Assembly: GCA_036785375.1 (NCBI GenBank)
Contig: JAWMAR010000148.1
Coordinates: 1,364,001 to 1,428,000 of the forward strand
Direction: 5' to 3'
Length of the DNA: 64,000 nt
DNA from: Leucoraja ocellata
Taxonomy: Eukaryota
Shown in pieces: positions 1 to 64,000 of this stretch (positions within the stretch are counted from its first letter, which is position 1; each line of letters begins with the position of its first letter). Position numbers and translations under genes: made by a program. The notes beneath the pieces were generated by a model. It had not been told where the DNA came from. It saw only the letters and a program-made list of their open reading frames with translations, and made no database searches.

Positions 1-75
1 ATGGTGAATTTCATAATTAGGGTCCACCATCATTGACAGGTGGCTTCCTACATATCGGAAATTCTCCACACAATA
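1..75 (-). mobile_element. RTE-clade LINE fragment (RT C-terminal region)
   Basis: Minus strand reads ENFRYVGSHLSMMVDPNYEIHH, resembling the RTE/BovB F.YLGS.LS....D.EI..R motif; a related fragment lies near 53.5-53.9 kb. Confidence 0.5.
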
Positions 76-189
76 AATATGTAATGTGTTTCCTTGGATT
101 CGCATTTATCAAAAAATTCAACATATGTTTTTTAAATTTAGAATCTCAACAAATCTACATGGAAGGAGAAAATATAAACAAATACATAC

Positions 190-675
190 CATGTTCATTA
201 TTGGTTTTACTTGTCTTTCCCAATATCATTTCTTGCTTAATAACCATTAGCTTTTTCACAATGTAGAACGCTTTTGCTAGATGAGCATCCACCAGCAAGT
301 CTAGCTCTTTCAGGAAGTGTAAGACTTGGTAAAGTAACTGTGGTTTTATCTTAACCCTAACAAGAATGAGTGGATCAACTTTGGTAATCTGATTATTCAG
401 CCTCTGATCACAGGTTGGAAGTGGGTGGAACTCCAAAGTTTTCCCCAAAGCATCTCTCAGAACATAATTGGTCACTTTTACAAGAGATTCACATTGCAGT
501 AGTATTTCTTTTACTTCTGTCATTCTCTGGTAGATGGTCAGCAAACTTTTCTCCTGTTTGTCTTTCCTTGATATTGTGCTCCGTACAAATCGTTTGTGCA
601 GTGGGTATATGTCAGATGAGTTGGTTGTGAAGTATGACAACTTCCAATGAGTGCTTTGAATTTGTTGATCACCAT
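190..675 (-). CDS. Coding exon 3 of an unidentified type II membrane protein gene (candidate CEMIP by synteny); gene continues past the left edge
   Basis: Acceptor tttctgttctttag|AT at 675 and donor CATG|gtatgt at 190. The 486-nt exon is open and phase 1-1, in frame with exon 8644-8996 (CK|DGDQQIQSTHWKLSYF...HKRFVRST...KTNNEH). Confidence 0.65.
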
Positions 676-1049
676 CTAAAGAACAGAAATTAAATATTCA
701 GATTAAAAAAATAAATTACATGGGTTGTAACTCTTAATGAATACTTATACTTGTCTGTTTATTATTATTATTATTATATATTTTAAAATGCAATGAAGAC
801 AGACTGAATTTATGATCACATCTTTGTCAGTATCAAGATGTCCAAAAACACAAAGTCACAGCTCAGTATTTTGTTTTGATGTATATAAGCACCACCATAA
901 TATGCACATAATCTGATTTACGAATTTACCGAAGCATGAATATTGACATGGGGACTGAGCAAATTTTTTATTTCACCTTCAAAATGATACTATAGAACAT
1001 CTCATGTTCACTCGAGGAAGTAGTTGGGGTCCTGGATTAATAATGTTAT

Positions 1050-1385
1050 CAAATTGACAGTACATTAGTTGGACCCCAGCTGGAATACTTTATGCAGTTT
1101 TGGCTGGCACAACTATGGAAAGGTTGCAATTACACTAGCGAGGGGGAAAAAGGATTTTTAACCAGTATGTGGCTGAGGTGGAGTGTTTCAGCTAACAGGA
1201 GAGCCTGGAAAGGCTGAGAATGTTTGCCTCAGTATGAAGAAGACTGGGAAGAGATCCGATTGAGAAACAAAGCTGAGGAGCATAGATTAGATTAGTAAGA
1301 AACGTTTACCCTTGGCAGACTTATACATTACCTGAAGTAAATGTTGGGAACTTTAGAGAGATTTAAGGAAGATTTTTTCTCCACC
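1050..1385 (+). mobile_element. Degenerate CR1 LINE 3' fragment
   Basis: Remnants of the LVRPHLEY..QFW and LERVQ.RFT coding motifs. Confidence 0.6.
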
Positions 1386-1799
1386 ACAGGCCAGTCCCTG
1401 AAGGGGTGTGAGATTGGGTACTCCCACCCTCACCACTGCTTTTGCCCATTATGAAGTGTTAGACAAGAGAACTTAATTTGTTATTAGCATTTTACATTTT
1501 TGACAAGATAATATATTTGACCATCCTTGGTTGCCTTAAGGAGATCAGGTGTCCATCGTGCCGGTGTAGAGTTACAGGGGCCATTGCGTTCCTTCATCAA
1601 AATTATAACAGACCTTCAAAAAGTATCTTGTTAGATACAAGTCATTTAGAACATCCCAGGTGGTGAAGATGTTATAAAATGGAAGCCTTTTGTTTCACTT
1701 TTGAATCACATTTTCCTCTTTTTTGTAACAAAGAAATATGAGAATTTAAGAATTAATGTGTTGGTAGATCACACAGCAGAATTTTGCTTCCTTGTAAAC

Positions 1800-2490
1800 C
1801 ATTAAACAGATTTAAAGGCATTATTGCCCTTTTCACCACCTTATCTATCTTGTTCTCACTTTCAGGCAACTATGTATCTGTGCATCCAGGTCTCTCTGTT
1901 TTACGACTCTCCCCAAGGCCCTGTTTTATACTCCTGTTTTGCTTTAACTTACCAAAAAGCATTAATTCACACTCATTTGAGTTAATTTCCATCTGCCATT
2001 CCTTTACACACTTTCCCATTTGATCTAGATCCGCTATAATCTTAGACAATCTTCTCAGTGTCCATCGCACCACCAATCTTGGTGCCATTCGCAAAGTTAC
2101 CATTTATATTGTTAATGTATATGACAAAACAGGGGATACAGCACCGTTCCTGTGGCACACCATTGGTCACAAGCCTTTCCAATCTGAAAAACAATCCACC
2201 ACTGTCACCATCTGACTCCTTCCACCAAGCTAATTTTGTATGCAATACACCGACTCATTCCTGGATCCCATGTGTTCTCACCTTCCAGTCTGGCCTACCA
2301 TACAGGGCATTGTAAAAAAACAGCTAATGTCCATGTAGTCAACATCTACAGCTCCACCCTTGTCAATTTTCTTGGTAACCTCCCTCAAAACCTCAATCAA
2401 ATTCATGAAACGCAAGTTCCCATGCGTAAAGCCATGTTGACTATCCCTAATTAGTCCTTGCTTTTCCAAATGCAGATAGATCCTGTCTCT
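1800..2490 (-). mobile_element. CR1 LINE reverse transcriptase fragment
   Basis: Minus-strand ORF pieces LIRDSQHGF, VDVDYMD, VTNGVPQ, YINNI..FANGTKIGG and WQMEIN..CE; frameshifted. Confidence 0.85.
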
Positions 2491-2594
2491 CCATGGAAAG
2501 GGGGGGGGGGGGGGTTTATGAAACACATAGTTTCATAAACGTCCTTCAGGAGATGAAATGTGCCAGGATTAGCTGATCTGGGCAATATATGACT

Positions 2595-2757
2595 TCAATC
2601 ACTGCTTGTGGTTGACTCTTAAATGCCACTTGAAACAGCCCAGCAAACCACTAAGTTGATGGTGGTTCATCACCACCTCAATGAGCAATCAAGGAAGGAC
2701 AATAAATGATGGCTTTGCCAACAGGTGCCCAGTCCCCAAAATCAGAATTAAAAAAAA
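2595..2757 (+). mobile_element. Ancient LINE/SINE 3' tail (L2/DeuSINE-like)
   Basis: ggttgactcttaaatgcc...aataaatgatggctttgccaac followed by an A-rich end, a recurrent chondrichthyan repeat tail; family assignment uncertain. Confidence 0.45.
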
Positions 2758-2899
2758 TTACATTGAGGATACAGGAACAAGTTAAGATGTAGTTTGTGTT
2801 TAAACACCAAGAGGCAATCGCCCCAGAATGTATCTTAATTGTTAGGATTATCTTAGGTAGACAATCTTACAACGCATTTGTAGAAATTTGAAGCTGCAC

Positions 2900-3410
2900 T
2901 ACTTTTCATTCTTGCAGCAGTACGAGGCAGGAAAGAGTAATACTGAGTGGATTGTGTGTGACGTGGCTATTGGCTTTGTCCTTCTTGATGGTAGAGTTCA
3001 TAGGTTTGGAAGGCTCTGTTGAGGTAATCCAGGCACGCACCTGCAATGCATTCGAGGGCCACAACACTACACAAATGTTTGGATGTGGTGGAGAGAATAA
3101 ATAGTTAGGTTGGTTGATAAGCAGCAGTCAAGTGGCCTGCTTTGTCCTGGACAGCATCTCAAGTATTGCTAGAATTTCACTCATCCGGGCAATTGGAGAG
3201 CTTTTTATTCTGCTTCAGACGCGCTTTGTTTATGGTGGAAAGAATAAGATGGTGGAAAGCATTAGGGTGCCAAGACCAACCCAGCATTTGGCCTTTTCTT
3301 GCAGCCACAGTACTTGGGTGTCTGGCCCAGCAGATTTTCTAATCAATGGTGACCCCCTAGGATGTTGATGGTGGTAGACTTGGAGAGAGAGAGAGGCAGG
3401 TCAGTGCATT
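2900..3410 (-). mobile_element. L2/Crack-like LINE RT fragment
   Basis: Minus strand encodes a ..AVQDKAGHLT-like motif and ILGGHH; a same-family fragment lies on the plus strand near 19750-19990. Confidence 0.5.
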
Positions 3411-4729
3411 GAGAAAATGTTTCACAAAGTGTACTTGTCAATATACATAGTCTATGATTTGGAGCAAGGGTAAAGATTTGAGAAATCGACTGTGAGGCAG
3501 CAACTGTGAAGTGAAAATTAATAACCATTAAACATAAATTATTTATAAACATATATTGAAATGAGATTTGAATACAAGAACTTCAATTGGCCTTGAATTA
3601 GTGTTTTCTGAGCATTACACAAAAATGTGCCGACAATTATACATGCATGCTTGTCAATGGAGATGAGGCTCATTTTGACTCATTTGTCAATGACGGAGTC
3701 TTACGTGCAGTTCAGTGTGAGTTGAGACATTGAGAACATGCAAGTATTTGCAGGTTTCCTTTTTAGAAAGCCTGAAAGAAAAATGGTGCAGGATTTTGAG
3801 AGGTGGACGCACAAAATAAAATCTAATTCCCAGAGGAGGAGATTGTGAGGTCAATGCTAAAATTACTAATTCATTGGAAAGCTAGTTACCGTGGTAAGTT
3901 GGCACTGGAAGCCTTACAAGTAGAATTATGAAATAGAAAATCATTTTAAATGCTGATGGGAACTGTTTATTGTTTTGGTAGCATTTGAAGATGTAAAACT
4001 CAAATTCTAAGATTAGATAAATGTGTAACAAGGGTGGAGTAATTCATTAGCAGTAAGATTTCAACTTCCATACAGATGCAGTTAAACCCTATCAGGAAGG
4101 AAGTAAATTTCTCAAGGATTATCATGATAGTGGTCAGCAACAAAAACATTCATACAGCTGACAACATAGCTGGATATATTAGTAATGAGCTATGTATCAG
4201 ATTTCATTAACAGCCTGAAAGTGCATGGATATTTATTTAAAAGTAGTTGTATATTCAAGATCAATATAGTAATTAAAATAAAAATAGAAAAAACAGCCAT
4301 GAAGTATTCTAGACTTAGACAAGCCCACTTCAATACTGACACATTGACGGTTTGCAATAAGTTGTAATGGGGGGAAAAAGACAAAGACCAGTATGAAGTA
4401 TTCATAAAGGAATTTAATGGGATAAGTGCCAGTGTAGTTTCCTCAGGAGGAAAGCGTTTCAGTTGGCAACTAATTTGTAGTCTATGACTAAGAGCTTAAC
4501 ATGAAATTAAAAGAAAATGCATCTTTCAATACAAGAACCAACACCCAGAACCTGTCAACTAGGATAGATTGCAAGAACAATAAATGGCCACAGAACAGTA
4601 AAAGCTTGAAAAAACACGAGCAACAATATTTTTTATAACATTAGGAAACGTCAGAAGCAAAGCAGGATTCCTTGAAAACATATTAAAAAAAAAAAAATCA
4701 TGAATATTTTACATCAACATGTATTACAA

Positions 4730-5420
4730 CGAGGATGGCATACTGTCATCAGGACATGGGGTCCAAATGGCAGAATGTAAGTAGATCCAACAGGGATCTA
4801 CGTTGGAACCACAACTACTCCCAAAATGTGTTGATACATGGATGAAGGAGTGGAAAGCCACATCTCCAAATTTTCAGATGTCACAAAAGGTATGTTGCAT
4901 CGGAAAATACCTACGCCACCACAATACACGCCATTAAGGGCGGTTTAGGTAGAAGCAATGAATTGATATTAATAGATTAAGGAAACGAGAAAAATGGCAA
5001 CAAATGGATTGTAATCTTGACAAGGCACATGTTTTTGTACCTAAAATAGTAGAATAGAGTACCTCAAAAATGGTGAAAAGTTAGTAAGTATCAAGAACAC
5101 AAATAGGATAAGGGCCAATCCATTATCCTCAGTAGGAAAGTGTTCTAGAGGCGTCTTACATATCTAAAGAACTATGGTGAAAGAACTATGAGAACTATAG
5201 TGATCTCATTTTATAAGATCATAAAAATAACATGGACAGGAAAGAAATATCAAATAGTGGGTTTGTCTTTACAGCTTTAGAATTAGAATGCACAGGCCTA
5301 TATTTTAAGATATGAGGGCCTAAAAATGTAGGCTGAGGTGGCAAAAGTTGGTTTGTGCAACTAATACTTGATCTAAGTGAATGCTGGACAGGCTTGGAGG
5401 AACTATATGGCCTCCCTTTT
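4730..5420 (+). mobile_element. Highly degenerate CR1 LINE fragment
   Basis: QQGSTLEPQL, HISKFSDVTK (FADD remnant) and the CR1 3' end. Confidence 0.55.
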
Positions 5421-7907
5421 GTATGACTTTGTTATTCCTATTGCTGCTATTCTTTATTCCTTTATGGCTGCTATCTGTGTTGCAATGAAGTCTAAATCAA
5501 CAGAGATTAGACTCTGCAATATAGCTAGTTGCATACTCCATTTTGGAGATCTCGAGCATGCTTGCTACTATGCATTCATTGTGCATCTTCCTTAGATTGC
5601 TTCAGGTGAGCTCTTTCCAACAGAACCTGTTGCTCTTTGCAACAGAACGGTGTTGAACCTCTCCCTCTTAAGTTTTTCTCTTTCCTCTTGGCCCAACTTA
5701 AGCGATGGTTGCTTAATGTCCTATCGTATGTCATTTTTATTTTTCTGCTATCCTCTAAGCATGAAGATGCAATCCAACATTCAAATCCTGATTAATACAG
5801 ATTGTTAGGAGCTGAGTGATCAGACATATGCACTGAGTGGCATATGAGGCAGATGGTGCTCGTTGTAAGAAAATGTACCTGAAGGAGTACATTTGAAACC
5901 AAGGAGCTTCTTCCAACACCACACACAAACTCTTGAGCACACGAACTTCAAGCATGGACCTCCTTAATTCTCTGAGGATATAATGGCATGTCTACTTTCC
6001 ATCTCATCTGTCAAGATCTCCAGTGGAACATCCATGCAATACCTTGCAATGTTAAATAATTCTTCAATGTTCTTAGCTCAAATTCACTTCCTACATATCT
6101 ACCACCTGCCTCAATTAAAAAGCACCTCTCTTGCTTTGTACAACGTAGTCCGATTTCATGTTGCTACTAATATTCATTCCTGTTTTTGTTTCCACTGGAA
6201 TTTGAAATCATGTTGAAGAGGCAACAGGAAGTTGGTGTACTCTGCGTTATAATCAAGCGTTTTGTGTTATTGCATTTGGAATATTAGCATCAGTTTTCAG
6301 CAGTTTTGCATATAGGCAGCTGCATAAGCAGCCTGCTAATCAATATACTAACCAACCCCGTGCAAATAGCTTGAAGATAAATAATGATGCAACAGTTTAT
6401 TTGCTGAAATATTGCCTTTTCATGTGTTGTTATTAATTAGGGTGGGTAACTCTCCGACAGAGACAGCGACTAAAACATTACAATGAGCACATAATGTGCT
6501 CCCAGCTGTTGTAGTACGCCCTTTGGCCTGTGCCCAATACAAAGCAACAAAACAAACTGCTTTTACAAGTTGGGTTTGCATGTCTCTATCAACATTTGGA
6601 AGACACAATAAGAGCACCTAATAATTCCCACAGCTTGAAGGCATTCAGGTGCTTCTGGCTTTCTGGAGGTCAGTGATTTTCCAGTTTAGAGGTCTCTTCA
6701 GGTTAAGACAACTGGTGCCAGGTTGTCACCTGTAGTAGATGGAAATTAAATCAATAGTGCAGTCTTGCATATAATAGCAGGAAGAAAACAATTTAATCTT
6801 ATAGATGGATAATGCATGTTTTTTTCTGGAGCCCACTGAGATGGAATTTCCTCCTAAAAACGTGGAAAAGACTTTTTTAATTTTTTTTTTTTTTTTTTTT
6901 TTTTAAATGGGATAAGACATTCTGCAACATTTTATGAGATTATGTATGATTGGTGCCCTAACTCCATCTACTTGTCTTGATTTTATATCAGTCAATATCC
7001 TGAGCTGGAATTAGAAACCTCAGATTTAAAATTATTAATAGAGATAATGTTTTGTGGGCAAATACTCCACACTTCTATTACTTGCAATAATAAGAACTAC
7101 TTTCCAAGCGGCCTGCCTTCTAGTTAAAACTATTATTCCTTCATCCTTGAACTCCCGACTAGCAGAAAAGGATTTGCTTTGTCCCCCTTAACAATTCCTT
7201 TCCAAATCCTTCAAATCTGGTTCAAATCACCCATTAATCTTTGACTGTACAGGAAATACAAGGCTAGTTTATATAATTTGACATTATAACTTGGAGCAGT
7301 GGCAATATCCTGGGAAATTGTGCAGGACAGATTTACAAGAAATATTCATAACAGCAGCAACTTGTATTTGTATTATATCGTAATGCATCCAAACATTTCA
7401 AATTGTTCAAAGGAACATCATTAAACATTGTGCAGAAATACAAAAGATTGTCCCTACATGGTCTCTGTTGCATAATCTAATTCATTGATATACATTTATT
7501 ACACCAGCACAGATACTTAAGGAACACCAAAGGTTATTTTTCAAAATACGTGTACATATCAATTATTAATAATTTCTGCCTTTTACTTTCTAACTAAATT
7601 TCCACCCAGGTCAATAGCTTCACTTCAGTCTGTGGATTTTTATTATTCCAAAGTTTATTATATTGAACCTTGTTGAAAGCCTTCAAGTGTATAAACTGTT
7701 TCCATAAACAATACGATCTTCTACGTTAAATCCCCCCTTCCCAAAAGAAAATCCAATCAGTCCAGCTGGACTTACCCTGAACTAGATCCCTCTAATCATC
7801 GTGCCCTTCAGCTATTATGCATTATTACATATTTTAACACATCCTGCACAACCTATTATGTTAAAAAAAATCAGATTTTTCTTTAAGTAAATGTTTGTTG
7901 TTTTCCA

Positions 7908-8174
7908 ATCAAAAGAGCACACCCTTGTAACGGACTGTTCGAACTACTTCCCTCCGGCAGACGTTACAAGGCCTTCTACGCCCGAACCTCCAGACTCAGA
8001 AACAGCTTTATTCCCAGAGCTATAGCGGCTCTGATCTGGCCCTGCTGAGTGCCCCCCATCCCCCCTGGACTGTCTCCCTCAGATGGTCACGTCGCACATT
8101 ATTTAATTTTTTTGACATTGGTTGGAAGCTGCATACTAAATCTCGTTGCACTGATGTGCAATGACAATAAAAGA

Positions 8175-8209
<35 letters not shown>
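7908..8209 (+). mobile_element. Rex1/Babar LINE 3' end with (TTA)n tail
   Basis: From 7920 it reads HPCNGLFELLPSGRRYKAFYARTSRLRNSFIPRAIAAL, the typical Rex1 C-terminus, then AATAAA and a (TAT)n microsatellite at 8175-8209. CpGs are retained, so the copy looks young. Confidence 0.85.
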
Positions 8210-8210
<1 letters not shown>

Positions 8211-8643
8211 GGGCTAATTCCTGAACCAAGACAATATGGAATACTACAGCTTTTTTTCTTCAAGAACTGTGGATTTGTAAGTCATTACGTGCCATTATTT
8301 TTCCTGTACCATCTTCTATCTCACTTGAACGTAGTTGATTCCAGTCTTTGATTTTGTTTTATTAGTTTCCTGGGATGCCAAATGTACTCTAATTTTCTAC
8401 TGTCATGTTCTGCCGCTGCTCTATTTTATTTGTAATTTCCCATCCATCTGTGTGTAATGAACCTGTTACCCTTTTTATCTTTTGTCAAGTTTGAAATTTC
8501 TCACAGATCTGAGTCTAGTGTACTATTTACTTTTATTCTTTCCTTTTGGTTTCATGGCACCTCTCACTACTTATGTTCACCATCTTTCCATACCGTATAT
8601 ATATTCCCTTCTATTTTAGTAGTTTTAATGTTGTCTAGCTTAC

Positions 8644-8996
8644 CTTTGCAACTTTTTCCTTGGAATAGCTGTATCATGCCATGCCAGTGAAGTAAACCCA
8701 GTACAGCTACAGCAAAAACGGCAAAATACAGCAGGGGAAGTGCAAATTCTCTTGCTACCTCTGGGCTAGAAAACACTCTCCTCCTTTTCTTTAGTGTATG
8801 ATCCTCAGGCATGAGAAGCCTGGGAGCAGCTTCCAATGCAGGCGAGACATTTTGAAACAGCAACTGCTTTTGATGAGGGCATAAATGAAGGGACTGAGGT
8901 ATTGTACTTTGCGAAAACCTCTTAGCTGTGCAGTTGTCGCAATTGTCTTTGAGGGAAGATTGGAATTTGGGGGTTTCATCTGTTTGCATTTTGAAT
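8644..8996 (-). CDS. Coding exon 2 (cytoplasmic tail plus transmembrane anchor) of the unidentified type II membrane protein gene
   Basis: Acceptor tattgtcattttcag|A at 8996 and donor AAAG|gtaagc at 8644; 353 nt, phase 2-1. Encodes KKRRR followed by hydrophobic FALPLLYFAVFAVAVLGLL. Confidence 0.75.
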
Positions 8997-9414
8997 CTGA
9001 AAATGACAATAAAAAGTCAAAATTAACATGTAACCCACCACAGTGAAATCAATTAGTAATCATCAAATTATCATTGTAAACCAACATCTGTAGTTCCTTG
9101 TGTCCTTGATCACTGTAACCTTGTCTTAAGGATGATTGCGGGAGAGCCACTGGGTGTGGAGATGGTATTGGCGGATGAAAGGACATGGAAGAAGTAATTA
9201 CTGCCTTTGGATAACATCTATACATGGAATATATCAGCCTATCACATTTAAAGCTTCATAAGCCTCTTCCTTGACACCAGATTATTTTAATTTCTCGAAT
9301 CTAAACCTTTTGTTTACGTACGTCTTCTTAAATTACCATCCCATTCATCACTCTTCCTGTTCATTTTCTGCAAGTCTTGTATTTGCTTAAAATTGAAGTT
9401 GGTTGTGTTCATTA

Positions 9415-9691
9415 TTTGGTTTAGAGTTATAGCAATGCCGACCATTGATTACTCGTTCACACTAGTTCTATGTTATCCCACTTTCCCATCCACTCTGCAC
9501 ACCAGGGGAAATTACAGAGGCCAATTAACCTACATACCCACACGCCTTTGGGATGCAGGATGAAATGGGAGCTCCTGGAGGAAACAGTCACAGGGAGAAC
9601 ATGCAAACTCCACACAGACAGTACCCACGGTCAGGATTGAACCCGGGTCCCTGGTGATGCAAGGCAGCAGCGCTTGCAGCTGCACCATTGT
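9415..9691 (-). mobile_element. tRNA-derived V-SINE (HE1-like)
   Basis: B-box gggttcaatcc and V-domain gtgtggagtttgcatgttctccc on the minus strand. Confidence 0.8.
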
Positions 9692-9929
9692 TCTTGTCCT
9701 TTGGCCTGATATTTCTGTCTCCACAGATACCACCCGAACTGCTGCATAACCCAGTCATTAGATAAACATTTACATTTAACCTACCATCCATAGAAATTGT
9801 GAGTAACTATCAAATTAGAAGTGGGAAGCAAGAAAAAGGGCTAGCTTGAAAGATTTGTATGTTTTCTTCCAAATTACTTCCTGAATAAATATATGTATTT
9901 CTGACCTCTGGAACTCCATTCGCTGTTGG

Positions 9930-10320
9930 TCGAGGATGAGGGGAGATCTTATAGAGGTATACAAAATCACGAGAGGAATAGATTGGGTATATGCACAGAG
10001 TCTTTTACCCAGTGTAGGGGAATCGAGGACCAGAGAACATAAGTTCAAGGTCAAGGGGAAAAGATTTAATAGGAACCGAGGGGTAACCTTTTCACACAGA
10101 GGGTGGTGGGTGTATGGAACAAGCTGCCAGAGGAGGTAGTTGAGGCTGGGACTATCCCATCGTTTAAGAAACAGTTGGACAGGGTACATGGATGGGACAG
10201 GTTTGGAACGGTATGGATCAAGCGCAGGCTAGTGGGATTAGGGTAGCTGGGACATTGTTGGCTGGTGTGGGCAAGTTGGGCCGAAGGGCCTGTTTCCATA
10301 CTATTACTCTATGCCTCTAT
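9930..10320 (+). mobile_element. CR1 LINE 3' end
   Basis: MRGDLIEVYKITRGID...F.HR.V..WN.LP motifs and the gggccgaagggcctgtttcc tail. Confidence 0.85.
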
Positions 10321-10739
10321 GGAGGCTGCTCTTTTTAATTAAGGTCAGTTGATTTTCTTAAATCAAAGATCTAAATATGTGCATCTGAATATCTGAATAT
10401 TCGCAATATTCCAGGGAATAAAAGCCACAATTAGTGAAATGAAACAACTTAACAGCACAAAAAATAATTCCTTTCAAACAGTAATTCATTTAAAATTGAA
10501 TCTTTGAATCTCTTTCCAAACCTCACTAATTGAGCCAATCCCGCTTTTGGTTACAAATGAATAGATATTTTTAATATCTGATTATAACTCCAGATTTCGC
10601 AGTTACAAAATATGATTTACATCTGAAAAGCTCTCTGCTCTTCAAAAGTACCACATTCGTTTTTTTTTCCACCGCACTGTACATAGTTAATTATCAGATG
10701 TCAACCCGCCAATTTCCAACACCTACAAATATCACTTAC

Positions 10740-10798
10740 CTTGGTCCAATAAATTCCCTACGGCAGTTACTCTTAATGGTATGGTTTGTGTTTTTCAT
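10740..10798 (-). CDS. First coding exon of the unidentified type II membrane protein gene
   Basis: ATG at 10798 with an in-frame genomic TAG just upstream; reads MKNTNHTIKSNCRREFIGP(R). Consensus donor AAG|gtaagt at 10740 is phase 2, matching the next exon. Confidence 0.65.
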
Positions 10799-11419
10799 CC
10801 AAAAACTGAAGATAAACTATTCTCTCAGTCGTCTTCTCATTCTCCTGCCAAATACTCCGTTAAAGTAATTTTATAACATGCCAAGCAGCGAACTTCAAGC
10901 TGGCTAGCCGTGTCTGAACTTTTCAAATTAGGGCCAGAGAAACATCATTGACATTACGTTTACTCTTCAATAGAAACACACGTCTATTTATTATTTGTGT
11001 AAATCACTACGCACTAGGACCTTCCTGGCAGAATTCTACTGTTTCCAGTAATGTTGCACAGTACTGGAGACTGCCGATCGAGGGTGGGAGTTGTTGGACT
11101 GTCAGTCAACAGAAGTGAGAGGACGGCAGAAAAAGGTCACTTCAACTAAAGTTGGAAGGATTTCTCATCGTTTAAGTAATGGAACAACGCGCAGTTCTAA
11201 TCACATTATTTAAATACATGGAAATAAAAGCAAGGTTAAAAGTTGATTATTTCATTCATTTTTTTTCTCTAAGCAAATATATTTAAAGTTAGATTATCGT
11301 CAATCCAGTGTTCCTTTCCATTTAAAATGATTTTGGTTTTCAATGTATGGGGGAAACACACACACAATGTGAAACTTTGGAATTGATGCTCAGAAATAGT
11401 AGGTGAAATATTTGTATTT

Positions 11420-11830
11420 TACCGCGACATGGTCCCTAGTACCAATCTCGGCTTCTCGCCCGGTCAAACTGATACCTTTCTTTCCTCCGCTTTTGTTGTC
11501 GTTGATTGCAGCTGGAGCCAAAACAAAATCCACGTGGCATGTGACATCACCTGGCAGCGAAACGTTCGGGACAGCGAGCCAAGCACTGGGATCTCAAGCG
11601 CATCCCCAACCTGAAGCGAGAAATAAGCAGGACCACATGCAGAGTACCCGCCTCCAAAGCCGAGCTGGTAACTCGGGGTCGATGTGTGCAGGGAGCCGAG
11701 CTGCAGGCGCCGGCTCCCAGTAGTTCAGGCTGCGATGCGCAGCCTCGTTTCCACAGCCTTGCCTTTGGCTCAGCTCATTGCATCGAGTGTAAACCTCTAA
11801 TGTCGGTAAAATCCTGTACCGAGGGACAAA
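11420..11830. promoter_or_regulatory. CpG island, probable promoter of the downstream minus-strand gene
   Basis: Local CpG and GC enrichment in otherwise CpG-depleted DNA; CACGTG E-box at 11531; inverted repeat AGGCTGCG-ATG-CGCAGCCT at 11727-11745; candidate minus-strand donors at 11476 and 11423. Confidence 0.65.
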
Positions 11831-12029
11831 GACCCAGGAATTACAGTTCGGATATTTGTAGTCACCGGATTATAAACAAAATCAATAATATCGAGAAAGA
11901 GGTTGGCTCAATCACTATAGTAAAATCGTATTAAAGGACATTATTGCTAAACAAATCACTGTTTTAAAAAAAAACATTAAAAAGTGTAACCATTTTCTAG
12001 TAAGTGAATTAGTTGGAAATTAATACAAA

Positions 12030-12146
12030 ACTGCAGCTGCTGTAAGTCCGAAATCGAAACAGAGAAGGCTGAAACACTCAACAGAGGTCGAACTGTACCT
12101 GTGGAAAGAGTAACAGTTAATGTTTCAGGTCAAATACCTTTCACCA
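12030..12146 (-). mobile_element. Degenerate Penelope-derived terminal repeat
   Basis: Minus strand tgaaaggtatttgacctgaaacattaac...cagcagctgcag, related to the hammerhead-bearing repeat family. Confidence 0.45.
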
Positions 12147-12799
12147 TTTATTTTGAGTTGACAGTTTTTCTTGAGGTATTTGAGATACCTGCCACCACGT
12201 GATTGATCATTTGGTCAAGGTTCAATGCCTTTCTGGCAATTGCGTTCATTATTTGAAACAATTATAATTCCAAGTAGAAAACAAAGTATTTTATCAACGT
12301 TTGAGTTGTAATGTATGACAATATGACCTGCTAGTATACAGGCCACACACACACACACACACAAATAAAACAGATAACAAGTTTTTTTTTGGGGGGAATA
12401 TGGGACTCACCTTACCATGACGTTTCAGTATTGACACCAGAACCAGATAGCGACTTGGAGGCGGTACAGATACTGTTCGTTCAATATTATTGACATGTAC
12501 TGCAAACATAAGATGTAACACAAATTATAGCAGAGCTCAGATAGAATTATTAATGCTTTAAAATTTAATGAGCAGGGGATAATTACAAAACAAATTTGGT
12601 GTTTTAAATTATTCAGTCATTTACAGCAGTAAAGCCTTGGCTAATTCAGAATTACCTGAACATCGCAATTCCAACCAGTGTTGCCATATGTATGCTTATT
12701 ACAAATAGACATAATAATAATTCAAATTCAGGATGTTGATTTGTATTCTAGCTGCATCTTATCTGGTTGGTGAACCCAGGGAGAGAAGGGCTGAGTGAA

Positions 12800-13520
12800 A
12801 TTCTAGAACATGTTAACATTAACAGATACGAGGTGTTGAGATGGTATAAATCCTCAGGGGTTCATAAGAAGTATTCAAGGCTGTTATGGAAGGCAAGGGA
12901 GGAGATTGCAGGGGATGACAAAGATTGTTAAATCTTTGCTGAACAAAGGGGAAGCACTGGATGACAGCAAACATGGTAGCTTTATTCAAGATGGGTAGCA
13001 GTGATAAACCATATATTTATAGGACTGAGTGTCCAATGTCAAGATTGTTATTGGGAAAAATTCTGTGGGACAAGATTAATCTCTACTTCAAAATGCAAGG
13101 ATTATTAACAATCAACATGGTTTTGTTGTGGGAGGACTCAGCCTGACCAACTTGACTGAATTTTCCAAAGTGACAAAATGTATTGAGGCCAATGCTGTTG
13201 ATGTGGTCCATATGACTACAGTAAAAAAGACTAGTCCAGAAGGTTAGAGCCCAAGGCATCCAAAATTAGCTTGGTGATTAGGAGGGAGAAGGTGATGATG
13301 GAGGTATTTTGTAATAAGGCTCGAACGTGGTGATCATTATATACATTAATATCTTAGATATGCAAGATGTTTCAAGATGACACAAGACACTCAGTAGTGC
13401 TGTTGATAGTGAGGGGGGGGGGGGGGAGAGGTTGGAGTCCTACATTGTAGAATTATATTGCTCAGCCGGTAAAATGGAAAAATAATGACTCCAGATAAGT
13501 GCCAGGTGATAAACTTTGGG
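12800..13520 (+). mobile_element. Degenerate CR1 RT fragment
   Basis: MTANMVALFKMG..DKP..YR, NQHGFV and DVVHM motifs. Confidence 0.65.
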
Positions 13521-13750
13521 TAGAAACATAGAAAATAGGTGCAGGAGTAGGCCATTCGGCCCTTCGAGCCTGCACCGCCATTCGATATGATCATGGCTGA
13601 TCATCCAACTCAGTATCCCATCCCTGCCTTCTCTCCATACCCCTGATCCCTTTAGCCACAAGGGCCACATCTAACTCCCTCTTAAATATAGCCAATGAAT
13701 TGGCCTCAACTACCTTCTGTGGCAGAGAATTCCACAGATTCACCACTCTA
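13521..13750 (-). mobile_element. Young CR1 (HER1-like) 3' end
   Basis: tagaaacatagaaaataggtgcaggagtaggccattcggcccttcgagcc; very similar to the copies at 27695-28028 and 62670-62910. Confidence 0.85.
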
Positions 13751-14126
13751 GGTGGGGTAGGGTAGGGTGTACATAATAAATGGTAGGGTCATCGAGTCGT
13801 ACAGTTGTATAGCTCAGAAACAGGACCAATGTCCCATCCCGTCCATGCCACAACTATTGCCTATAAATGCTAATCCCATTTGTCTGCATAAGGCCTGTGT
13901 CCCTCTACTATGGTCCTATCCAGGTACTTTATCCAAATGATTTGTAAACATTCTTATTGTATCTCCCTCTACCACTTTCCCTGGCAGTTCATTCTGTATA
14001 ATCATACCTTATGTATGGAAAAAGCTTGCTATTCAATTTTCCTTTAAATTCCTCCCCTCTCAGCTATGCTTTTAGTTTTAGACTTGTTCATCCTGGGAAA
14101 AGTACTCTATCTACCCTATCCATGCA

Positions 14127-14429
14127 TCTCCCCTCCTCGGGTTATTCACACCCCCTGCCCCCTCCATGGGTTATTCATGATTAAAGTTTCCAAAAAAAGC
14201 CAAAACAACCTTTTAAAACACCAGCTTGCAGTGACTAATCGACTGACCTTCTCCGGGTTAGTCACACCCCCTGCCCCGCCCCCCCCCCCCCCCAATGGTA
14301 CAGTGAAACAGAATATTCCACCACCTTCCACTGACGTTAGTGGGAGGGCCTAATTTCAAAAACAGCTTCATCAGCTCTCCAACACACACCGTTGGGGGAG
14401 CAGACCCAATGGGTCTGCACTTTATCTAG
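14127..14429 (+). mobile_element. Non-autonomous Helitron-like element inserted in a minus-strand CR1 3' end
   Basis: A|TC 5' junction, 8-bp hairpin GCAGACCC-AAT-GGGTCTGC (14400-14418), then a CTAG|T 3' junction. No TSD; the CR1 host resumes on both sides. Confidence 0.6.
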
Positions 14430-14567
14430 TCATTTTATAAACCTCTATAGAACCATCCTTCAGCTTCCTGTTTTCTCATGAGAATAAACCGAGTCTACCC
14501 AGTCGTTCCTTACAACTATAAACCTAATAGGATAAAATAATTGGAAAAAATAGATGTCGTCAATAGG

Positions 14568-14573
14568 TTTATT
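14568..14573 (-). terminator. Candidate polyadenylation signal (AATAAA) of ABHD17C
   Basis: AATAAA on the minus strand followed by U-rich sequence, at the boundary of an approximately 1.45-kb repeat-free AT-rich 3' UTR. Another AATAAA lies at 15662-15667. Confidence 0.55.
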
Positions 14574-16025
14574 ATGCACAATATTTCCTGTTTAATCCAT
14601 ATTTTGAATCATTTTTTAAACTGATTACACCAAAAAGGCTGAAATTGGTTTCTTGTTGTTTCTTACTTTACACAATGTTGACTTTAATTTTTTTTTCTAC
14701 ATTTCATGCATCTTTCATTCCATTGTGACAATTTGTTGCTTATGTATAACTTACAACAATTGGTATTGAAATCAAATATACAGAGGTCCTCATTACATTT
14801 AAGGCTTTGATCAGTTTGTTTAACATTGTCTTGCATTATTTCTGGATATTTCAATACAATCCCACGGTCAAAATCAACCTCAAATTTCTGGTCTTTCCAA
14901 CTGTTCCCATATTGATAATTGATATGTGATTTTTTGAAACTAAATGGCTGTACATCTTTTAAAGTTGAATGTGTAATTAATTCAGGGTATACAAATGAAA
15001 ACATCTCACAGGATAAAGCTAATAAGACAGTTATCACATCAATTCAACACTTGAAACTGAAAAGTTCCTATAACCTTGAAAGATATCACTGAAGAAGCAA
15101 TACTATTTAAGATGAAGACACAACACTTATTTTTGGAACTCCTCTCCTGAAATACAATACGCAAGAACTGTCAGTTAGTTCGTAACTTTACACATGTGAA
15201 AAAGTAAGCAGCCATGTACCATGTTTTGCACCATTAGGGAAGTATGAGGTATTGTTTAACAATTTTAATATGGAAATATCGTGACCACTTTAAAGAACAT
15301 TAGTGATGAAATGGAGTTTCCTTTCAATTTCATTGAGTTTTACAAATACAATACTTAGGGACAATACTATAAATATCTAGAAGGTAATAAACATTCAGAT
15401 TAATTAATCACATTGGTTTAATCATCTTTCAATGAAAGGCTGTTTTAGCTACTTATTCACAATCGCATACTCTGTCATGTTACGTTGTACAATAAATTTC
15501 CAGTTTATAAACTAGTTGCAAAAAAATAAAGGGTTGAGAGTAATCTTTGGTCATTATGACTAAACACAGTATTGGCAGCTGGTTGTACTCATCTCAAGCT
15601 TCAATCATCCAATATAAAAGAAATTTAATGTGTAGAGTACACCAATGACCATACTCATACATTTATTAAGTGACCAAAGAGAGATTTCTACTAAAAAAAT
15701 CAGGAAAATAGTTGCCAGGATGCTGAACAGCTTATATCCCCAGACAGTTAAACAATAATTTGTAATTCAGGAAATACTAAACGTAATAACAATCAGAAAA
15801 TATTTAAAATTACAGTAGGTGAACATTATTTCATGTGCAAGATACATAAATCATATGGATTTTTCCTGGTATAAAAATTACCGATTTTGTGCTGTTTCTC
15901 AAATGAATCAGCCTGAAAAGTGATAGCTTCTTGTGTCCTCAGAAGCCACAGTGGTCCAGTTTGACCATGTGCAAATTAAAGCAGTTCATCTATTCACATT
16001 TGCCTCAGAAACATCCACAGAGTCT

Positions 16026-16245
16026 TCAAGAAACAGGCAGTTCATGACTAATGAACTGTTTCAATCTTTCAAGGTACTGCGCGTAAAGCTCAATGTCATT
16101 GTGGCCGGCTCCCTCGACCCAGAGGGGTTCCACTGCTCTTGGGCATTGCTCGTACATTGTAAGACCATGGGAAAAATCAATCACTTCATCCTCAGTACCA
16201 TGAATTACCAGCACGGGAGAAGCTACCTTGGTTATCTTGTCAATG
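16026..16245 (-). CDS. ABHD17C: ABHD17C coding exon 3 (last)
   Basis: Acceptor ttttgtctctttcag|C; [28 protein letters not shown]...[28 protein letters not shown], containing the catalytic Asp and His. Confidence 0.97.
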
Positions 16246-16889
16246 CTGAAAGAGACAAAATAAAGTTTGAAATACAAAAGTAATAATCCATCAAAAAAAA
16301 GGATTAAAAAGCAATAGCAATTTTCATATTGATGCATTAGTGAAAAAGCCAAAAGGTGAATCAGACTCCAATTGGTTTAGAATTACAAGCTAAAAAACTA
16401 CTCATTTTAAGACTTTTGACAGTTGAAAGATCTTGATGTCATTATCATCACACACAAATAAGAGATCGAGGTGTACGTGAGAGTAGGGAAGCAGTGTTGA
16501 AACCATTTTGCCATAATTTTACTGTGACAGAGGAGGCTTGAACAGCCAATTGTCCTCCTTTTTGTAATAACAGTATACCACTCGCTTTCCCCAATCTGCT
16601 CTACCAATCAACATGATTATGGCCAATTTCATTTTAGCCTCATTGCCTATGAAGAATCAATTTATCTCTGCTTTAAAATAACCCCCCTTTGAGGAAATGT
16701 TCCAAAGTAAAGAGAGAGAAAAAACACTTCTTGTCCTAAATCTGTAACTGCTGTATTTTCAAACAATAATCCCAAGTTCAAGGAAAATCCACCTACATTC
16801 ACTCTGCCAAGTACCCTTTTACCACTTTAACTGGTACTCTTTCTGATCTGTTGAGTATTTCATTTGTTGTTTTTATTTCATAAGACTGA

Positions 16890-17230
16890 AAAATCATGAG
16901 GGGAATAGATAGGGTGAATGCACAAAGTATTTTACCCAGAGTATGGTAATCAATAACCATAGCACAAAGGGTTATGGTGAGAGGAGAAAGATTTAATAGG
17001 AACCTGAGGTGCACAGAGGATGGTGGGTATATGGAACAAGCTGCCTGAGGGAGTAGTTGGGGCAGGTACAATAACAACTTCAAAAGACATTTGGACAGGT
17101 ATAGTATGTGGATAGGAAAGATTCAGAGGCATTTGGGCCAAACATGGACAGGTGGAACTATCGTAGATGGGGGCATCTTGGACAGCATGGGGAATTTTGG
17201 CTAAAAGACATGCTTCTGTGCTCTATGACT
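16890..17230 (+). mobile_element. CR1 LINE 3' end
   Basis: KIMRGIDRVNA and WNKLPE motifs with the CR1 tail. Confidence 0.8.
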
Positions 17231-17319
17231 AAGATTGTGAGTTAATGTCTTACTTCAGACAATTCAGTATATTTGGCAATTCAACGATTTGGCAATATTA
17301 GCAACAGGCCATACTTTTA

Positions 17320-17577
17320 ATTTAGCCCACTGAATCCACGCCGACCAGTGATCACCCCGTATACTAACTCTATTCTACACACTAGGGGCAATTTACAGGT
17401 CCAATTAACCTACAAACCTGTAGGTCTTTGGAATGTAGGAGGAAATCAGAGCACTTGGAGAAAACCCACCTGGTCACAGGAACAACATACAAACTCCGTA
17501 CAGTCAACACCCGTAGTCAGGATCGATCTTGGGTCTGGTACTGTAAGGTAGAACTCTACTCCTGCGCCACTGTGCTG
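17320..17577 (-). mobile_element. V-SINE (HE1-like)
   Basis: tRNA-like head and V-domain (gtacggagtttgtatgttgttcctgtgacc) on the minus strand. Confidence 0.75.
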
Positions 17578-17814
17578 GCTGCTAAGCAATGTACATATTT
17601 TTAACTCTGCCTTCAGCATGACCAATTCACAACAAGCCATAGCCACAGTTGGATAAATGATCTCAATGCTTGTGTTGTCATGGCATTCCAGGTTTGTTTT
17701 AATAAATTTAAGCACTTGTTGAGCGAATAAATGGAAGGGTATTTTGCTTTGAAGGATTTAGTATATGCGCAAATTAATGTACAGTAATTCACTAGTGATG
17801 TGGGAGTGTTAGTA

Positions 17815-17940
17815 TGGAGACATAAGGAACTGCCGATGCTGGTTGACCAAAAATGACACAAAGTGCTACATTCAATGGGTCAGCAGCATTTCTGAAGAAC
17901 ATGTGCGACATTTCGGGTTGTGGCCCTTCTTCAGATTGCT
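17815..17940 (-). mobile_element. Penelope-derived terminal repeat with hammerhead-like core
   Basis: CTGAAGAAGGGCCACAACCCGAAATGTC (17934-17907) followed by the family tail ...ccagcatcggcagttcc. Confidence 0.7.
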
Positions 17941-18255
17941 TCATACGAAGATTTGTATTGCAGCTAAAATATGCTTGCCATACCATTTGCTTGCTAACAA
18001 TTTCTTATGGGTGATGGTATATTACTTTGTGCTTGAAATGTTTTGAAGTCCAACTATCTAAATTCCATTCTGTCTACTAATTGTGCAATTCAGTATATCA
18101 ACTCCTTATTTTCACAACAAAGTGCTAAATCAATTTTGCATTTAGGAATTAGTTGGTTTTTGCCAGAGAATTACAGTAATTAATTGATGACACTTCCTCC
18201 TCCAGTACAGAATCTAACTTTCAAAATTACGTTACCAGTACGTTTCACCATATTT

Positions 18256-18370
18256 AAAAGTGCTGGAATATCTCAGCACGTTGGCAGCATCTCTGGAGAA
18301 CATGCATAGCTGACGCTTCGGGTTGAGACAGAGGTTCACCTGCACTTTAACCTCATCTACTGCATCCGCA
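18256..18370. mobile_element. Penelope fragment: inverted terminal repeat joined to a GIY-YIG endonuclease remnant
   Basis: Inverted tail at 18256-18329, then plus-strand QRFTCT / NLIYCIR (frameshifted). Confidence 0.6.
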
Positions 18371-18379
18371 GTAAATGCT

Positions 18380-19000
18380 ACTTGGAGGGGTTTAAACTAG
18401 TCTGACAGAGAGGGGAAAAACAACCCAAAGTAGTAGTGTGGCAAATGAGAAATTTGAAGCAAATGTAGAGGTTAAAGCAAGCGTATTCATTGAGCAGGCC
18501 AATCAGGAGCAAGACAGGGAAGCAAGGTCTGATTTCCCTGACTGCATTTGCTTTAATACAAAAAGTATCACAGGTAAAATAGATTAACAGAGCATGGAAT
18601 GGCATATGATTGCAATATTTTAGTTATAACAGATACATGATAGGCAAGATTCGCAACTCATTGTTCTGGGATATCAATGCCTCTAGCGTGACAGAGTGGA
18701 GGAAAACGAGGTGGTGGTTGCACTGTTGATCAGGGAGAACATCGCAAAAGTACTTAGAGAAGTTAACCAGGAAGGGATTAGGGAAGAAGTCCAGTGAAGT
18801 AACCTGGGTAAAAATAATAAAAGGGGTAATGAAAAACCTCATCTCTCTGAATGGGATATACTAGTGTTCCCATCTTCCCAATTATCAGCAGGAATTTGAG
18901 ATGCAGATATGTAGATAAATCACAAATAGGTGTAGGAATAATATGACTGTGATAATAATTTTAGCCTCCCTACTATTGGCTACGACTGCCTTAGTGCATT
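18380..19000 (+). mobile_element. Degenerate CR1 endonuclease region
   Basis: YDCNI..T.TW, RGGGCTV.I.E and PNY remnants. Confidence 0.55.
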
Positions 19001-19518
19001 GTACATTTAACCTGTGCAGAAAATCTAGACAAAAATGTCTTCAGAAGCTACTCGTGCGTTAAATGTTGAAAGAATTGGCAGAGTAAATGAATTAGTATTG
19101 CAGTTTAACCCATCTGGATACCACTATTTATTTTTTATTTAAAAAAATCAAGTTTTTACCACAGTATTAAGTAATCAAAGCTACAGTTATCTAGAAAGAG
19201 TTACACATTGCATTTTAAGCTGATCAGAGAGAGCCAGCATGCTGCTGCAACATAATGTGTGCCTAACAGATAAATTAAATCCCATTTGGAAGCTAACCTA
19301 ATTATGGTGTTCAAGCTGATTCAAGAATTTGATAAATAAAACTTATTCTCTGCTTATTGAAAATGATTTCAACATGAAGAATTGCAAATGAAGATGGATT
19401 TTTAGATTTGATGAGAATCAGAGTTTGATCAAAAATTAAATCATTGCAAAATAATCAAATAGGTAGAATTGCTTAGGCTTCCTTTTGAAGGCTGTCAATT
19501 GAACGGCTTTAAGAAAAT

Positions 19519-19573
19519 TCCTGGAATTTTGTCTACCTTTGATTTTCCAGCATCTGCAGTTCCTTCTTAAACA
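19519..19573 (+). mobile_element. Penelope-derived 3' tail with TSD
   Basis: ttttgtctacctttgattttccagcatctgcagttccttcttaaaca flanked by the ttaagaaaat direct repeat (19509-19518 and 19574-19583). Confidence 0.65.
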
Positions 19574-20279
19574 TTAAGAAAATCCCTTGTAATTGCCATC
19601 CTGTTCTCATGACAGGGTTACATAAATTAGTAAATTAAGTAAAACTTACATCAAACAGCAAATTTCAGATTGACTTGGAGGAAATGAAAGCATGAAAATT
19701 AAAACCTGAATGCTTTCGAACACCAACTACAAAAGTGTGTTAGAGGGAGAACATCCTGCAATGAGTGACTCACCTTGATATCCTCAAATCTTTCCATCGT
19801 CTTCAAGGTGCAAATCAAGTGTCATAAAATACTCTCCACTTGGACGAAAGCAGATCCAAAACAATCATTGTTGGACACCATCCAAGTAATTCACTTGGCC
19901 AGAATTCTTTCCGTCATACTAAATAAACATTATTTCCTTGAGTAGTATGCACAACTTACAGTGTGTATCAGTTATAAGTTGTGTTGGCTTCTTCAAATAA
20001 ATTAGCATGAAATTTCAGACTATATTGAATGGATCAGATCTATGAAGATGCAATTATTTTGCAATCAGATCTTGCAGAAAGTATAAGGGGTAAAGAACAA
20101 TGTTGTTCAATTTGCCATCGGAATAAATATTTTCATGAAATTGGAAGCATTCTCTGCATGGTGGTTCAAAACAAATACCCTTAAGTAAAGACGGATATTA
20201 AAAAGGGAAGTAAATATTACCATGGAAAAGGGAGGGAGAGAGAGAGGGGGGGTGGGGGGGGCAATGGTATCAATGCTTC

Positions 20280-20413
20280 TCTGGATAGACACAAAAAACT
20301 GCAGTAACTCAGCAGGACAGGTAGCATCTCTGGAGAGAAGGAATGGGTGACATTTCGAGTTGAGATCCTTCTTCAGACTGCATTTAAACCAGCATCTGCT
20401 GTTCCTTCCTACA
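20280..20413. mobile_element. Penelope-derived insert (inverted repeat plus direct tail) with TSD
   Basis: Minus-oriented repeat with degenerate core CTGAAGAAGGATCTCAACTCGAAATGTC, then a plus-oriented tail; flanked by caatgcttc (20271-20279 and 20414-20422). Confidence 0.7.
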
Positions 20414-21467
20414 CAATGCTTCCCAGGCTCTGGCCTGCTGAATGTCCAGTGTTACCCATTCCACCTTGGGCAGCTGTGTATTTATTTCATGAATTCCTCC
20501 CCTAAAGTGACACACATTCCAGCACATGCACATTTAAAAATTTCAGTTTTTGTTATCTGCAACATCTTATTTGCTGCTCTAAGCCAAGCAATACTTAGTA
20601 TTGACCAGGGTTTATGGAACAATAAATACAAACATTAGACTGTTTACATAAAAAGAACATGTCTGCGCTGAAATGCCTATATTATGCCAGAACGTATAGC
20701 TTAAAGTTCATGGGGTTCCCAAATGGCACCATTCTTGGCCAGGATATTCCATAGTTCAGAGTAAGAATTTGGCCCTAGAATCCACATTTTTTGGATGAGG
20801 TATATACAGTCAATTCACAGAATATTTTTCATAACAGAACGCACTGTACAGCTTTGGATCAACGCAAATTGACAGTAGATTTTCTGACATTGATTATTTT
20901 CATTTATGCAAAACAAGGAAAAGAACAGACTTCCATTTATGTAGTCTCTGTTTCACAAGCAGCGACGACGACTGGATTTGCCTCCACGGCAAACACAGCA
21001 CAGCAACCCAAGGAATCATTCGATTCAGTAAAAAATATCTAAATAAGTAACTTTTCTTCAGAATTTAATAATCTGGTTTTTAATCTACTGCCTTTTGTAC
21101 ATACCTGTTATTTTACTAAACCCAAAGAGATAAGAATATTAACAGCTAATTTACATGAATCTTTTCTTGCTAATATACATTTGTATGTGACTTAATATTT
21201 ACAACCTGTAACCTGGATAATCTGTATTTAATTGAGGGTCGAAGGGAAAAGAAGTAGAAAATTACTTGAATTACTAAATATGTTTCTACATCTTAAATGT
21301 GATTAAACCACGGATTTCATTTTTTTAATGAGTTAATCCAGCATGAAAGAAAATTGGGTACATTGGCATGTGCCCAATTTGCAGTGTTCTCTATTTAATG
21401 AAGGGTTTAAAGTGTACAAATGAACAAAGTTTTAGTAATTCAGATCATCAACTTTATCAGCACATAC

Positions 21468-21647
21468 CTTGGAAATGCATCAAAACAGAATGTTTTCCTG
21501 GTATCAGGGAAGGCCACACGCAGGCCAGACATAAGAGGCGAATGGAGGATAACAGCTGCACATTCATAACGGGATGCAAGATCAACTGTTGGAACCGTGC
21601 CAATACTCTGACCATACAGAATAATGTTCTCCGGACTAACACCATAC
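21468..21647 (-). CDS. ABHD17C: ABHD17C coding exon 2
   Basis: Acceptor ttttctttcag|G and donor CCAAG|gtatgt; 180 nt. Reads [60 protein letters not shown] with the GxSxG nucleophile. Confidence 0.97.
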
Positions 21648-23589
21648 CTGAAAGAAAATAGACAAATCTCAGATTTGAACAAAGTAAAATAAATTCCTTT
21701 CCAATTATTCCAAATACAATGCTAAATATATTTATACTTTTACCCACCCTACTCTTTTTCATGGAGTTATTGAATGGCCACAGAATAGGAAAGCTATTCG
21801 ACCCATCATGCCCCCATCAGCTTTCCATCAGAGCAACTCATTATTTGCACATCATCCTCCCTCCTTCAACCTCCCTCTGTAGCCTTGCAAATGTTTACTC
21901 ACCATGTATTTTTTTCCCTCTTGAAGCCTATAAGGAAACCAGCCTCTACCACATCTGCAGGCAATGCATTCTAGATTCCAATCACACTGCATGGAAAGTG
22001 TTTTCCTCGTGTTTTTATATACAGCCTTGATCTACACACCCCAGTTAGGGGAAATATTTACCGCACATCTACATGTCAAGCCCCTGAAGAACTTAATATG
22101 ATTCAATGATTTTTCTCGCATTTTTATGAAGTTAAGAGTCAGCAAACCCTGCAATTCTCTTGGAGTTGTCATGCAAATGATGATCATGCCCATTCCACTT
22201 TTAGACCGACATAATTTACACAGATTCAGAAGCATCACTTTGGTCATTGGAAGGTGAGGGTAAACAGCAAGGAGATGACAATCTTCTTCTATGAAGACAG
22301 TCATAAGAATGTTTGAGCTCCCTTGGTATGTCTACTTTTTCCCCTGACCTTATAGTTAAGTTTGAGAGCTGTGACTATTTCTTTTCTGTGACTTAAGAGA
22401 ACTCCACTACAGGTTAGGTTAGAATTTTAATTGCTGGAACTGTAAAGCATCTAAACAGGAAACCCCTCCTTATGGCCTGTTGGGGTTTCCTATCCAAGAT
22501 CACCTTACATTTGTCCTTCTGGAACTCTCCTGATCATTCTCATCAACATCAATGAAATATCTTCTATTTTGCATAATTAATGCAATTCCAGCACTCAAGA
22601 TTCATGCACACTTGCCAAACTGAACATTTTATTTTCCATAATAATAACTGGTAACAATTAAAAGGGGCATTAACAACAGGGTGCCTCAAACCTGAATTCA
22701 ATAACAATTAGAAAGACAAAGCTTATGGGCATGAAAGCACCAACGCTTCCTTAAAATGTTACACGCCACACTGATTTATAAATATCTAATAGCATAATGA
22801 AAATAACTTGACCATGCCCTCTGCAGCAGTGACTTAATGCCAAATTTGAGGGCAATTACAACTAGGAAACACATGGCAGTAACATGTGGACCCTAATTAA
22901 AAAGTAAAGATTTTTAACCACTATATACGGAAAATTCAAATTCCCAGCATCAGTGCAAGAGATGAAAAGTACAGCTATCTGGGGTACCAAAATGATCCCT
23001 TAGTACACATCCAGACAGAAAATGAAGAAAAACTGGAGAACGTAAAAATAGTACAGGAAATCCAAGTTTGCAGTGAAAATTGACAAACATTCTAAATTAT
23101 TACCTTTTATAAATATCAAATTAAGATCCTGCAAACAATATTAACAACCAAGCAATAACTTTAGGCATTGCTTGAAAAATGCTTCACTTTGTTGCCAGGT
23201 CTGGCGTCAATGTGATTCCAGAGTCATCAGTGTGATCGACTCCTCACCGACTCTTCGATTCAGGAACAATAAAACATGGACATAGTACTGCCATTTGCCA
23301 ATGATAACCACATCTCAGGAACAAATATTAAAAAAAACATTGCAACTACATTCGTACCCACTTGGAAATGCACTCCTTATCGTTTACAACTTGAAGAATA
23401 GGTTAACATCTCATGCCAAGGGCCGACTCCACTCCACACCCACCATATGAAATAGAACTTCAGTAAAATATAATGTAACCATGACCCCCTACCCCCAGCT
23501 CCCCTTACCAGTCTCATCTGTCGCCACCCACGGGTTCTGATCTATTTCCACTACCCCTGAAAAGTCCAAAAATCCCTTCCCATACCAAT

Positions 23590-23870
23590 CTCATCCATGG
23601 ATGCATTGCAGCCTGGTTTGGTAAATCAAATGCCCAGGGACAAATGCTCTGCAGAAAGTTGTAGACATTGCTGAATCCATCACAGGTATTGAATTTCCTA
23701 TCATCAAAGGGATTTAAAGGAAGCACTGCCTCAAAGAGGCCACTAATATCAAAGATACACACCACCCAGGCCAGGCTCTAATTTTGCTGTTACCATCAGG
23801 AGCCAAAGAACCATAACCTCAAGGTTCAAAACCAGTTTTTCCCATCAACCATACCTTGAACCACACTTCG
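23590..23870 (+). mobile_element. Rex1/Babar LINE fragment
   Basis: GCIAAWFG, LQKVVDIAESITG, HHPGQAL..LLPSG and RFKTSF motifs. Confidence 0.7.
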
Positions 23871-24003
23871 CAACCCTGACCACAATACCTCAGCTCCGAC
23901 CTACTATGGGCTTTGTTTTTACTGTGTTCAGCTCCGATCTACTACAGACACCTCTCTCCCACCTGTCCACTAACCTTGCAAATCTCCCTTCCCATCCCCC
24001 AAC

Positions 24004-24143
24004 ACTTCTTCTTCTTGCGTATGGTGTGCACAGCCTAAAGTTGTAAGGCAATTTGTTCTATTTGATCTTATTTGATCGTGCACACCAGGTTGATTGCATT
24101 TGTCAAAACAGGGCGGACCACGTGAAGGGTGCAATCTCCCACT
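24004..24143 (-). mobile_element. Short retroposon ending in (AAG)n, with an approximately 12-bp TSD
   Basis: Near-identical to 60943-61069; flanked by ccatcccccaac and ccaccccccaac (one mismatch). Confidence 0.7.
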
Positions 24144-24429
24144 CCACCCCCCAACTCGACACCTCATCTCTCCGGCCTTCCTACAACACTTCACTCCTCC
24201 ATCCCTTAATGCCAACACATCTCTGTTGGATTGAATTGCAGTTATTTTAATGTGAGAGGTTTGACAGATAAAGCGGATTAACTCAGGGTATGGATAGGTA
24301 TGTGCAACTGGCATGTTGTAGCCATTACAGATACCTAGCGAATAGAGGGACAGGATTGGCAGCTTAATATTCCAGGTGCTATAGGAGGTTATAGAGACGG
24401 GGTAAAATAGGAGGGGGTGTTGCTTTATT

Positions 24430-25790
24430 GAAGAAGCAGCCAGACCCAGCGAGTGATTGGATTGGCTGAAGGAAGGCTTTATCCTAGGTAAGTAAAGTTC
24501 TGGAGATTTAAAAAGAGAGCCAAGACTCAGACCGTGGCAATTACCTTGAAAGTCGCAGAGGAGCAGCAGCAGCAGCCAGACCAGCGAGTGAATGATGGAG
24601 TGGATTGGCTGAGATATCCTAATTAGTTGAATGGTTAGTTGACTTGATTAGATAAAATTAAGTTCAGGTCTAGGTGGGCAGCCTTGTTGTTGAGGGGAAT
24701 TGCCTTGGTGAGGTAAAGTGCGTGTTTTCGGCTCAAGAGACTTTGGCAAGGAGGCTACACTTGATTCCACTGAAGTAATGGCAGGCAAGTTGTTACAGTG
24801 TCTCTCTTGCATGATATGGGAAGTTAGGGACATTGTTGGTGCCTCTGACAACTATACCCGTGGAAATTGTGTCCAAGTGCAGCTCCTGAAGGACGGCGTT
24901 AGGGAACTGGAGCAGCAGCTGGATGACCTCAGGATCATATGGGAAACAGAGTTTCCTGGACAAGACCTACAGTGAGGTTGTCACATCGACGATACAGGAA
25001 GAGCGAAGGTGGGTGACAACGAGGAAGAGAAGTAAACATTGAGTGCAAGAGCTGTACCTATTGAAAACAGATACACCCTCTTGGGAGCTGGCGGAGCGGA
25101 CGACACAACAAGATTGAGTGGCAGACAGGACTGTGACTCCAACCCTGGGGCTGAGGCTCAACGGGGAAGAGTGACGTCAGGCAGAGCCGTAGTGGTGGGG
25201 GACTATAGTCAGAGATGTGGACGGGAGATTCTGTCGCAATAGGCGAGACATCAGGATGATATTGTTGCCAGGATCCAGGACACCTCGGAGTGGCTGCACG
25301 GCATTCTCAAGAGTGAGGGAGAGCAGCCGGAGGTTGTTGTGCATGTTGGAACGGTGGATATAGGCATGCATAATAGGATGTTTTGCAACACGAGTTTCCG
25401 AGATGGGTACAAGACGGAAAAGCAGGACCTGCAGGGTAGTGATCTCAGGATTGCTTCCAGTACATTGTGCTAGTGAAGGTAAGACATGGGAAATGAATAT
25501 GTGGCTCAGGAGTTGGTGCAGGGGGCAAGGATTTAGATTTCTGGATCATTGGGATCTCTTCTGGGGCAGTGGTGACCTGTACAAAACGGACAGGTTGCAC
25601 CTTAACTGGAGAGGGACCAGCATCCTAGCGGGCAGGTTTGTTAATGCTACACGGGAGGGTTTAAGCTAGATTGGCAGGGGAGTGGGATCTCGCACAGGAC
25701 AGAGGCACGTGAGAGGCTAGTTGGTATGGAGGATGGTGTGGGAAAGGTTAGTGGACAGAATAGGCAGGTGAAAGGTGGAATCTCTGCTGT
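24430..25790 (+). mobile_element. CR1 LINE 5' UTR and ORF1 (Cys-rich, coiled coil, SGNH esterase), frameshifted
   Basis: MAGKLLQCLSCMIWEV...VRELEQQLDDL from 24778; AVVVGD, VVHVGT and RVVISGLLPV...DRLHLNWRG esterase motifs. Confidence 0.8.
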
Positions 25791-26288
25791 TTGAAGGATG
25801 TTGTTCAGCTAGAAACAGAGTAGTGACAACTTGCAAGGATGTTGCAAGTAACTGAGGGCCTGAGTTATAGGAGGTTGGGCATGCAAAGACTTTATTCTTT
25901 GTAGTGCAGGAGGCTGAGGGATTATCTTATAGAGGTATATAAGATAATGTGGGGAATAGTTGGGGTGAATGCACAGAGGCCTCTACCCAGAGTAGGAAAA
26001 TCAAGAACCTCGGGACATGGGTTTAAGCTGAGAGGGAAAAGATTCAATAGGAACCCGAGGGTCAACATTTTCTACACAGAGGGTAGTAGGTATAACTAAC
26101 GAACTGCCAGAGGAGGTAATCAAGGCAGGTACTATAACAACATTTAAATTAAATTTGGAAGGGTACATGGATAGGAAATGTTTATAGGGATATGGACTAA
26201 ACATAGGCAGACAGGGCTTGTGTAGATGGGGCATCTTGTTTGGCATAGGCAAATTGAGCCAAATGATCTGTTTCCGTGCTGTATGACT
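25790..26288 (+). mobile_element. CR1 LINE 3' end
   Basis: RRLR.YLIEVYKIM motif and the ctgtttccgtgctgtatgactc tail. Confidence 0.8.
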
Positions 26289-26289
26289 C

Positions 26290-26760
26290 CTCCCCTTCCA
26301 ACCTGACCCCTCTTCTTCCCGTCCCACACCCCAGCTCAATTTCTTAGACTCCCAACCCAACACCTCCACCCTAACTCTCTCCCACAAATCCCCTCCATCC
26401 ATTGTTCTAATACATCTGCCCCCCCAATCACCCCATCCCCAACAAATATGCCACCCCCATTCTCCTCATCCCCTAACCATACACATCTGTCCCCCCCCGC
26501 AACCCCACCATCCCCTAACCTGATACAACTGCCCCACAATCTCCCCATCCCCAAACTCCACCACATCTGCCCCATAATCTCTCCATCCCCAATCTCCCTA
26601 ACCCCCCCCCCCCCCCCCCCAATTCACCTTCATTCCCAACCCGACACATCTGCCCCGCAATTCCCCCTTTACCCCACCCGATACTTCTCCCCAATCTTGC
26701 CTCGTCCCCCAACCCAAATCCTTCCCCCTACGGGCCCAACCTCCTTCCAGCACATTTGCT
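26290..26760. repeat. C-rich (G-rich on the ABHD17C sense strand) imperfect tandem repeat at the start of intron 1
   Basis: Recurrent acatctgcccc / ccatccccaa units about every 70-100 bp and a poly-C run at 26602-26620. Confidence 0.7.
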
Positions 26761-26769
26761 CCACGCTCT

Positions 26770-27620
26770 GACCTTGTCCTCAGCGCCGTCCACGCTGCGT
26801 CAATGTCAGCGTAAAGGTTCTTCTCGGACGGTTTCCCGTTGCTGGCTCCGTAACCCGAGTAATCGTAGGAGAAGACGTTGCAGTTGATGCGGGAGCCCAG
26901 GCCGATGTAGAAGCTGCACATCTGGCCCAGGTCCACGGCGTTGCCGTGCGAGAAGAGCAGCGTGTAGCGGGAGTTAGGGGCGCAGCGGACGAACATGCAG
27001 CCGATGCGGGTGCCGCGGCTGGTGCTAGTGAAGAACACCTCCAGCGAGTCGAGCTCCCGCTGCGTGTACTGCCAGTCGGCCCGATCCGACAGGTGCAAAG
27101 TGTTGCTCGCCTCCTCCGCCAGCATCGAGTAGGTGGGCTCGGGAGGGAGGAAAGCGAGCTTGGCTGCGATGCGGCTCGGGCACGGCGGGCAGCAGAAGAG
27201 CCAGCACAGCTCGCTGAGAGAGAAGCCATTCATCCTGAGGGATGCAGGCGCTCGCCCGCCCGCTCTCGCCGGCCCCGTTACCAGGCAGCGGGCACGCGCG
27301 GCGGAGGCGCCAAATAACGGTCACAGCCGCGAGCGCCCGCTGACGACAGGTAAACTGGGCCGCACGAGCAGGGGCGCGCGGGGAGGTGTCGCCCGGATTC
27401 CGCTCGCGCCAACTCACTCGCCCGCTCACTCCTAAACCGTCCGCGGCGCGAGGCGGCCAGGCCGCCGGCCCGCGCTCCCGACTAGGCGGCACTTCCGGTC
27501 GGCCGTGGGTACCTCTCACAACAGCAGGAAAATCCCTTCAAAGTAACACCACCAAAGTAAGTCGCTTGTAACGCCGACTGCTTCTTGAGAACACGGAACG
27601 ACCCCACACGAGCGCTGTTT
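26770..27620. promoter_or_regulatory. CpG island / promoter of ABHD17C
   Basis: Very high GC and CpG density; ETS motif CCGGAAGT on the minus strand at 27491-27498; GC boxes. Confidence 0.85.
26773..27233 (-). CDS. ABHD17C: ABHD17C coding exon 1 (alpha/beta hydrolase depalmitoylase)
   Basis: [35 protein letters not shown]...[25 protein letters not shown]...; donor ACAAG|gtcaga. LCWLF, PSRIAA and GQMCSF match the C paralog rather than A or B. The three exons total 861 nt (286 aa plus stop). Confidence 0.95.
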
Positions 27621-27694
27621 TGATACTGTTGGGTAAAAACACCCGGGAGAGGTGACTTGGTCACTGTAGGAGAGGATGGGGTGGGAATCTTAAG

Positions 27695-28028
27695 GGCAGG
27701 CTAGATGCAGGAAGATTGTTCCCGATGTTGGGGAAGTCCAGAACAAGGGGTCACAGTTTAAGGATAAGGGGGAAATCTTTTAGGACCGAGATGAGGAAAA
27801 CATTTTTTCACACAGAGAGTGGTGAATCTGTGGAATTCTCTGCCACAGAAGGTAGTTGAGGCCAGTTAATTGGCTATATTTAAGAGGGAGTTAGATGTGG
27901 CTAAAGGGATCAGGGGGTATGGAGAGAAGGCAGGTACAGGATACTGAGTTGGATGATCATATTGAATGGTGGCGCAGGCTCGAAGGGCCGAATGGCCTAC
28001 TTCTGCACCTATTTTCTATGTTTCTATG
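27695..28028 (+). mobile_element. Young CR1 (HER1-like) 3' end
   Basis: FFTQRVVNLWNSLPQKVVEA and the cctattttctatgtttctatg tail. Confidence 0.9.
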
Positions 28029-28159
28029 AATATTGATTGAGCTGGTAACAACAGGCCAGTATCTAGGTCAATTCCTGGTGATCCCGCAGTTTTATTATTT
28101 TGGATTCAATGACACAACCAAATGGTTTGCTGGGCCTTTTCAGAGGGTAGATATGAATC

Positions 28160-28797
28160 AATAGTTCAAATGTATTTGATTGTCTCATGCACCTAGGTAC
28201 AGTAAACTTTCTTTTATCCATACACTAGTAAAAATCTTACCAAATCTTCCCAAGCCCACCAGCAGGACTGGCTTCCTCGCCATGGCCAGTGGACCAAGGA
28301 TTGCCCGGGAGACCCGCTTGCCTGCTGCGGACTGAGGACTTGGAGGTGCTGTCGGTGGGCCAGGCTCACCCACCACGAACTGAGAACTCGCTCACCAAGG
28401 ATGGAGAACCAGCCCAATATGCCTAGCTCACCCATCGCAGGCCACGAACTCGGACACGACCACCGAGAGCGTGGGCGACTGTCGAGAGTGAGGTGGACCG
28501 TCGAAAGTACAGGGGGTCCAGCGCCGCCGAGAACATAAGGGAGCTGTCATTAACGATCGTGGAACCCGGCAGAGATTGACGGGGTGGCTGCTTGCTGCCA
28601 CATGTGGCGGGAGGCATGGTTCGTCATTGCGGGCAGAAGATAACTGCGATGAACTTTATGTAACTGTTGGTAGCAGAAACGTGGCAACTCTTGTGTATGG
28701 CCTGGTTGAGGTCTGCTGTATGATTTTACCAGGTTGTATGAAACACAAAGCATTTCCCTGTATCTAGGTACATGTGACTATAAAGTATAATTGAATA
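28160..28797. mobile_element. Non-autonomous element(s) with a Rex1-type 3' tail and GC-rich body
   Basis: Plus-strand tail catttccctgtatctaggtacatgtgactataaagta and an oppositely oriented tail at 28160-28215. Similar tails lie near 50310-50537, 59265-59365 and 60400-60525. Confidence 0.5.
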
Positions 28798-29018
28798 CAT
28801 AAGCACAATCATTCTTAAATACAAATATGTAAGAAAACTAGATTACACGAAGGCAATGTATATGAGCCACCATATTTCCAACACCATCTTGCATCTTTCA
28901 AGTTTCCAGGTTCTTAAAAATATATAATTTTAACTTGGCTTAAAGGCATGGTGAATCAACCACATTCCTACTCGTCTGTGCACAAATAAGAATGGTGTTT
29001 ATGAGTGTATGTTGTTAT

Positions 29019-30395
29019 TACCTTTCGCTGCAATTACAGCTGCAAGTCTTTTGGGGTATGTCTCTACCGGCTTTGCACATCTAGAGACTGAAATATTTGC
29101 CCAATCTTCTTTGCAAAATAGCTCAAGCTCAGTCAGATTGGATGGAGAGCGTCTGTGAACAGCAATTTTCAAGTCTTGCCAGAGATTCTCAATTGGATTT
29201 AGGTCTGGACTTTGACTGGGCCATTCTAACACATGAATATGCTTTGATCTAAACCATTCCATTGTAGCTCTGGCTGTATGTTTAGGGTCGTTGTCCTGCT
29301 GGAAGGTGAACCTCCACCCCAGTCTCAAGTCTTTTGCAGACTCTTAACAGGTTTTCTTCCAAGATTGCCCTGTATTTGGCTCCATCCATCTCCCCATCAA
29401 CTCTGACCAGTTTCCCTGTCCCTGCTGAAGAAAAGCATCCCCACAGCATGATACTGCCACCACCATGTTTCACAGTGGGGATGGTGTGTTCAGGGTGATG
29501 TGCAGTGTTAGTTTTCCGCCACACATAGCGTTTTGCATTTAGGCCAAAAACTTCAATTTTGGTCTCATCTGGCCAGAGCACCTTCCTCCACATGCTTGCT
29601 GTGTCCCCCACATGGCTTGTGGCAAACTGCAAGCGGGACTTCTTATGGCTTTTTTTCAACAATGGCTTTCTTGCCACTCTTCCATAAAGGCCCGATTTGT
29701 GGAGTGCACGACTAATAGTTGTCCTGTGGACAGATTCTCCCACCTGAGCTGTGGATCTCTGCAGCTCCCCCAGAGTTACCATGGGCCTCTTGGCTGCTTC
29801 TCTGATCAATGCTCTCCTTGCCTGGCCTGTCAGTTTAGGTGGACGGCCATGTCTTGGTAGGTTTGCAGTTGTGCCATACTCTCCATTTTCAGATGATGGA
29901 TTGAACAGTGCTCCGTGAGATGTTCAAAGCTTGGGATATTTTTTTCTAACCTAACCCTGCTTTAAACTTCTCCACAACTTTATCCCTGACCTGTCTGGTG
30001 TGTTCCTTGGGCTTCATGATGCTGTTTGTTCACTAATGTTCTCTAACAAACCTCTGAGGCCTTCACAGAACAGCTGTATTTATACTGAGATTAGAATACA
30101 CACAAGTGGACTCTATTTACTAATTAGGTGATTTCTGAAGGCAATTGATTGCACTGGATTTCATTTAGGGGTATCAGAGTAAAGGGGGCTGAATACTTTT
30201 GCACGCCACACTTTTCAGTTTGTTATTTGTAAAAAAATTTGAAAACCATGTATCATTTTCCTTCCACTTCACAATTATGCGGCACTTTGTGTTGGTCTAT
30301 CACATAAAATCCCAATAAAATACATTTACGTTTGTGGTTGTAACGTGACAAAACGTGGAAAAGTTCAAGAGGTATGAATACTTTTGCAAGCCACT
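29019..30395 (-). mobile_element. Tc1 (DD34E, IR/DR type) DNA transposon, pseudogenized and missing its right end
   Basis: Transposase from ATG 30017 (MKPKEHTRQVRDKVVEKFKAG) with WPDETK and QQDNDPKH...SPDLNPIE (34 residues between D and E); stops and frameshifts. Left terminal repeat agtggcttgcaaaagtattca, with an inner direct repeat near 30184-30208. Confidence 0.93.
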
Positions 30396-30529
30396 TACAT
30401 TCTTTACCACTCGATCTACTTGTGTTGCCACTTTCAGGGATCTATTGTTTTGGACCACAAGATTCCTCTGTGTATCAATGTTGTTATGGGTCTTGACCAT
30501 TGACTAGTTATTGACTTAAGGAAATGTGG

Positions 30530-30840
30530 TGTACATGCCCCAGTCAGCATCAATTATACCGAAGTGGAGAGGGTCGAGTGCTTCAAGTACCTTGGTGTAA
30601 ATATCATCACTAATCTGTTCTATTCCAACCACATTGAAGCCATGGCTAAGGAAGCACACCAACACCTTTAATTCCTCAGAAGATTTAGGAAATTTGGCAT
30701 GTCTCCAACGTCTCTTGTCGATAACACTAATCAGCCTTCTCCTCCATCTACAATTAACATTGTCTTGGGAAAGCAGGCAACATAATCAAGGACCATTTAC
30801 ACCCTGATTATTCCCTCTTCTCTTTCCCATCAGGCAAGAA
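30530..30840 (+). mobile_element. Rex1/Babar LINE fragment
   Basis: EVERVECFKYLGVNI...KEAHQHL.FLRRFRKFGMS. Confidence 0.75.
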
Positions 30841-33800
30841 GTGTTTTGGAAACTGGACTGGAATGTAGAGAAACATATTCTGGGAAGGATATTGGAAAGG
30901 ATGGCAGAGGGGTTGTAGTTGTTGAAAGAAGGGCTTGAGACAGGTCATATGTTGGGAAGGGAAAGGAGAGACAGGAAGATTGAGGGAAAAGGAAAGAAGG
31001 ATTCAATTTGCTGTGATAATTGGAGGATGGTCATCTATGAAGATAATCAGGAAGGACCAAATGGAGTGGATTGGTGGTAGATTAGGTTGACATTCATTGA
31101 ACATTTATAGCATTCTAGGAAAAAAATTAACAATTTTTCAACTAATTAACTGGTCCAAACACATTGCTTTTGGGTATTATTTTATCTGAGGTTTGCTTGA
31201 CAAAATTTATCTTTCCTCTTATATTTTGTAAGATTTGTCTCCATGTGTGTTGAAAGGCACATGGAAAATGTATTTGTCCAATGCGAGTAGCATGGATCAT
31301 ATTGCTTTAACTATTCATTGATATATTTTTGTTTAATTATGCACAAACATTACCTTTATTTTAATATCTTAATCTTTTAAACCAAATGAACATAATAGTG
31401 CATCTCAAAACCTACAAAGCGATTTATTTAGAGAACTATCTGTACCAATGACAAATGGGTTAATATCAGGCTAACATCCATGGAATTGGAAAATTAGAGG
31501 AAAGTCCTCTTGAATAGTAATTATATGCTAAAAAATGAAATGTTATAGAAGTATCCGGAATCAGAAACAGGAAAAGGATATGAAACAGCTGAAAAGTCAG
31601 ATTGCTTCAATTTATCTCCATTAAAATTGTTCCCCCGGAGGCAGTGAATTTTACATAATATAGTCACAAACAGTCCATCATTGAGTGAAAATTACAAATT
31701 TGATATGGTGGACATTTTTAATTTCCACCACCAAATGCTATTACTATCATGTCTTACCATTAGTTAGTGTTTCCCAACATACAAAAAAAGTATGTAACCC
31801 AAGATTTTGTCTTTCCAATGTACAAAATAATAATTGTGTTCTTTAATTTTATCTGTAAGCTCCTGATCCTTATTAAATCTAAGCAGAGATATTGCTCCAG
31901 AATTTGCTAGAATAATAAGTGCATGAATGGTTACGGATGGTAATTTCACCACTCCCTGTCTAACAACCACCCATCATTCCCCCTGTAGATGGCCGTGAAG
32001 AATCAATATGCTGAGAATGAGAATTCACCACAAATTATTGGAATAATTGATTTTGTTTAAAACTGGAATTTATTTTCCACCTCCATGTGAGTTAAAAAAT
32101 TGCTGCATCTGAGCCATAATAGCACATTAAAGCTATTACCAACGAATAGGGTTAGCAATTAATAATATAAGGACTATTGTACTGTGAACATTTATGTGAT
32201 TGCAATATTTTTCTGGTACAAAGCAACAATAGAATCAGTGAAGCATTCCTTTCGATGGGTAAACTGTCTCAGAACTTACTGTTACTCGTTTTTTAAATCT
32301 TTTTGTATTAGTCTCTTTTTTCTCTCTTCCTTAATCTGTCCTTTCATTTCCTCTCTGTTGTTTGGAATTAAACCCTCCCCCTAACCCTTTGTTGCAATAA
32401 ACATGCACTGCCTATGGCATTATTGCCTAGTAGCATTTTCTGAAACAAAATGGACGAAAATATATTGGAAGTGAGTTTAAAGAGACCAGGAGTATAGCAA
32501 ATGTTACATGATGAGCAAAATTGGGAAATACTGGATATTCCAGAGAGTGGATAATATAGATTTTACAGTTAAATTGTTCCATGGTCCTTCAGGTCATCCA
32601 GTCCATAAACGTTTAAAATGTGTGTGTACCATTGTATTAGAGCATCCACATCCTTTTCTGTAAGTCTCTTCTCATGAAGTGCTTTGGCTCTGCTCATGCC
32701 TCAACTCAGTACAAGTGCTTACCAATCTGAGGCATTGGATTTTGTAAAATGGACTCTACATTATCTGATTAAATAAGAATGCATGATGCCAGAAGGGAAT
32801 TGAGATCTTTTTTCAGGAAGACTTGCCAGCATGTCAAGAGATTCCACCATCTCATCTCCCATTTATTTCAGCTCTTCCAAAGTGAGCATCATTTCATAGA
32901 ACTGAATTTGTGATTTAATTCAAAAATAATTGTTGATAAATATTCCTCTTTTAAAGAAATTGCATTCTAAATCAATGGACGGAGAGTTTACAGAGAGTTG
33001 ATGGGGAAACACACAACATTTGCACACAAACTGCAAATACTAATTGCAGAAATCATTCTTATATAAATCTTGTGATTTATTATATAGAAAACATAAATGC
33101 CAGGCCAATATGAGCACATAGAAAAGTTTAGCCAACTTACTGGAAAATGTTACCCACATTGGGTGACGCCCTGCTTATTTAATCCATTGGAGAATTATGT
33201 AGAAAAACAAATTTAGCATGTTCTGACAAGAATTATATTATACGGTATTTAGGTAATGATATTGAAGTATAAAATATTCCAAACTGCTGAATTTTATCAA
33301 AAGAATCGGTCATTTGATCTTTTGTGCTGTTCTGCCATTGAATGAGATCATGGTTGAACTTTTATTTCAATGGCCTTTCCTGCAATATCCACATTTCCCT
33401 TGATTCCAAAGAACTATCAATGATGATTTGATATTCAGCAATTGCTTCTACAACCTACTAAGTAAAGAACTCTGAATATAAACTACCAGCTGATTGAAGG
33501 AATTTCTTCATAACTTAGTCTTGAAGGCCCAACTGCCAATTTTGAAATGGTTACCCTGACCCTAGATATACCAACAAGTGGAAAGATCACTCTGATCTAG
33601 GTCAGGCAGTATCTGTGTGGGGAAAAAAAGTGAATGTTTCAGATCTTTCATTAGTTCTGACAAAGTGGTATCGATCTAAAACATCACTCGGCCAATATCT
33701 GAAACACCTGATGGTTTATTTCATTGTCACTGCCTGCCATTTTTTGCTGCAGTACAAAGATAACTTAATTTTCCCTTTTGATGTGTTGCAACTGGAAAAG

Positions 33801-34959
33801 CTGATGGTTAAATACAATTTATTTCTTCAAGAACTTACAGGAAGCTGCTTCATTTCTAATGAACAGTCACAGGCTAGAAGAGTGGGGAACACATTTTTCA
33901 GGAAGACTGATAATCCACTATCTGATTGTTTTGAAATCCTGTTGGTTCGGCATCTGGTCCAGCAGTTGCTGATTCCTGTGATCCATTTCATACACTAGAG
34001 CCCTGGTTCCCACACACGGTGTAGCACACAAGAGCACTGGTTCCTGCACTCTATCTTGCACACTGCTGCAGTTCCCAATGATCACCAAAGCATCAGTCCC
34101 AGTTTCCATGCTTCCTTTAACTCAGCAGAGCCTTGGTGTACTCCCTTTAAAGTTAGTGTATTCCCTGAAAATGTTATTGTCCCACAAAAAAAAAGTGTGG
34201 ATATATTAATTGGAATAATATCCAGTAGTCAGAAAAATTGGCCTGTCTGGCATTACCAAAGTCCTGAGTATTCAGGTCTGATGGAATTTTACTATAATTG
34301 CTGTGATTACTGATCTTAGCCACCAATAGTGCATTATTAATATATTTATATGCCCGGCATCATGCAATTTTGAGATACCCATGTATCTTCAGAATTTTGG
34401 TAATGCCATAGACAGGTTTTGACCGCTGGATAGAATTCAAATTGATCCATCACTTAAGATTTTCCTGATGAGTCCTTAGCCGCAGCACCTTGTGTCTCTT
34501 CTGGAGATGCTGAAAAAGATTCTGTATTTTGAAGGAAGGAGTAGGTTAAATTTAAGGGAATTCCGCTAACATGCATTGTCAAATGAACTTTCGTCATAAT
34601 TTGTCTGTGCCTACCATCACCGAATGAATGTGAGAGTGTACAAAATGAACTTTAACTTCACTTAATTAAACTTCCCTGCATTGAGGACATGCTTTTGCTT
34701 TCCGCAGCAGTTTTTGGAGTGACTAGCTCAGTATGAAATTCATTATTTAAGATTAAGTAAATGAACTTTGTACCCCTTCCCTGACTCCTAAATGACACCG
34801 TGTCAGAGAAATGAGAGGTTCTCTAACTTCAAAGCGCTTCAGGTAAAGTTTGAGTTTAATCGCTGCACGTTTACTGTTGAGGAATTTTTGGTTTCATCCT
34901 GCATTTACCAGTTCAAATTTATACATGAGAACGTGTTCACACAAACAACCAGATGAATG

Positions 34960-35301
34960 ATACAGACATAATGAACTGCAGAAAGAGACATAAAAAGACA
35001 CAAATTGCTGAAGTAACTGATCAGCCAGCATGTGTAGGAAAGAACTGCAGATGCTGGTTAAAACGAAAGATAGACACAAAATGCTGGAGTAACTCAGCGG
35101 GACAGGCAGCGTGTCTTAAGAGAAGGAATGCGTGACGTTTCAGGTTGAGATCCTTTAGACTGATGCCAGCATGTTTGGAGAACGTGAATGGGCTGTGATT
35201 CGGGTCGGGACTCTTCTTCACACTGATATTACTAAGGCAGAGAAATCTGTAAGAGAGGTGAAGGTGGGGCAAAGTTTGACAAGTGATAGGTGGATGCAGG
35301 T
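34960..35301 (-). mobile_element. Nested Penelope-derived repeats
   Basis: A younger copy (about 35031-35164) is inserted into an older copy of the same family; gccagcatgt is duplicated at 35024-35033 and 35165-35174. Confidence 0.7.
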
Positions 35302-37222
35302 AATACAATTCTGATGTATCTTTTTTTGAAGTTATTAAAGAGCTATGGTCAAACTCACTATATGTTCCAACCCCTCACATGTCTGCAGGATAGCAGAATA
35401 ATAAAAACTGCTGGGGTTAATAAATCGATATGGAACTTCTGCTTTTGGGTGAAATGATTGAAATAGTTGGTAACAATAACAGATCCAACTAGGAATACAA
35501 ATCTAGCCATGACATATAACTTATTTTCTTCACAATTCCCAAATTCTCTTAAAAATTGCGAAAACACGGACGTGGTTCTTTGCTCATCAAACAAGGGTTC
35601 ATCAGCACTGTATTACCTGCAAAATTCCTACAATATTATGTGCTGGATTTCAAAAGGTGCTAAATCACTGCTCATTCTATGGGTCCCTGACTTGAGGCAA
35701 AGCAGAATCTGATATGGGCAGAAAAATAACAGTAATTTGTGTTCCTTTGTTTCTTAGCTATATCTGTTGCTTGCCTCTGCTTCGTGACCTCATTTCCCAT
35801 CTGTAATTCATTTTGTTTTAAAGAATTTAACCAATTCTATCAGAACTAAAGGGCTTTGACCTTTCAAATCTATTTCAAAAATATAAACACTTTTATTGCA
35901 AACCAACACGCTCATGTCCATTATTGTCCCCAGCTTATAGATCAAATAGTTTGTAAAGAAGCATCTACTTTTGGCAAGTTCCCATCAATAATGAACGATA
36001 GCTAACCAGAAAGGAATTTCAAATATCTCCAAAATTACTAAAGAGCTTTCTACACTCCTAGATAAATTATTTCCATGCACCCTGTGTTGTTCTTTTATTG
36101 GCACCTTGTGAGAGTGGGATTGATTTTGCTGCGTTTTCACATTTACAAGTTCAGAAAGTTCAGTTGGAGGCAGGGATTAGAGTTTCCTCTTTGTTCCAAT
36201 CAACACGTTTAACATGGTTCTGATGTTTTTCTGTTTGCTGAGGGCATTGAAGCTTTTCTGCACATTTCAGATTTTTAAGTTTATTTGAGTCTTGCTGTGA
36301 ATAAAAATTAAATGTATCATTCATTTGCCAAACTTCTGAAGATATAAGCTGTTGCAGCTAATTTTTAAAACAATGTTATCGCCTCATCTTATCCGTCTCT
36401 GCACTGCCATCCGCCATGTCCGAATTCATAGTTTGTGCTACATAGCAGACATCCCCAAAGAATTTTAAAGAATACATTTCTAAGAGATAAAGGTCAGTAA
36501 ATGTACCTCAACCTAATAGCTAACATTCCAAAGAAATAAAATAAATGTTAGACGTAAGTTCTTGTCAGTAAACTTGAGAAGAAGTGCCTTGCAATGTGAA
36601 ATCAGAGAACAGATTGTTTTTTATTGTAAACAAACCAAAATCCAAGAAATCCTGTGGCCGTGGGGGACAGGGCAGTAACATAATTCACTGTAAGATGGCA
36701 ATACATTTTGACAGTGAAGTCAAATATAACACTGAGCTGCTATCTGATTCAACCTCATAGTTAGCAAGAGGGTAATGAAATGGCTGGGAATGGACCAGAG
36801 TTACTGGGGAACAAAAGGAAATGGTTTTGATATTCCTAACATGTAGTTGTTGAAAATTCTTCAATGTTGGATATCAGACAAATATCTAGGGATATTTAAG
36901 GAATCAAGAGAAGTTGTAGTTCAGGAAAGCTGGGTGTCACAAGCATGCATAAAATGGGACAAAGTTAGATCCTTCACACCTTAACGCTGCAGAGTGGAAA
37001 GGAAAACATATTGGTGGCAGTCTGATTTACAGATTGTGGATCATGGATGCCACCTTGCTTGGCTGAGCTCCTCTTTGTATTGGTGCATCAGATTAATGGA
37101 GAGCCTTAAAAAATGCAATGAAAATCAAAGTCCACAAGGAAGGATAAGAAAATCTCTCAGGCCAAGATCCACAATTGAGAACTTAACTAGACTTGGTCAT
37201 TTTCAATGTGTTAGGTCTAGGA

Positions 37223-38222
37223 CAGGGGTGGGGAACCTTTTCATGTTAGAATGCCGCATTGTTAGCTGTAATCTAATAAGGCCGCATGCAAGAAACCTAA
37301 TTTAGATATACAGTACTTCAAATTGTACGTCATTTTGTAAAAATCTAACTACTCTGTACTAACTTCAAGAAAATGAAAAAAAATAGTTAATTCTGAAGTT
37401 AACTAACCTTTTAATGACTTTGTTGTGAGAAAGCATTTGAATATTTGGTTGCAACATGGAGGTACGCAGTTTCAGCTGACCTTCTAGATGGGTATCCATC
37501 ATTTGTGACCTTAAGGGCGTCTTGATTTGGGTTAGGTAGGAGAATGTAGATTCGCAGCAATAAGTGGTTGAAAAGCAAGAAAGCATTTTTCTTGCATGTT
37601 GCCGAAGACGTGGGTATTCTATTGCATTTATCCATATTTCAATTGGATCTTTGTATTTGTCAAATAAGGACTTTAAAATATCATCTTCTGAAAGTTCAAT
37701 CAATTCCATGTATATTTCTTTAGGAGCCTTGAAGACATTAACTAGTTGAGGTTAAAATGCTTATTTGAGTGTGATATAATGATTCTCAAAGTCAGTGAAC
37801 CTTTCATTGTATACTTTAATTAATAAGTCTATAACAGCTGCGTATTCTTCAAATGATTCGCATGAATCCTCCTGCTCATCAATGACCTTCGCTAACTGGA
37901 GAAAATGTTCATCCGAAATTTCATTTTGAAGAAGAAGAGTTTTGAAAAAAGATAGCCTTTTCGAAATGCTTGGATTTTTTGCCACATATCATATATAGAC
38001 TTAGTTTTACCTTGCAAAGAAAGGTCATTTCATTTAATCTTCTTTTACTCTTTGGTATTTTAAATACGTTCATCTTAAGTTAAATAAGTTCATTTCAATT
38101 AAAATAATAAAAGACAAACAAAAACATATTAATAAAAATTAAAAGGATTTGTTCTACAAAATTTGGATTCATTCAAAAGGCTGCACTTAATGGCCTAGAA
38201 GACTGCAGGTTCCCCATCCCTG
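37223..38222 (-). mobile_element. hAT (Charlie/SPIN-like) internally deleted DNA transposon
   Basis: 16-bp TIRs caggggtggggaacct / aggttccccatccctg; 8-bp flanks gtctagga / gtccaggg; C-terminal dimerization domain YPRLRQHARKMLSCFSTTYCCESTFS..IK...RS on the minus strand. Confidence 0.9.
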
Positions 38223-41200
38223 GTCCAGGGCCATTCATTAAAACTGGGAAGTAGAAAATAAACAAAATAGAGTCCAATAACAGACAAAAGAGGAATAGGA
38301 TGGGTGAATTAAAACTAATATCTCTGGTGAAGTGAGACTGGATTTACTAATGTGCCAGTTAAGATCAAGATTGCACTCCTTGATCTGTGTATTGTATTAC
38401 AACTGGGAATGTTGTGGGAGCAAGTCTGGTAAGGCAAACTAAATTTAAAAAAAAAACACCTAAAATGATGGCAGAAAAAAATGGCAAGTTTTAATACAAT
38501 CAGATCGAGTGGGTTACCTAAAGTTGGAGAACTTGATTTTGAGTCCTGAAGGCTGCAATGTGCTGAGACAGTTGAAGAGATGTTCCTCAAGCTTGTATGG
38601 GGCCTCAGTGCAACAGGTCACAGGCGTAAACGTAATTTGATTTTTAGCTGCCCCTTATCTGTCTCATTAGATTATCCACCTTAATCCCTCTGTTTCACCC
38701 ATCCCCTAAAACTGACTCAATTTCTTTCTTTTCCAGCTCTGATATAGGGCTGCAGACCTGAAATGTTAACTTCTGCTTGCCTACTTCAAATCATTTTATG
38801 TTTTCATTTTAGATTTCCAGCATCTACAGTGTTCTTATTTTAATTTGAAGGTTAGATTGATATGCTCATTTCAGGGTCTGGAGTATTACTGAGAGAGATT
38901 GCTCCAACTGCTAGAAAATCCAAGTAAATTGCAACAAGGCATATAAGAGAAAATGATAAATATTTTTGTATTCATTATGGAAGCTTGTGGAAGCAGCTTA
39001 TGGAACCAGAAAAAAAACCTGCTTAAATTTGATATTAGCTGAGAGATTAAAATACCCCAATCATGGTGTTCTGCAGTAGGATAGCAGAAATTAAATTGGA
39101 GTTGAATATTGTTGAATCACTGCAGAATTTAATTGCCACTGACTAATTTAGAAGAAAGTGACTTTAACTTAATGTTCAATACCATACTGTTCAAAAGCTG
39201 CTAGAATGCATCAGCAGCTTTTTTCCAAGAGGCACATTGAGAGGAGCAGCAGATGAGGCCTTCATACCACAGCTTTTTCCTGTATGTAGTCTGCAGGATT
39301 TATGGCTTTATTACCTTCATCACAGGGGAAATAACACCTCTCAGTTACATCCACAGTGTACTGGTAACCAGTGCTATCCAGGTCAACTATACAATTACCT
39401 CAATGTACACAAGTCAACCCTGCAAACATGTCCAACATTCCTGCCTGTCGACAACCAGAAAACTATATTGCATGTAAACTCAACTGTCAACATTCATATC
39501 AGTGAAACACTGCTAACAGTAGCAATATAGATCATTTGGTCTTTGGGTTAAGGTTAGAGTTAGGATGATAAATTATTTACATGACCCATTGGAGCCTTTT
39601 GCTTGGTCAATGGAAGGGAACCTCAAGTAAAATGCAAAAAGAAAAATACTTGACAATTTTTCATTACTTCAGCACATACTCTCCAGACCAGATGCAAGAT
39701 GAAACATTTAAAATGCTGACTGTTAGAAATACCAGATAATGTAAGTGTGAGCTAACTAGTGGACTCAGCATTGGTGAAGTAACAAGTAGGTTAGCAAATT
39801 TTGCTCCTTGAAGGATAGTTGAAACCGATCATGTTTTACAGGAATACAAATGTAACGGTTATTGATAACAATTGAACTTTACGATCATAGACACATATGA
39901 GTGCAGCACGTAAACAAGCCATTCAACCCACCATGTACATTGAAAGCACCTATACTAAACATATTTAAGTGCATTAGGTCCATTACCTACCATGCCACTG
40001 CAATTCCAATGCTTTCAAGAAGAAGCCTCATAAACGTGAGAATATCTGCTTCTCCCATCTCCTCAGGTAGCATGTTCTAGTTTCCATTTTCAGGGATTTA
40101 TTGATTTGTATTCCAAGGAATCTCTGTTAACGGAATTGAGGGATATGGGGAAAAACAGGAACAAAGTACTGATTTTGGATGATCAGCCATGATCATATTG
40201 AATGGCGGTGCTGACTCTTGCATCTATTTTTCTATGTTTTTAAAGACCCCTTTGCAATAAGATCATCAATTAGCCATTTCTACATCATTCCAGCATCTGC
40301 AGTTCCTTGTGTCAGCCGTTTCTAATTGTTCAATTGGGCTCCAACACAGCCTTTTCTCCAGATGGTTCCTCAACATAGTGATATAGAAAAAAACATCCCT
40401 TATACATTCTATCAATTCACCAAACTCATCGAACAGCAAATCTGATTTGTTCACTCTATATGTATGTTGAAGTCTCCATGATTACAGTATTACCATGATA
40501 CACTCTCCTCTAATTTTCAGATGTAAGCCACAACAAATCTTTCAATGATTTAGTAGCCTTACAAATAACTCCTACCCTGCGATACTTCTTGGCTTGACCC
40601 ATATTGATTCCACTTCTACATCATCACCTGTCCAACCAAGAACATGTCTCGCCACTGTAATGATGTTACCCATCCTTCATAAATGTTGATGTGCAGAGAT
40701 TTGCACTGCCTTTAAACTCACAGGACCTCTATATCAGCAGGCCTCATCCTTCAAAGACTGTTTCTCACAGCCCTAAATCTGTGTGGCCTCTTGCACCCAT
40801 TGACTCTATATCCATATAATGCCGGGAACCCATTGCCACAGGGGTTATATACAGTATCTTGTGTGTGATAATCACGGCAATCTTCCACTTGTACTGCTAA
40901 CTGTAATGAATCAATTCAAGTTCATACCAGATATTAATGTCAGTGAATTTTTGGAGTCTTCCATGAATCTCAAGCACTAGTAAATTGATTGCTACAGACA
41001 GTATTTCCTAATCTATTTTTTCCCTCCATTTCAAACTGTAATGATTTTGATTTCACTTCAACAATGTATACACTAATCTTTTTTGGGAGTGGACTCTAGA
41101 GACTGAGATAATAGATACTGGTGAACTAGATTACAGGGAATTTTTCTGCATTCTTTAGATATTTGGCTAGAAATAAAGTGGATGAGCTTGAGGCTCAGTT

Positions 41201-41526
41201 TGAAATTGGTAAGTATGATGTTAAGGGAATTACAGAGACATGGCTGCAAGAGGATCAGAGCTGGGAACTGAATATTCAGCGGTATACGTCCTATCGAAAA
41301 GACAGATCGGTGGGCAGAGGGGGTGGGGTAGCTCTGTTGGTAAGGAATTAAATTCAGTGACATAGAATCAGAAGATGTAGTCATTGTGGATAGAACTGAG
41401 AAATTGTAAGGGTAAAAATACCCTAATGGGGGTTATCTACAGGCCCCCAAACAGTAGCCTGCATATAGGGTGCAAGTTGCATCTAAAGTTAAAATTGACA
41501 TGTAACAAAGGTAATGCTACGGTGGT

Positions 41527-41757
41527 ACACAAAAAAGCTGGAGAAACTCAGCGGGTGCAGCAGCATCTATGGAGCGAAGGAAATAGGCAACGTTTCGGGC
41601 CGAAACCCTTCTTCAGACTTATAACGTTTGAAGAAGGGTTTCGGCCCAAAACGTTGCCTATTTCCTTTGCTCCATAGATGCTGCTGCACCCACTGAGTTT
41701 CTCCAGCTTTTTTGTGTACCTTCGATTCTCCAGCATCTGCAGTTCCTTCTTAAACAC
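41527..41757. mobile_element. Palindromic Penelope-derived insertion with hammerhead motif and 15-bp TSD
   Basis: Inverted arms of about 92 bp (41524-41618 and 41626-41720) plus a tail; taatgctacggtggt is duplicated at 41512-41526 and 41758-41772. Confidence 0.85.
41589..41616 (-). ncRNA. Minimal type I hammerhead-ribozyme-like motif
   Basis: CUGAAGA-A-GGGU(UUCG)GCCC-GAAA-CGUU: intact core, stem II closed by a UUCG tetraloop, palindromic AACGUU in place of stem III. Confidence 0.6.
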
Positions 41758-44706
41758 TAATGCTACGGTGGTTATGGGAGATTTCAACATGCAGGTAGAC
41801 TTGGAAAATCAGGTAGGTACTGGACCCCTAGAAAGGGAGTTTGTAGAGTGCCTCCGAGATGGATTCTTAGTGCAGGTTGTACTGGAGCCTACCAGGGAGA
41901 AGGCAATTCTGGATTTAGTGTTGTGTAATGAACCAGATTTGATAAGGGAACTCAAGGTAAAGGAACCATTAGGTGGTATTGACCAGAATATGATAAGTTT
42001 TAATCTGCAATTTGAGAGGGAGAAAGTAAAATCGGAAGTGACAGTATTGCAGTTGAACAAAGGGGACTATGGAGGCATGAGGGAGGAGCTGGCCAAAGTT
42101 GACTGGAAAGGGACCAGAGCAGGGACGACGGTGGAACAGCAATGGCAGGTATCTCTGGGAATAACCCAGAAGATGCAGGATCTTTTCATTCCAAAGAGGA
42201 AGAAAGATTCTAAGGGGAGTAAGAGGCGATCGTGGCCGACAAGGGAAGTCAGGACAATATAAAAATAAAAGAGAATATATATAACATAGCAACAATGAGC
42301 AGGAAGCCAGAGGATTGGGAAACATTTAAAGATCAACAGAAGGTAAAAAGGCAATTCGGGGAGAAAAGATGAAGTACGAAGGTAAGCTAGCCAAGAATAT
42401 AAAGGAGGATAGTAAAAGCTTCTTTACGTATGTTGAGGAAAACATTTGTTAAGACAAATATGGGTCCCTTGAAGATAGAAACAGTTGAATTTATTATGGG
42501 GAACAAGGAAATGGCAGATGAGTTGAACAGGTACTTTGGTTCTGTCTTCACTAAGACAAACTATCTCTCAGATGTACTGAGGGACAGAGGACCTAGGGTG
42601 ACAGATGAACTGAAGGAAATTCACATTAGTCAGGAAATGGTGATGGGTAGACTGATGGGACTGAAGACTGATAAATCCCCAGGGCCTGATGGTCTGCATC
42701 CCAGGGTACTCAAGGAAGTGGCTCTAGAAATGGTGGACGCATTGGTGATCATTTTTCAACGTTCTATAGATTCTGGATCAGTTTCTGTGGATTGGAGGGT
42801 AGCTAATGTTATCCCACTTTTTAAGAAAGGAGGGAATTATAGACCAGTTAGCCTGACATCGGTGGTGGGGAAGATGCTGGAGTCGATCATTAAAGATGTA
42901 ATAGCGGCGCATTTGGACAGCAGTAACAGGATCAATCCAAATCAGCATGGATTTACGAAGGGGAAATCATGCTTGAATAATCTTCTGACAAAATGGACAC
43001 AGGAGTGCCAGTGGATGTAGTGTACCTGGACTTTCAGAATACCTTCCCACACAGGAGGTTAGTGGGCAAAGTTAGAGCACATGGTATTGGGGAAAGGGTT
43101 TTGATATGGATAGAAAATTGGTTGGCAGACAGGAAACAAAGAGTAGGGATTAACGGGTCCCTTTCAGAATGGCAGGCAGGGACTAATGGGGTGCTGCAAG
43201 GCTCGGTGCTGGGACCGCAGCTATTTACAATATACATTCATGATTTAGATGAAGGAATTAAAAGTAACATTAGCAAATTTGCAGATGACACAAAGTTGGG
43301 TGGCAGTGTGAACTGTGAAGAGGATGCTATGAGGATGCAGGGTGACTTGGACTGGTTGGGTGACTGGGCAGATGCATGGCTGATGCAGTATAATGTGGAT
43401 AAATGTGAGGTTATCCACTTTGGTGGCAAAACCAGGAAGGCAGATTATTATTTGAATGGTGTCAGGTTAGGAAAAGGGGAAGTACAACGAGACCTGGGTG
43501 TCCTTGTATATCAGTCACTGAATGTAAGCATGCAGGTACAGCTGGCAGTGAAGAAAGCTAATGGCAAGTTGGCCTTCACAACAAGAGGAGTTGAGTATAA
43601 GAGCAAAGAGGTCCTTTGCAGTTGTACAGGACCCTGGTGAGACCACACCTGGGTTTGGGTCTCATAATTTGAGGAAGGACATTCATGCTATTGAGGGAGT
43701 GCAGCGTAGGTTCACAAGGTTAATTCACAAGGATGGCGGGACTCTCGTATGATGAAAGAATGGAGCTACTGGGCTTGTATTCACTGGAATTTGGAAGGAT
43801 GAGAGGGGATCTATAAAATTATTAAAGGATTGGACACGATGCAGGAAACATGTTCCCGATGTTGGGGGAGTCCAGATCTAGGGGCCACAGTTTAAGAATA
43901 AGGGGTAGGCCATTTAGAACGGAGATGAGGAAAAACTTTTTAACCCAGAGAGTTGTGAATTTGTTGAGTTCTCTGCCTTAAGAAGGCAGTGGAGGCTGAT
44001 TCACTGGATGCATTCAAAAGAGAGTTAGATAGAGCTCTTAGGGCTAGTGAAATCAAGGAATATGGGGAGGCAGGAACTGGGTACTGATTGTGGATGATCA
44101 GCCATTATCACATTGAATGGCAGTGCTGGTTCGAAGGGCCGAATGGCCTACTCCTGCACCTATTGTGTGTCAATGTATGATTGGGTATCAACATTTCACC
44201 ACTTTTCAAGATAGAACAATTAACCTAGTGCACTGTAACTGGGTCAGTAAACGAAATGTTTATTTATCACCACTTTTTTCCCACCATTTCACTTATGTGA
44301 TGGAAATGTTACTTGCCTTGCTGCAAGCTGGCAGGAATTGCTTCACTACGAAATGAAGTACAAATAGAATTGATCATCATACCATCACCAGAGAACATTC
44401 TAATTTCTTACCACATCATGGATGAAGTAGTTGAAGCTTAGGGCACAATACTAACAAACTGACTTTGCCTTATCTGCAACATTCAATATGTTACATATTA
44501 GGTTGTGATTATATGTCACCAACTTCCATCAACTCTATGAAGCTTAATTTTCCTTTTTTATGGCACATTCCCTTTACACTTTTTGGCAGGAGCAGCTTGG
44601 CCAGAGGTGCAGCTTATTCTGTAGTGCTGGTCCTCAGCAATACAGCTGGGTTCCTTTATGTACTTTGGTGCTTGCCGCATCCAGAGCTCCCAGCTTGATT
44701 TGTTAC

Positions 44707-44826
44707 ATCAGACCAGATACGTCACCCATTCCTTCTCTCCAGAGATGCTGCCTGTCCCGCTGAGTTACTCCAGCATTTTGTGTCTACCTTCGATTTAAAC
44801 CAGCATCTGCAGTTCTTTCCTGCACA
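44707..44826 (+). mobile_element. 5'-truncated Penelope-derived repeat with 12-bp TSD
   Basis: acgtcacccattccttctctccagagatgctgcc...cagcatctgcagttc flanked by ttgatttgttac (44695-44706 and 44827-44838). Confidence 0.8.
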
Positions 44827-44839
44827 TTGATTTGTTACT

Positions 44840-45990
44840 TATTGAATTGGCTGAGAAATAGTTCTGCGATTATGGGAATCTCATGAGGAAGTCGAGGTGA
44901 ATTATCCACTCAGCACTTCTGGCTTCTGCTTCAGTATTTTCTTCTGCATTCAGCCTGGGTCCTGCCATGATGGGGAATGAAGATGTTCTTGGTCCCTTCT
45001 CCCATTAGTTGTTTAATTGTCCACCATCATTCACAACTTGATGAGGCAGGACTGCAGAGTTTTGATCTGATCTGCCAATTGTGAGTTTGCTTATCTGTCT
45101 ATTGCATGCTGTTTTGCAGCTTTAAATGCACATAGTCATGCATTTCAGCTTCACCAGGCCAGCACCTCATGCTTGGATATGCCCAGTGCTGCTCTTGGCA
45201 TACCCCCCTCAACTTTTATTGGTTCAGGTTTGATTCCCTGGTGTGACAGTAATGATAGCGAGAACCATGCCATGTGGATAGACAGAATGGTGTTAATGAT
45301 CCATAGCACATCATGGATAGCCTATTCTGAGCTACCAGATCTGATAGAGCTTGTCCCATTTAGCACATTAGTAGTACCACACAACTTGATGGAGGGAATT
45401 TGTCTCTCTTACCAGTGCTACCATGGACTGAAGCACCTGCCAAAAGCGAATTGGTGAGAATTTAGTCATGTAGGTGTTTCTTTTGTTGCTTCACTCACTA
45501 CCTGCCAGCTCCACCCTTCAAGACTATGCAATTCATTCTGTGATGATGGTTACCAAGCCACTCTTTTGGTGATGGATTATAAAGTCCCCCTCACAGTAAT
45601 GATGTGCCTTTGTTACTTTCAATGCTTTTTCCACATGCCTGTTCAACATAGAGGAACACCGATTCATCAGCTGAGGGAAGATAGTAAGTGGTAATCAGGA
45701 GAAGATTTACTTGCCCCTATTTGGCCTCGTTCACGGGACTGAAGTCAAGGTTGAGGACTATGTAGGAAGGAACAAAAGCTGGAGTAGCTTAGGACAGGCA
45801 GCATCTCTGGAGAGAAGGAATGGGTGACGTTTCAGGTCAAGACCCTTCTTTAGACTCCTCGGTTCATTTCCACCCACCTGCACCCAGAGATTGTCATGGA
45901 CCATTCCCGCTTCTAACATGTATGGTCTGATTCTGTGAGTACGACTATGTCATGCCTTTGCTTAATTGTTCTGTGGTATAGATGTCCCCA
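44840..45990 (-). mobile_element. Degenerate L2/Crack-like LINE endonuclease region, interrupted by a Penelope-derived repeat at about 45760-45856
   Basis: GDF..H remnant near 45570-45597; the inserted repeat has a mutated core CTAAAGAAGGGTCTTGACCTGAAACGTC. Confidence 0.5.
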
Positions 45991-46559
45991 GATGCATGTA
46001 AGAATGCGTTTACAAGTTTGAAACAAAGACATTTTTTTTTTGTGAGAAACATAAAATAAATTGATTTGAAGTCTAATTTAACAGAACCCAGTTTTAAAAT
46101 GGCATTTTCAAGGAGTTAATTTTCTTTAGGCTAGATTAAAAAAGACTTTAGGTATTTCTCAACATTCTTTGCTGATCCCCTAAAGAGCAAAAATGTGGAA
46201 AAACAGCTGGCTCTTAAAGTTGCAAGACTATTATTTTATTTCATTCCAGCACAGTTCCCAAAATAAATCTGACTTAACATGTATCTGCCTCCAATTACAT
46301 TAATTTACTCAACTTTAGGTAGGTGGCAGAGTGTACTTTGAATAGAATGATTTGGTCTGTGGGCGGGTTGTTTGAGTTTACAGCAATCTTATTTTCAGGG
46401 ATAGTTTTATTCCAAGCAGCTCTAAGGACCAAACATACTGCAAATCATTGCTCCTTTCAGTTTGGTGGACACATGATTCCTCTGGTTATTTTTAAAGAGT
46501 GACCGTAGCTACAATATCTACTCTTAGTTGTTAACTGTTCAAGTAGATAGGGAGGTAAT

Positions 46560-48045
46560 GATAAGGAGGCTTTGGAGAGGGTGCAGAGGAGGTTTACCAG
46601 AATGCTGCCTGGATTAGAGGGTCTCAGCTACAGGGAGAGGTTGGATAGACTTTCATTGTTTTCTCTAGAAAATCGGAGGAGAGATTTGATAGAAGTATTA
46701 TGAGAGGCAGAGTAGACAGTCAGGACCTTTCTTCAAGGGTGGAAATGTCCAACTTTAGAGGGCTTATCTATAAGGTAAGAGGGGAAACTAATGGAGATGT
46801 GCAGGGCAGGTTTTTTACACATTATCAGGTGTGGTGGTGGAGGCTGACATGATAGTGGCATTTAAGAGGCTTTTAGATTGGCACAATGACATCGAAGTGC
46901 AAGAATTAGGGGGATACATACAGGCAAATGAGATCAGTTTAACTAGGCATCATGTTTGGCACAAACCTTGTGGGCCAAAGAGTCCGTCCCTGTGCCGTAC
47001 TGTCTATTTTCTGTGTTCAAGAGTGAGAAAGATAGGAATAAATTTGCATTTGTAAAGCACATTTTATGGCCTCAGGTCACAAGCAAATTTACAATCAATT
47101 GTTTTAAGGTAAATGCAGCAGAACATTGCATTGTTGAAGGAGGAAGGCTGGCCAGCACTGCATGCACCTTGGGAAACGGGCATGTTATCCTTCACTTTCT
47201 TGTGAAATAGCAACAGAGGCCTTCTTTTTTAACGAGTAAGCAGCTCTTGTCGATACACCATTGTGCTAGAGAGGGTGCAGAGGAGATTCACCAGGGTGTG
47301 GTCTGACTTGGAGCACAACAGTTAACTCTGATTTTACTGTTATGTAGTCTTATTTCTCACACTGAATCTTAAGCCTGGTTTTCAGTTAAATAAATAACCA
47401 GACTCATCATTCATCAAACATTCTTTGCAGGAAGCTTTGTTCTTGCACATGGATCTTAAGCCAAATGTTCACATTATGGGCAATGTTATTCAGACTCCTG
47501 AACAAGGCTCCTCCTGGCCCTCACATTTTCAATGTTTGATTATTATGTTTGCAGATGACACTAAGATTGCTGGTACTGTGACGAAGGCTGTCAATGTATA
47601 CTGCAAGATATAGATCAGCTACAAAAACGGGTGGAAAAATGGCAAATGTAGTTTAATCCAAGCAAGTGTGATGTGTTGCACTTCGGGAATGTAAGGGAAC
47701 AATATACAATTAATGGTATAACCCTTAACCACTGAGGTACTGAGGGATCTTTGGGTCCAAATTTATAACTCCCTGAATGTGGCAACACAAGTAGATAAGA
47801 GTGGTAAAGCAGGCCTATGTCATGCATTGAGTATGAGTCAGGAAGTCATGATGTAGCTTTATAGATCTTTGTTTAGACAGCATTGGGAGTATTGTGCACA
47901 GTTCTGGTTGCCCCATTACAAGAAGGATGTGGAGGCTTTGGAAAGGGTGCAGAGGAGGTTTGTAAAAACGATGACTGGATTAGGGGATAATAGCTACAGA
48001 CAGACATGGATTGCTTTCTCTGTTGCGGGGAGACGAGATAGAAAT
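46560..48045 (+). mobile_element. Cluster of CR1 3'/RT fragments
   Basis: ALERVQRRFTRMLPGL, MFADDTKIAG and EYCAQFWLPHYKKDVEALERVQRRF. Confidence 0.8.
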
Positions 48046-50568
48046 ATACAAAAGTATTCTCTACACTTCTTAGTATCCTGCTATTTATCCTGTATTCCTT
48101 TCCATAGTTTGTCTTTCTCAATTGAATTACTCCACATTTCTTGAATAAAAGTACTGTGTTTGCTATTTTTTTCAATCATCTGCACCTCTTCTGTGGTTAA
48201 TGGAGATTTGAAAATCTCTGTCAGAGTTCCAGCAATTTCCGTCCATGCCTCCCATAGCTGTCTGGTTTATATCTTACCAGCCCCTAGGGATGTTTCAACC
48301 TTCAAGCCTACTAAGACATTTAATACCTCCTCCTATTCAATGATAATTTGTTCTTTCTTGATGATGGTCATAATGGCAGTGTCTCTGAGGTTCCCAGCAG
48401 GTCTGTCCTTGTCTTGATGAGGGAGGCTATAAATCTGCTCCATAAGTTCCTCTCCACTAAATGCTAACACTTCAGTCAGGATACTTCCTGCTTAAGAGGC
48501 CTTTTTGTTTTTCTGTTGGCATTTGGAATTTTTAACCTCTTGCCAGTCAAGGGAGGAGATGAGGCCAGACTGATTCTGTGGGATAGAATTGAATGCACGT
48601 GCTTGCTCGTGAGCTAAGTAGTTCCCCTCAACCTTTCTCATGATGTGTTCGCCTGTGTATTTCTGCTTCATCCTTGCAAATAATCCCATTGACATTTTAA
48701 TAATATTGCACCAGAACTAATTACAGTACTCTGAGCACTGTTTAACAGAAAGTTGATGTAGGTTTTACATAACGTCTCTAGTTTGCAATTCTATCCCTCT
48801 AAAAATAAACCCTTGTACTTGTTTGCTTTTTTTATGGTCTTGCTACCATTTGGCACAGCTCCTAGTGACTGATGTGCTGTGGTGCAAGAACCCTTTGACC
48901 CACTACATCAATGCCGCCCCTCTTCTTCCAATGAATGTAACCTCCTTCATTCTTCCCACCAAAATGTACAAGCTCAAAATTCACCATGTTGAACTACCTT
49001 TGCCAATTATTAGCCAATTCTGTAAGTTTATCAATGTCCTCTGTAATTGTTGTATTCCTTCTCAGTATTGACTATTCTGCCACCTTTGGTATCATCTGGA
49101 AATTTACATATATGTTTTTAGATTCTTGTGTCCAAATCATTGTTTCAAATTCCAAACAGCAGTAATTCCAGCAGATTCCTGTGGGACACCATCACCACCT
49201 TCCACTCCAAGTGTCTATCCTTTGCTCTACTTTACTTCCTGTCATGAAGCAAGCTAGTAATATATTTGCTACTTGTCCCATGATTCTGCGTTCTCTATTT
49301 TAATTATTTTTTGTTTTCTGACTTATTGTGAGACATAAAGGGGCCTTTAGGCCTATTGAATCAATGTGGGCTGTCAAGCAATTCCATTGGCCCCATCCTC
49401 AGGACCTGTTGTATCTGGACTAAGCTCTAATTCAAGCAAGTCAATGTGACAGCTCATATGTAACAGCCACACCAAACTGAAGGAAACTACACTCAGCCAA
49501 TTTCCATCTGGAACCAACCAAACAGTAACAGATCTGAAACTTGATCTGCTATTATAGCCCAGCAACACAGACACTTTGACAGATTCCTACCCTGAGCAAG
49601 ATATAACAGCAGGAGATGCCCAACTTAAAAGAAAACAGGCACTGAGTATACCTTCTAGTAGAATCCCAGAAGAGGAATATCACCTTTTTGGATATCACCT
49701 TTGCCATTGAGAATGAGCACGTCGACATCTCAACAACACCTCCTGAGGAACTAACACCAAAGGAATCCAAAGGGGTCTAGAGTGTGTTCCATAGACCTTT
49801 ATGTAGCCTGATGAACAAAACTCCATGCTGTACTAAATTGCAACAAACTAGTGGTGTATGGTATTTCAGTAGAACCTCCATGCTCTTTCATTCAATGTTT
49901 GGCAAATAAATGAAAGAAACACATATGCCTTTTCAATCACCTTATCCAATGTCCACCCATTCTCCACCACTCAATATATCAATACTTATTTGTTGTACAT
50001 ACCTTTGCCTTGTTGCATTTCCCCAAATGAATTACTTCCCACTTCTTTGGATTGAACTTGATTTGCCATTTTTCTGCCCAACTGATCCATCTCCAATCTA
50101 GGTCATTAGGCAGGAACAGGATACTGATTGTGGATGATCAGCCATGATCACATTGAATGGCGGTTCTGGCTTGAAGGGCCGAATGGCCTACTCCTGCACC
50201 CATTGTTTATTGTCTAATGATCTATATCACAAAACAGACTCAATATTGAACTTTGTGAAATTCCACAGGTAATAACTTTCCACAAGCACCAACTCATTAC
50301 CCTGTCATAAGCATAAGTACGGTGAGGTACGTACAATGAAATTGTGTATTATTGAAATTGTGTATGTGCCTTATTTTGACAGGTTATTTTTACTGACTTG
50401 TACAATTGATGTAGAATGTATGTACACCTTATGTTTTGTGCGTTGTCTTGTGTCGATGTGCCTGTGATGCTGCTGCAAGCAATCTTTTCATTGTACCTGT
50501 ACCTCACCTCACTCGTGCACATAACAATAAACTCGACGAGATGCTTAAGCAAGTTGCTACCATTAACA

Positions 50569-50761
50569 CAAGGGTTCCCAACCTGGGGTAAATTTGTTGA
50601 TTCTGGATTTGTACATATTTTTTCTCATTGACTGACTGTGTTTGGTTCTGGTATACCAGTATCTGTTCATCATTAGTTGTTCATAAATAAGTGAAATAAC
50701 ATTGTTATGTGCTATTAAAGTTGCTAGGAGTAAACGAGACGTAAAAGGTTTGGAACTCCTG
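50569..50761. mobile_element. hAT-type MITE
   Basis: TIRs caagggttcccaacct / aggtttggaactcctg; perfect 8-bp TSD cattaaca (50561-50568 and 50762-50769). Confidence 0.85.
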
Positions 50762-52384
50762 CATTAACACATCAGTTGGAGGAAAAGCCCTAATGCAGGA
50801 GCGGGAATTTGCTACCAAGAGGCTTCTCTCAATAATCCATTGTCACCGTCTTCTTTGAAGGGATATTTTGAATGTGAAAATAAAAATAGCTGTACTGTTC
50901 TTCACAGGTGTACGTTTATATGTATGTGTTAACATTCAAGGAGAGGAATATTAAACTAGCATTTAATTCCCCATCTACATAGATCAACAAGTTAGTTCAA
51001 ATGAGTACTTCATAAAGACCTGCCAAAATGTTTATGTTTTCAAGCAGGGAATAAATGTCACTACAAAGTATAAAGACTGAAAAAATAAATGGTACAGAAA
51101 TGTTCCATATTAAAACCGCTCTGTAAATCTATCCAAGTATCGCTGCATATTTCCCAGTGGATGTTGACTGGCCTGCTATTGGTGCAATGATTTCCTAATT
51201 CAGTTTCCCCAGTGATTTAAAGGACCTCAGGTATGTTAGAAAAAACAACAGGAACATGCAAGTTATTGAATGGAGCCAGATGCTGCTGTCACACACACTC
51301 AGCAGTAAATCAAGGGCAAGAACTATAGATTGCATCAGTACATGATGAGTCTGGGAATATCAGGGAATTGTCTACCTGGGAATATCAATGTCATTTTTAA
51401 AACTGGGTTAAATTCATCAGCACTTCTATCCTATTTTTATTATCAACCTCTGGCCATTGATCATGCAATGCTCATTATGTTTATGTGAATGCATTCACAA
51501 TAGGAAATTTCCCCACCAGCACAAACAGAAAGATTGCCTCCAGTATTCAAGTCGTCAACTTAACAATAATACCTAATGTACCTCAGGAGAATTCTTAGAG
51601 AAAAAAAATCTTTGAGCTTTGTAGTGGCTATATCACTGGTTTCCAAGCTAACTAAATAAAATACCTCTAATGGTGATTCTCCGTGACCTGATCATCTCAA
51701 TCTTATCCACTCGAGGTCAATGTTGTGATGTGGAACGCAATGCCTTCAAGGATGTATGTATGGATTCAATAATGAATATTTGCATGACTTTTGGAAAAGA
51801 GCAGCAGTGAGGACAAACTGGACATATCTTTTCAAAGATCTGGTATGGATATAATGGGTAGAATAACTTTTCCATGTTCTTTATCATGCCATGATTCTAA
51901 AATCAATGAACAACGACAGAAGAAAAATAATTTAAGATCCCAACCCAAAATGTGGTGACAATTTTCCTCCACATCTGGTGCCCAAGCCGCTGTTCCTCCA
52001 GCAATTTTAAATTTGACAAGTAACTTTTAGAATAACACCTTAATGATCCAATAGGTTCTGAGAGTTCCAGCAACATCTTCTATCTAATATGATTAGTCCA
52101 TTTTGATATTTCTCCCTAAAATGAAGATTGGCACATGGTATAAAGATCTGCTGGTCCTGTTACAATGCTGGTGCCTTGTGAGTATGATATAGATTTTCTG
52201 GGAATGCTTTCAGAAGTGAGCAGTTACTTGGCCGAGCTCCTCGCAGTCTGTTCCACTTTCCCCTGCCAACCAGGTTTCAATATTACCCTTTTATTGGCCT
52301 GTTATTTATAAGGATCATACATAGTTTTCCAAAACCTTTAACAGCCCTGCTCCTCTGATTCTGTGCTAACACCATCATCATCAG

Positions 52385-52580
52385 AAGGTTTAGTCTAGAT
52401 TAGAGATTTTTTTTAAAACAGATCCTTCGGCCAACCTGACCAGCGATCCCGGAACATTAACACTACCCTACAGAAGGTTTATTACATTTCTTTTTACATT
52501 TATAACAAGCCATTAACCTACAAACCTGTACCTTTGGAGTGTGGGAGAAAACCGAAGATCGTGGAGAAAACCCACGCAGG
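52385..52580 (-). mobile_element. Partial V-SINE (HE1-like)
   Basis: ttaacctacaaacctgtacctttggagtgtgggagaaaaccgaagatcgtggagaaaacccacgcagg; another partial copy lies near 57740-57900. Confidence 0.7.
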
Positions 52581-53419
52581 CATTTGAATGTAATGACCTC
52601 ACCTATGCATTAAAGCTACACAGTGTCACAGAATGAGTTACTTTCTGACAGGAAAGGACAGAAAGAGCCATCAATTGTCCCTTTCCCCATTGTCCCACAA
52701 ACTTGTCTTTTCCATTATCATCCAATTCCCTTTCAAATATTATTATTGAACCTCCCATATCCAGGCAATATATGGAACATATTTTTGCATAGGAGACTCC
52801 TCACTTACCCTCTGGCTCTTAGTCAATTGTGAAATTCCAGTGAACACTTCACTACAAAGAGAAAATATTATTTTTGTTGCTCTTTCACAACCTTCCATCT
52901 AAGCAGATTGACCAGTACTCACACACCATGTCCATTCTTGTTGCCTTACTGACTTTTCCTCTTGCTATCTTGAATCTCTATGGATTACAAACAGCCAACA
53001 AAGTCAATTTGCAGAAAGAACTCATACGAGGTATGAACTTTATCTGAGGTACCCTCATGGACTGTTTCTCAAAACTCCCTCCCCTTTTTCTCAGCCAGTT
53101 CCTCAAGGTGAGAGTGACTTTTTTTACAAACCTGTTCTCTGGGTTCTGAAGTAACTGATGCACCCATAGACTCTGCCATAGGAGGGCCCATGTGCTTGAT
53201 GGGATGGGTGGATCAGCAGCTTTAGAGCTAGTGCACCTTTTCAGTTATTTACCTGAGCCTCTGGCAAAGCCACTCAAATAACGACAAAACAATACCCCAA
53301 TGCTCCTTCTCCACTTAGAATGGTCAGGGGACAGGGATTCCCAAGAGTCAGTGGGAATGTTACTCTTTTACGAGGAGGCTTTGAAACAATCCCTAATCCC
53401 TTGAATTATTTATTTATTT

Positions 53420-53880
53420 AATCAATCTGCTGATCTCTTTACATGGCAAAGCTTAGAGCAACTGGTTAAAGGCTGAAATCAAATATGCAAATGATGTGGC
53501 CTGCCCTTCGTAGCAGGATGTAACTAGGGCCACTAAGCTGGGGATATTTACCCAGTAAAGAAAACCGACATTGGTTTACTTGCCTGGCAGTGGATTTGCA
53601 AACCTTGGCGGAACTGCTCCATTGCTGACTGTAGGTTGTATGTATTTCAGAAGCATACAGAAAACTGGTGCTCACTACACCGTGGCTTTCTGCCAAGTTT
53701 GAGGTTTTGATTTTCACTCTACTCAGCAGATGCCAAAGGCGATGTTGAGTTTCATCCCTGATACCTTCCTCTGCTGTCTGGTGCCTCCCACAATATGCCA
53801 AATAGTCCATGTTTCGCCTGGCATATGTAGAAAATGGGATGAGATCTCACAATATGAATGTTGGGAGTTAGAAGATTATA
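53420..53880 (-). mobile_element. RTE-clade LINE fragment
   Basis: ...IRDETQHRL..., SFLYASE and LRRAGHII motifs. Confidence 0.6.
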
Positions 53881-53884
53881 AATC

Positions 53885-55070
53885 AGGATCTTAAGGGCTT
53901 TCATCTCAGGATCATTCCAGGTGCCATATGCTGGGAAGGATAAGGTTAAGAATATAGGGCAGATGAATGAGCAGTTGAAGAGCTGGAGCAGGAGGGAGAG
54001 GTTAAGTGTTTTGGACCATTGGGATATTTTTTGGAGCAGAGGTGAGCTGTTCAAGAGGGAGGGGAGAACAATCAAAATTCTGGTGTGTGGAGCTACACAG
54101 GAGGATTGAAACAGGAGTCCAGCAAGGGGCGAGACACACCCCTTAGTGTGGTAGATGAAAACATGAGGTAGATTTAGAAATTACGGCAGTCAAGAACAGT
54201 AGGCACAACAGGCAGGGGCAGGACAGGGTGCAAGAAAGGTTTGAGTGACTAAATTCCATTTATTTTCATGCAAGAAGCCTGACAGATGAACTCAGGGCAT
54301 GAATCAGTACCTAGAATTGTGATGGAGTCATAGAATAAGTGATACAGTGTGGAAATAGGCCCTTCGGTTTGATTGGGGAGAATATCACAGTGGAATTCCT
54401 GGGGGAATATCTATTGAGGCTATATGGATATAACTTTGATGAAGGAGGTGATCACTTTGAAGGGTTTGTACTCAGGCCACCCAATAGTCAGCAGGGATGG
54501 CTACGTGGAATGAGCTACCAGAGGAAGTAGTAGAAGGAGATACAAGTTCAATATTTAAACAACATTTGAACAGGGTGATGGATAGGAAAGATTTAGCTGC
54601 ATACGAGCCAAATGCAAGTAAATGTGACTAGCAACTTGGTCAGCGTGGATAAGCTGAGCCATAAGACTTATGGGTCTGTTAGACTGGAGGGCCTGTGTCC
54701 AAGCTGTATAACTTTATGACCCTGTGACATCTGAGGGAGGTTGACAGGATGGATGTTTCCCCTTGTGGGTGTTTAGTATTAGGAGATGTAGATTCAGAAG
54801 AAAGGTGGCCCATTTCAACTATGGGGAAGAAATCCTTCTCACTTGGGATTGTGACATTTTGAAGTTCTCTAGCCAAGAGGCAAAATCATTGAATATATTC
54901 AAGGCAGAATACGGCCGACTCGAACTTCATGGAAACAAAAAGGTGTTAGGAGAGAATGGGAAAGTATCGCTGAAATCAAGATTGGATTAGCCACCGTCTT
55001 ACTGAAAGGTGGAGTGGACTTGAGGGGCTGGGTGCTTGTTCTTACTCCAGTTTCTAATATTCTTATGATG
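53885..55070 (+). mobile_element. Mosaic of degenerate CR1 fragments (esterase ORF1 end, endonuclease, 3' ends)
   Basis: LKSWSRRERLSVLDHWDIFWSRGELFKREG, LRPPNSQ and CR1 tails. Confidence 0.65.
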
Positions 55071-56117
55071 CTATCATATCACCAACTAAATCAAGTGTCT
55101 ATTAAGACTTCTTCCACTTCAAATTGGATGATGAATCTGCACACCGCACCATAGACAGTGCTCACTTAATAAACATTGGCAGGAAAGTTGTAGATCAAAG
55201 CGTTCAAGAACTAATCCTGTTATAAATATCTTGTGTACAACAACACTGCCTTCAGAGTGCTTAACACAGGCCAGGAACAGACACATCTCCAAGGCACTCA
55301 CTTCTGCTTCTCATTCAAGCACGAAAGCCTCAGTGTGTTGACAACCTGGCTTCACTGCAGTATAAAGTGGAATGTTATTTTACTCCACACTTCAGCAGGT
55401 CTATTGAAACATCAACTGTGCAGGAGGATTCACAATTTGTTCCATTCTTTCTCAGCCATTTTCCATGGCAAGTTATTATTTTCAGACCTCACAGGGTATA
55501 ATATTTTCATTAATATTTTCCACCTTTGGCTGAAGTTTACGTCCTTTTAATATCCTTTTTTAAAAAACTTTTTTTTTTGTTTGGTGTCCAAAACCTACGC
55601 AATTTGTTGTCGAAAACCCGCACAAGCTGCCAGAGAAAGTAGGTACAATAACAACATTTAAAAGACATTTGGACGGGTACATGGATAAGAAAGATTTAGA
55701 GGAATATGGGCCAAATGCAAGCAAAAGGGACCTGCTTAGAGGGGGCATCTTGGTCGGCATGATGAGTTGAGCCAAAGAGCCTGTCTTCATGCTGTATGAT
55801 TCCATCATCATCATTTATTTTTGCCTCTAAAGCTCAAATGCTTCAAATGTGGCAGGACAATCTGTCAAAATATGTCTCTATTAACTAAACTTGCTGTGCT
55901 GAATATGTTTAATTCCCAGTCAGGTGCCTTTTAACTAATGTGCACTTCTATTAGAAACAGAATCTAATGACCAACTTACCCTGAAACTGATAAAGGACTT
56001 AAAATAAGTGTGAAATAACTTTGACGAAATCACAGGAGATGTGATCAGTAGCTTTTCCTGCAAATCAGCGAATATATTTCTGCAAAAGGATTGGCCCATC
56101 AAAAGGTTTGTCTGGTA

Positions 56118-56584
56118 CAGTAAATCCTTGTTATTACAGAACTTTTCATAATGGATTTTGATTATATCGGATGGACCTCACCCCCTGACCCGCACCACCA
56201 CTCCTGGCCGCTTCCAGGCTGGATTGCCATCGCCAGCCTATTCCTCGGCCGCGTCCAGGCCGCACCTGCTGCCGCTGTTGCCACTGCCAATCCTTACCTG
56301 CACTCAGGCCACCCGCAGGCCATGACTAATGACTCCGCCAATCCTCCCCTCAACTTGCTTCTATTCCAGGCCCAGTCCCAGCCTGAAGGGTCTCAACCTG
56401 AAACATCACCTATCCACGTTCTCCAGAGATGCTGCCTAAGATACTCCAGCACGTTGTGTCCTTTTGTGTATTAACCAGCATATGCAGTTCTTTGTTTCTA
56501 CTACTAACTCGATTATAGCGGACAGTTGGCAATAACGGACACTATTCCCAGCCTCATGTGGTCCATTATAACATGGGTTTACTG
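56118..56584. mobile_element. Tigger/pogo-like MITE with TA flanks, containing a Penelope-derived insert (about 56378-56485)
   Basis: TA|cagtaaatccttgttattacagaac ... gtccattataacatgggtttactg|TA. Confidence 0.7.
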
Positions 56585-59500
56585 TACTGACAACTTATTG
56601 AGGTTAACAAATTAACAGGTATAACTTTGCCTAAGATTTCCAAATGATACAAGGTGATCCTTCAAAGGTTATTGGAAGAAATATTGGCTGGGATGAAAGA
56701 TTGGCTGACTATCGGGAAACAGAGAATAAGGGATTTCAACTTCCCCAGTATTGACTGAGATTGCCTAGGTGCAAAAGGCTGCAAGAGATGTTTTAAAGAG
56801 TATCCAAGAGAGCTTTTTGGATGCCCTAACTGGAGAAGAGCATGGAGGTCATGGTATAACTTATAAAACATTTGTTAGGCCACAGCTGAAGTATTGTTTA
56901 TAATTCTTATCACCAGGTTATAGGAAGGATGTGATTGCACTGGAGAGGAAGCAGAGGAGATTTACCAGGATATTGCCTGGGACTGGAGTTGAATCTATGA
57001 AGAGAATCAATGTAGACTTGATTTGTTTCCTCACAAACAGAGAAGGCTGAAAGTTGACACAATAGTAATGGAAGTAAATTAAAGGAAAGTAAATTTCTCA
57101 CCAAAGGAAAGTAAATTATAAAGACAATCTAAGGAGGAATAGTTTAGTTGAAAGGGGAAAGACCTGGCACAGGGTACTATTGGAAATGTGAAATTGTCCA
57201 TTTTGGAAGATAAAAAAGAAACAAATTTTCCTCAAAGATGAGAGATTGCAGAGCTCTGAGGTACTCGAACCTGGATGTACTGTATAGGAAAGATCTCAAG
57301 TTTTATGGGATATCTTGATCGGCATGGATAAATGAGATCACAAGGCCTCTTTCTATGGTTATAACTATGAATCTAATATACATACAATATTAATAAGGCT
57401 AACATTTAAGTACAAGTAATCCAGAAGACTAACAAAATGATATTGTTTATTGCAAAGAGAATTGAATATAAAGGTAAGGATATTTCATATTTGCTTATGA
57501 CAAATAAGGAGGCCATAAGCCAGTTTGTACTGACTCTCAGAACATTCTAGTCAGATCCACACAGCCCTCATAGTCCAAAAAGGTTTCCACTTATTCTGCT
57601 GCCACCCTCCTACAATAGAGGTAACACATGAGACCACAATAAACAAACAAGCTGCCGGAGGAACTTGGTGGGATCAAAACTTTGACCATCCCTCCGTCTC
57701 CACAGATGCTGATTGACCTCCAGCAGTTTATTTGTTGCACTGGGGTAATTTACCTACCAGCATATCTTTGTTATGTGGGAAGAAACTGGAACATTAGCAT
57801 GCATTTGACTGGAGGAAATCCATGCAATCTCAGGAAGAAAGTGCAAAACTCCACATAGAAAACCTGAGGAACAGAATAAAACCATCTTACTGGAACTGAG
57901 CAAAACCTGGTTCATCAGAGCATTGCCTATTATGCTTCAGTTAGACAGCAGGCTAAGACCATGTCGTCAGTATTGTGTACAGCATTAGTCTCATTTAAAA
58001 AAGGATATAAATGTGCTGAAAACAGTTTAGAGATTTACGAGACTGACAGCTGGAATGAGATGGTCGTCTCAATGGAAAAGATTGCACAGGTTAATCTCAT
58101 ATTTAATGTAATTTAGAATAGTGACAGCATACTTGATTGAAACATATAAGATTCTGAAGGTTCTTGACAGGATGGATGTGGAGAGGAAAATAAGGTGTCA
58201 ATTATTTAAAACAGAACTGAATCAAATAAAAAATGCTCTCAAAGGGTTGTTTTAGGAACTCTATTTCCCTAGGGGCTGTGGAAACAGAGGTAATGAGAAT
58301 GAAGGGGTGCAAGACTGCAAAGGGTAGATGAGGACATGTTGAGTTACAATCATATCAGCCATGATCTTATTAAATAGTGAAGCAAGTTTGGGGTAATGAG
58401 TGGCCTCCTGTTCCTAATTCATATGTGTTGTATGTATACTTGCGAAGAATAAGCATGGGCTTTCTGCTTGAACCCTCCACACGTCCACCTATGATAGTGA
58501 TCCCACACGCTATCGTCAGGATGGACAGGACATCGATTCAATAGTGATGGAGGATCAGTATCTGTACCACGATGATGTATGATTCAGAGACAAGAACTTT
58601 GTATTTGCAGGAAATAAACTGCATTTTCTTGTTGAAAATCACATGACATTTACTTCCAATTTTCTATACTTTTAATTGGTCTTCAACCACACCACTAACA
58701 CATCATCCAGCTGAAGCCTAACCATTGATTTGTAAAACATTAGCATACGTCTCCACTTTTATTTGTTTTTGCCTCCAAGCACAAAACCCTCAATTATATG
58801 TCAATTCAATCATGGCTGTTGTTTAATTGAACTTAAATGAAGCATGTTTTCCATCTCCTTTTGCTTATGTTGCCTTAACCCAGTTTATAAAGCCTGCAGA
58901 ATTAAGCAGATTTCTCACCACTGTCCTGTCACAAATCCACTGGGAATGCAGCATAAAGCAGAGGAAATAGACTGTGACATATGTCAATGGTCCCAGACAG
59001 TATAGCTGACTTCCACACTTTAGTGGTTGTCTGTTCCAGATTGTGTTTCTTTTTTTTTTTGAGTGCTCCCTACCTCACCCCAAAAATACTTAATTCTGAT
59101 TTTAACATTGCAGCCATTTGTTCACACCCTTGTTTTGGTCTACATCTCCAAAGGAAATAGATTCTGTCTGTCTTCCCCGCCAAGGGTTCACATTATCTTA
59201 AACACCACGATTTCCGTTTTGTATAGGAAATGCAAATCTAGTCTGCGCAATCAATTCTCATGAGCTTACACTTGAGACTTCTGGGACTCCTGTTGTGCTG
59301 AAGCAAAGCAAGAATTTCATTGTCCTATCTGGGACATATGGCAATAAACTCTCTTGACTTGACCCTTGATAATGACATTTAATTATTGTGAATATAGAGT
59401 CGAATACTTTAAGACTTGCCATCCTACTGATGAATCTGTGCACCGTCCACTTTGTGGCCAGTATCTTCTTCCTGAATCTGGATGCAGATATCTGGATGGG

Positions 59501-59689
59501 GGTCAACTAATGTTTAACTTCTTTCTCATTGAATCCAAAAGTTTTCAGTTGAAGATTAATATTCGATTGGCATCTTGCAATTTTTTGTGCCTTCACTTGC
59601 TTTTAAAGGTAATGGATACTGAAAATGTTGCTGCTACTTCAGAATTCCTATTATGTTAAAAAAAATACATATGCCTCGATGGATTCTGT

Positions 59690-61700
59690 ATATCCTGTGA
59701 AGGGACCTTTTTCTCCTGAAAGTGGAGCCAAGGGTAGGGTGTTGAAGAAGAATTTTGGCCCGCTGGCATGAAGAGGCAGAGTAAACAGCCAGAGATTGTG
59801 GTTCACGTCAGAACCAACATGGGTAGAAATTGGGATGTGATACTGCAGGTGGAGTCTGGAGAGGTAAGAAAGTAATTCAAAGATAGGATCTTAATTCCTT
59901 CCAGTTCCACGTGTCAGCTAGTATGAAAATAAGATAAAGCAGATCAAGGCCTAGTTGGAGAGATGGTGTGGGAGGGAAGACTATATTCCTGAGGAATTAG
60001 AACCGTTTCTGGGGGAGATGAGATCTCCACCAGCCATTCGGATTTCACCTCTACAAGAACAGGATGCATATTTTGCCCGTACTATTGAAGAGGGTTTAAC
60101 CTAGTTTGGCTGCGGACTGTGAATAGAAGGTAGGGGATTGATTGAGAGGGTATTTAGGAAGGTAAAGACAATAGTTGCAGGACAATGCAGGTGTAACAAT
60201 AACCAGAGCATTTCAGGATTTCAGGACGTGTCAAAGCATGCAAGCATAAATGTGCATCTGCAAATACAGTAAGAAAAATAACAAGGTGAAGTCAAATGCA
60301 AAAAATCAAAAAGGAGTGGGGATGCCAGTCCACACTAAGTTAGATCCACATATGAATGGGGCTTACCTGTATCGGGAGCTGCTCCAGTACATCAAGCTCA
60401 TGGACCATACTTTGGACTTTTGTAAATGGCTCCAAAATATGGTGACTAATGAATGTATGATCTATGCAAAAAGAATTTCACTGTGCAGTGCATACGTGAC
60501 AATAAAGCACCATTAAACCATTGAATTTTACTGGTGTCAGTGAAAATGGAAATGAAATAATCATCATCATGCATTTATGAAAATGCAAGGAATGTGGTAA
60601 CTAAGGTCACAGATAGTATCAGAATATGATGTGGCAACGATAACAGAAATTTGGCTCATAACGAAGCAGAACTGTGCAATGGATATTTACATAGAGTAAG
60701 AATTTCTAAAATGTGGGATAATTTTCCAGGGCAAAATGTTCCTGGCCCAAGAGGAAGCAGCCGTGCTGGATCTGATTGTGGGGAACGAGCTGGGTCACGT
60801 GCATTAATGTTTAGTAGGGAACCCAATTATCTTGACATAGTAATCATGCCAATTTAAGGTTTAGGTTAGCTTTAGAAAAGGCGAGTGAGCAATCCGAAGT
60901 AAAAATAATTAATCACAGAAGTTAATATCAATGGGTTGAGAGGGGTGGGAGATTGCAACCTTCACGTGGTCTGCCCTGTTTCGACGAATGCAATCAACCT
61001 GGCATGCACAATCAAATAAAACAAGTTGTCTTACAACTTTAGGCTGTGCACGTCATACACAACAAGAAGAATGGGTTGAGAGAGGATCTGGCCCCAGTAA
61101 ATTGGAACCAAATTTGTACCAGAACAATGGACTGATTTAAGGAAGAGATGATTCAGATACAATTGAGGATAATCCCATGAGGAGCAAATAAAGAAAACAA
61201 AGCTCCCTTGGTAATGAAAGAAATACAAATGAACATAAAACAAAAAAGGCTGCATGACACATAGTTGCAAATACTAGCAAAAAACATGCAGATTATTGCA
61301 AAAGAACCTGAGGGGAAAGAAAACTAATGAAAGAGAAGTGAAGAGAACTAATGAGGAAAGATTAGCCGCCAAGATAAATGCACATCCAAAAATGTTCTAT
61401 AGACATTTAAATGGTAAAAGCGTGGCATAGGGAGGAGTGGAACCAAAATGGGAATTTGCACACGAATACCAAGAGCACTGTCAAATGAGCACTTTGTGTT
61501 AGGATACTTGTACGGTAATAATAAAGCATAGTTCAGACACAGGGTACATTAAAAATTGATAGCTTGGGAAGTATTAGAACAATTGGCTGAACTGAAAGCA
61601 GTTAAATCATTAATTAGGCAGATACAAATTTATCAATAGAGGCAGAGAGTGAATAACAGGAAGTGATGCTGAACTCATATAAAAGCACAGGTCTGGCTCC
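59690..61700 (+). mobile_element. Old degenerate CR1 (ORF1 esterase through ORF2) with nested insertions
   Basis: QPEIVVHVRTN, LERWCGRE and SRAGSDCG/LDL remnants. Confidence 0.55.
60943..61069 (+). mobile_element. Short retroposon ending in (AAG)n with 13-bp TSD
   Basis: aatgggttgagag is duplicated at 60930-60942 and 61070-61082; the body matches 24004-24143. Confidence 0.8.
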
Positions 61701-62419
61701 ATTACAGTGGTCTACGAAGCTAGAGGATGGGTTTGGGGTAAGGAAGAGATGTTCAGAGGGAATCTGAGCCAGTGGGTGATTGGAATGTGGAAGACACAGC
61801 CCGAGAAGGTAGTGAGGGAACTCTCTTTCATTTGATAAGTGTTTGAATCGTCAAGGCATAGAAGGCAATGGACCGTTATGGGATTAGTGTGAATGGCTGA
61901 TTGGGCCTGTGCAACCATTTGAGTCTGTGCAAATGTGAAAGATGTAAGTAGTTTATCCGAGGTTGTTCTTGCACTATTTATGATCACACTTACTCACAAA
62001 TACCAGTTATTCTTTGGACATTTGTCTTAACTGGATCCAATGTTAAACCTCACACTTCCCTGCAATGGACTTCATCTTCCCTCCTTCTCCTCCATCTCAT
62101 CTCTTCTCCCCACCGCCACTGCTCTTGCCCTTCCTCCCTGTCACTTCATTCTCCACTGCTCGGCCCCTTTTCTCTCTGGTCACTACCTTTTTCTTCACCA
62201 GGTTCTCTTGACCTCTTCACGCCCTCTCCCTCTCCAAACCAACTGCTCCTATGTACATGGCACTGTGTGTATATATCTACACATGTGTTCTTGTGTGTGT
62301 TGGTGTGATTATGGAAGTTACCGCTTGAACACTATTGTACAATTTGGATTTCAGCCACGTGGCCATTTATCCATGGAAAAAAGAAAACATTAGGTGGTTA
62401 GTTAATATCTTTTAACTGA

Positions 62420-62910
62420 AAGATAGCTTTAAAGTGAGAAGGGAAAAGTTTAAAGGAGATGTGCGGGGCAAGCTTTTTACACAGTGCCTGGAACGCGTTG
62501 CCAGGGGTGGTGGTGGAGGCAGATACAATAGTGGTGTTTAAGGGATTTCTGGATAAGCACCTTGAAATGGATTGATATGGATTATACGCAGGAAGATTGG
62601 GATTGGTTTTGGCATCATGTTTGTCCCAAACATTGTGGGCCAAAGGGTCTGTTCCTTGGCTGTACTGTTAAACATAGAAAAATAGGTGCAGGCGCAGGCC
62701 ATTCGGCCCTTCGAGCCAGCACCACAGTTTAATTTGATCAAGGCTGACCATCCAAAATCAGTACCCCGTTCCTGCTTTTCCCCATATCCCTTGATTCTGT
62801 TAGCCCTAAGAGCTAAATCTAACTCTCTCTTGAAAACATCCAGTGAATTGGCCTTCACTGCCTTCTGTGGCAGAAAATGGCACAGATTCACAACTTTCTG
62901 GGTGAAAAAT
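62420..62910. mobile_element. Two CR1 3' ends, tail to tail
   Basis: Plus-strand WNALPGVVVEA tail to about 62668; minus-strand FFTQKVVNL..LPQKAV from about 62670 to 62910. Confidence 0.8.
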
Positions 62911-63772
62911 CTCCAATACACCACCCAGTGTAACTTATATAAGCACCGTTAATGTTATACTAGACCAAGTGGTAACATTCTAGGATGATTCACACAAGTG
63001 TTGTTAAACAAAGTTTGGCACTCTCCACATGACGAGATGACAGAACATATTATTTCCTCCTCATTGTTTCCTTACACCTCCATACTTCTGTGAGCCCACC
63101 ATGATATCAGAAACCATTGCCATAGATGGACAGTAAATCAGTTTACATTCTCGATACAGAAAAGTAGGGCAGTTTGCCCAACAGAATTCACAGCTAGAAT
63201 TGCATGAATATTAATCTTTGCTACTAATCCTAGAGAGTAAAATAACATGTTATTGCTCATTAAGGCGGAGAGTTGCCAAGTGTCTGAATGCACAGCTGTT
63301 AGTGGAGCCTGTGCACTCATTAATTGGGACTGTGTCTGACTCCCAGATCTGCCCACAATCAGAACTCTAATGATTTACAAATCGTTGCTGTTTCAGCTCT
63401 TCTTTTAAGCAATTTTGCAGATCGCTAAAGCAATTATTCACCAAGTTTAAATTTTAAAATGTGCATCTACCAAATTATCCTACTGCTCAAGTTTCAAGTC
63501 AGTATAAATAATTTCCATGGAGCACAAAAGTATTTTTTTCCTTTAAGAAATTTTTATACTAAAAAAAGACTTTACTTTTAGATTAGTTGTTTAAATAAAC
63601 CAATGTAAGAACGGTTTTGATCTAAAACTGGGTAGACATGCAACTGAGGTTAGCCAGTGCTCACAGTGTAAAGTGCTCATTAGCTTTATTTCTTATTCAT
63701 TACAATAGTTTAAAAAAGTCAGTTCCTTGGTCAGTCTGAACTTTTCACAGTGCAGCAGAGACTCCAGGTCCC

Positions 63773-64000
63773 TCAGGAACTGACTGTGCTTCTGAAGGTT
63801 GCCTTGGGAGGCGAGTTGACATCAGAGCTGTACTGTCTGTGACTGCCATGTCGGAAGTTTCTGGGAGCTTTATAATGGGTTCGTCCATCCTCCTCTTCCT
63901 CTTTTGTCATTGAAACAAATCCTGAACGCACTAGGACAGGAAACGGACGCACTTTCAGGCAGTGGTACCTCCTAATGATCCTGAGAGCCCCATAGTTCAC
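63773..64000 (-). CDS. Possible terminal coding exon of an unidentified upstream gene (truncated by the window edge)
   Basis: Only open minus frame, running from the edge to TGA at 63773; GC about 50%, followed by AT-rich UTR-like sequence with AATAAA (63685-63690). No recognisable homology. Confidence 0.4.
   Translation of the reverse strand: MNYGALRIIRRYHCLKVRPFPVLVRSGFVSMTKEEEEDGRTHYKAPRNFRHGSHRQYSSDVNSPPKATFRSTVSS

Follow-up and report, generated by a model that had tools for sequence, protein, structure and literature searches.

Which gene lies directly downstream of ABHD17C in a skate? In human this place is held by CEMIP. The hyaluronan reviews consulted here count two G8 proteins, CEMIP and TMEM2. 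In the window, i.e. the stretch of 64,000 nucleotides of Leucoraja ocellata analysed here, the initial annotation had joined three exons downstream of ABHD17C into a hidden gene for a membrane-anchored protein, and had read it as a CEMIP keeping an ancestral TMEM2-like anchor or else as a lineage-specific gene. Our analysis indicates that this gene, called CEMIP2-like below, very probably belongs to the CEMIP/TMEM2 family as its third vertebrate member and is the sister of TMEM2, with a product that is likely membrane-anchored and hyaluronan-processing and whose ectodomain furin may set free.

The exons first proposed (Table 1) carry GT donors and polypyrimidine-AG acceptors at their borders on the minus strand, and exons 1b, 2 and 3 join in phases 2 and 1, the last end being in phase 1, to give 299 codons without a stop. 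In none of 300 local shuffles did this strand yield two frames of 149 aa or more without a stop, and the explanation of the open frames of exons 2 and 3 as chance ORFs is rejected. RNA supports all three junctions, 10740>8996, 8644>675 and 190>the G8-start exon, so that the proposed splice structure stands. The middle junction was seen in three of the four RNA runs, once in a contig and twice with 3 raw reads, the fourth run not covering the exons of this gene. The other two are based on a single contig of 3314 nt, the same one that shows 8644>675, whose loose ends match the 3' end of the exon at 10740 (as judged by eye) and the opening 30 nt of the G8-start exon. The organism code of the RNA runs differs from that of the best-matching DNA runs, and the RNA may thus stem from a close relative.

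Regarding the N-terminus, there are several alternative first exons. The 10798 exon (1b) encodes a peptide with 20/20 aa the same as in Amblyraja XP_032906156.1, and the 11540-11476 exon (1a) is the source of the N-terminus of the RefSeq skate isoforms X1/X3. CpG o/e near exon 1a is 0.85-0.98 against a window median of 0.28, and this CpG-rich stretch is a probable promoter. An MQTD start in exon 2 (ATG at 8989-8987) is common to all first-exon variants, the matching MQxD being the start in rays and most sharks; therefore, while the KKRRR motif and the hydrophobic helix described at first are confirmed, the cytoplasmic tail may be ~81 aa long and not 104.

Table 1. Positions of the features in the window
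Feature	Position	Strand	Size or basis
Upstream neighbour ABHD17C	16026..27233	-	94-97% identity to Mobula ABHD17C model
ABHD17C coding exons	~27233-26772, 21649-21464, exon ending 16026	-	
Alternative first coding exon 1a	11476..11540	-	65 nt, GT donor, phase 2
Alternative first coding exon 1b (exon 1 of the initial annotation)	10740..10798	-	59 nt
Exon 2: common Met, cytoplasmic tail, KKRRR, hydrophobic helix	8644..8996	-	353 nt
Hydrophobic helix aa 104-122, predicted type II signal-anchor	8690..8746	-	hydropathy, charge
Minor alternative acceptor, intron 2	6697..6729	-	4 reads, 4 starts, 1 of 4 RNA runs
Exon 3, symmetric phase 1-1, paralogue-specific	190..675	-	486 nt
KRFVR in the linker, predicted furin-type (proprotein convertase) site	581..595	-	motif count in orthologues
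~95-aa helical domain, two conserved Cys (aa 199, 226), no named family	206..493	-	AlphaFold, HMM

Exons 2 and 3 matched no Pfam family over the cut-off. Exon 3 shares 96% identity with a 'cell surface hyaluronidase-like' protein of Amblyraja, in which G8, ILEI/GG, CEMIP beta-helix and CEMIP X domains are present. The direct splice partner of exon 3, the G8-start exon, lies 16 kb beyond the window (C148:1348307). Exons of the family were mapped in this genome, with a match to 8C6I at E 0, and in the Leucoraja orthologue the same four Pfam families all exceed the cut-off. The RNA contig, the mapped exons and these domains together bear out the membership in the CEMIP/TMEM2 family and the continuation into G8/GG/beta-helix exons. 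The gene is not hidden, since RefSeq contains models of the orthologue from three skates, named 'cell surface hyaluronidase-like / CEMIP2-like' (XP_032906156.1 in Amblyraja, XP_055517168.1 in Leucoraja and XP_078283575.1 in Rhinoraja). A second genomic copy has an intact frame of 1588 aa in 26 exons, with 25/25 introns GT-AG. This model is 97% identical over its full length to the Amblyraja one, which has the same exons and differs in nothing material; its identity with shark TMEM2 is 55%, that with skate CEMIP 44-46%.

The copy that enters the window has 10 exons and is without exon 11 onward, and the two copies lie inverted, 1.1 Mb apart on the same scaffold. Both facts would suit a real and recent duplicate paralogue that is truncated after 10 exons, which we nevertheless judge improbable: the break coincides with a 200-N assembly gap, on whose far side CEMIP picks up at aa 1007; identity between the copies is 98-99%, and 7 differences were counted over 10 exons; the same kind of doubling affects ABHD17B/TMEM2, MESD and one more locus; and the exon 2 variants of both copies are mixed in the RNA runs. 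The complete, near-identical copy is probably the other haplotype. A truncated pseudogene was also considered and rejected.

Position had suggested CEMIP, since the gene directly follows ABHD17C, has the same orientation and splices into G8 exons. However, a position downstream of ABHD17C is also true of the real CEMIP that follows: the order is ABHD17C > CEMIP2-like gene > CEMIP > MESD, and one exon of this separate downstream gene is 99% identical to Leucoraja CEMIP. Phylogenetic trees show three clades, in which the CEMIP2-like gene is sister to TMEM2 (SH-aLRT 100); with the 1588-aa model of this genome included, the sister relationship has a support of 100/100 and the model stays separate from the TMEM2 clade, the support of the outgroup being weak in these trees (79; 21; 71/51). 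The AU test rejects a clade of the CEMIP2-like gene with CEMIP (p 1.4e-8) as well as one of TMEM2 with CEMIP (p 1.6e-10), and the separate CEMIP clade already includes hagfish. Starting at the 3' border of the G8-start exon, 21/21 introns match those of TMEM2 in order and phase, whereas CEMIP has extra introns that split exons in G8/GG. The Mucin2_WxxW insert (PF13330) occurs in skate CEMIP only, and the CEMIP2-like protein also lacks the short signal peptide directly before G8 of CEMIP, its G8 beginning after aa 315 and its helix lying far ahead of it. A CEMIP orthologue with an ancestral TMEM2-like anchor is thus refuted by the presence of a distinct CEMIP and by the tree tests; the introns, the missing insert and the short N-terminal ends of invertebrate and hagfish homologues described below also contradict it, and we leave it almost no probability.

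Among known proteins, TMEM2/CEMIP2, a type II cell-surface hyaluronidase (ectodomain PDB 8C6I), is the nearest one. It has the same domains (G8, two ILEI/GG, CEMIP beta-helix and CEMIP X), lacks the WxxW insert, and carries its anchor, like the predicted one here, ~82 residues past a conserved Met; it also has an ABHD17 gene upstream, a second one, ~110 kb away and in the same orientation (the TMEM2 of this genome is on C517/C306). The CEMIP2-like protein differs from it by ~180 more residues between anchor and G8, namely a linker, a furin-like site, a helical domain and an optional 16-aa basic exon, and by its gene sitting at the ABHD17C-CEMIP locus. CEMIP (KIAA1199/HYBID), which is secreted and encoded by the next gene downstream on the same strand, shares the family core. 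In the databases some orthologues bear plain TMEM2 or CEMIP as automatic names (a bird 'TMEM2 hyaluronidase', a Bufo 'CEMIP'), and the third clade is hidden by these mixed names.

A lineage-specific orphan, the other reading proposed at first, is ruled out by orthologues across jawed vertebrates: besides skates, they occur in chimaera, sharks, coelacanth, lungfish, gar, sturgeon, eel, amphibians, turtles, lizards, crocodilians and birds. No mammalian orthologue was found among the 112 listed rows (best 120 of 821 matches), and the gene is apparently missing from mammals. In eel a gene model fuses the CEMIP2-like gene and then CEMIP, which indicates that the tandem order is old. The third paralogue is likely the true genome-duplication twin of TMEM2. 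We think it rather probable that an ancestral tandem ABHD17-(TMEM2-type)-CEMIP went through genome duplication, that TMEM2 remained and CEMIP disappeared in one copy while both genes survived in the other, and that the CEMIP2-like gene was lost later on in mammals. The simple reading of CEMIP and TMEM2 as ohnologues by synteny would be corrected by the third paralogue.

No title or abstract describing the third paralogue, the ~95-aa helical domain before G8 or the furin-like shedding site was found in a literature search that covered titles and abstract openings outside subscription journals; gene lists elsewhere may name the gene. As the gene itself is already machine-annotated, the present result is a clarification with testable extras and not a new system. 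What is more, chicken, Xenopus, skate and gar have all kept the paralogue, and in these models it could be a confounder of knock-outs and gene annotation, since several database entries label it TMEM2 or CEMIP.

Is the protein anchored in the membrane? The hydrophobic helix has a best 19-residue Kyte-Doolittle mean of 2.51 and 25 uncharged residues, with a net charge of +4 on its N side and 0 on its C side; by the same measures TMEM2 rows give 20-25 residues, a mean of 2.4-3.2 and +5/+6. Length, hydropathy and charge fit a type II anchor preceded by a cytoplasmic tail as in TMEM2, in agreement with what was first predicted, and in cartilaginous fish the helix would probably serve as an uncleaved anchor of this kind. 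By hhalign no homology was detected between the N-terminal tails and the TMEM2 tail (probability 1.8%), so for a shared origin of the anchors only position and exon layout speak. The corresponding segment of bony vertebrates resembles a cleavable signal peptide: most orthologues have a shorter hydrophobic core and then small-residue ends (GSQA, CEA, LSHA), and in three sharks HCDG follows the core. A CEMIP2-like protein with a cleavable signal peptide and a long n-region, secreted like CEMIP, would agree with these ends, but we regard it as the less likely case, the skate segment being TMEM2-anchor-like in its uncharged length, hydropathy and basic N side. Signal-peptide cleavage follows the -3/-1 rule, and the sequence has Trp or Phe at -3 of two obvious cut sites, which also speaks against secretion. 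The anchor was initially taken as possibly ancestral. Homologues in amphioxus, Owenia, Lingula and hagfish have short, signal-peptide-like N-termini, and, in view of the three invertebrate ones, the anchor is probably a derived trait and not an ancestral one.

Between the predicted anchor and G8, exon 3 encodes the linker and the helical domain. Furin recognises a basic consensus, and [KR]RxxR or Rx[KR]R occurs in 24/45 orthologue linkers against 2.9 expected from shuffles, the counted rows being related to each other and including isoforms. The motif is present in 12/13 cartilaginous-fish rows and absent from most bird rows. In skate, KRFVR has no basic residue beside its final Arg and is a minimal furin site; a convertase cut after it might release the helical domain with the G8/GG/beta-helix ectodomain, a step that we put forward tentatively. 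The ~95-aa domain inserted before G8 is unannotated. AlphaFold predicts helices with a pLDDT of 74-93 in the core blocks, and an HMM of the domain matches 54/112 paralogue rows, 0/10 TMEM2 rows and 0/120 rows of the CEMIP search. Foldseek gave 0 matches for it at E<=0.001, and the best VIA-align match (Z 6.7, 63 residues, rmsd 2.2) is at the level of a generic helical hairpin; the ESM Atlas gave no usable match, which says neither novelty nor absence, and a PDB profile search returned TMEM2 and lectin-domain relatives only.

With respect to hyaluronan, TMEM2 needs the GG1 residues R265, D273 and D286 for degradation. Their equivalents here, R469, D477 and D490 (hand-mapped from the 8C6I alignment and PMC10206443), are kept in nearly all rows. 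It is somewhat favoured by this conservation that the first GG lectin domain binds hyaluronan and that the protein would share in its extracellular breakdown. Whether TMEM2 itself is a true enzyme is disputed: the purified human ectodomain was inactive in one study (PMC10206443), and both the human and the mouse ectodomain were active in another (PMC10474455). At His248 and Ala303, tied to activity in mouse TMEM2 (PMC10276149) and present as His/Ala in active mouse TMEM2 and CEMIP (PMC10276149, PMC12423501), the skate protein has Tyr451 and Arg507. Together with the inactive human ectodomain, this substitution makes it a real though lesser possibility that the CEMIP2-like protein is non-catalytic and acts by hyaluronan binding or by regulating CEMIP/TMEM2, the kind of role proposed for human TMEM2. 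Against it are the almost invariant GG1 residues and the activity reported in PMC10474455; moreover, His is kept at site 248 in 51/95 non-cartilaginous rows, and site 303 varies widely, with Ala in only 33/73 CEMIPs. Such natural variants at contested sites, and a possibly naturally shed ectodomain, bear on the need for membrane attachment in activity.

One may speculate, with little confidence, that non-mammalian jawed vertebrates have a third hyaluronan-degrading protein, the true ohnologue of TMEM2, which gained a disulfide-tied helical domain via exon insertion and in which furin shedding would act as a switch from cell-bound to soluble form; by the loss of this gene in mammals, human CEMIP and TMEM2 would be survivors of an older tandem pair and not genome-duplication twins.

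A minor variant was also seen in the RNA, in which splicing from exon 2 to the alternative acceptor of intron 2 gives 10 residues and then a stop.

Exons 1b, 2 and 3 on the minus strand of the window belong to a real gene, whose family, CEMIP/TMEM2, the initial annotation guessed correctly and whose identity is different; we call it the third paralogue, and its novelty is modest and testable. It is already in RefSeq under an automatic name, "cell surface hyaluronidase-like", and a literature search, covering work outside subscription papers and supplements, returned no description of the gene, its extra domain or its synteny.

The window corresponds to G000:C148:1364001-1428000. The exons lie where the initial annotation put them, with AG acceptors and GT donors, joins in phase 2 and then 1, and 299 stop-free codons. 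Exon 3 ends in phase 1, the hydrophobic helix occupies residues 104-122 of the conceptual protein, and a pair of stop-free frames, each 149 aa or longer, appeared on that strand in 0 of 300 local shuffles. When four sequencing runs were aligned to window 1-9400, the exons having no coverage in one of them (X2), the proposed junctions fared unequally: 8644>675 is carried by one assembled contig (X1) and by 3 raw reads from each of two oligo-dT RNA runs, these counts being drawn from about 5% of each run, while 10740>8996 and the junction from 190 to the next exon are supported by the one contig. This 3314-nt contig covers exons 2 and 3; one loose end is the 3' end of the exon at 10740 (matched by eye) and the other is the first 30 bases of the exon that starts the G8 domain, thus exon 3 is joined to the G8 exons. 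The RNA runs carry an organism code different from that of the best DNA runs and may derive from a close relative.

Exon 2 receives several alternative first exons. A 48-nt cassette exon 4, absent from the X1 splice, which goes from exon 3 directly to G8, is present in some skate RefSeq isoforms and missing in others; it is very basic, carries a further RxxR and is missing from the aligned bony-vertebrate rows. A cryptic acceptor at window 6729 (4 reads, one run) has a predicted tail-plus-anchor product of about 147 aa. At window 8736, in the anchor helix, the window encodes Pro, and the residue is mostly His in the three RNA runs with coverage and His in Amblyraja and most rays. The donor of ABHD17C exon 2 and the acceptor of exon 2 at 8996 are both in phase 2, and in Mobula, three RefSeq isoforms named "ABHD17C" join ABHD17C aa 1-214 in frame to third-paralogue exons 2-3 by read-through.

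Positions of the third paralogue and of other features at the locus (window coordinates unless a contig is named)
Feature	Position	Strand	Remark
First exon 1a	11540-11476	minus	in CpG-rich stretch, feeds exon 2
First exon 1b	10798-10740	minus	alternative first exon feeding exon 2
Exon 2	8996-8644	minus	
Exon 3	675-190	minus	
Exon 4	G000:C148:1358746-1358793		
G8-start exon	C148:1348307		
Second copy	C148:250405-322232	plus	
ABHD17C exon 2	21464-21649		
Repeat	7918-8165		high RNA-run coverage (depth ~50-70, many mismatches), probably SINE-type
Transposon remnants	28999-29923, 37365-37751, 41678-43640, 25364-25669		kinds: Tc1/mariner transposase, hAT dimerisation region, LINE reverse transcriptase, GDSL-like piece

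Regarding the family, exon 3 as query returned five longer proteins, all from skates or rays, the best being an Amblyraja "cell surface hyaluronidase-like" protein with 96% identity; this match and the X1 join to the G8 exon bear out the membership. The cluster of the Amblyraja protein includes Leucoraja and Rhinoraja models, which shows that the gene was already machine-annotated. The identity with CEMIP proposed in the initial annotation is ruled out by several lines of evidence. The next gene downstream is separate, and the exon tested in it matches Leucoraja CEMIP at 99% identity. A 46-row tree gives three clades, in which the third paralogue is sister to TMEM2 (SH-aLRT 100) and hagfish falls within CEMIP, and a 21-row tree including the model from this genome supports the placement with 100/100; the rows were hand-picked from search results, without mammalian TMEM2 and lamprey, and outgroup support is weak (79, 21, 71/51). 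AU tests on 19 rows rejected the grouping of CEMIP with the third paralogue (p 1.4e-8) or with TMEM2 (p 1.6e-10). Counted from where the G8-start exon ends, 21 of 21 introns share order and phase with TMEM2; CEMIP has extra introns in G8/GG (its intron map reaches aa 935), and its WxxW insert is missing from both the third paralogue and TMEM2. In databases, orthologues (protein rows P0122, P0023 and similar) are misnamed: that of Bufo bufo as CEMIP, by the 46-row tree, and those of several birds, judged from score rank, as TMEM2.

The locus is present twice on contig C148. The window copy has exons 1-10, then a 200-N gap and the 3' part of a different gene; the second is complete, with 26 exons, 25 of 25 introns GT-AG and 1588 aa; its product shares 97% identity with the Amblyraja protein, 55% with shark TMEM2 and 44-46% with skate CEMIP. 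Identity between the copies is 98-99%, MESD and the pair of TMEM2 and its neighbouring ABHD17 gene are likewise duplicated, and the RNA runs contain a mixture of variants of both copies; we read the two as probable haplotypes. Doubled loci of 97-99% identity beside 200-N gaps (C148 230-430 kb and 1.31-1.43 Mb; contigs C517 and C306) suggest that both haplotypes are present in the assembly, and CEMIP is partly present three times on C148. MESD follows CEMIP on the opposite strand, which gives the order ABHD17C, third paralogue, CEMIP, MESD; the human order is ABHD17C, CEMIP, MESD, with no third paralogue known there. A second ABHD17 gene lies upstream of TMEM2, about 110 kb away. A search for ABHD17 found two close paralogues, each doubled (counts being lower bounds), and no third, ABHD17A-like locus among the matches listed.

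Instead of the lineage-specific gene once considered, orthologues occur in chimaera, sharks, coelacanth, lungfish, bichir, sturgeon, gar, eels, amphibians, turtles, lizards, crocodilians and birds, under names such as CEMIP2-like, TMEM2 and even CEMIP; no mammalian name is among the 112 rows assigned to the clade (best 120 of 821 matches listed). The eel model is a fusion of the third paralogue (aa 1-1373) and CEMIP (1374-2665) in the same tandem order. In the simplest history, a TMEM2-type gene and CEMIP would already have stood in tandem next to ABHD17 before the hagfish split, a genome duplication would have produced TMEM2 and the third paralogue, and CEMIP would have been lost beside TMEM2 and the third paralogue in mammals.

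The conserved MQxD inside exon 2 is the start in rays and most sharks and places the helix near residue 82, which matches TMEM2. With its 25 uncharged residues and its basic N side, the skate helix resembles the TMEM2 anchor. The N-terminal tails are not alignable. In the intron that links anchor to G8 in TMEM2, the third paralogue has exons 3 and 4 inserted, both phase 1-1. In bony-vertebrate orthologues the segment is mostly shorter with a signal-peptide-like ending, hence topology may differ by lineage. Against the ancestral membrane anchor suggested initially, homologues of amphioxus, Owenia, Lingula and hagfish have 14-18 uncharged residues at the extreme N-terminus, so that the anchor appears to be derived from an ancestral secreted state.

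Exon 3 codes for a linker with KRFVR and then a helical domain of about 95 aa. Of 45 linkers, 24 contain a dibasic furin-like motif, where 2.9 would be expected; the rows counted are related, and 11 of 56 had been dropped (anchor pattern failed or linker short). Among the 24 are 12 of 13 rows from cartilaginous fish, and birds contribute few. An HMM of the helical domain, built from 24 of the linker-set rows, matches 54 of 112 paralogue rows, 0 of 10 TMEM2 rows and 0 of 120 CEMIP-search rows; the domain is missing from the eel model. AlphaFold predicts helices (mean pLDDT 68, core blocks 74-93), and in family and fold searches no match stood out.

On the best reading of the sequence, the third paralogue would be made as an anchored precursor that may be shed, and would contribute to hyaluronan degradation outside the cell. 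A review names CEMIP and TMEM2 as the only human G8 hyaluronan-degrading proteins (PMC11275217). Catalysis by TMEM2 is contested: one study found no activity (PMC10206443), and another found intrinsic activity in the soluble human and mouse ectodomain (PMC10474455). The former also describes activity-abolishing substitutions at R265, D273 and D286 in lectin domain 1, and the third paralogue retains all three equivalents (R469, D477, D490). Mouse TMEM2 activity has been tied to His248/Ala303 (PMC10276149, PMC12423501); the third paralogue has Tyr/Arg there, and site 303 is variable even within CEMIPs (Ala in 33 of 73).
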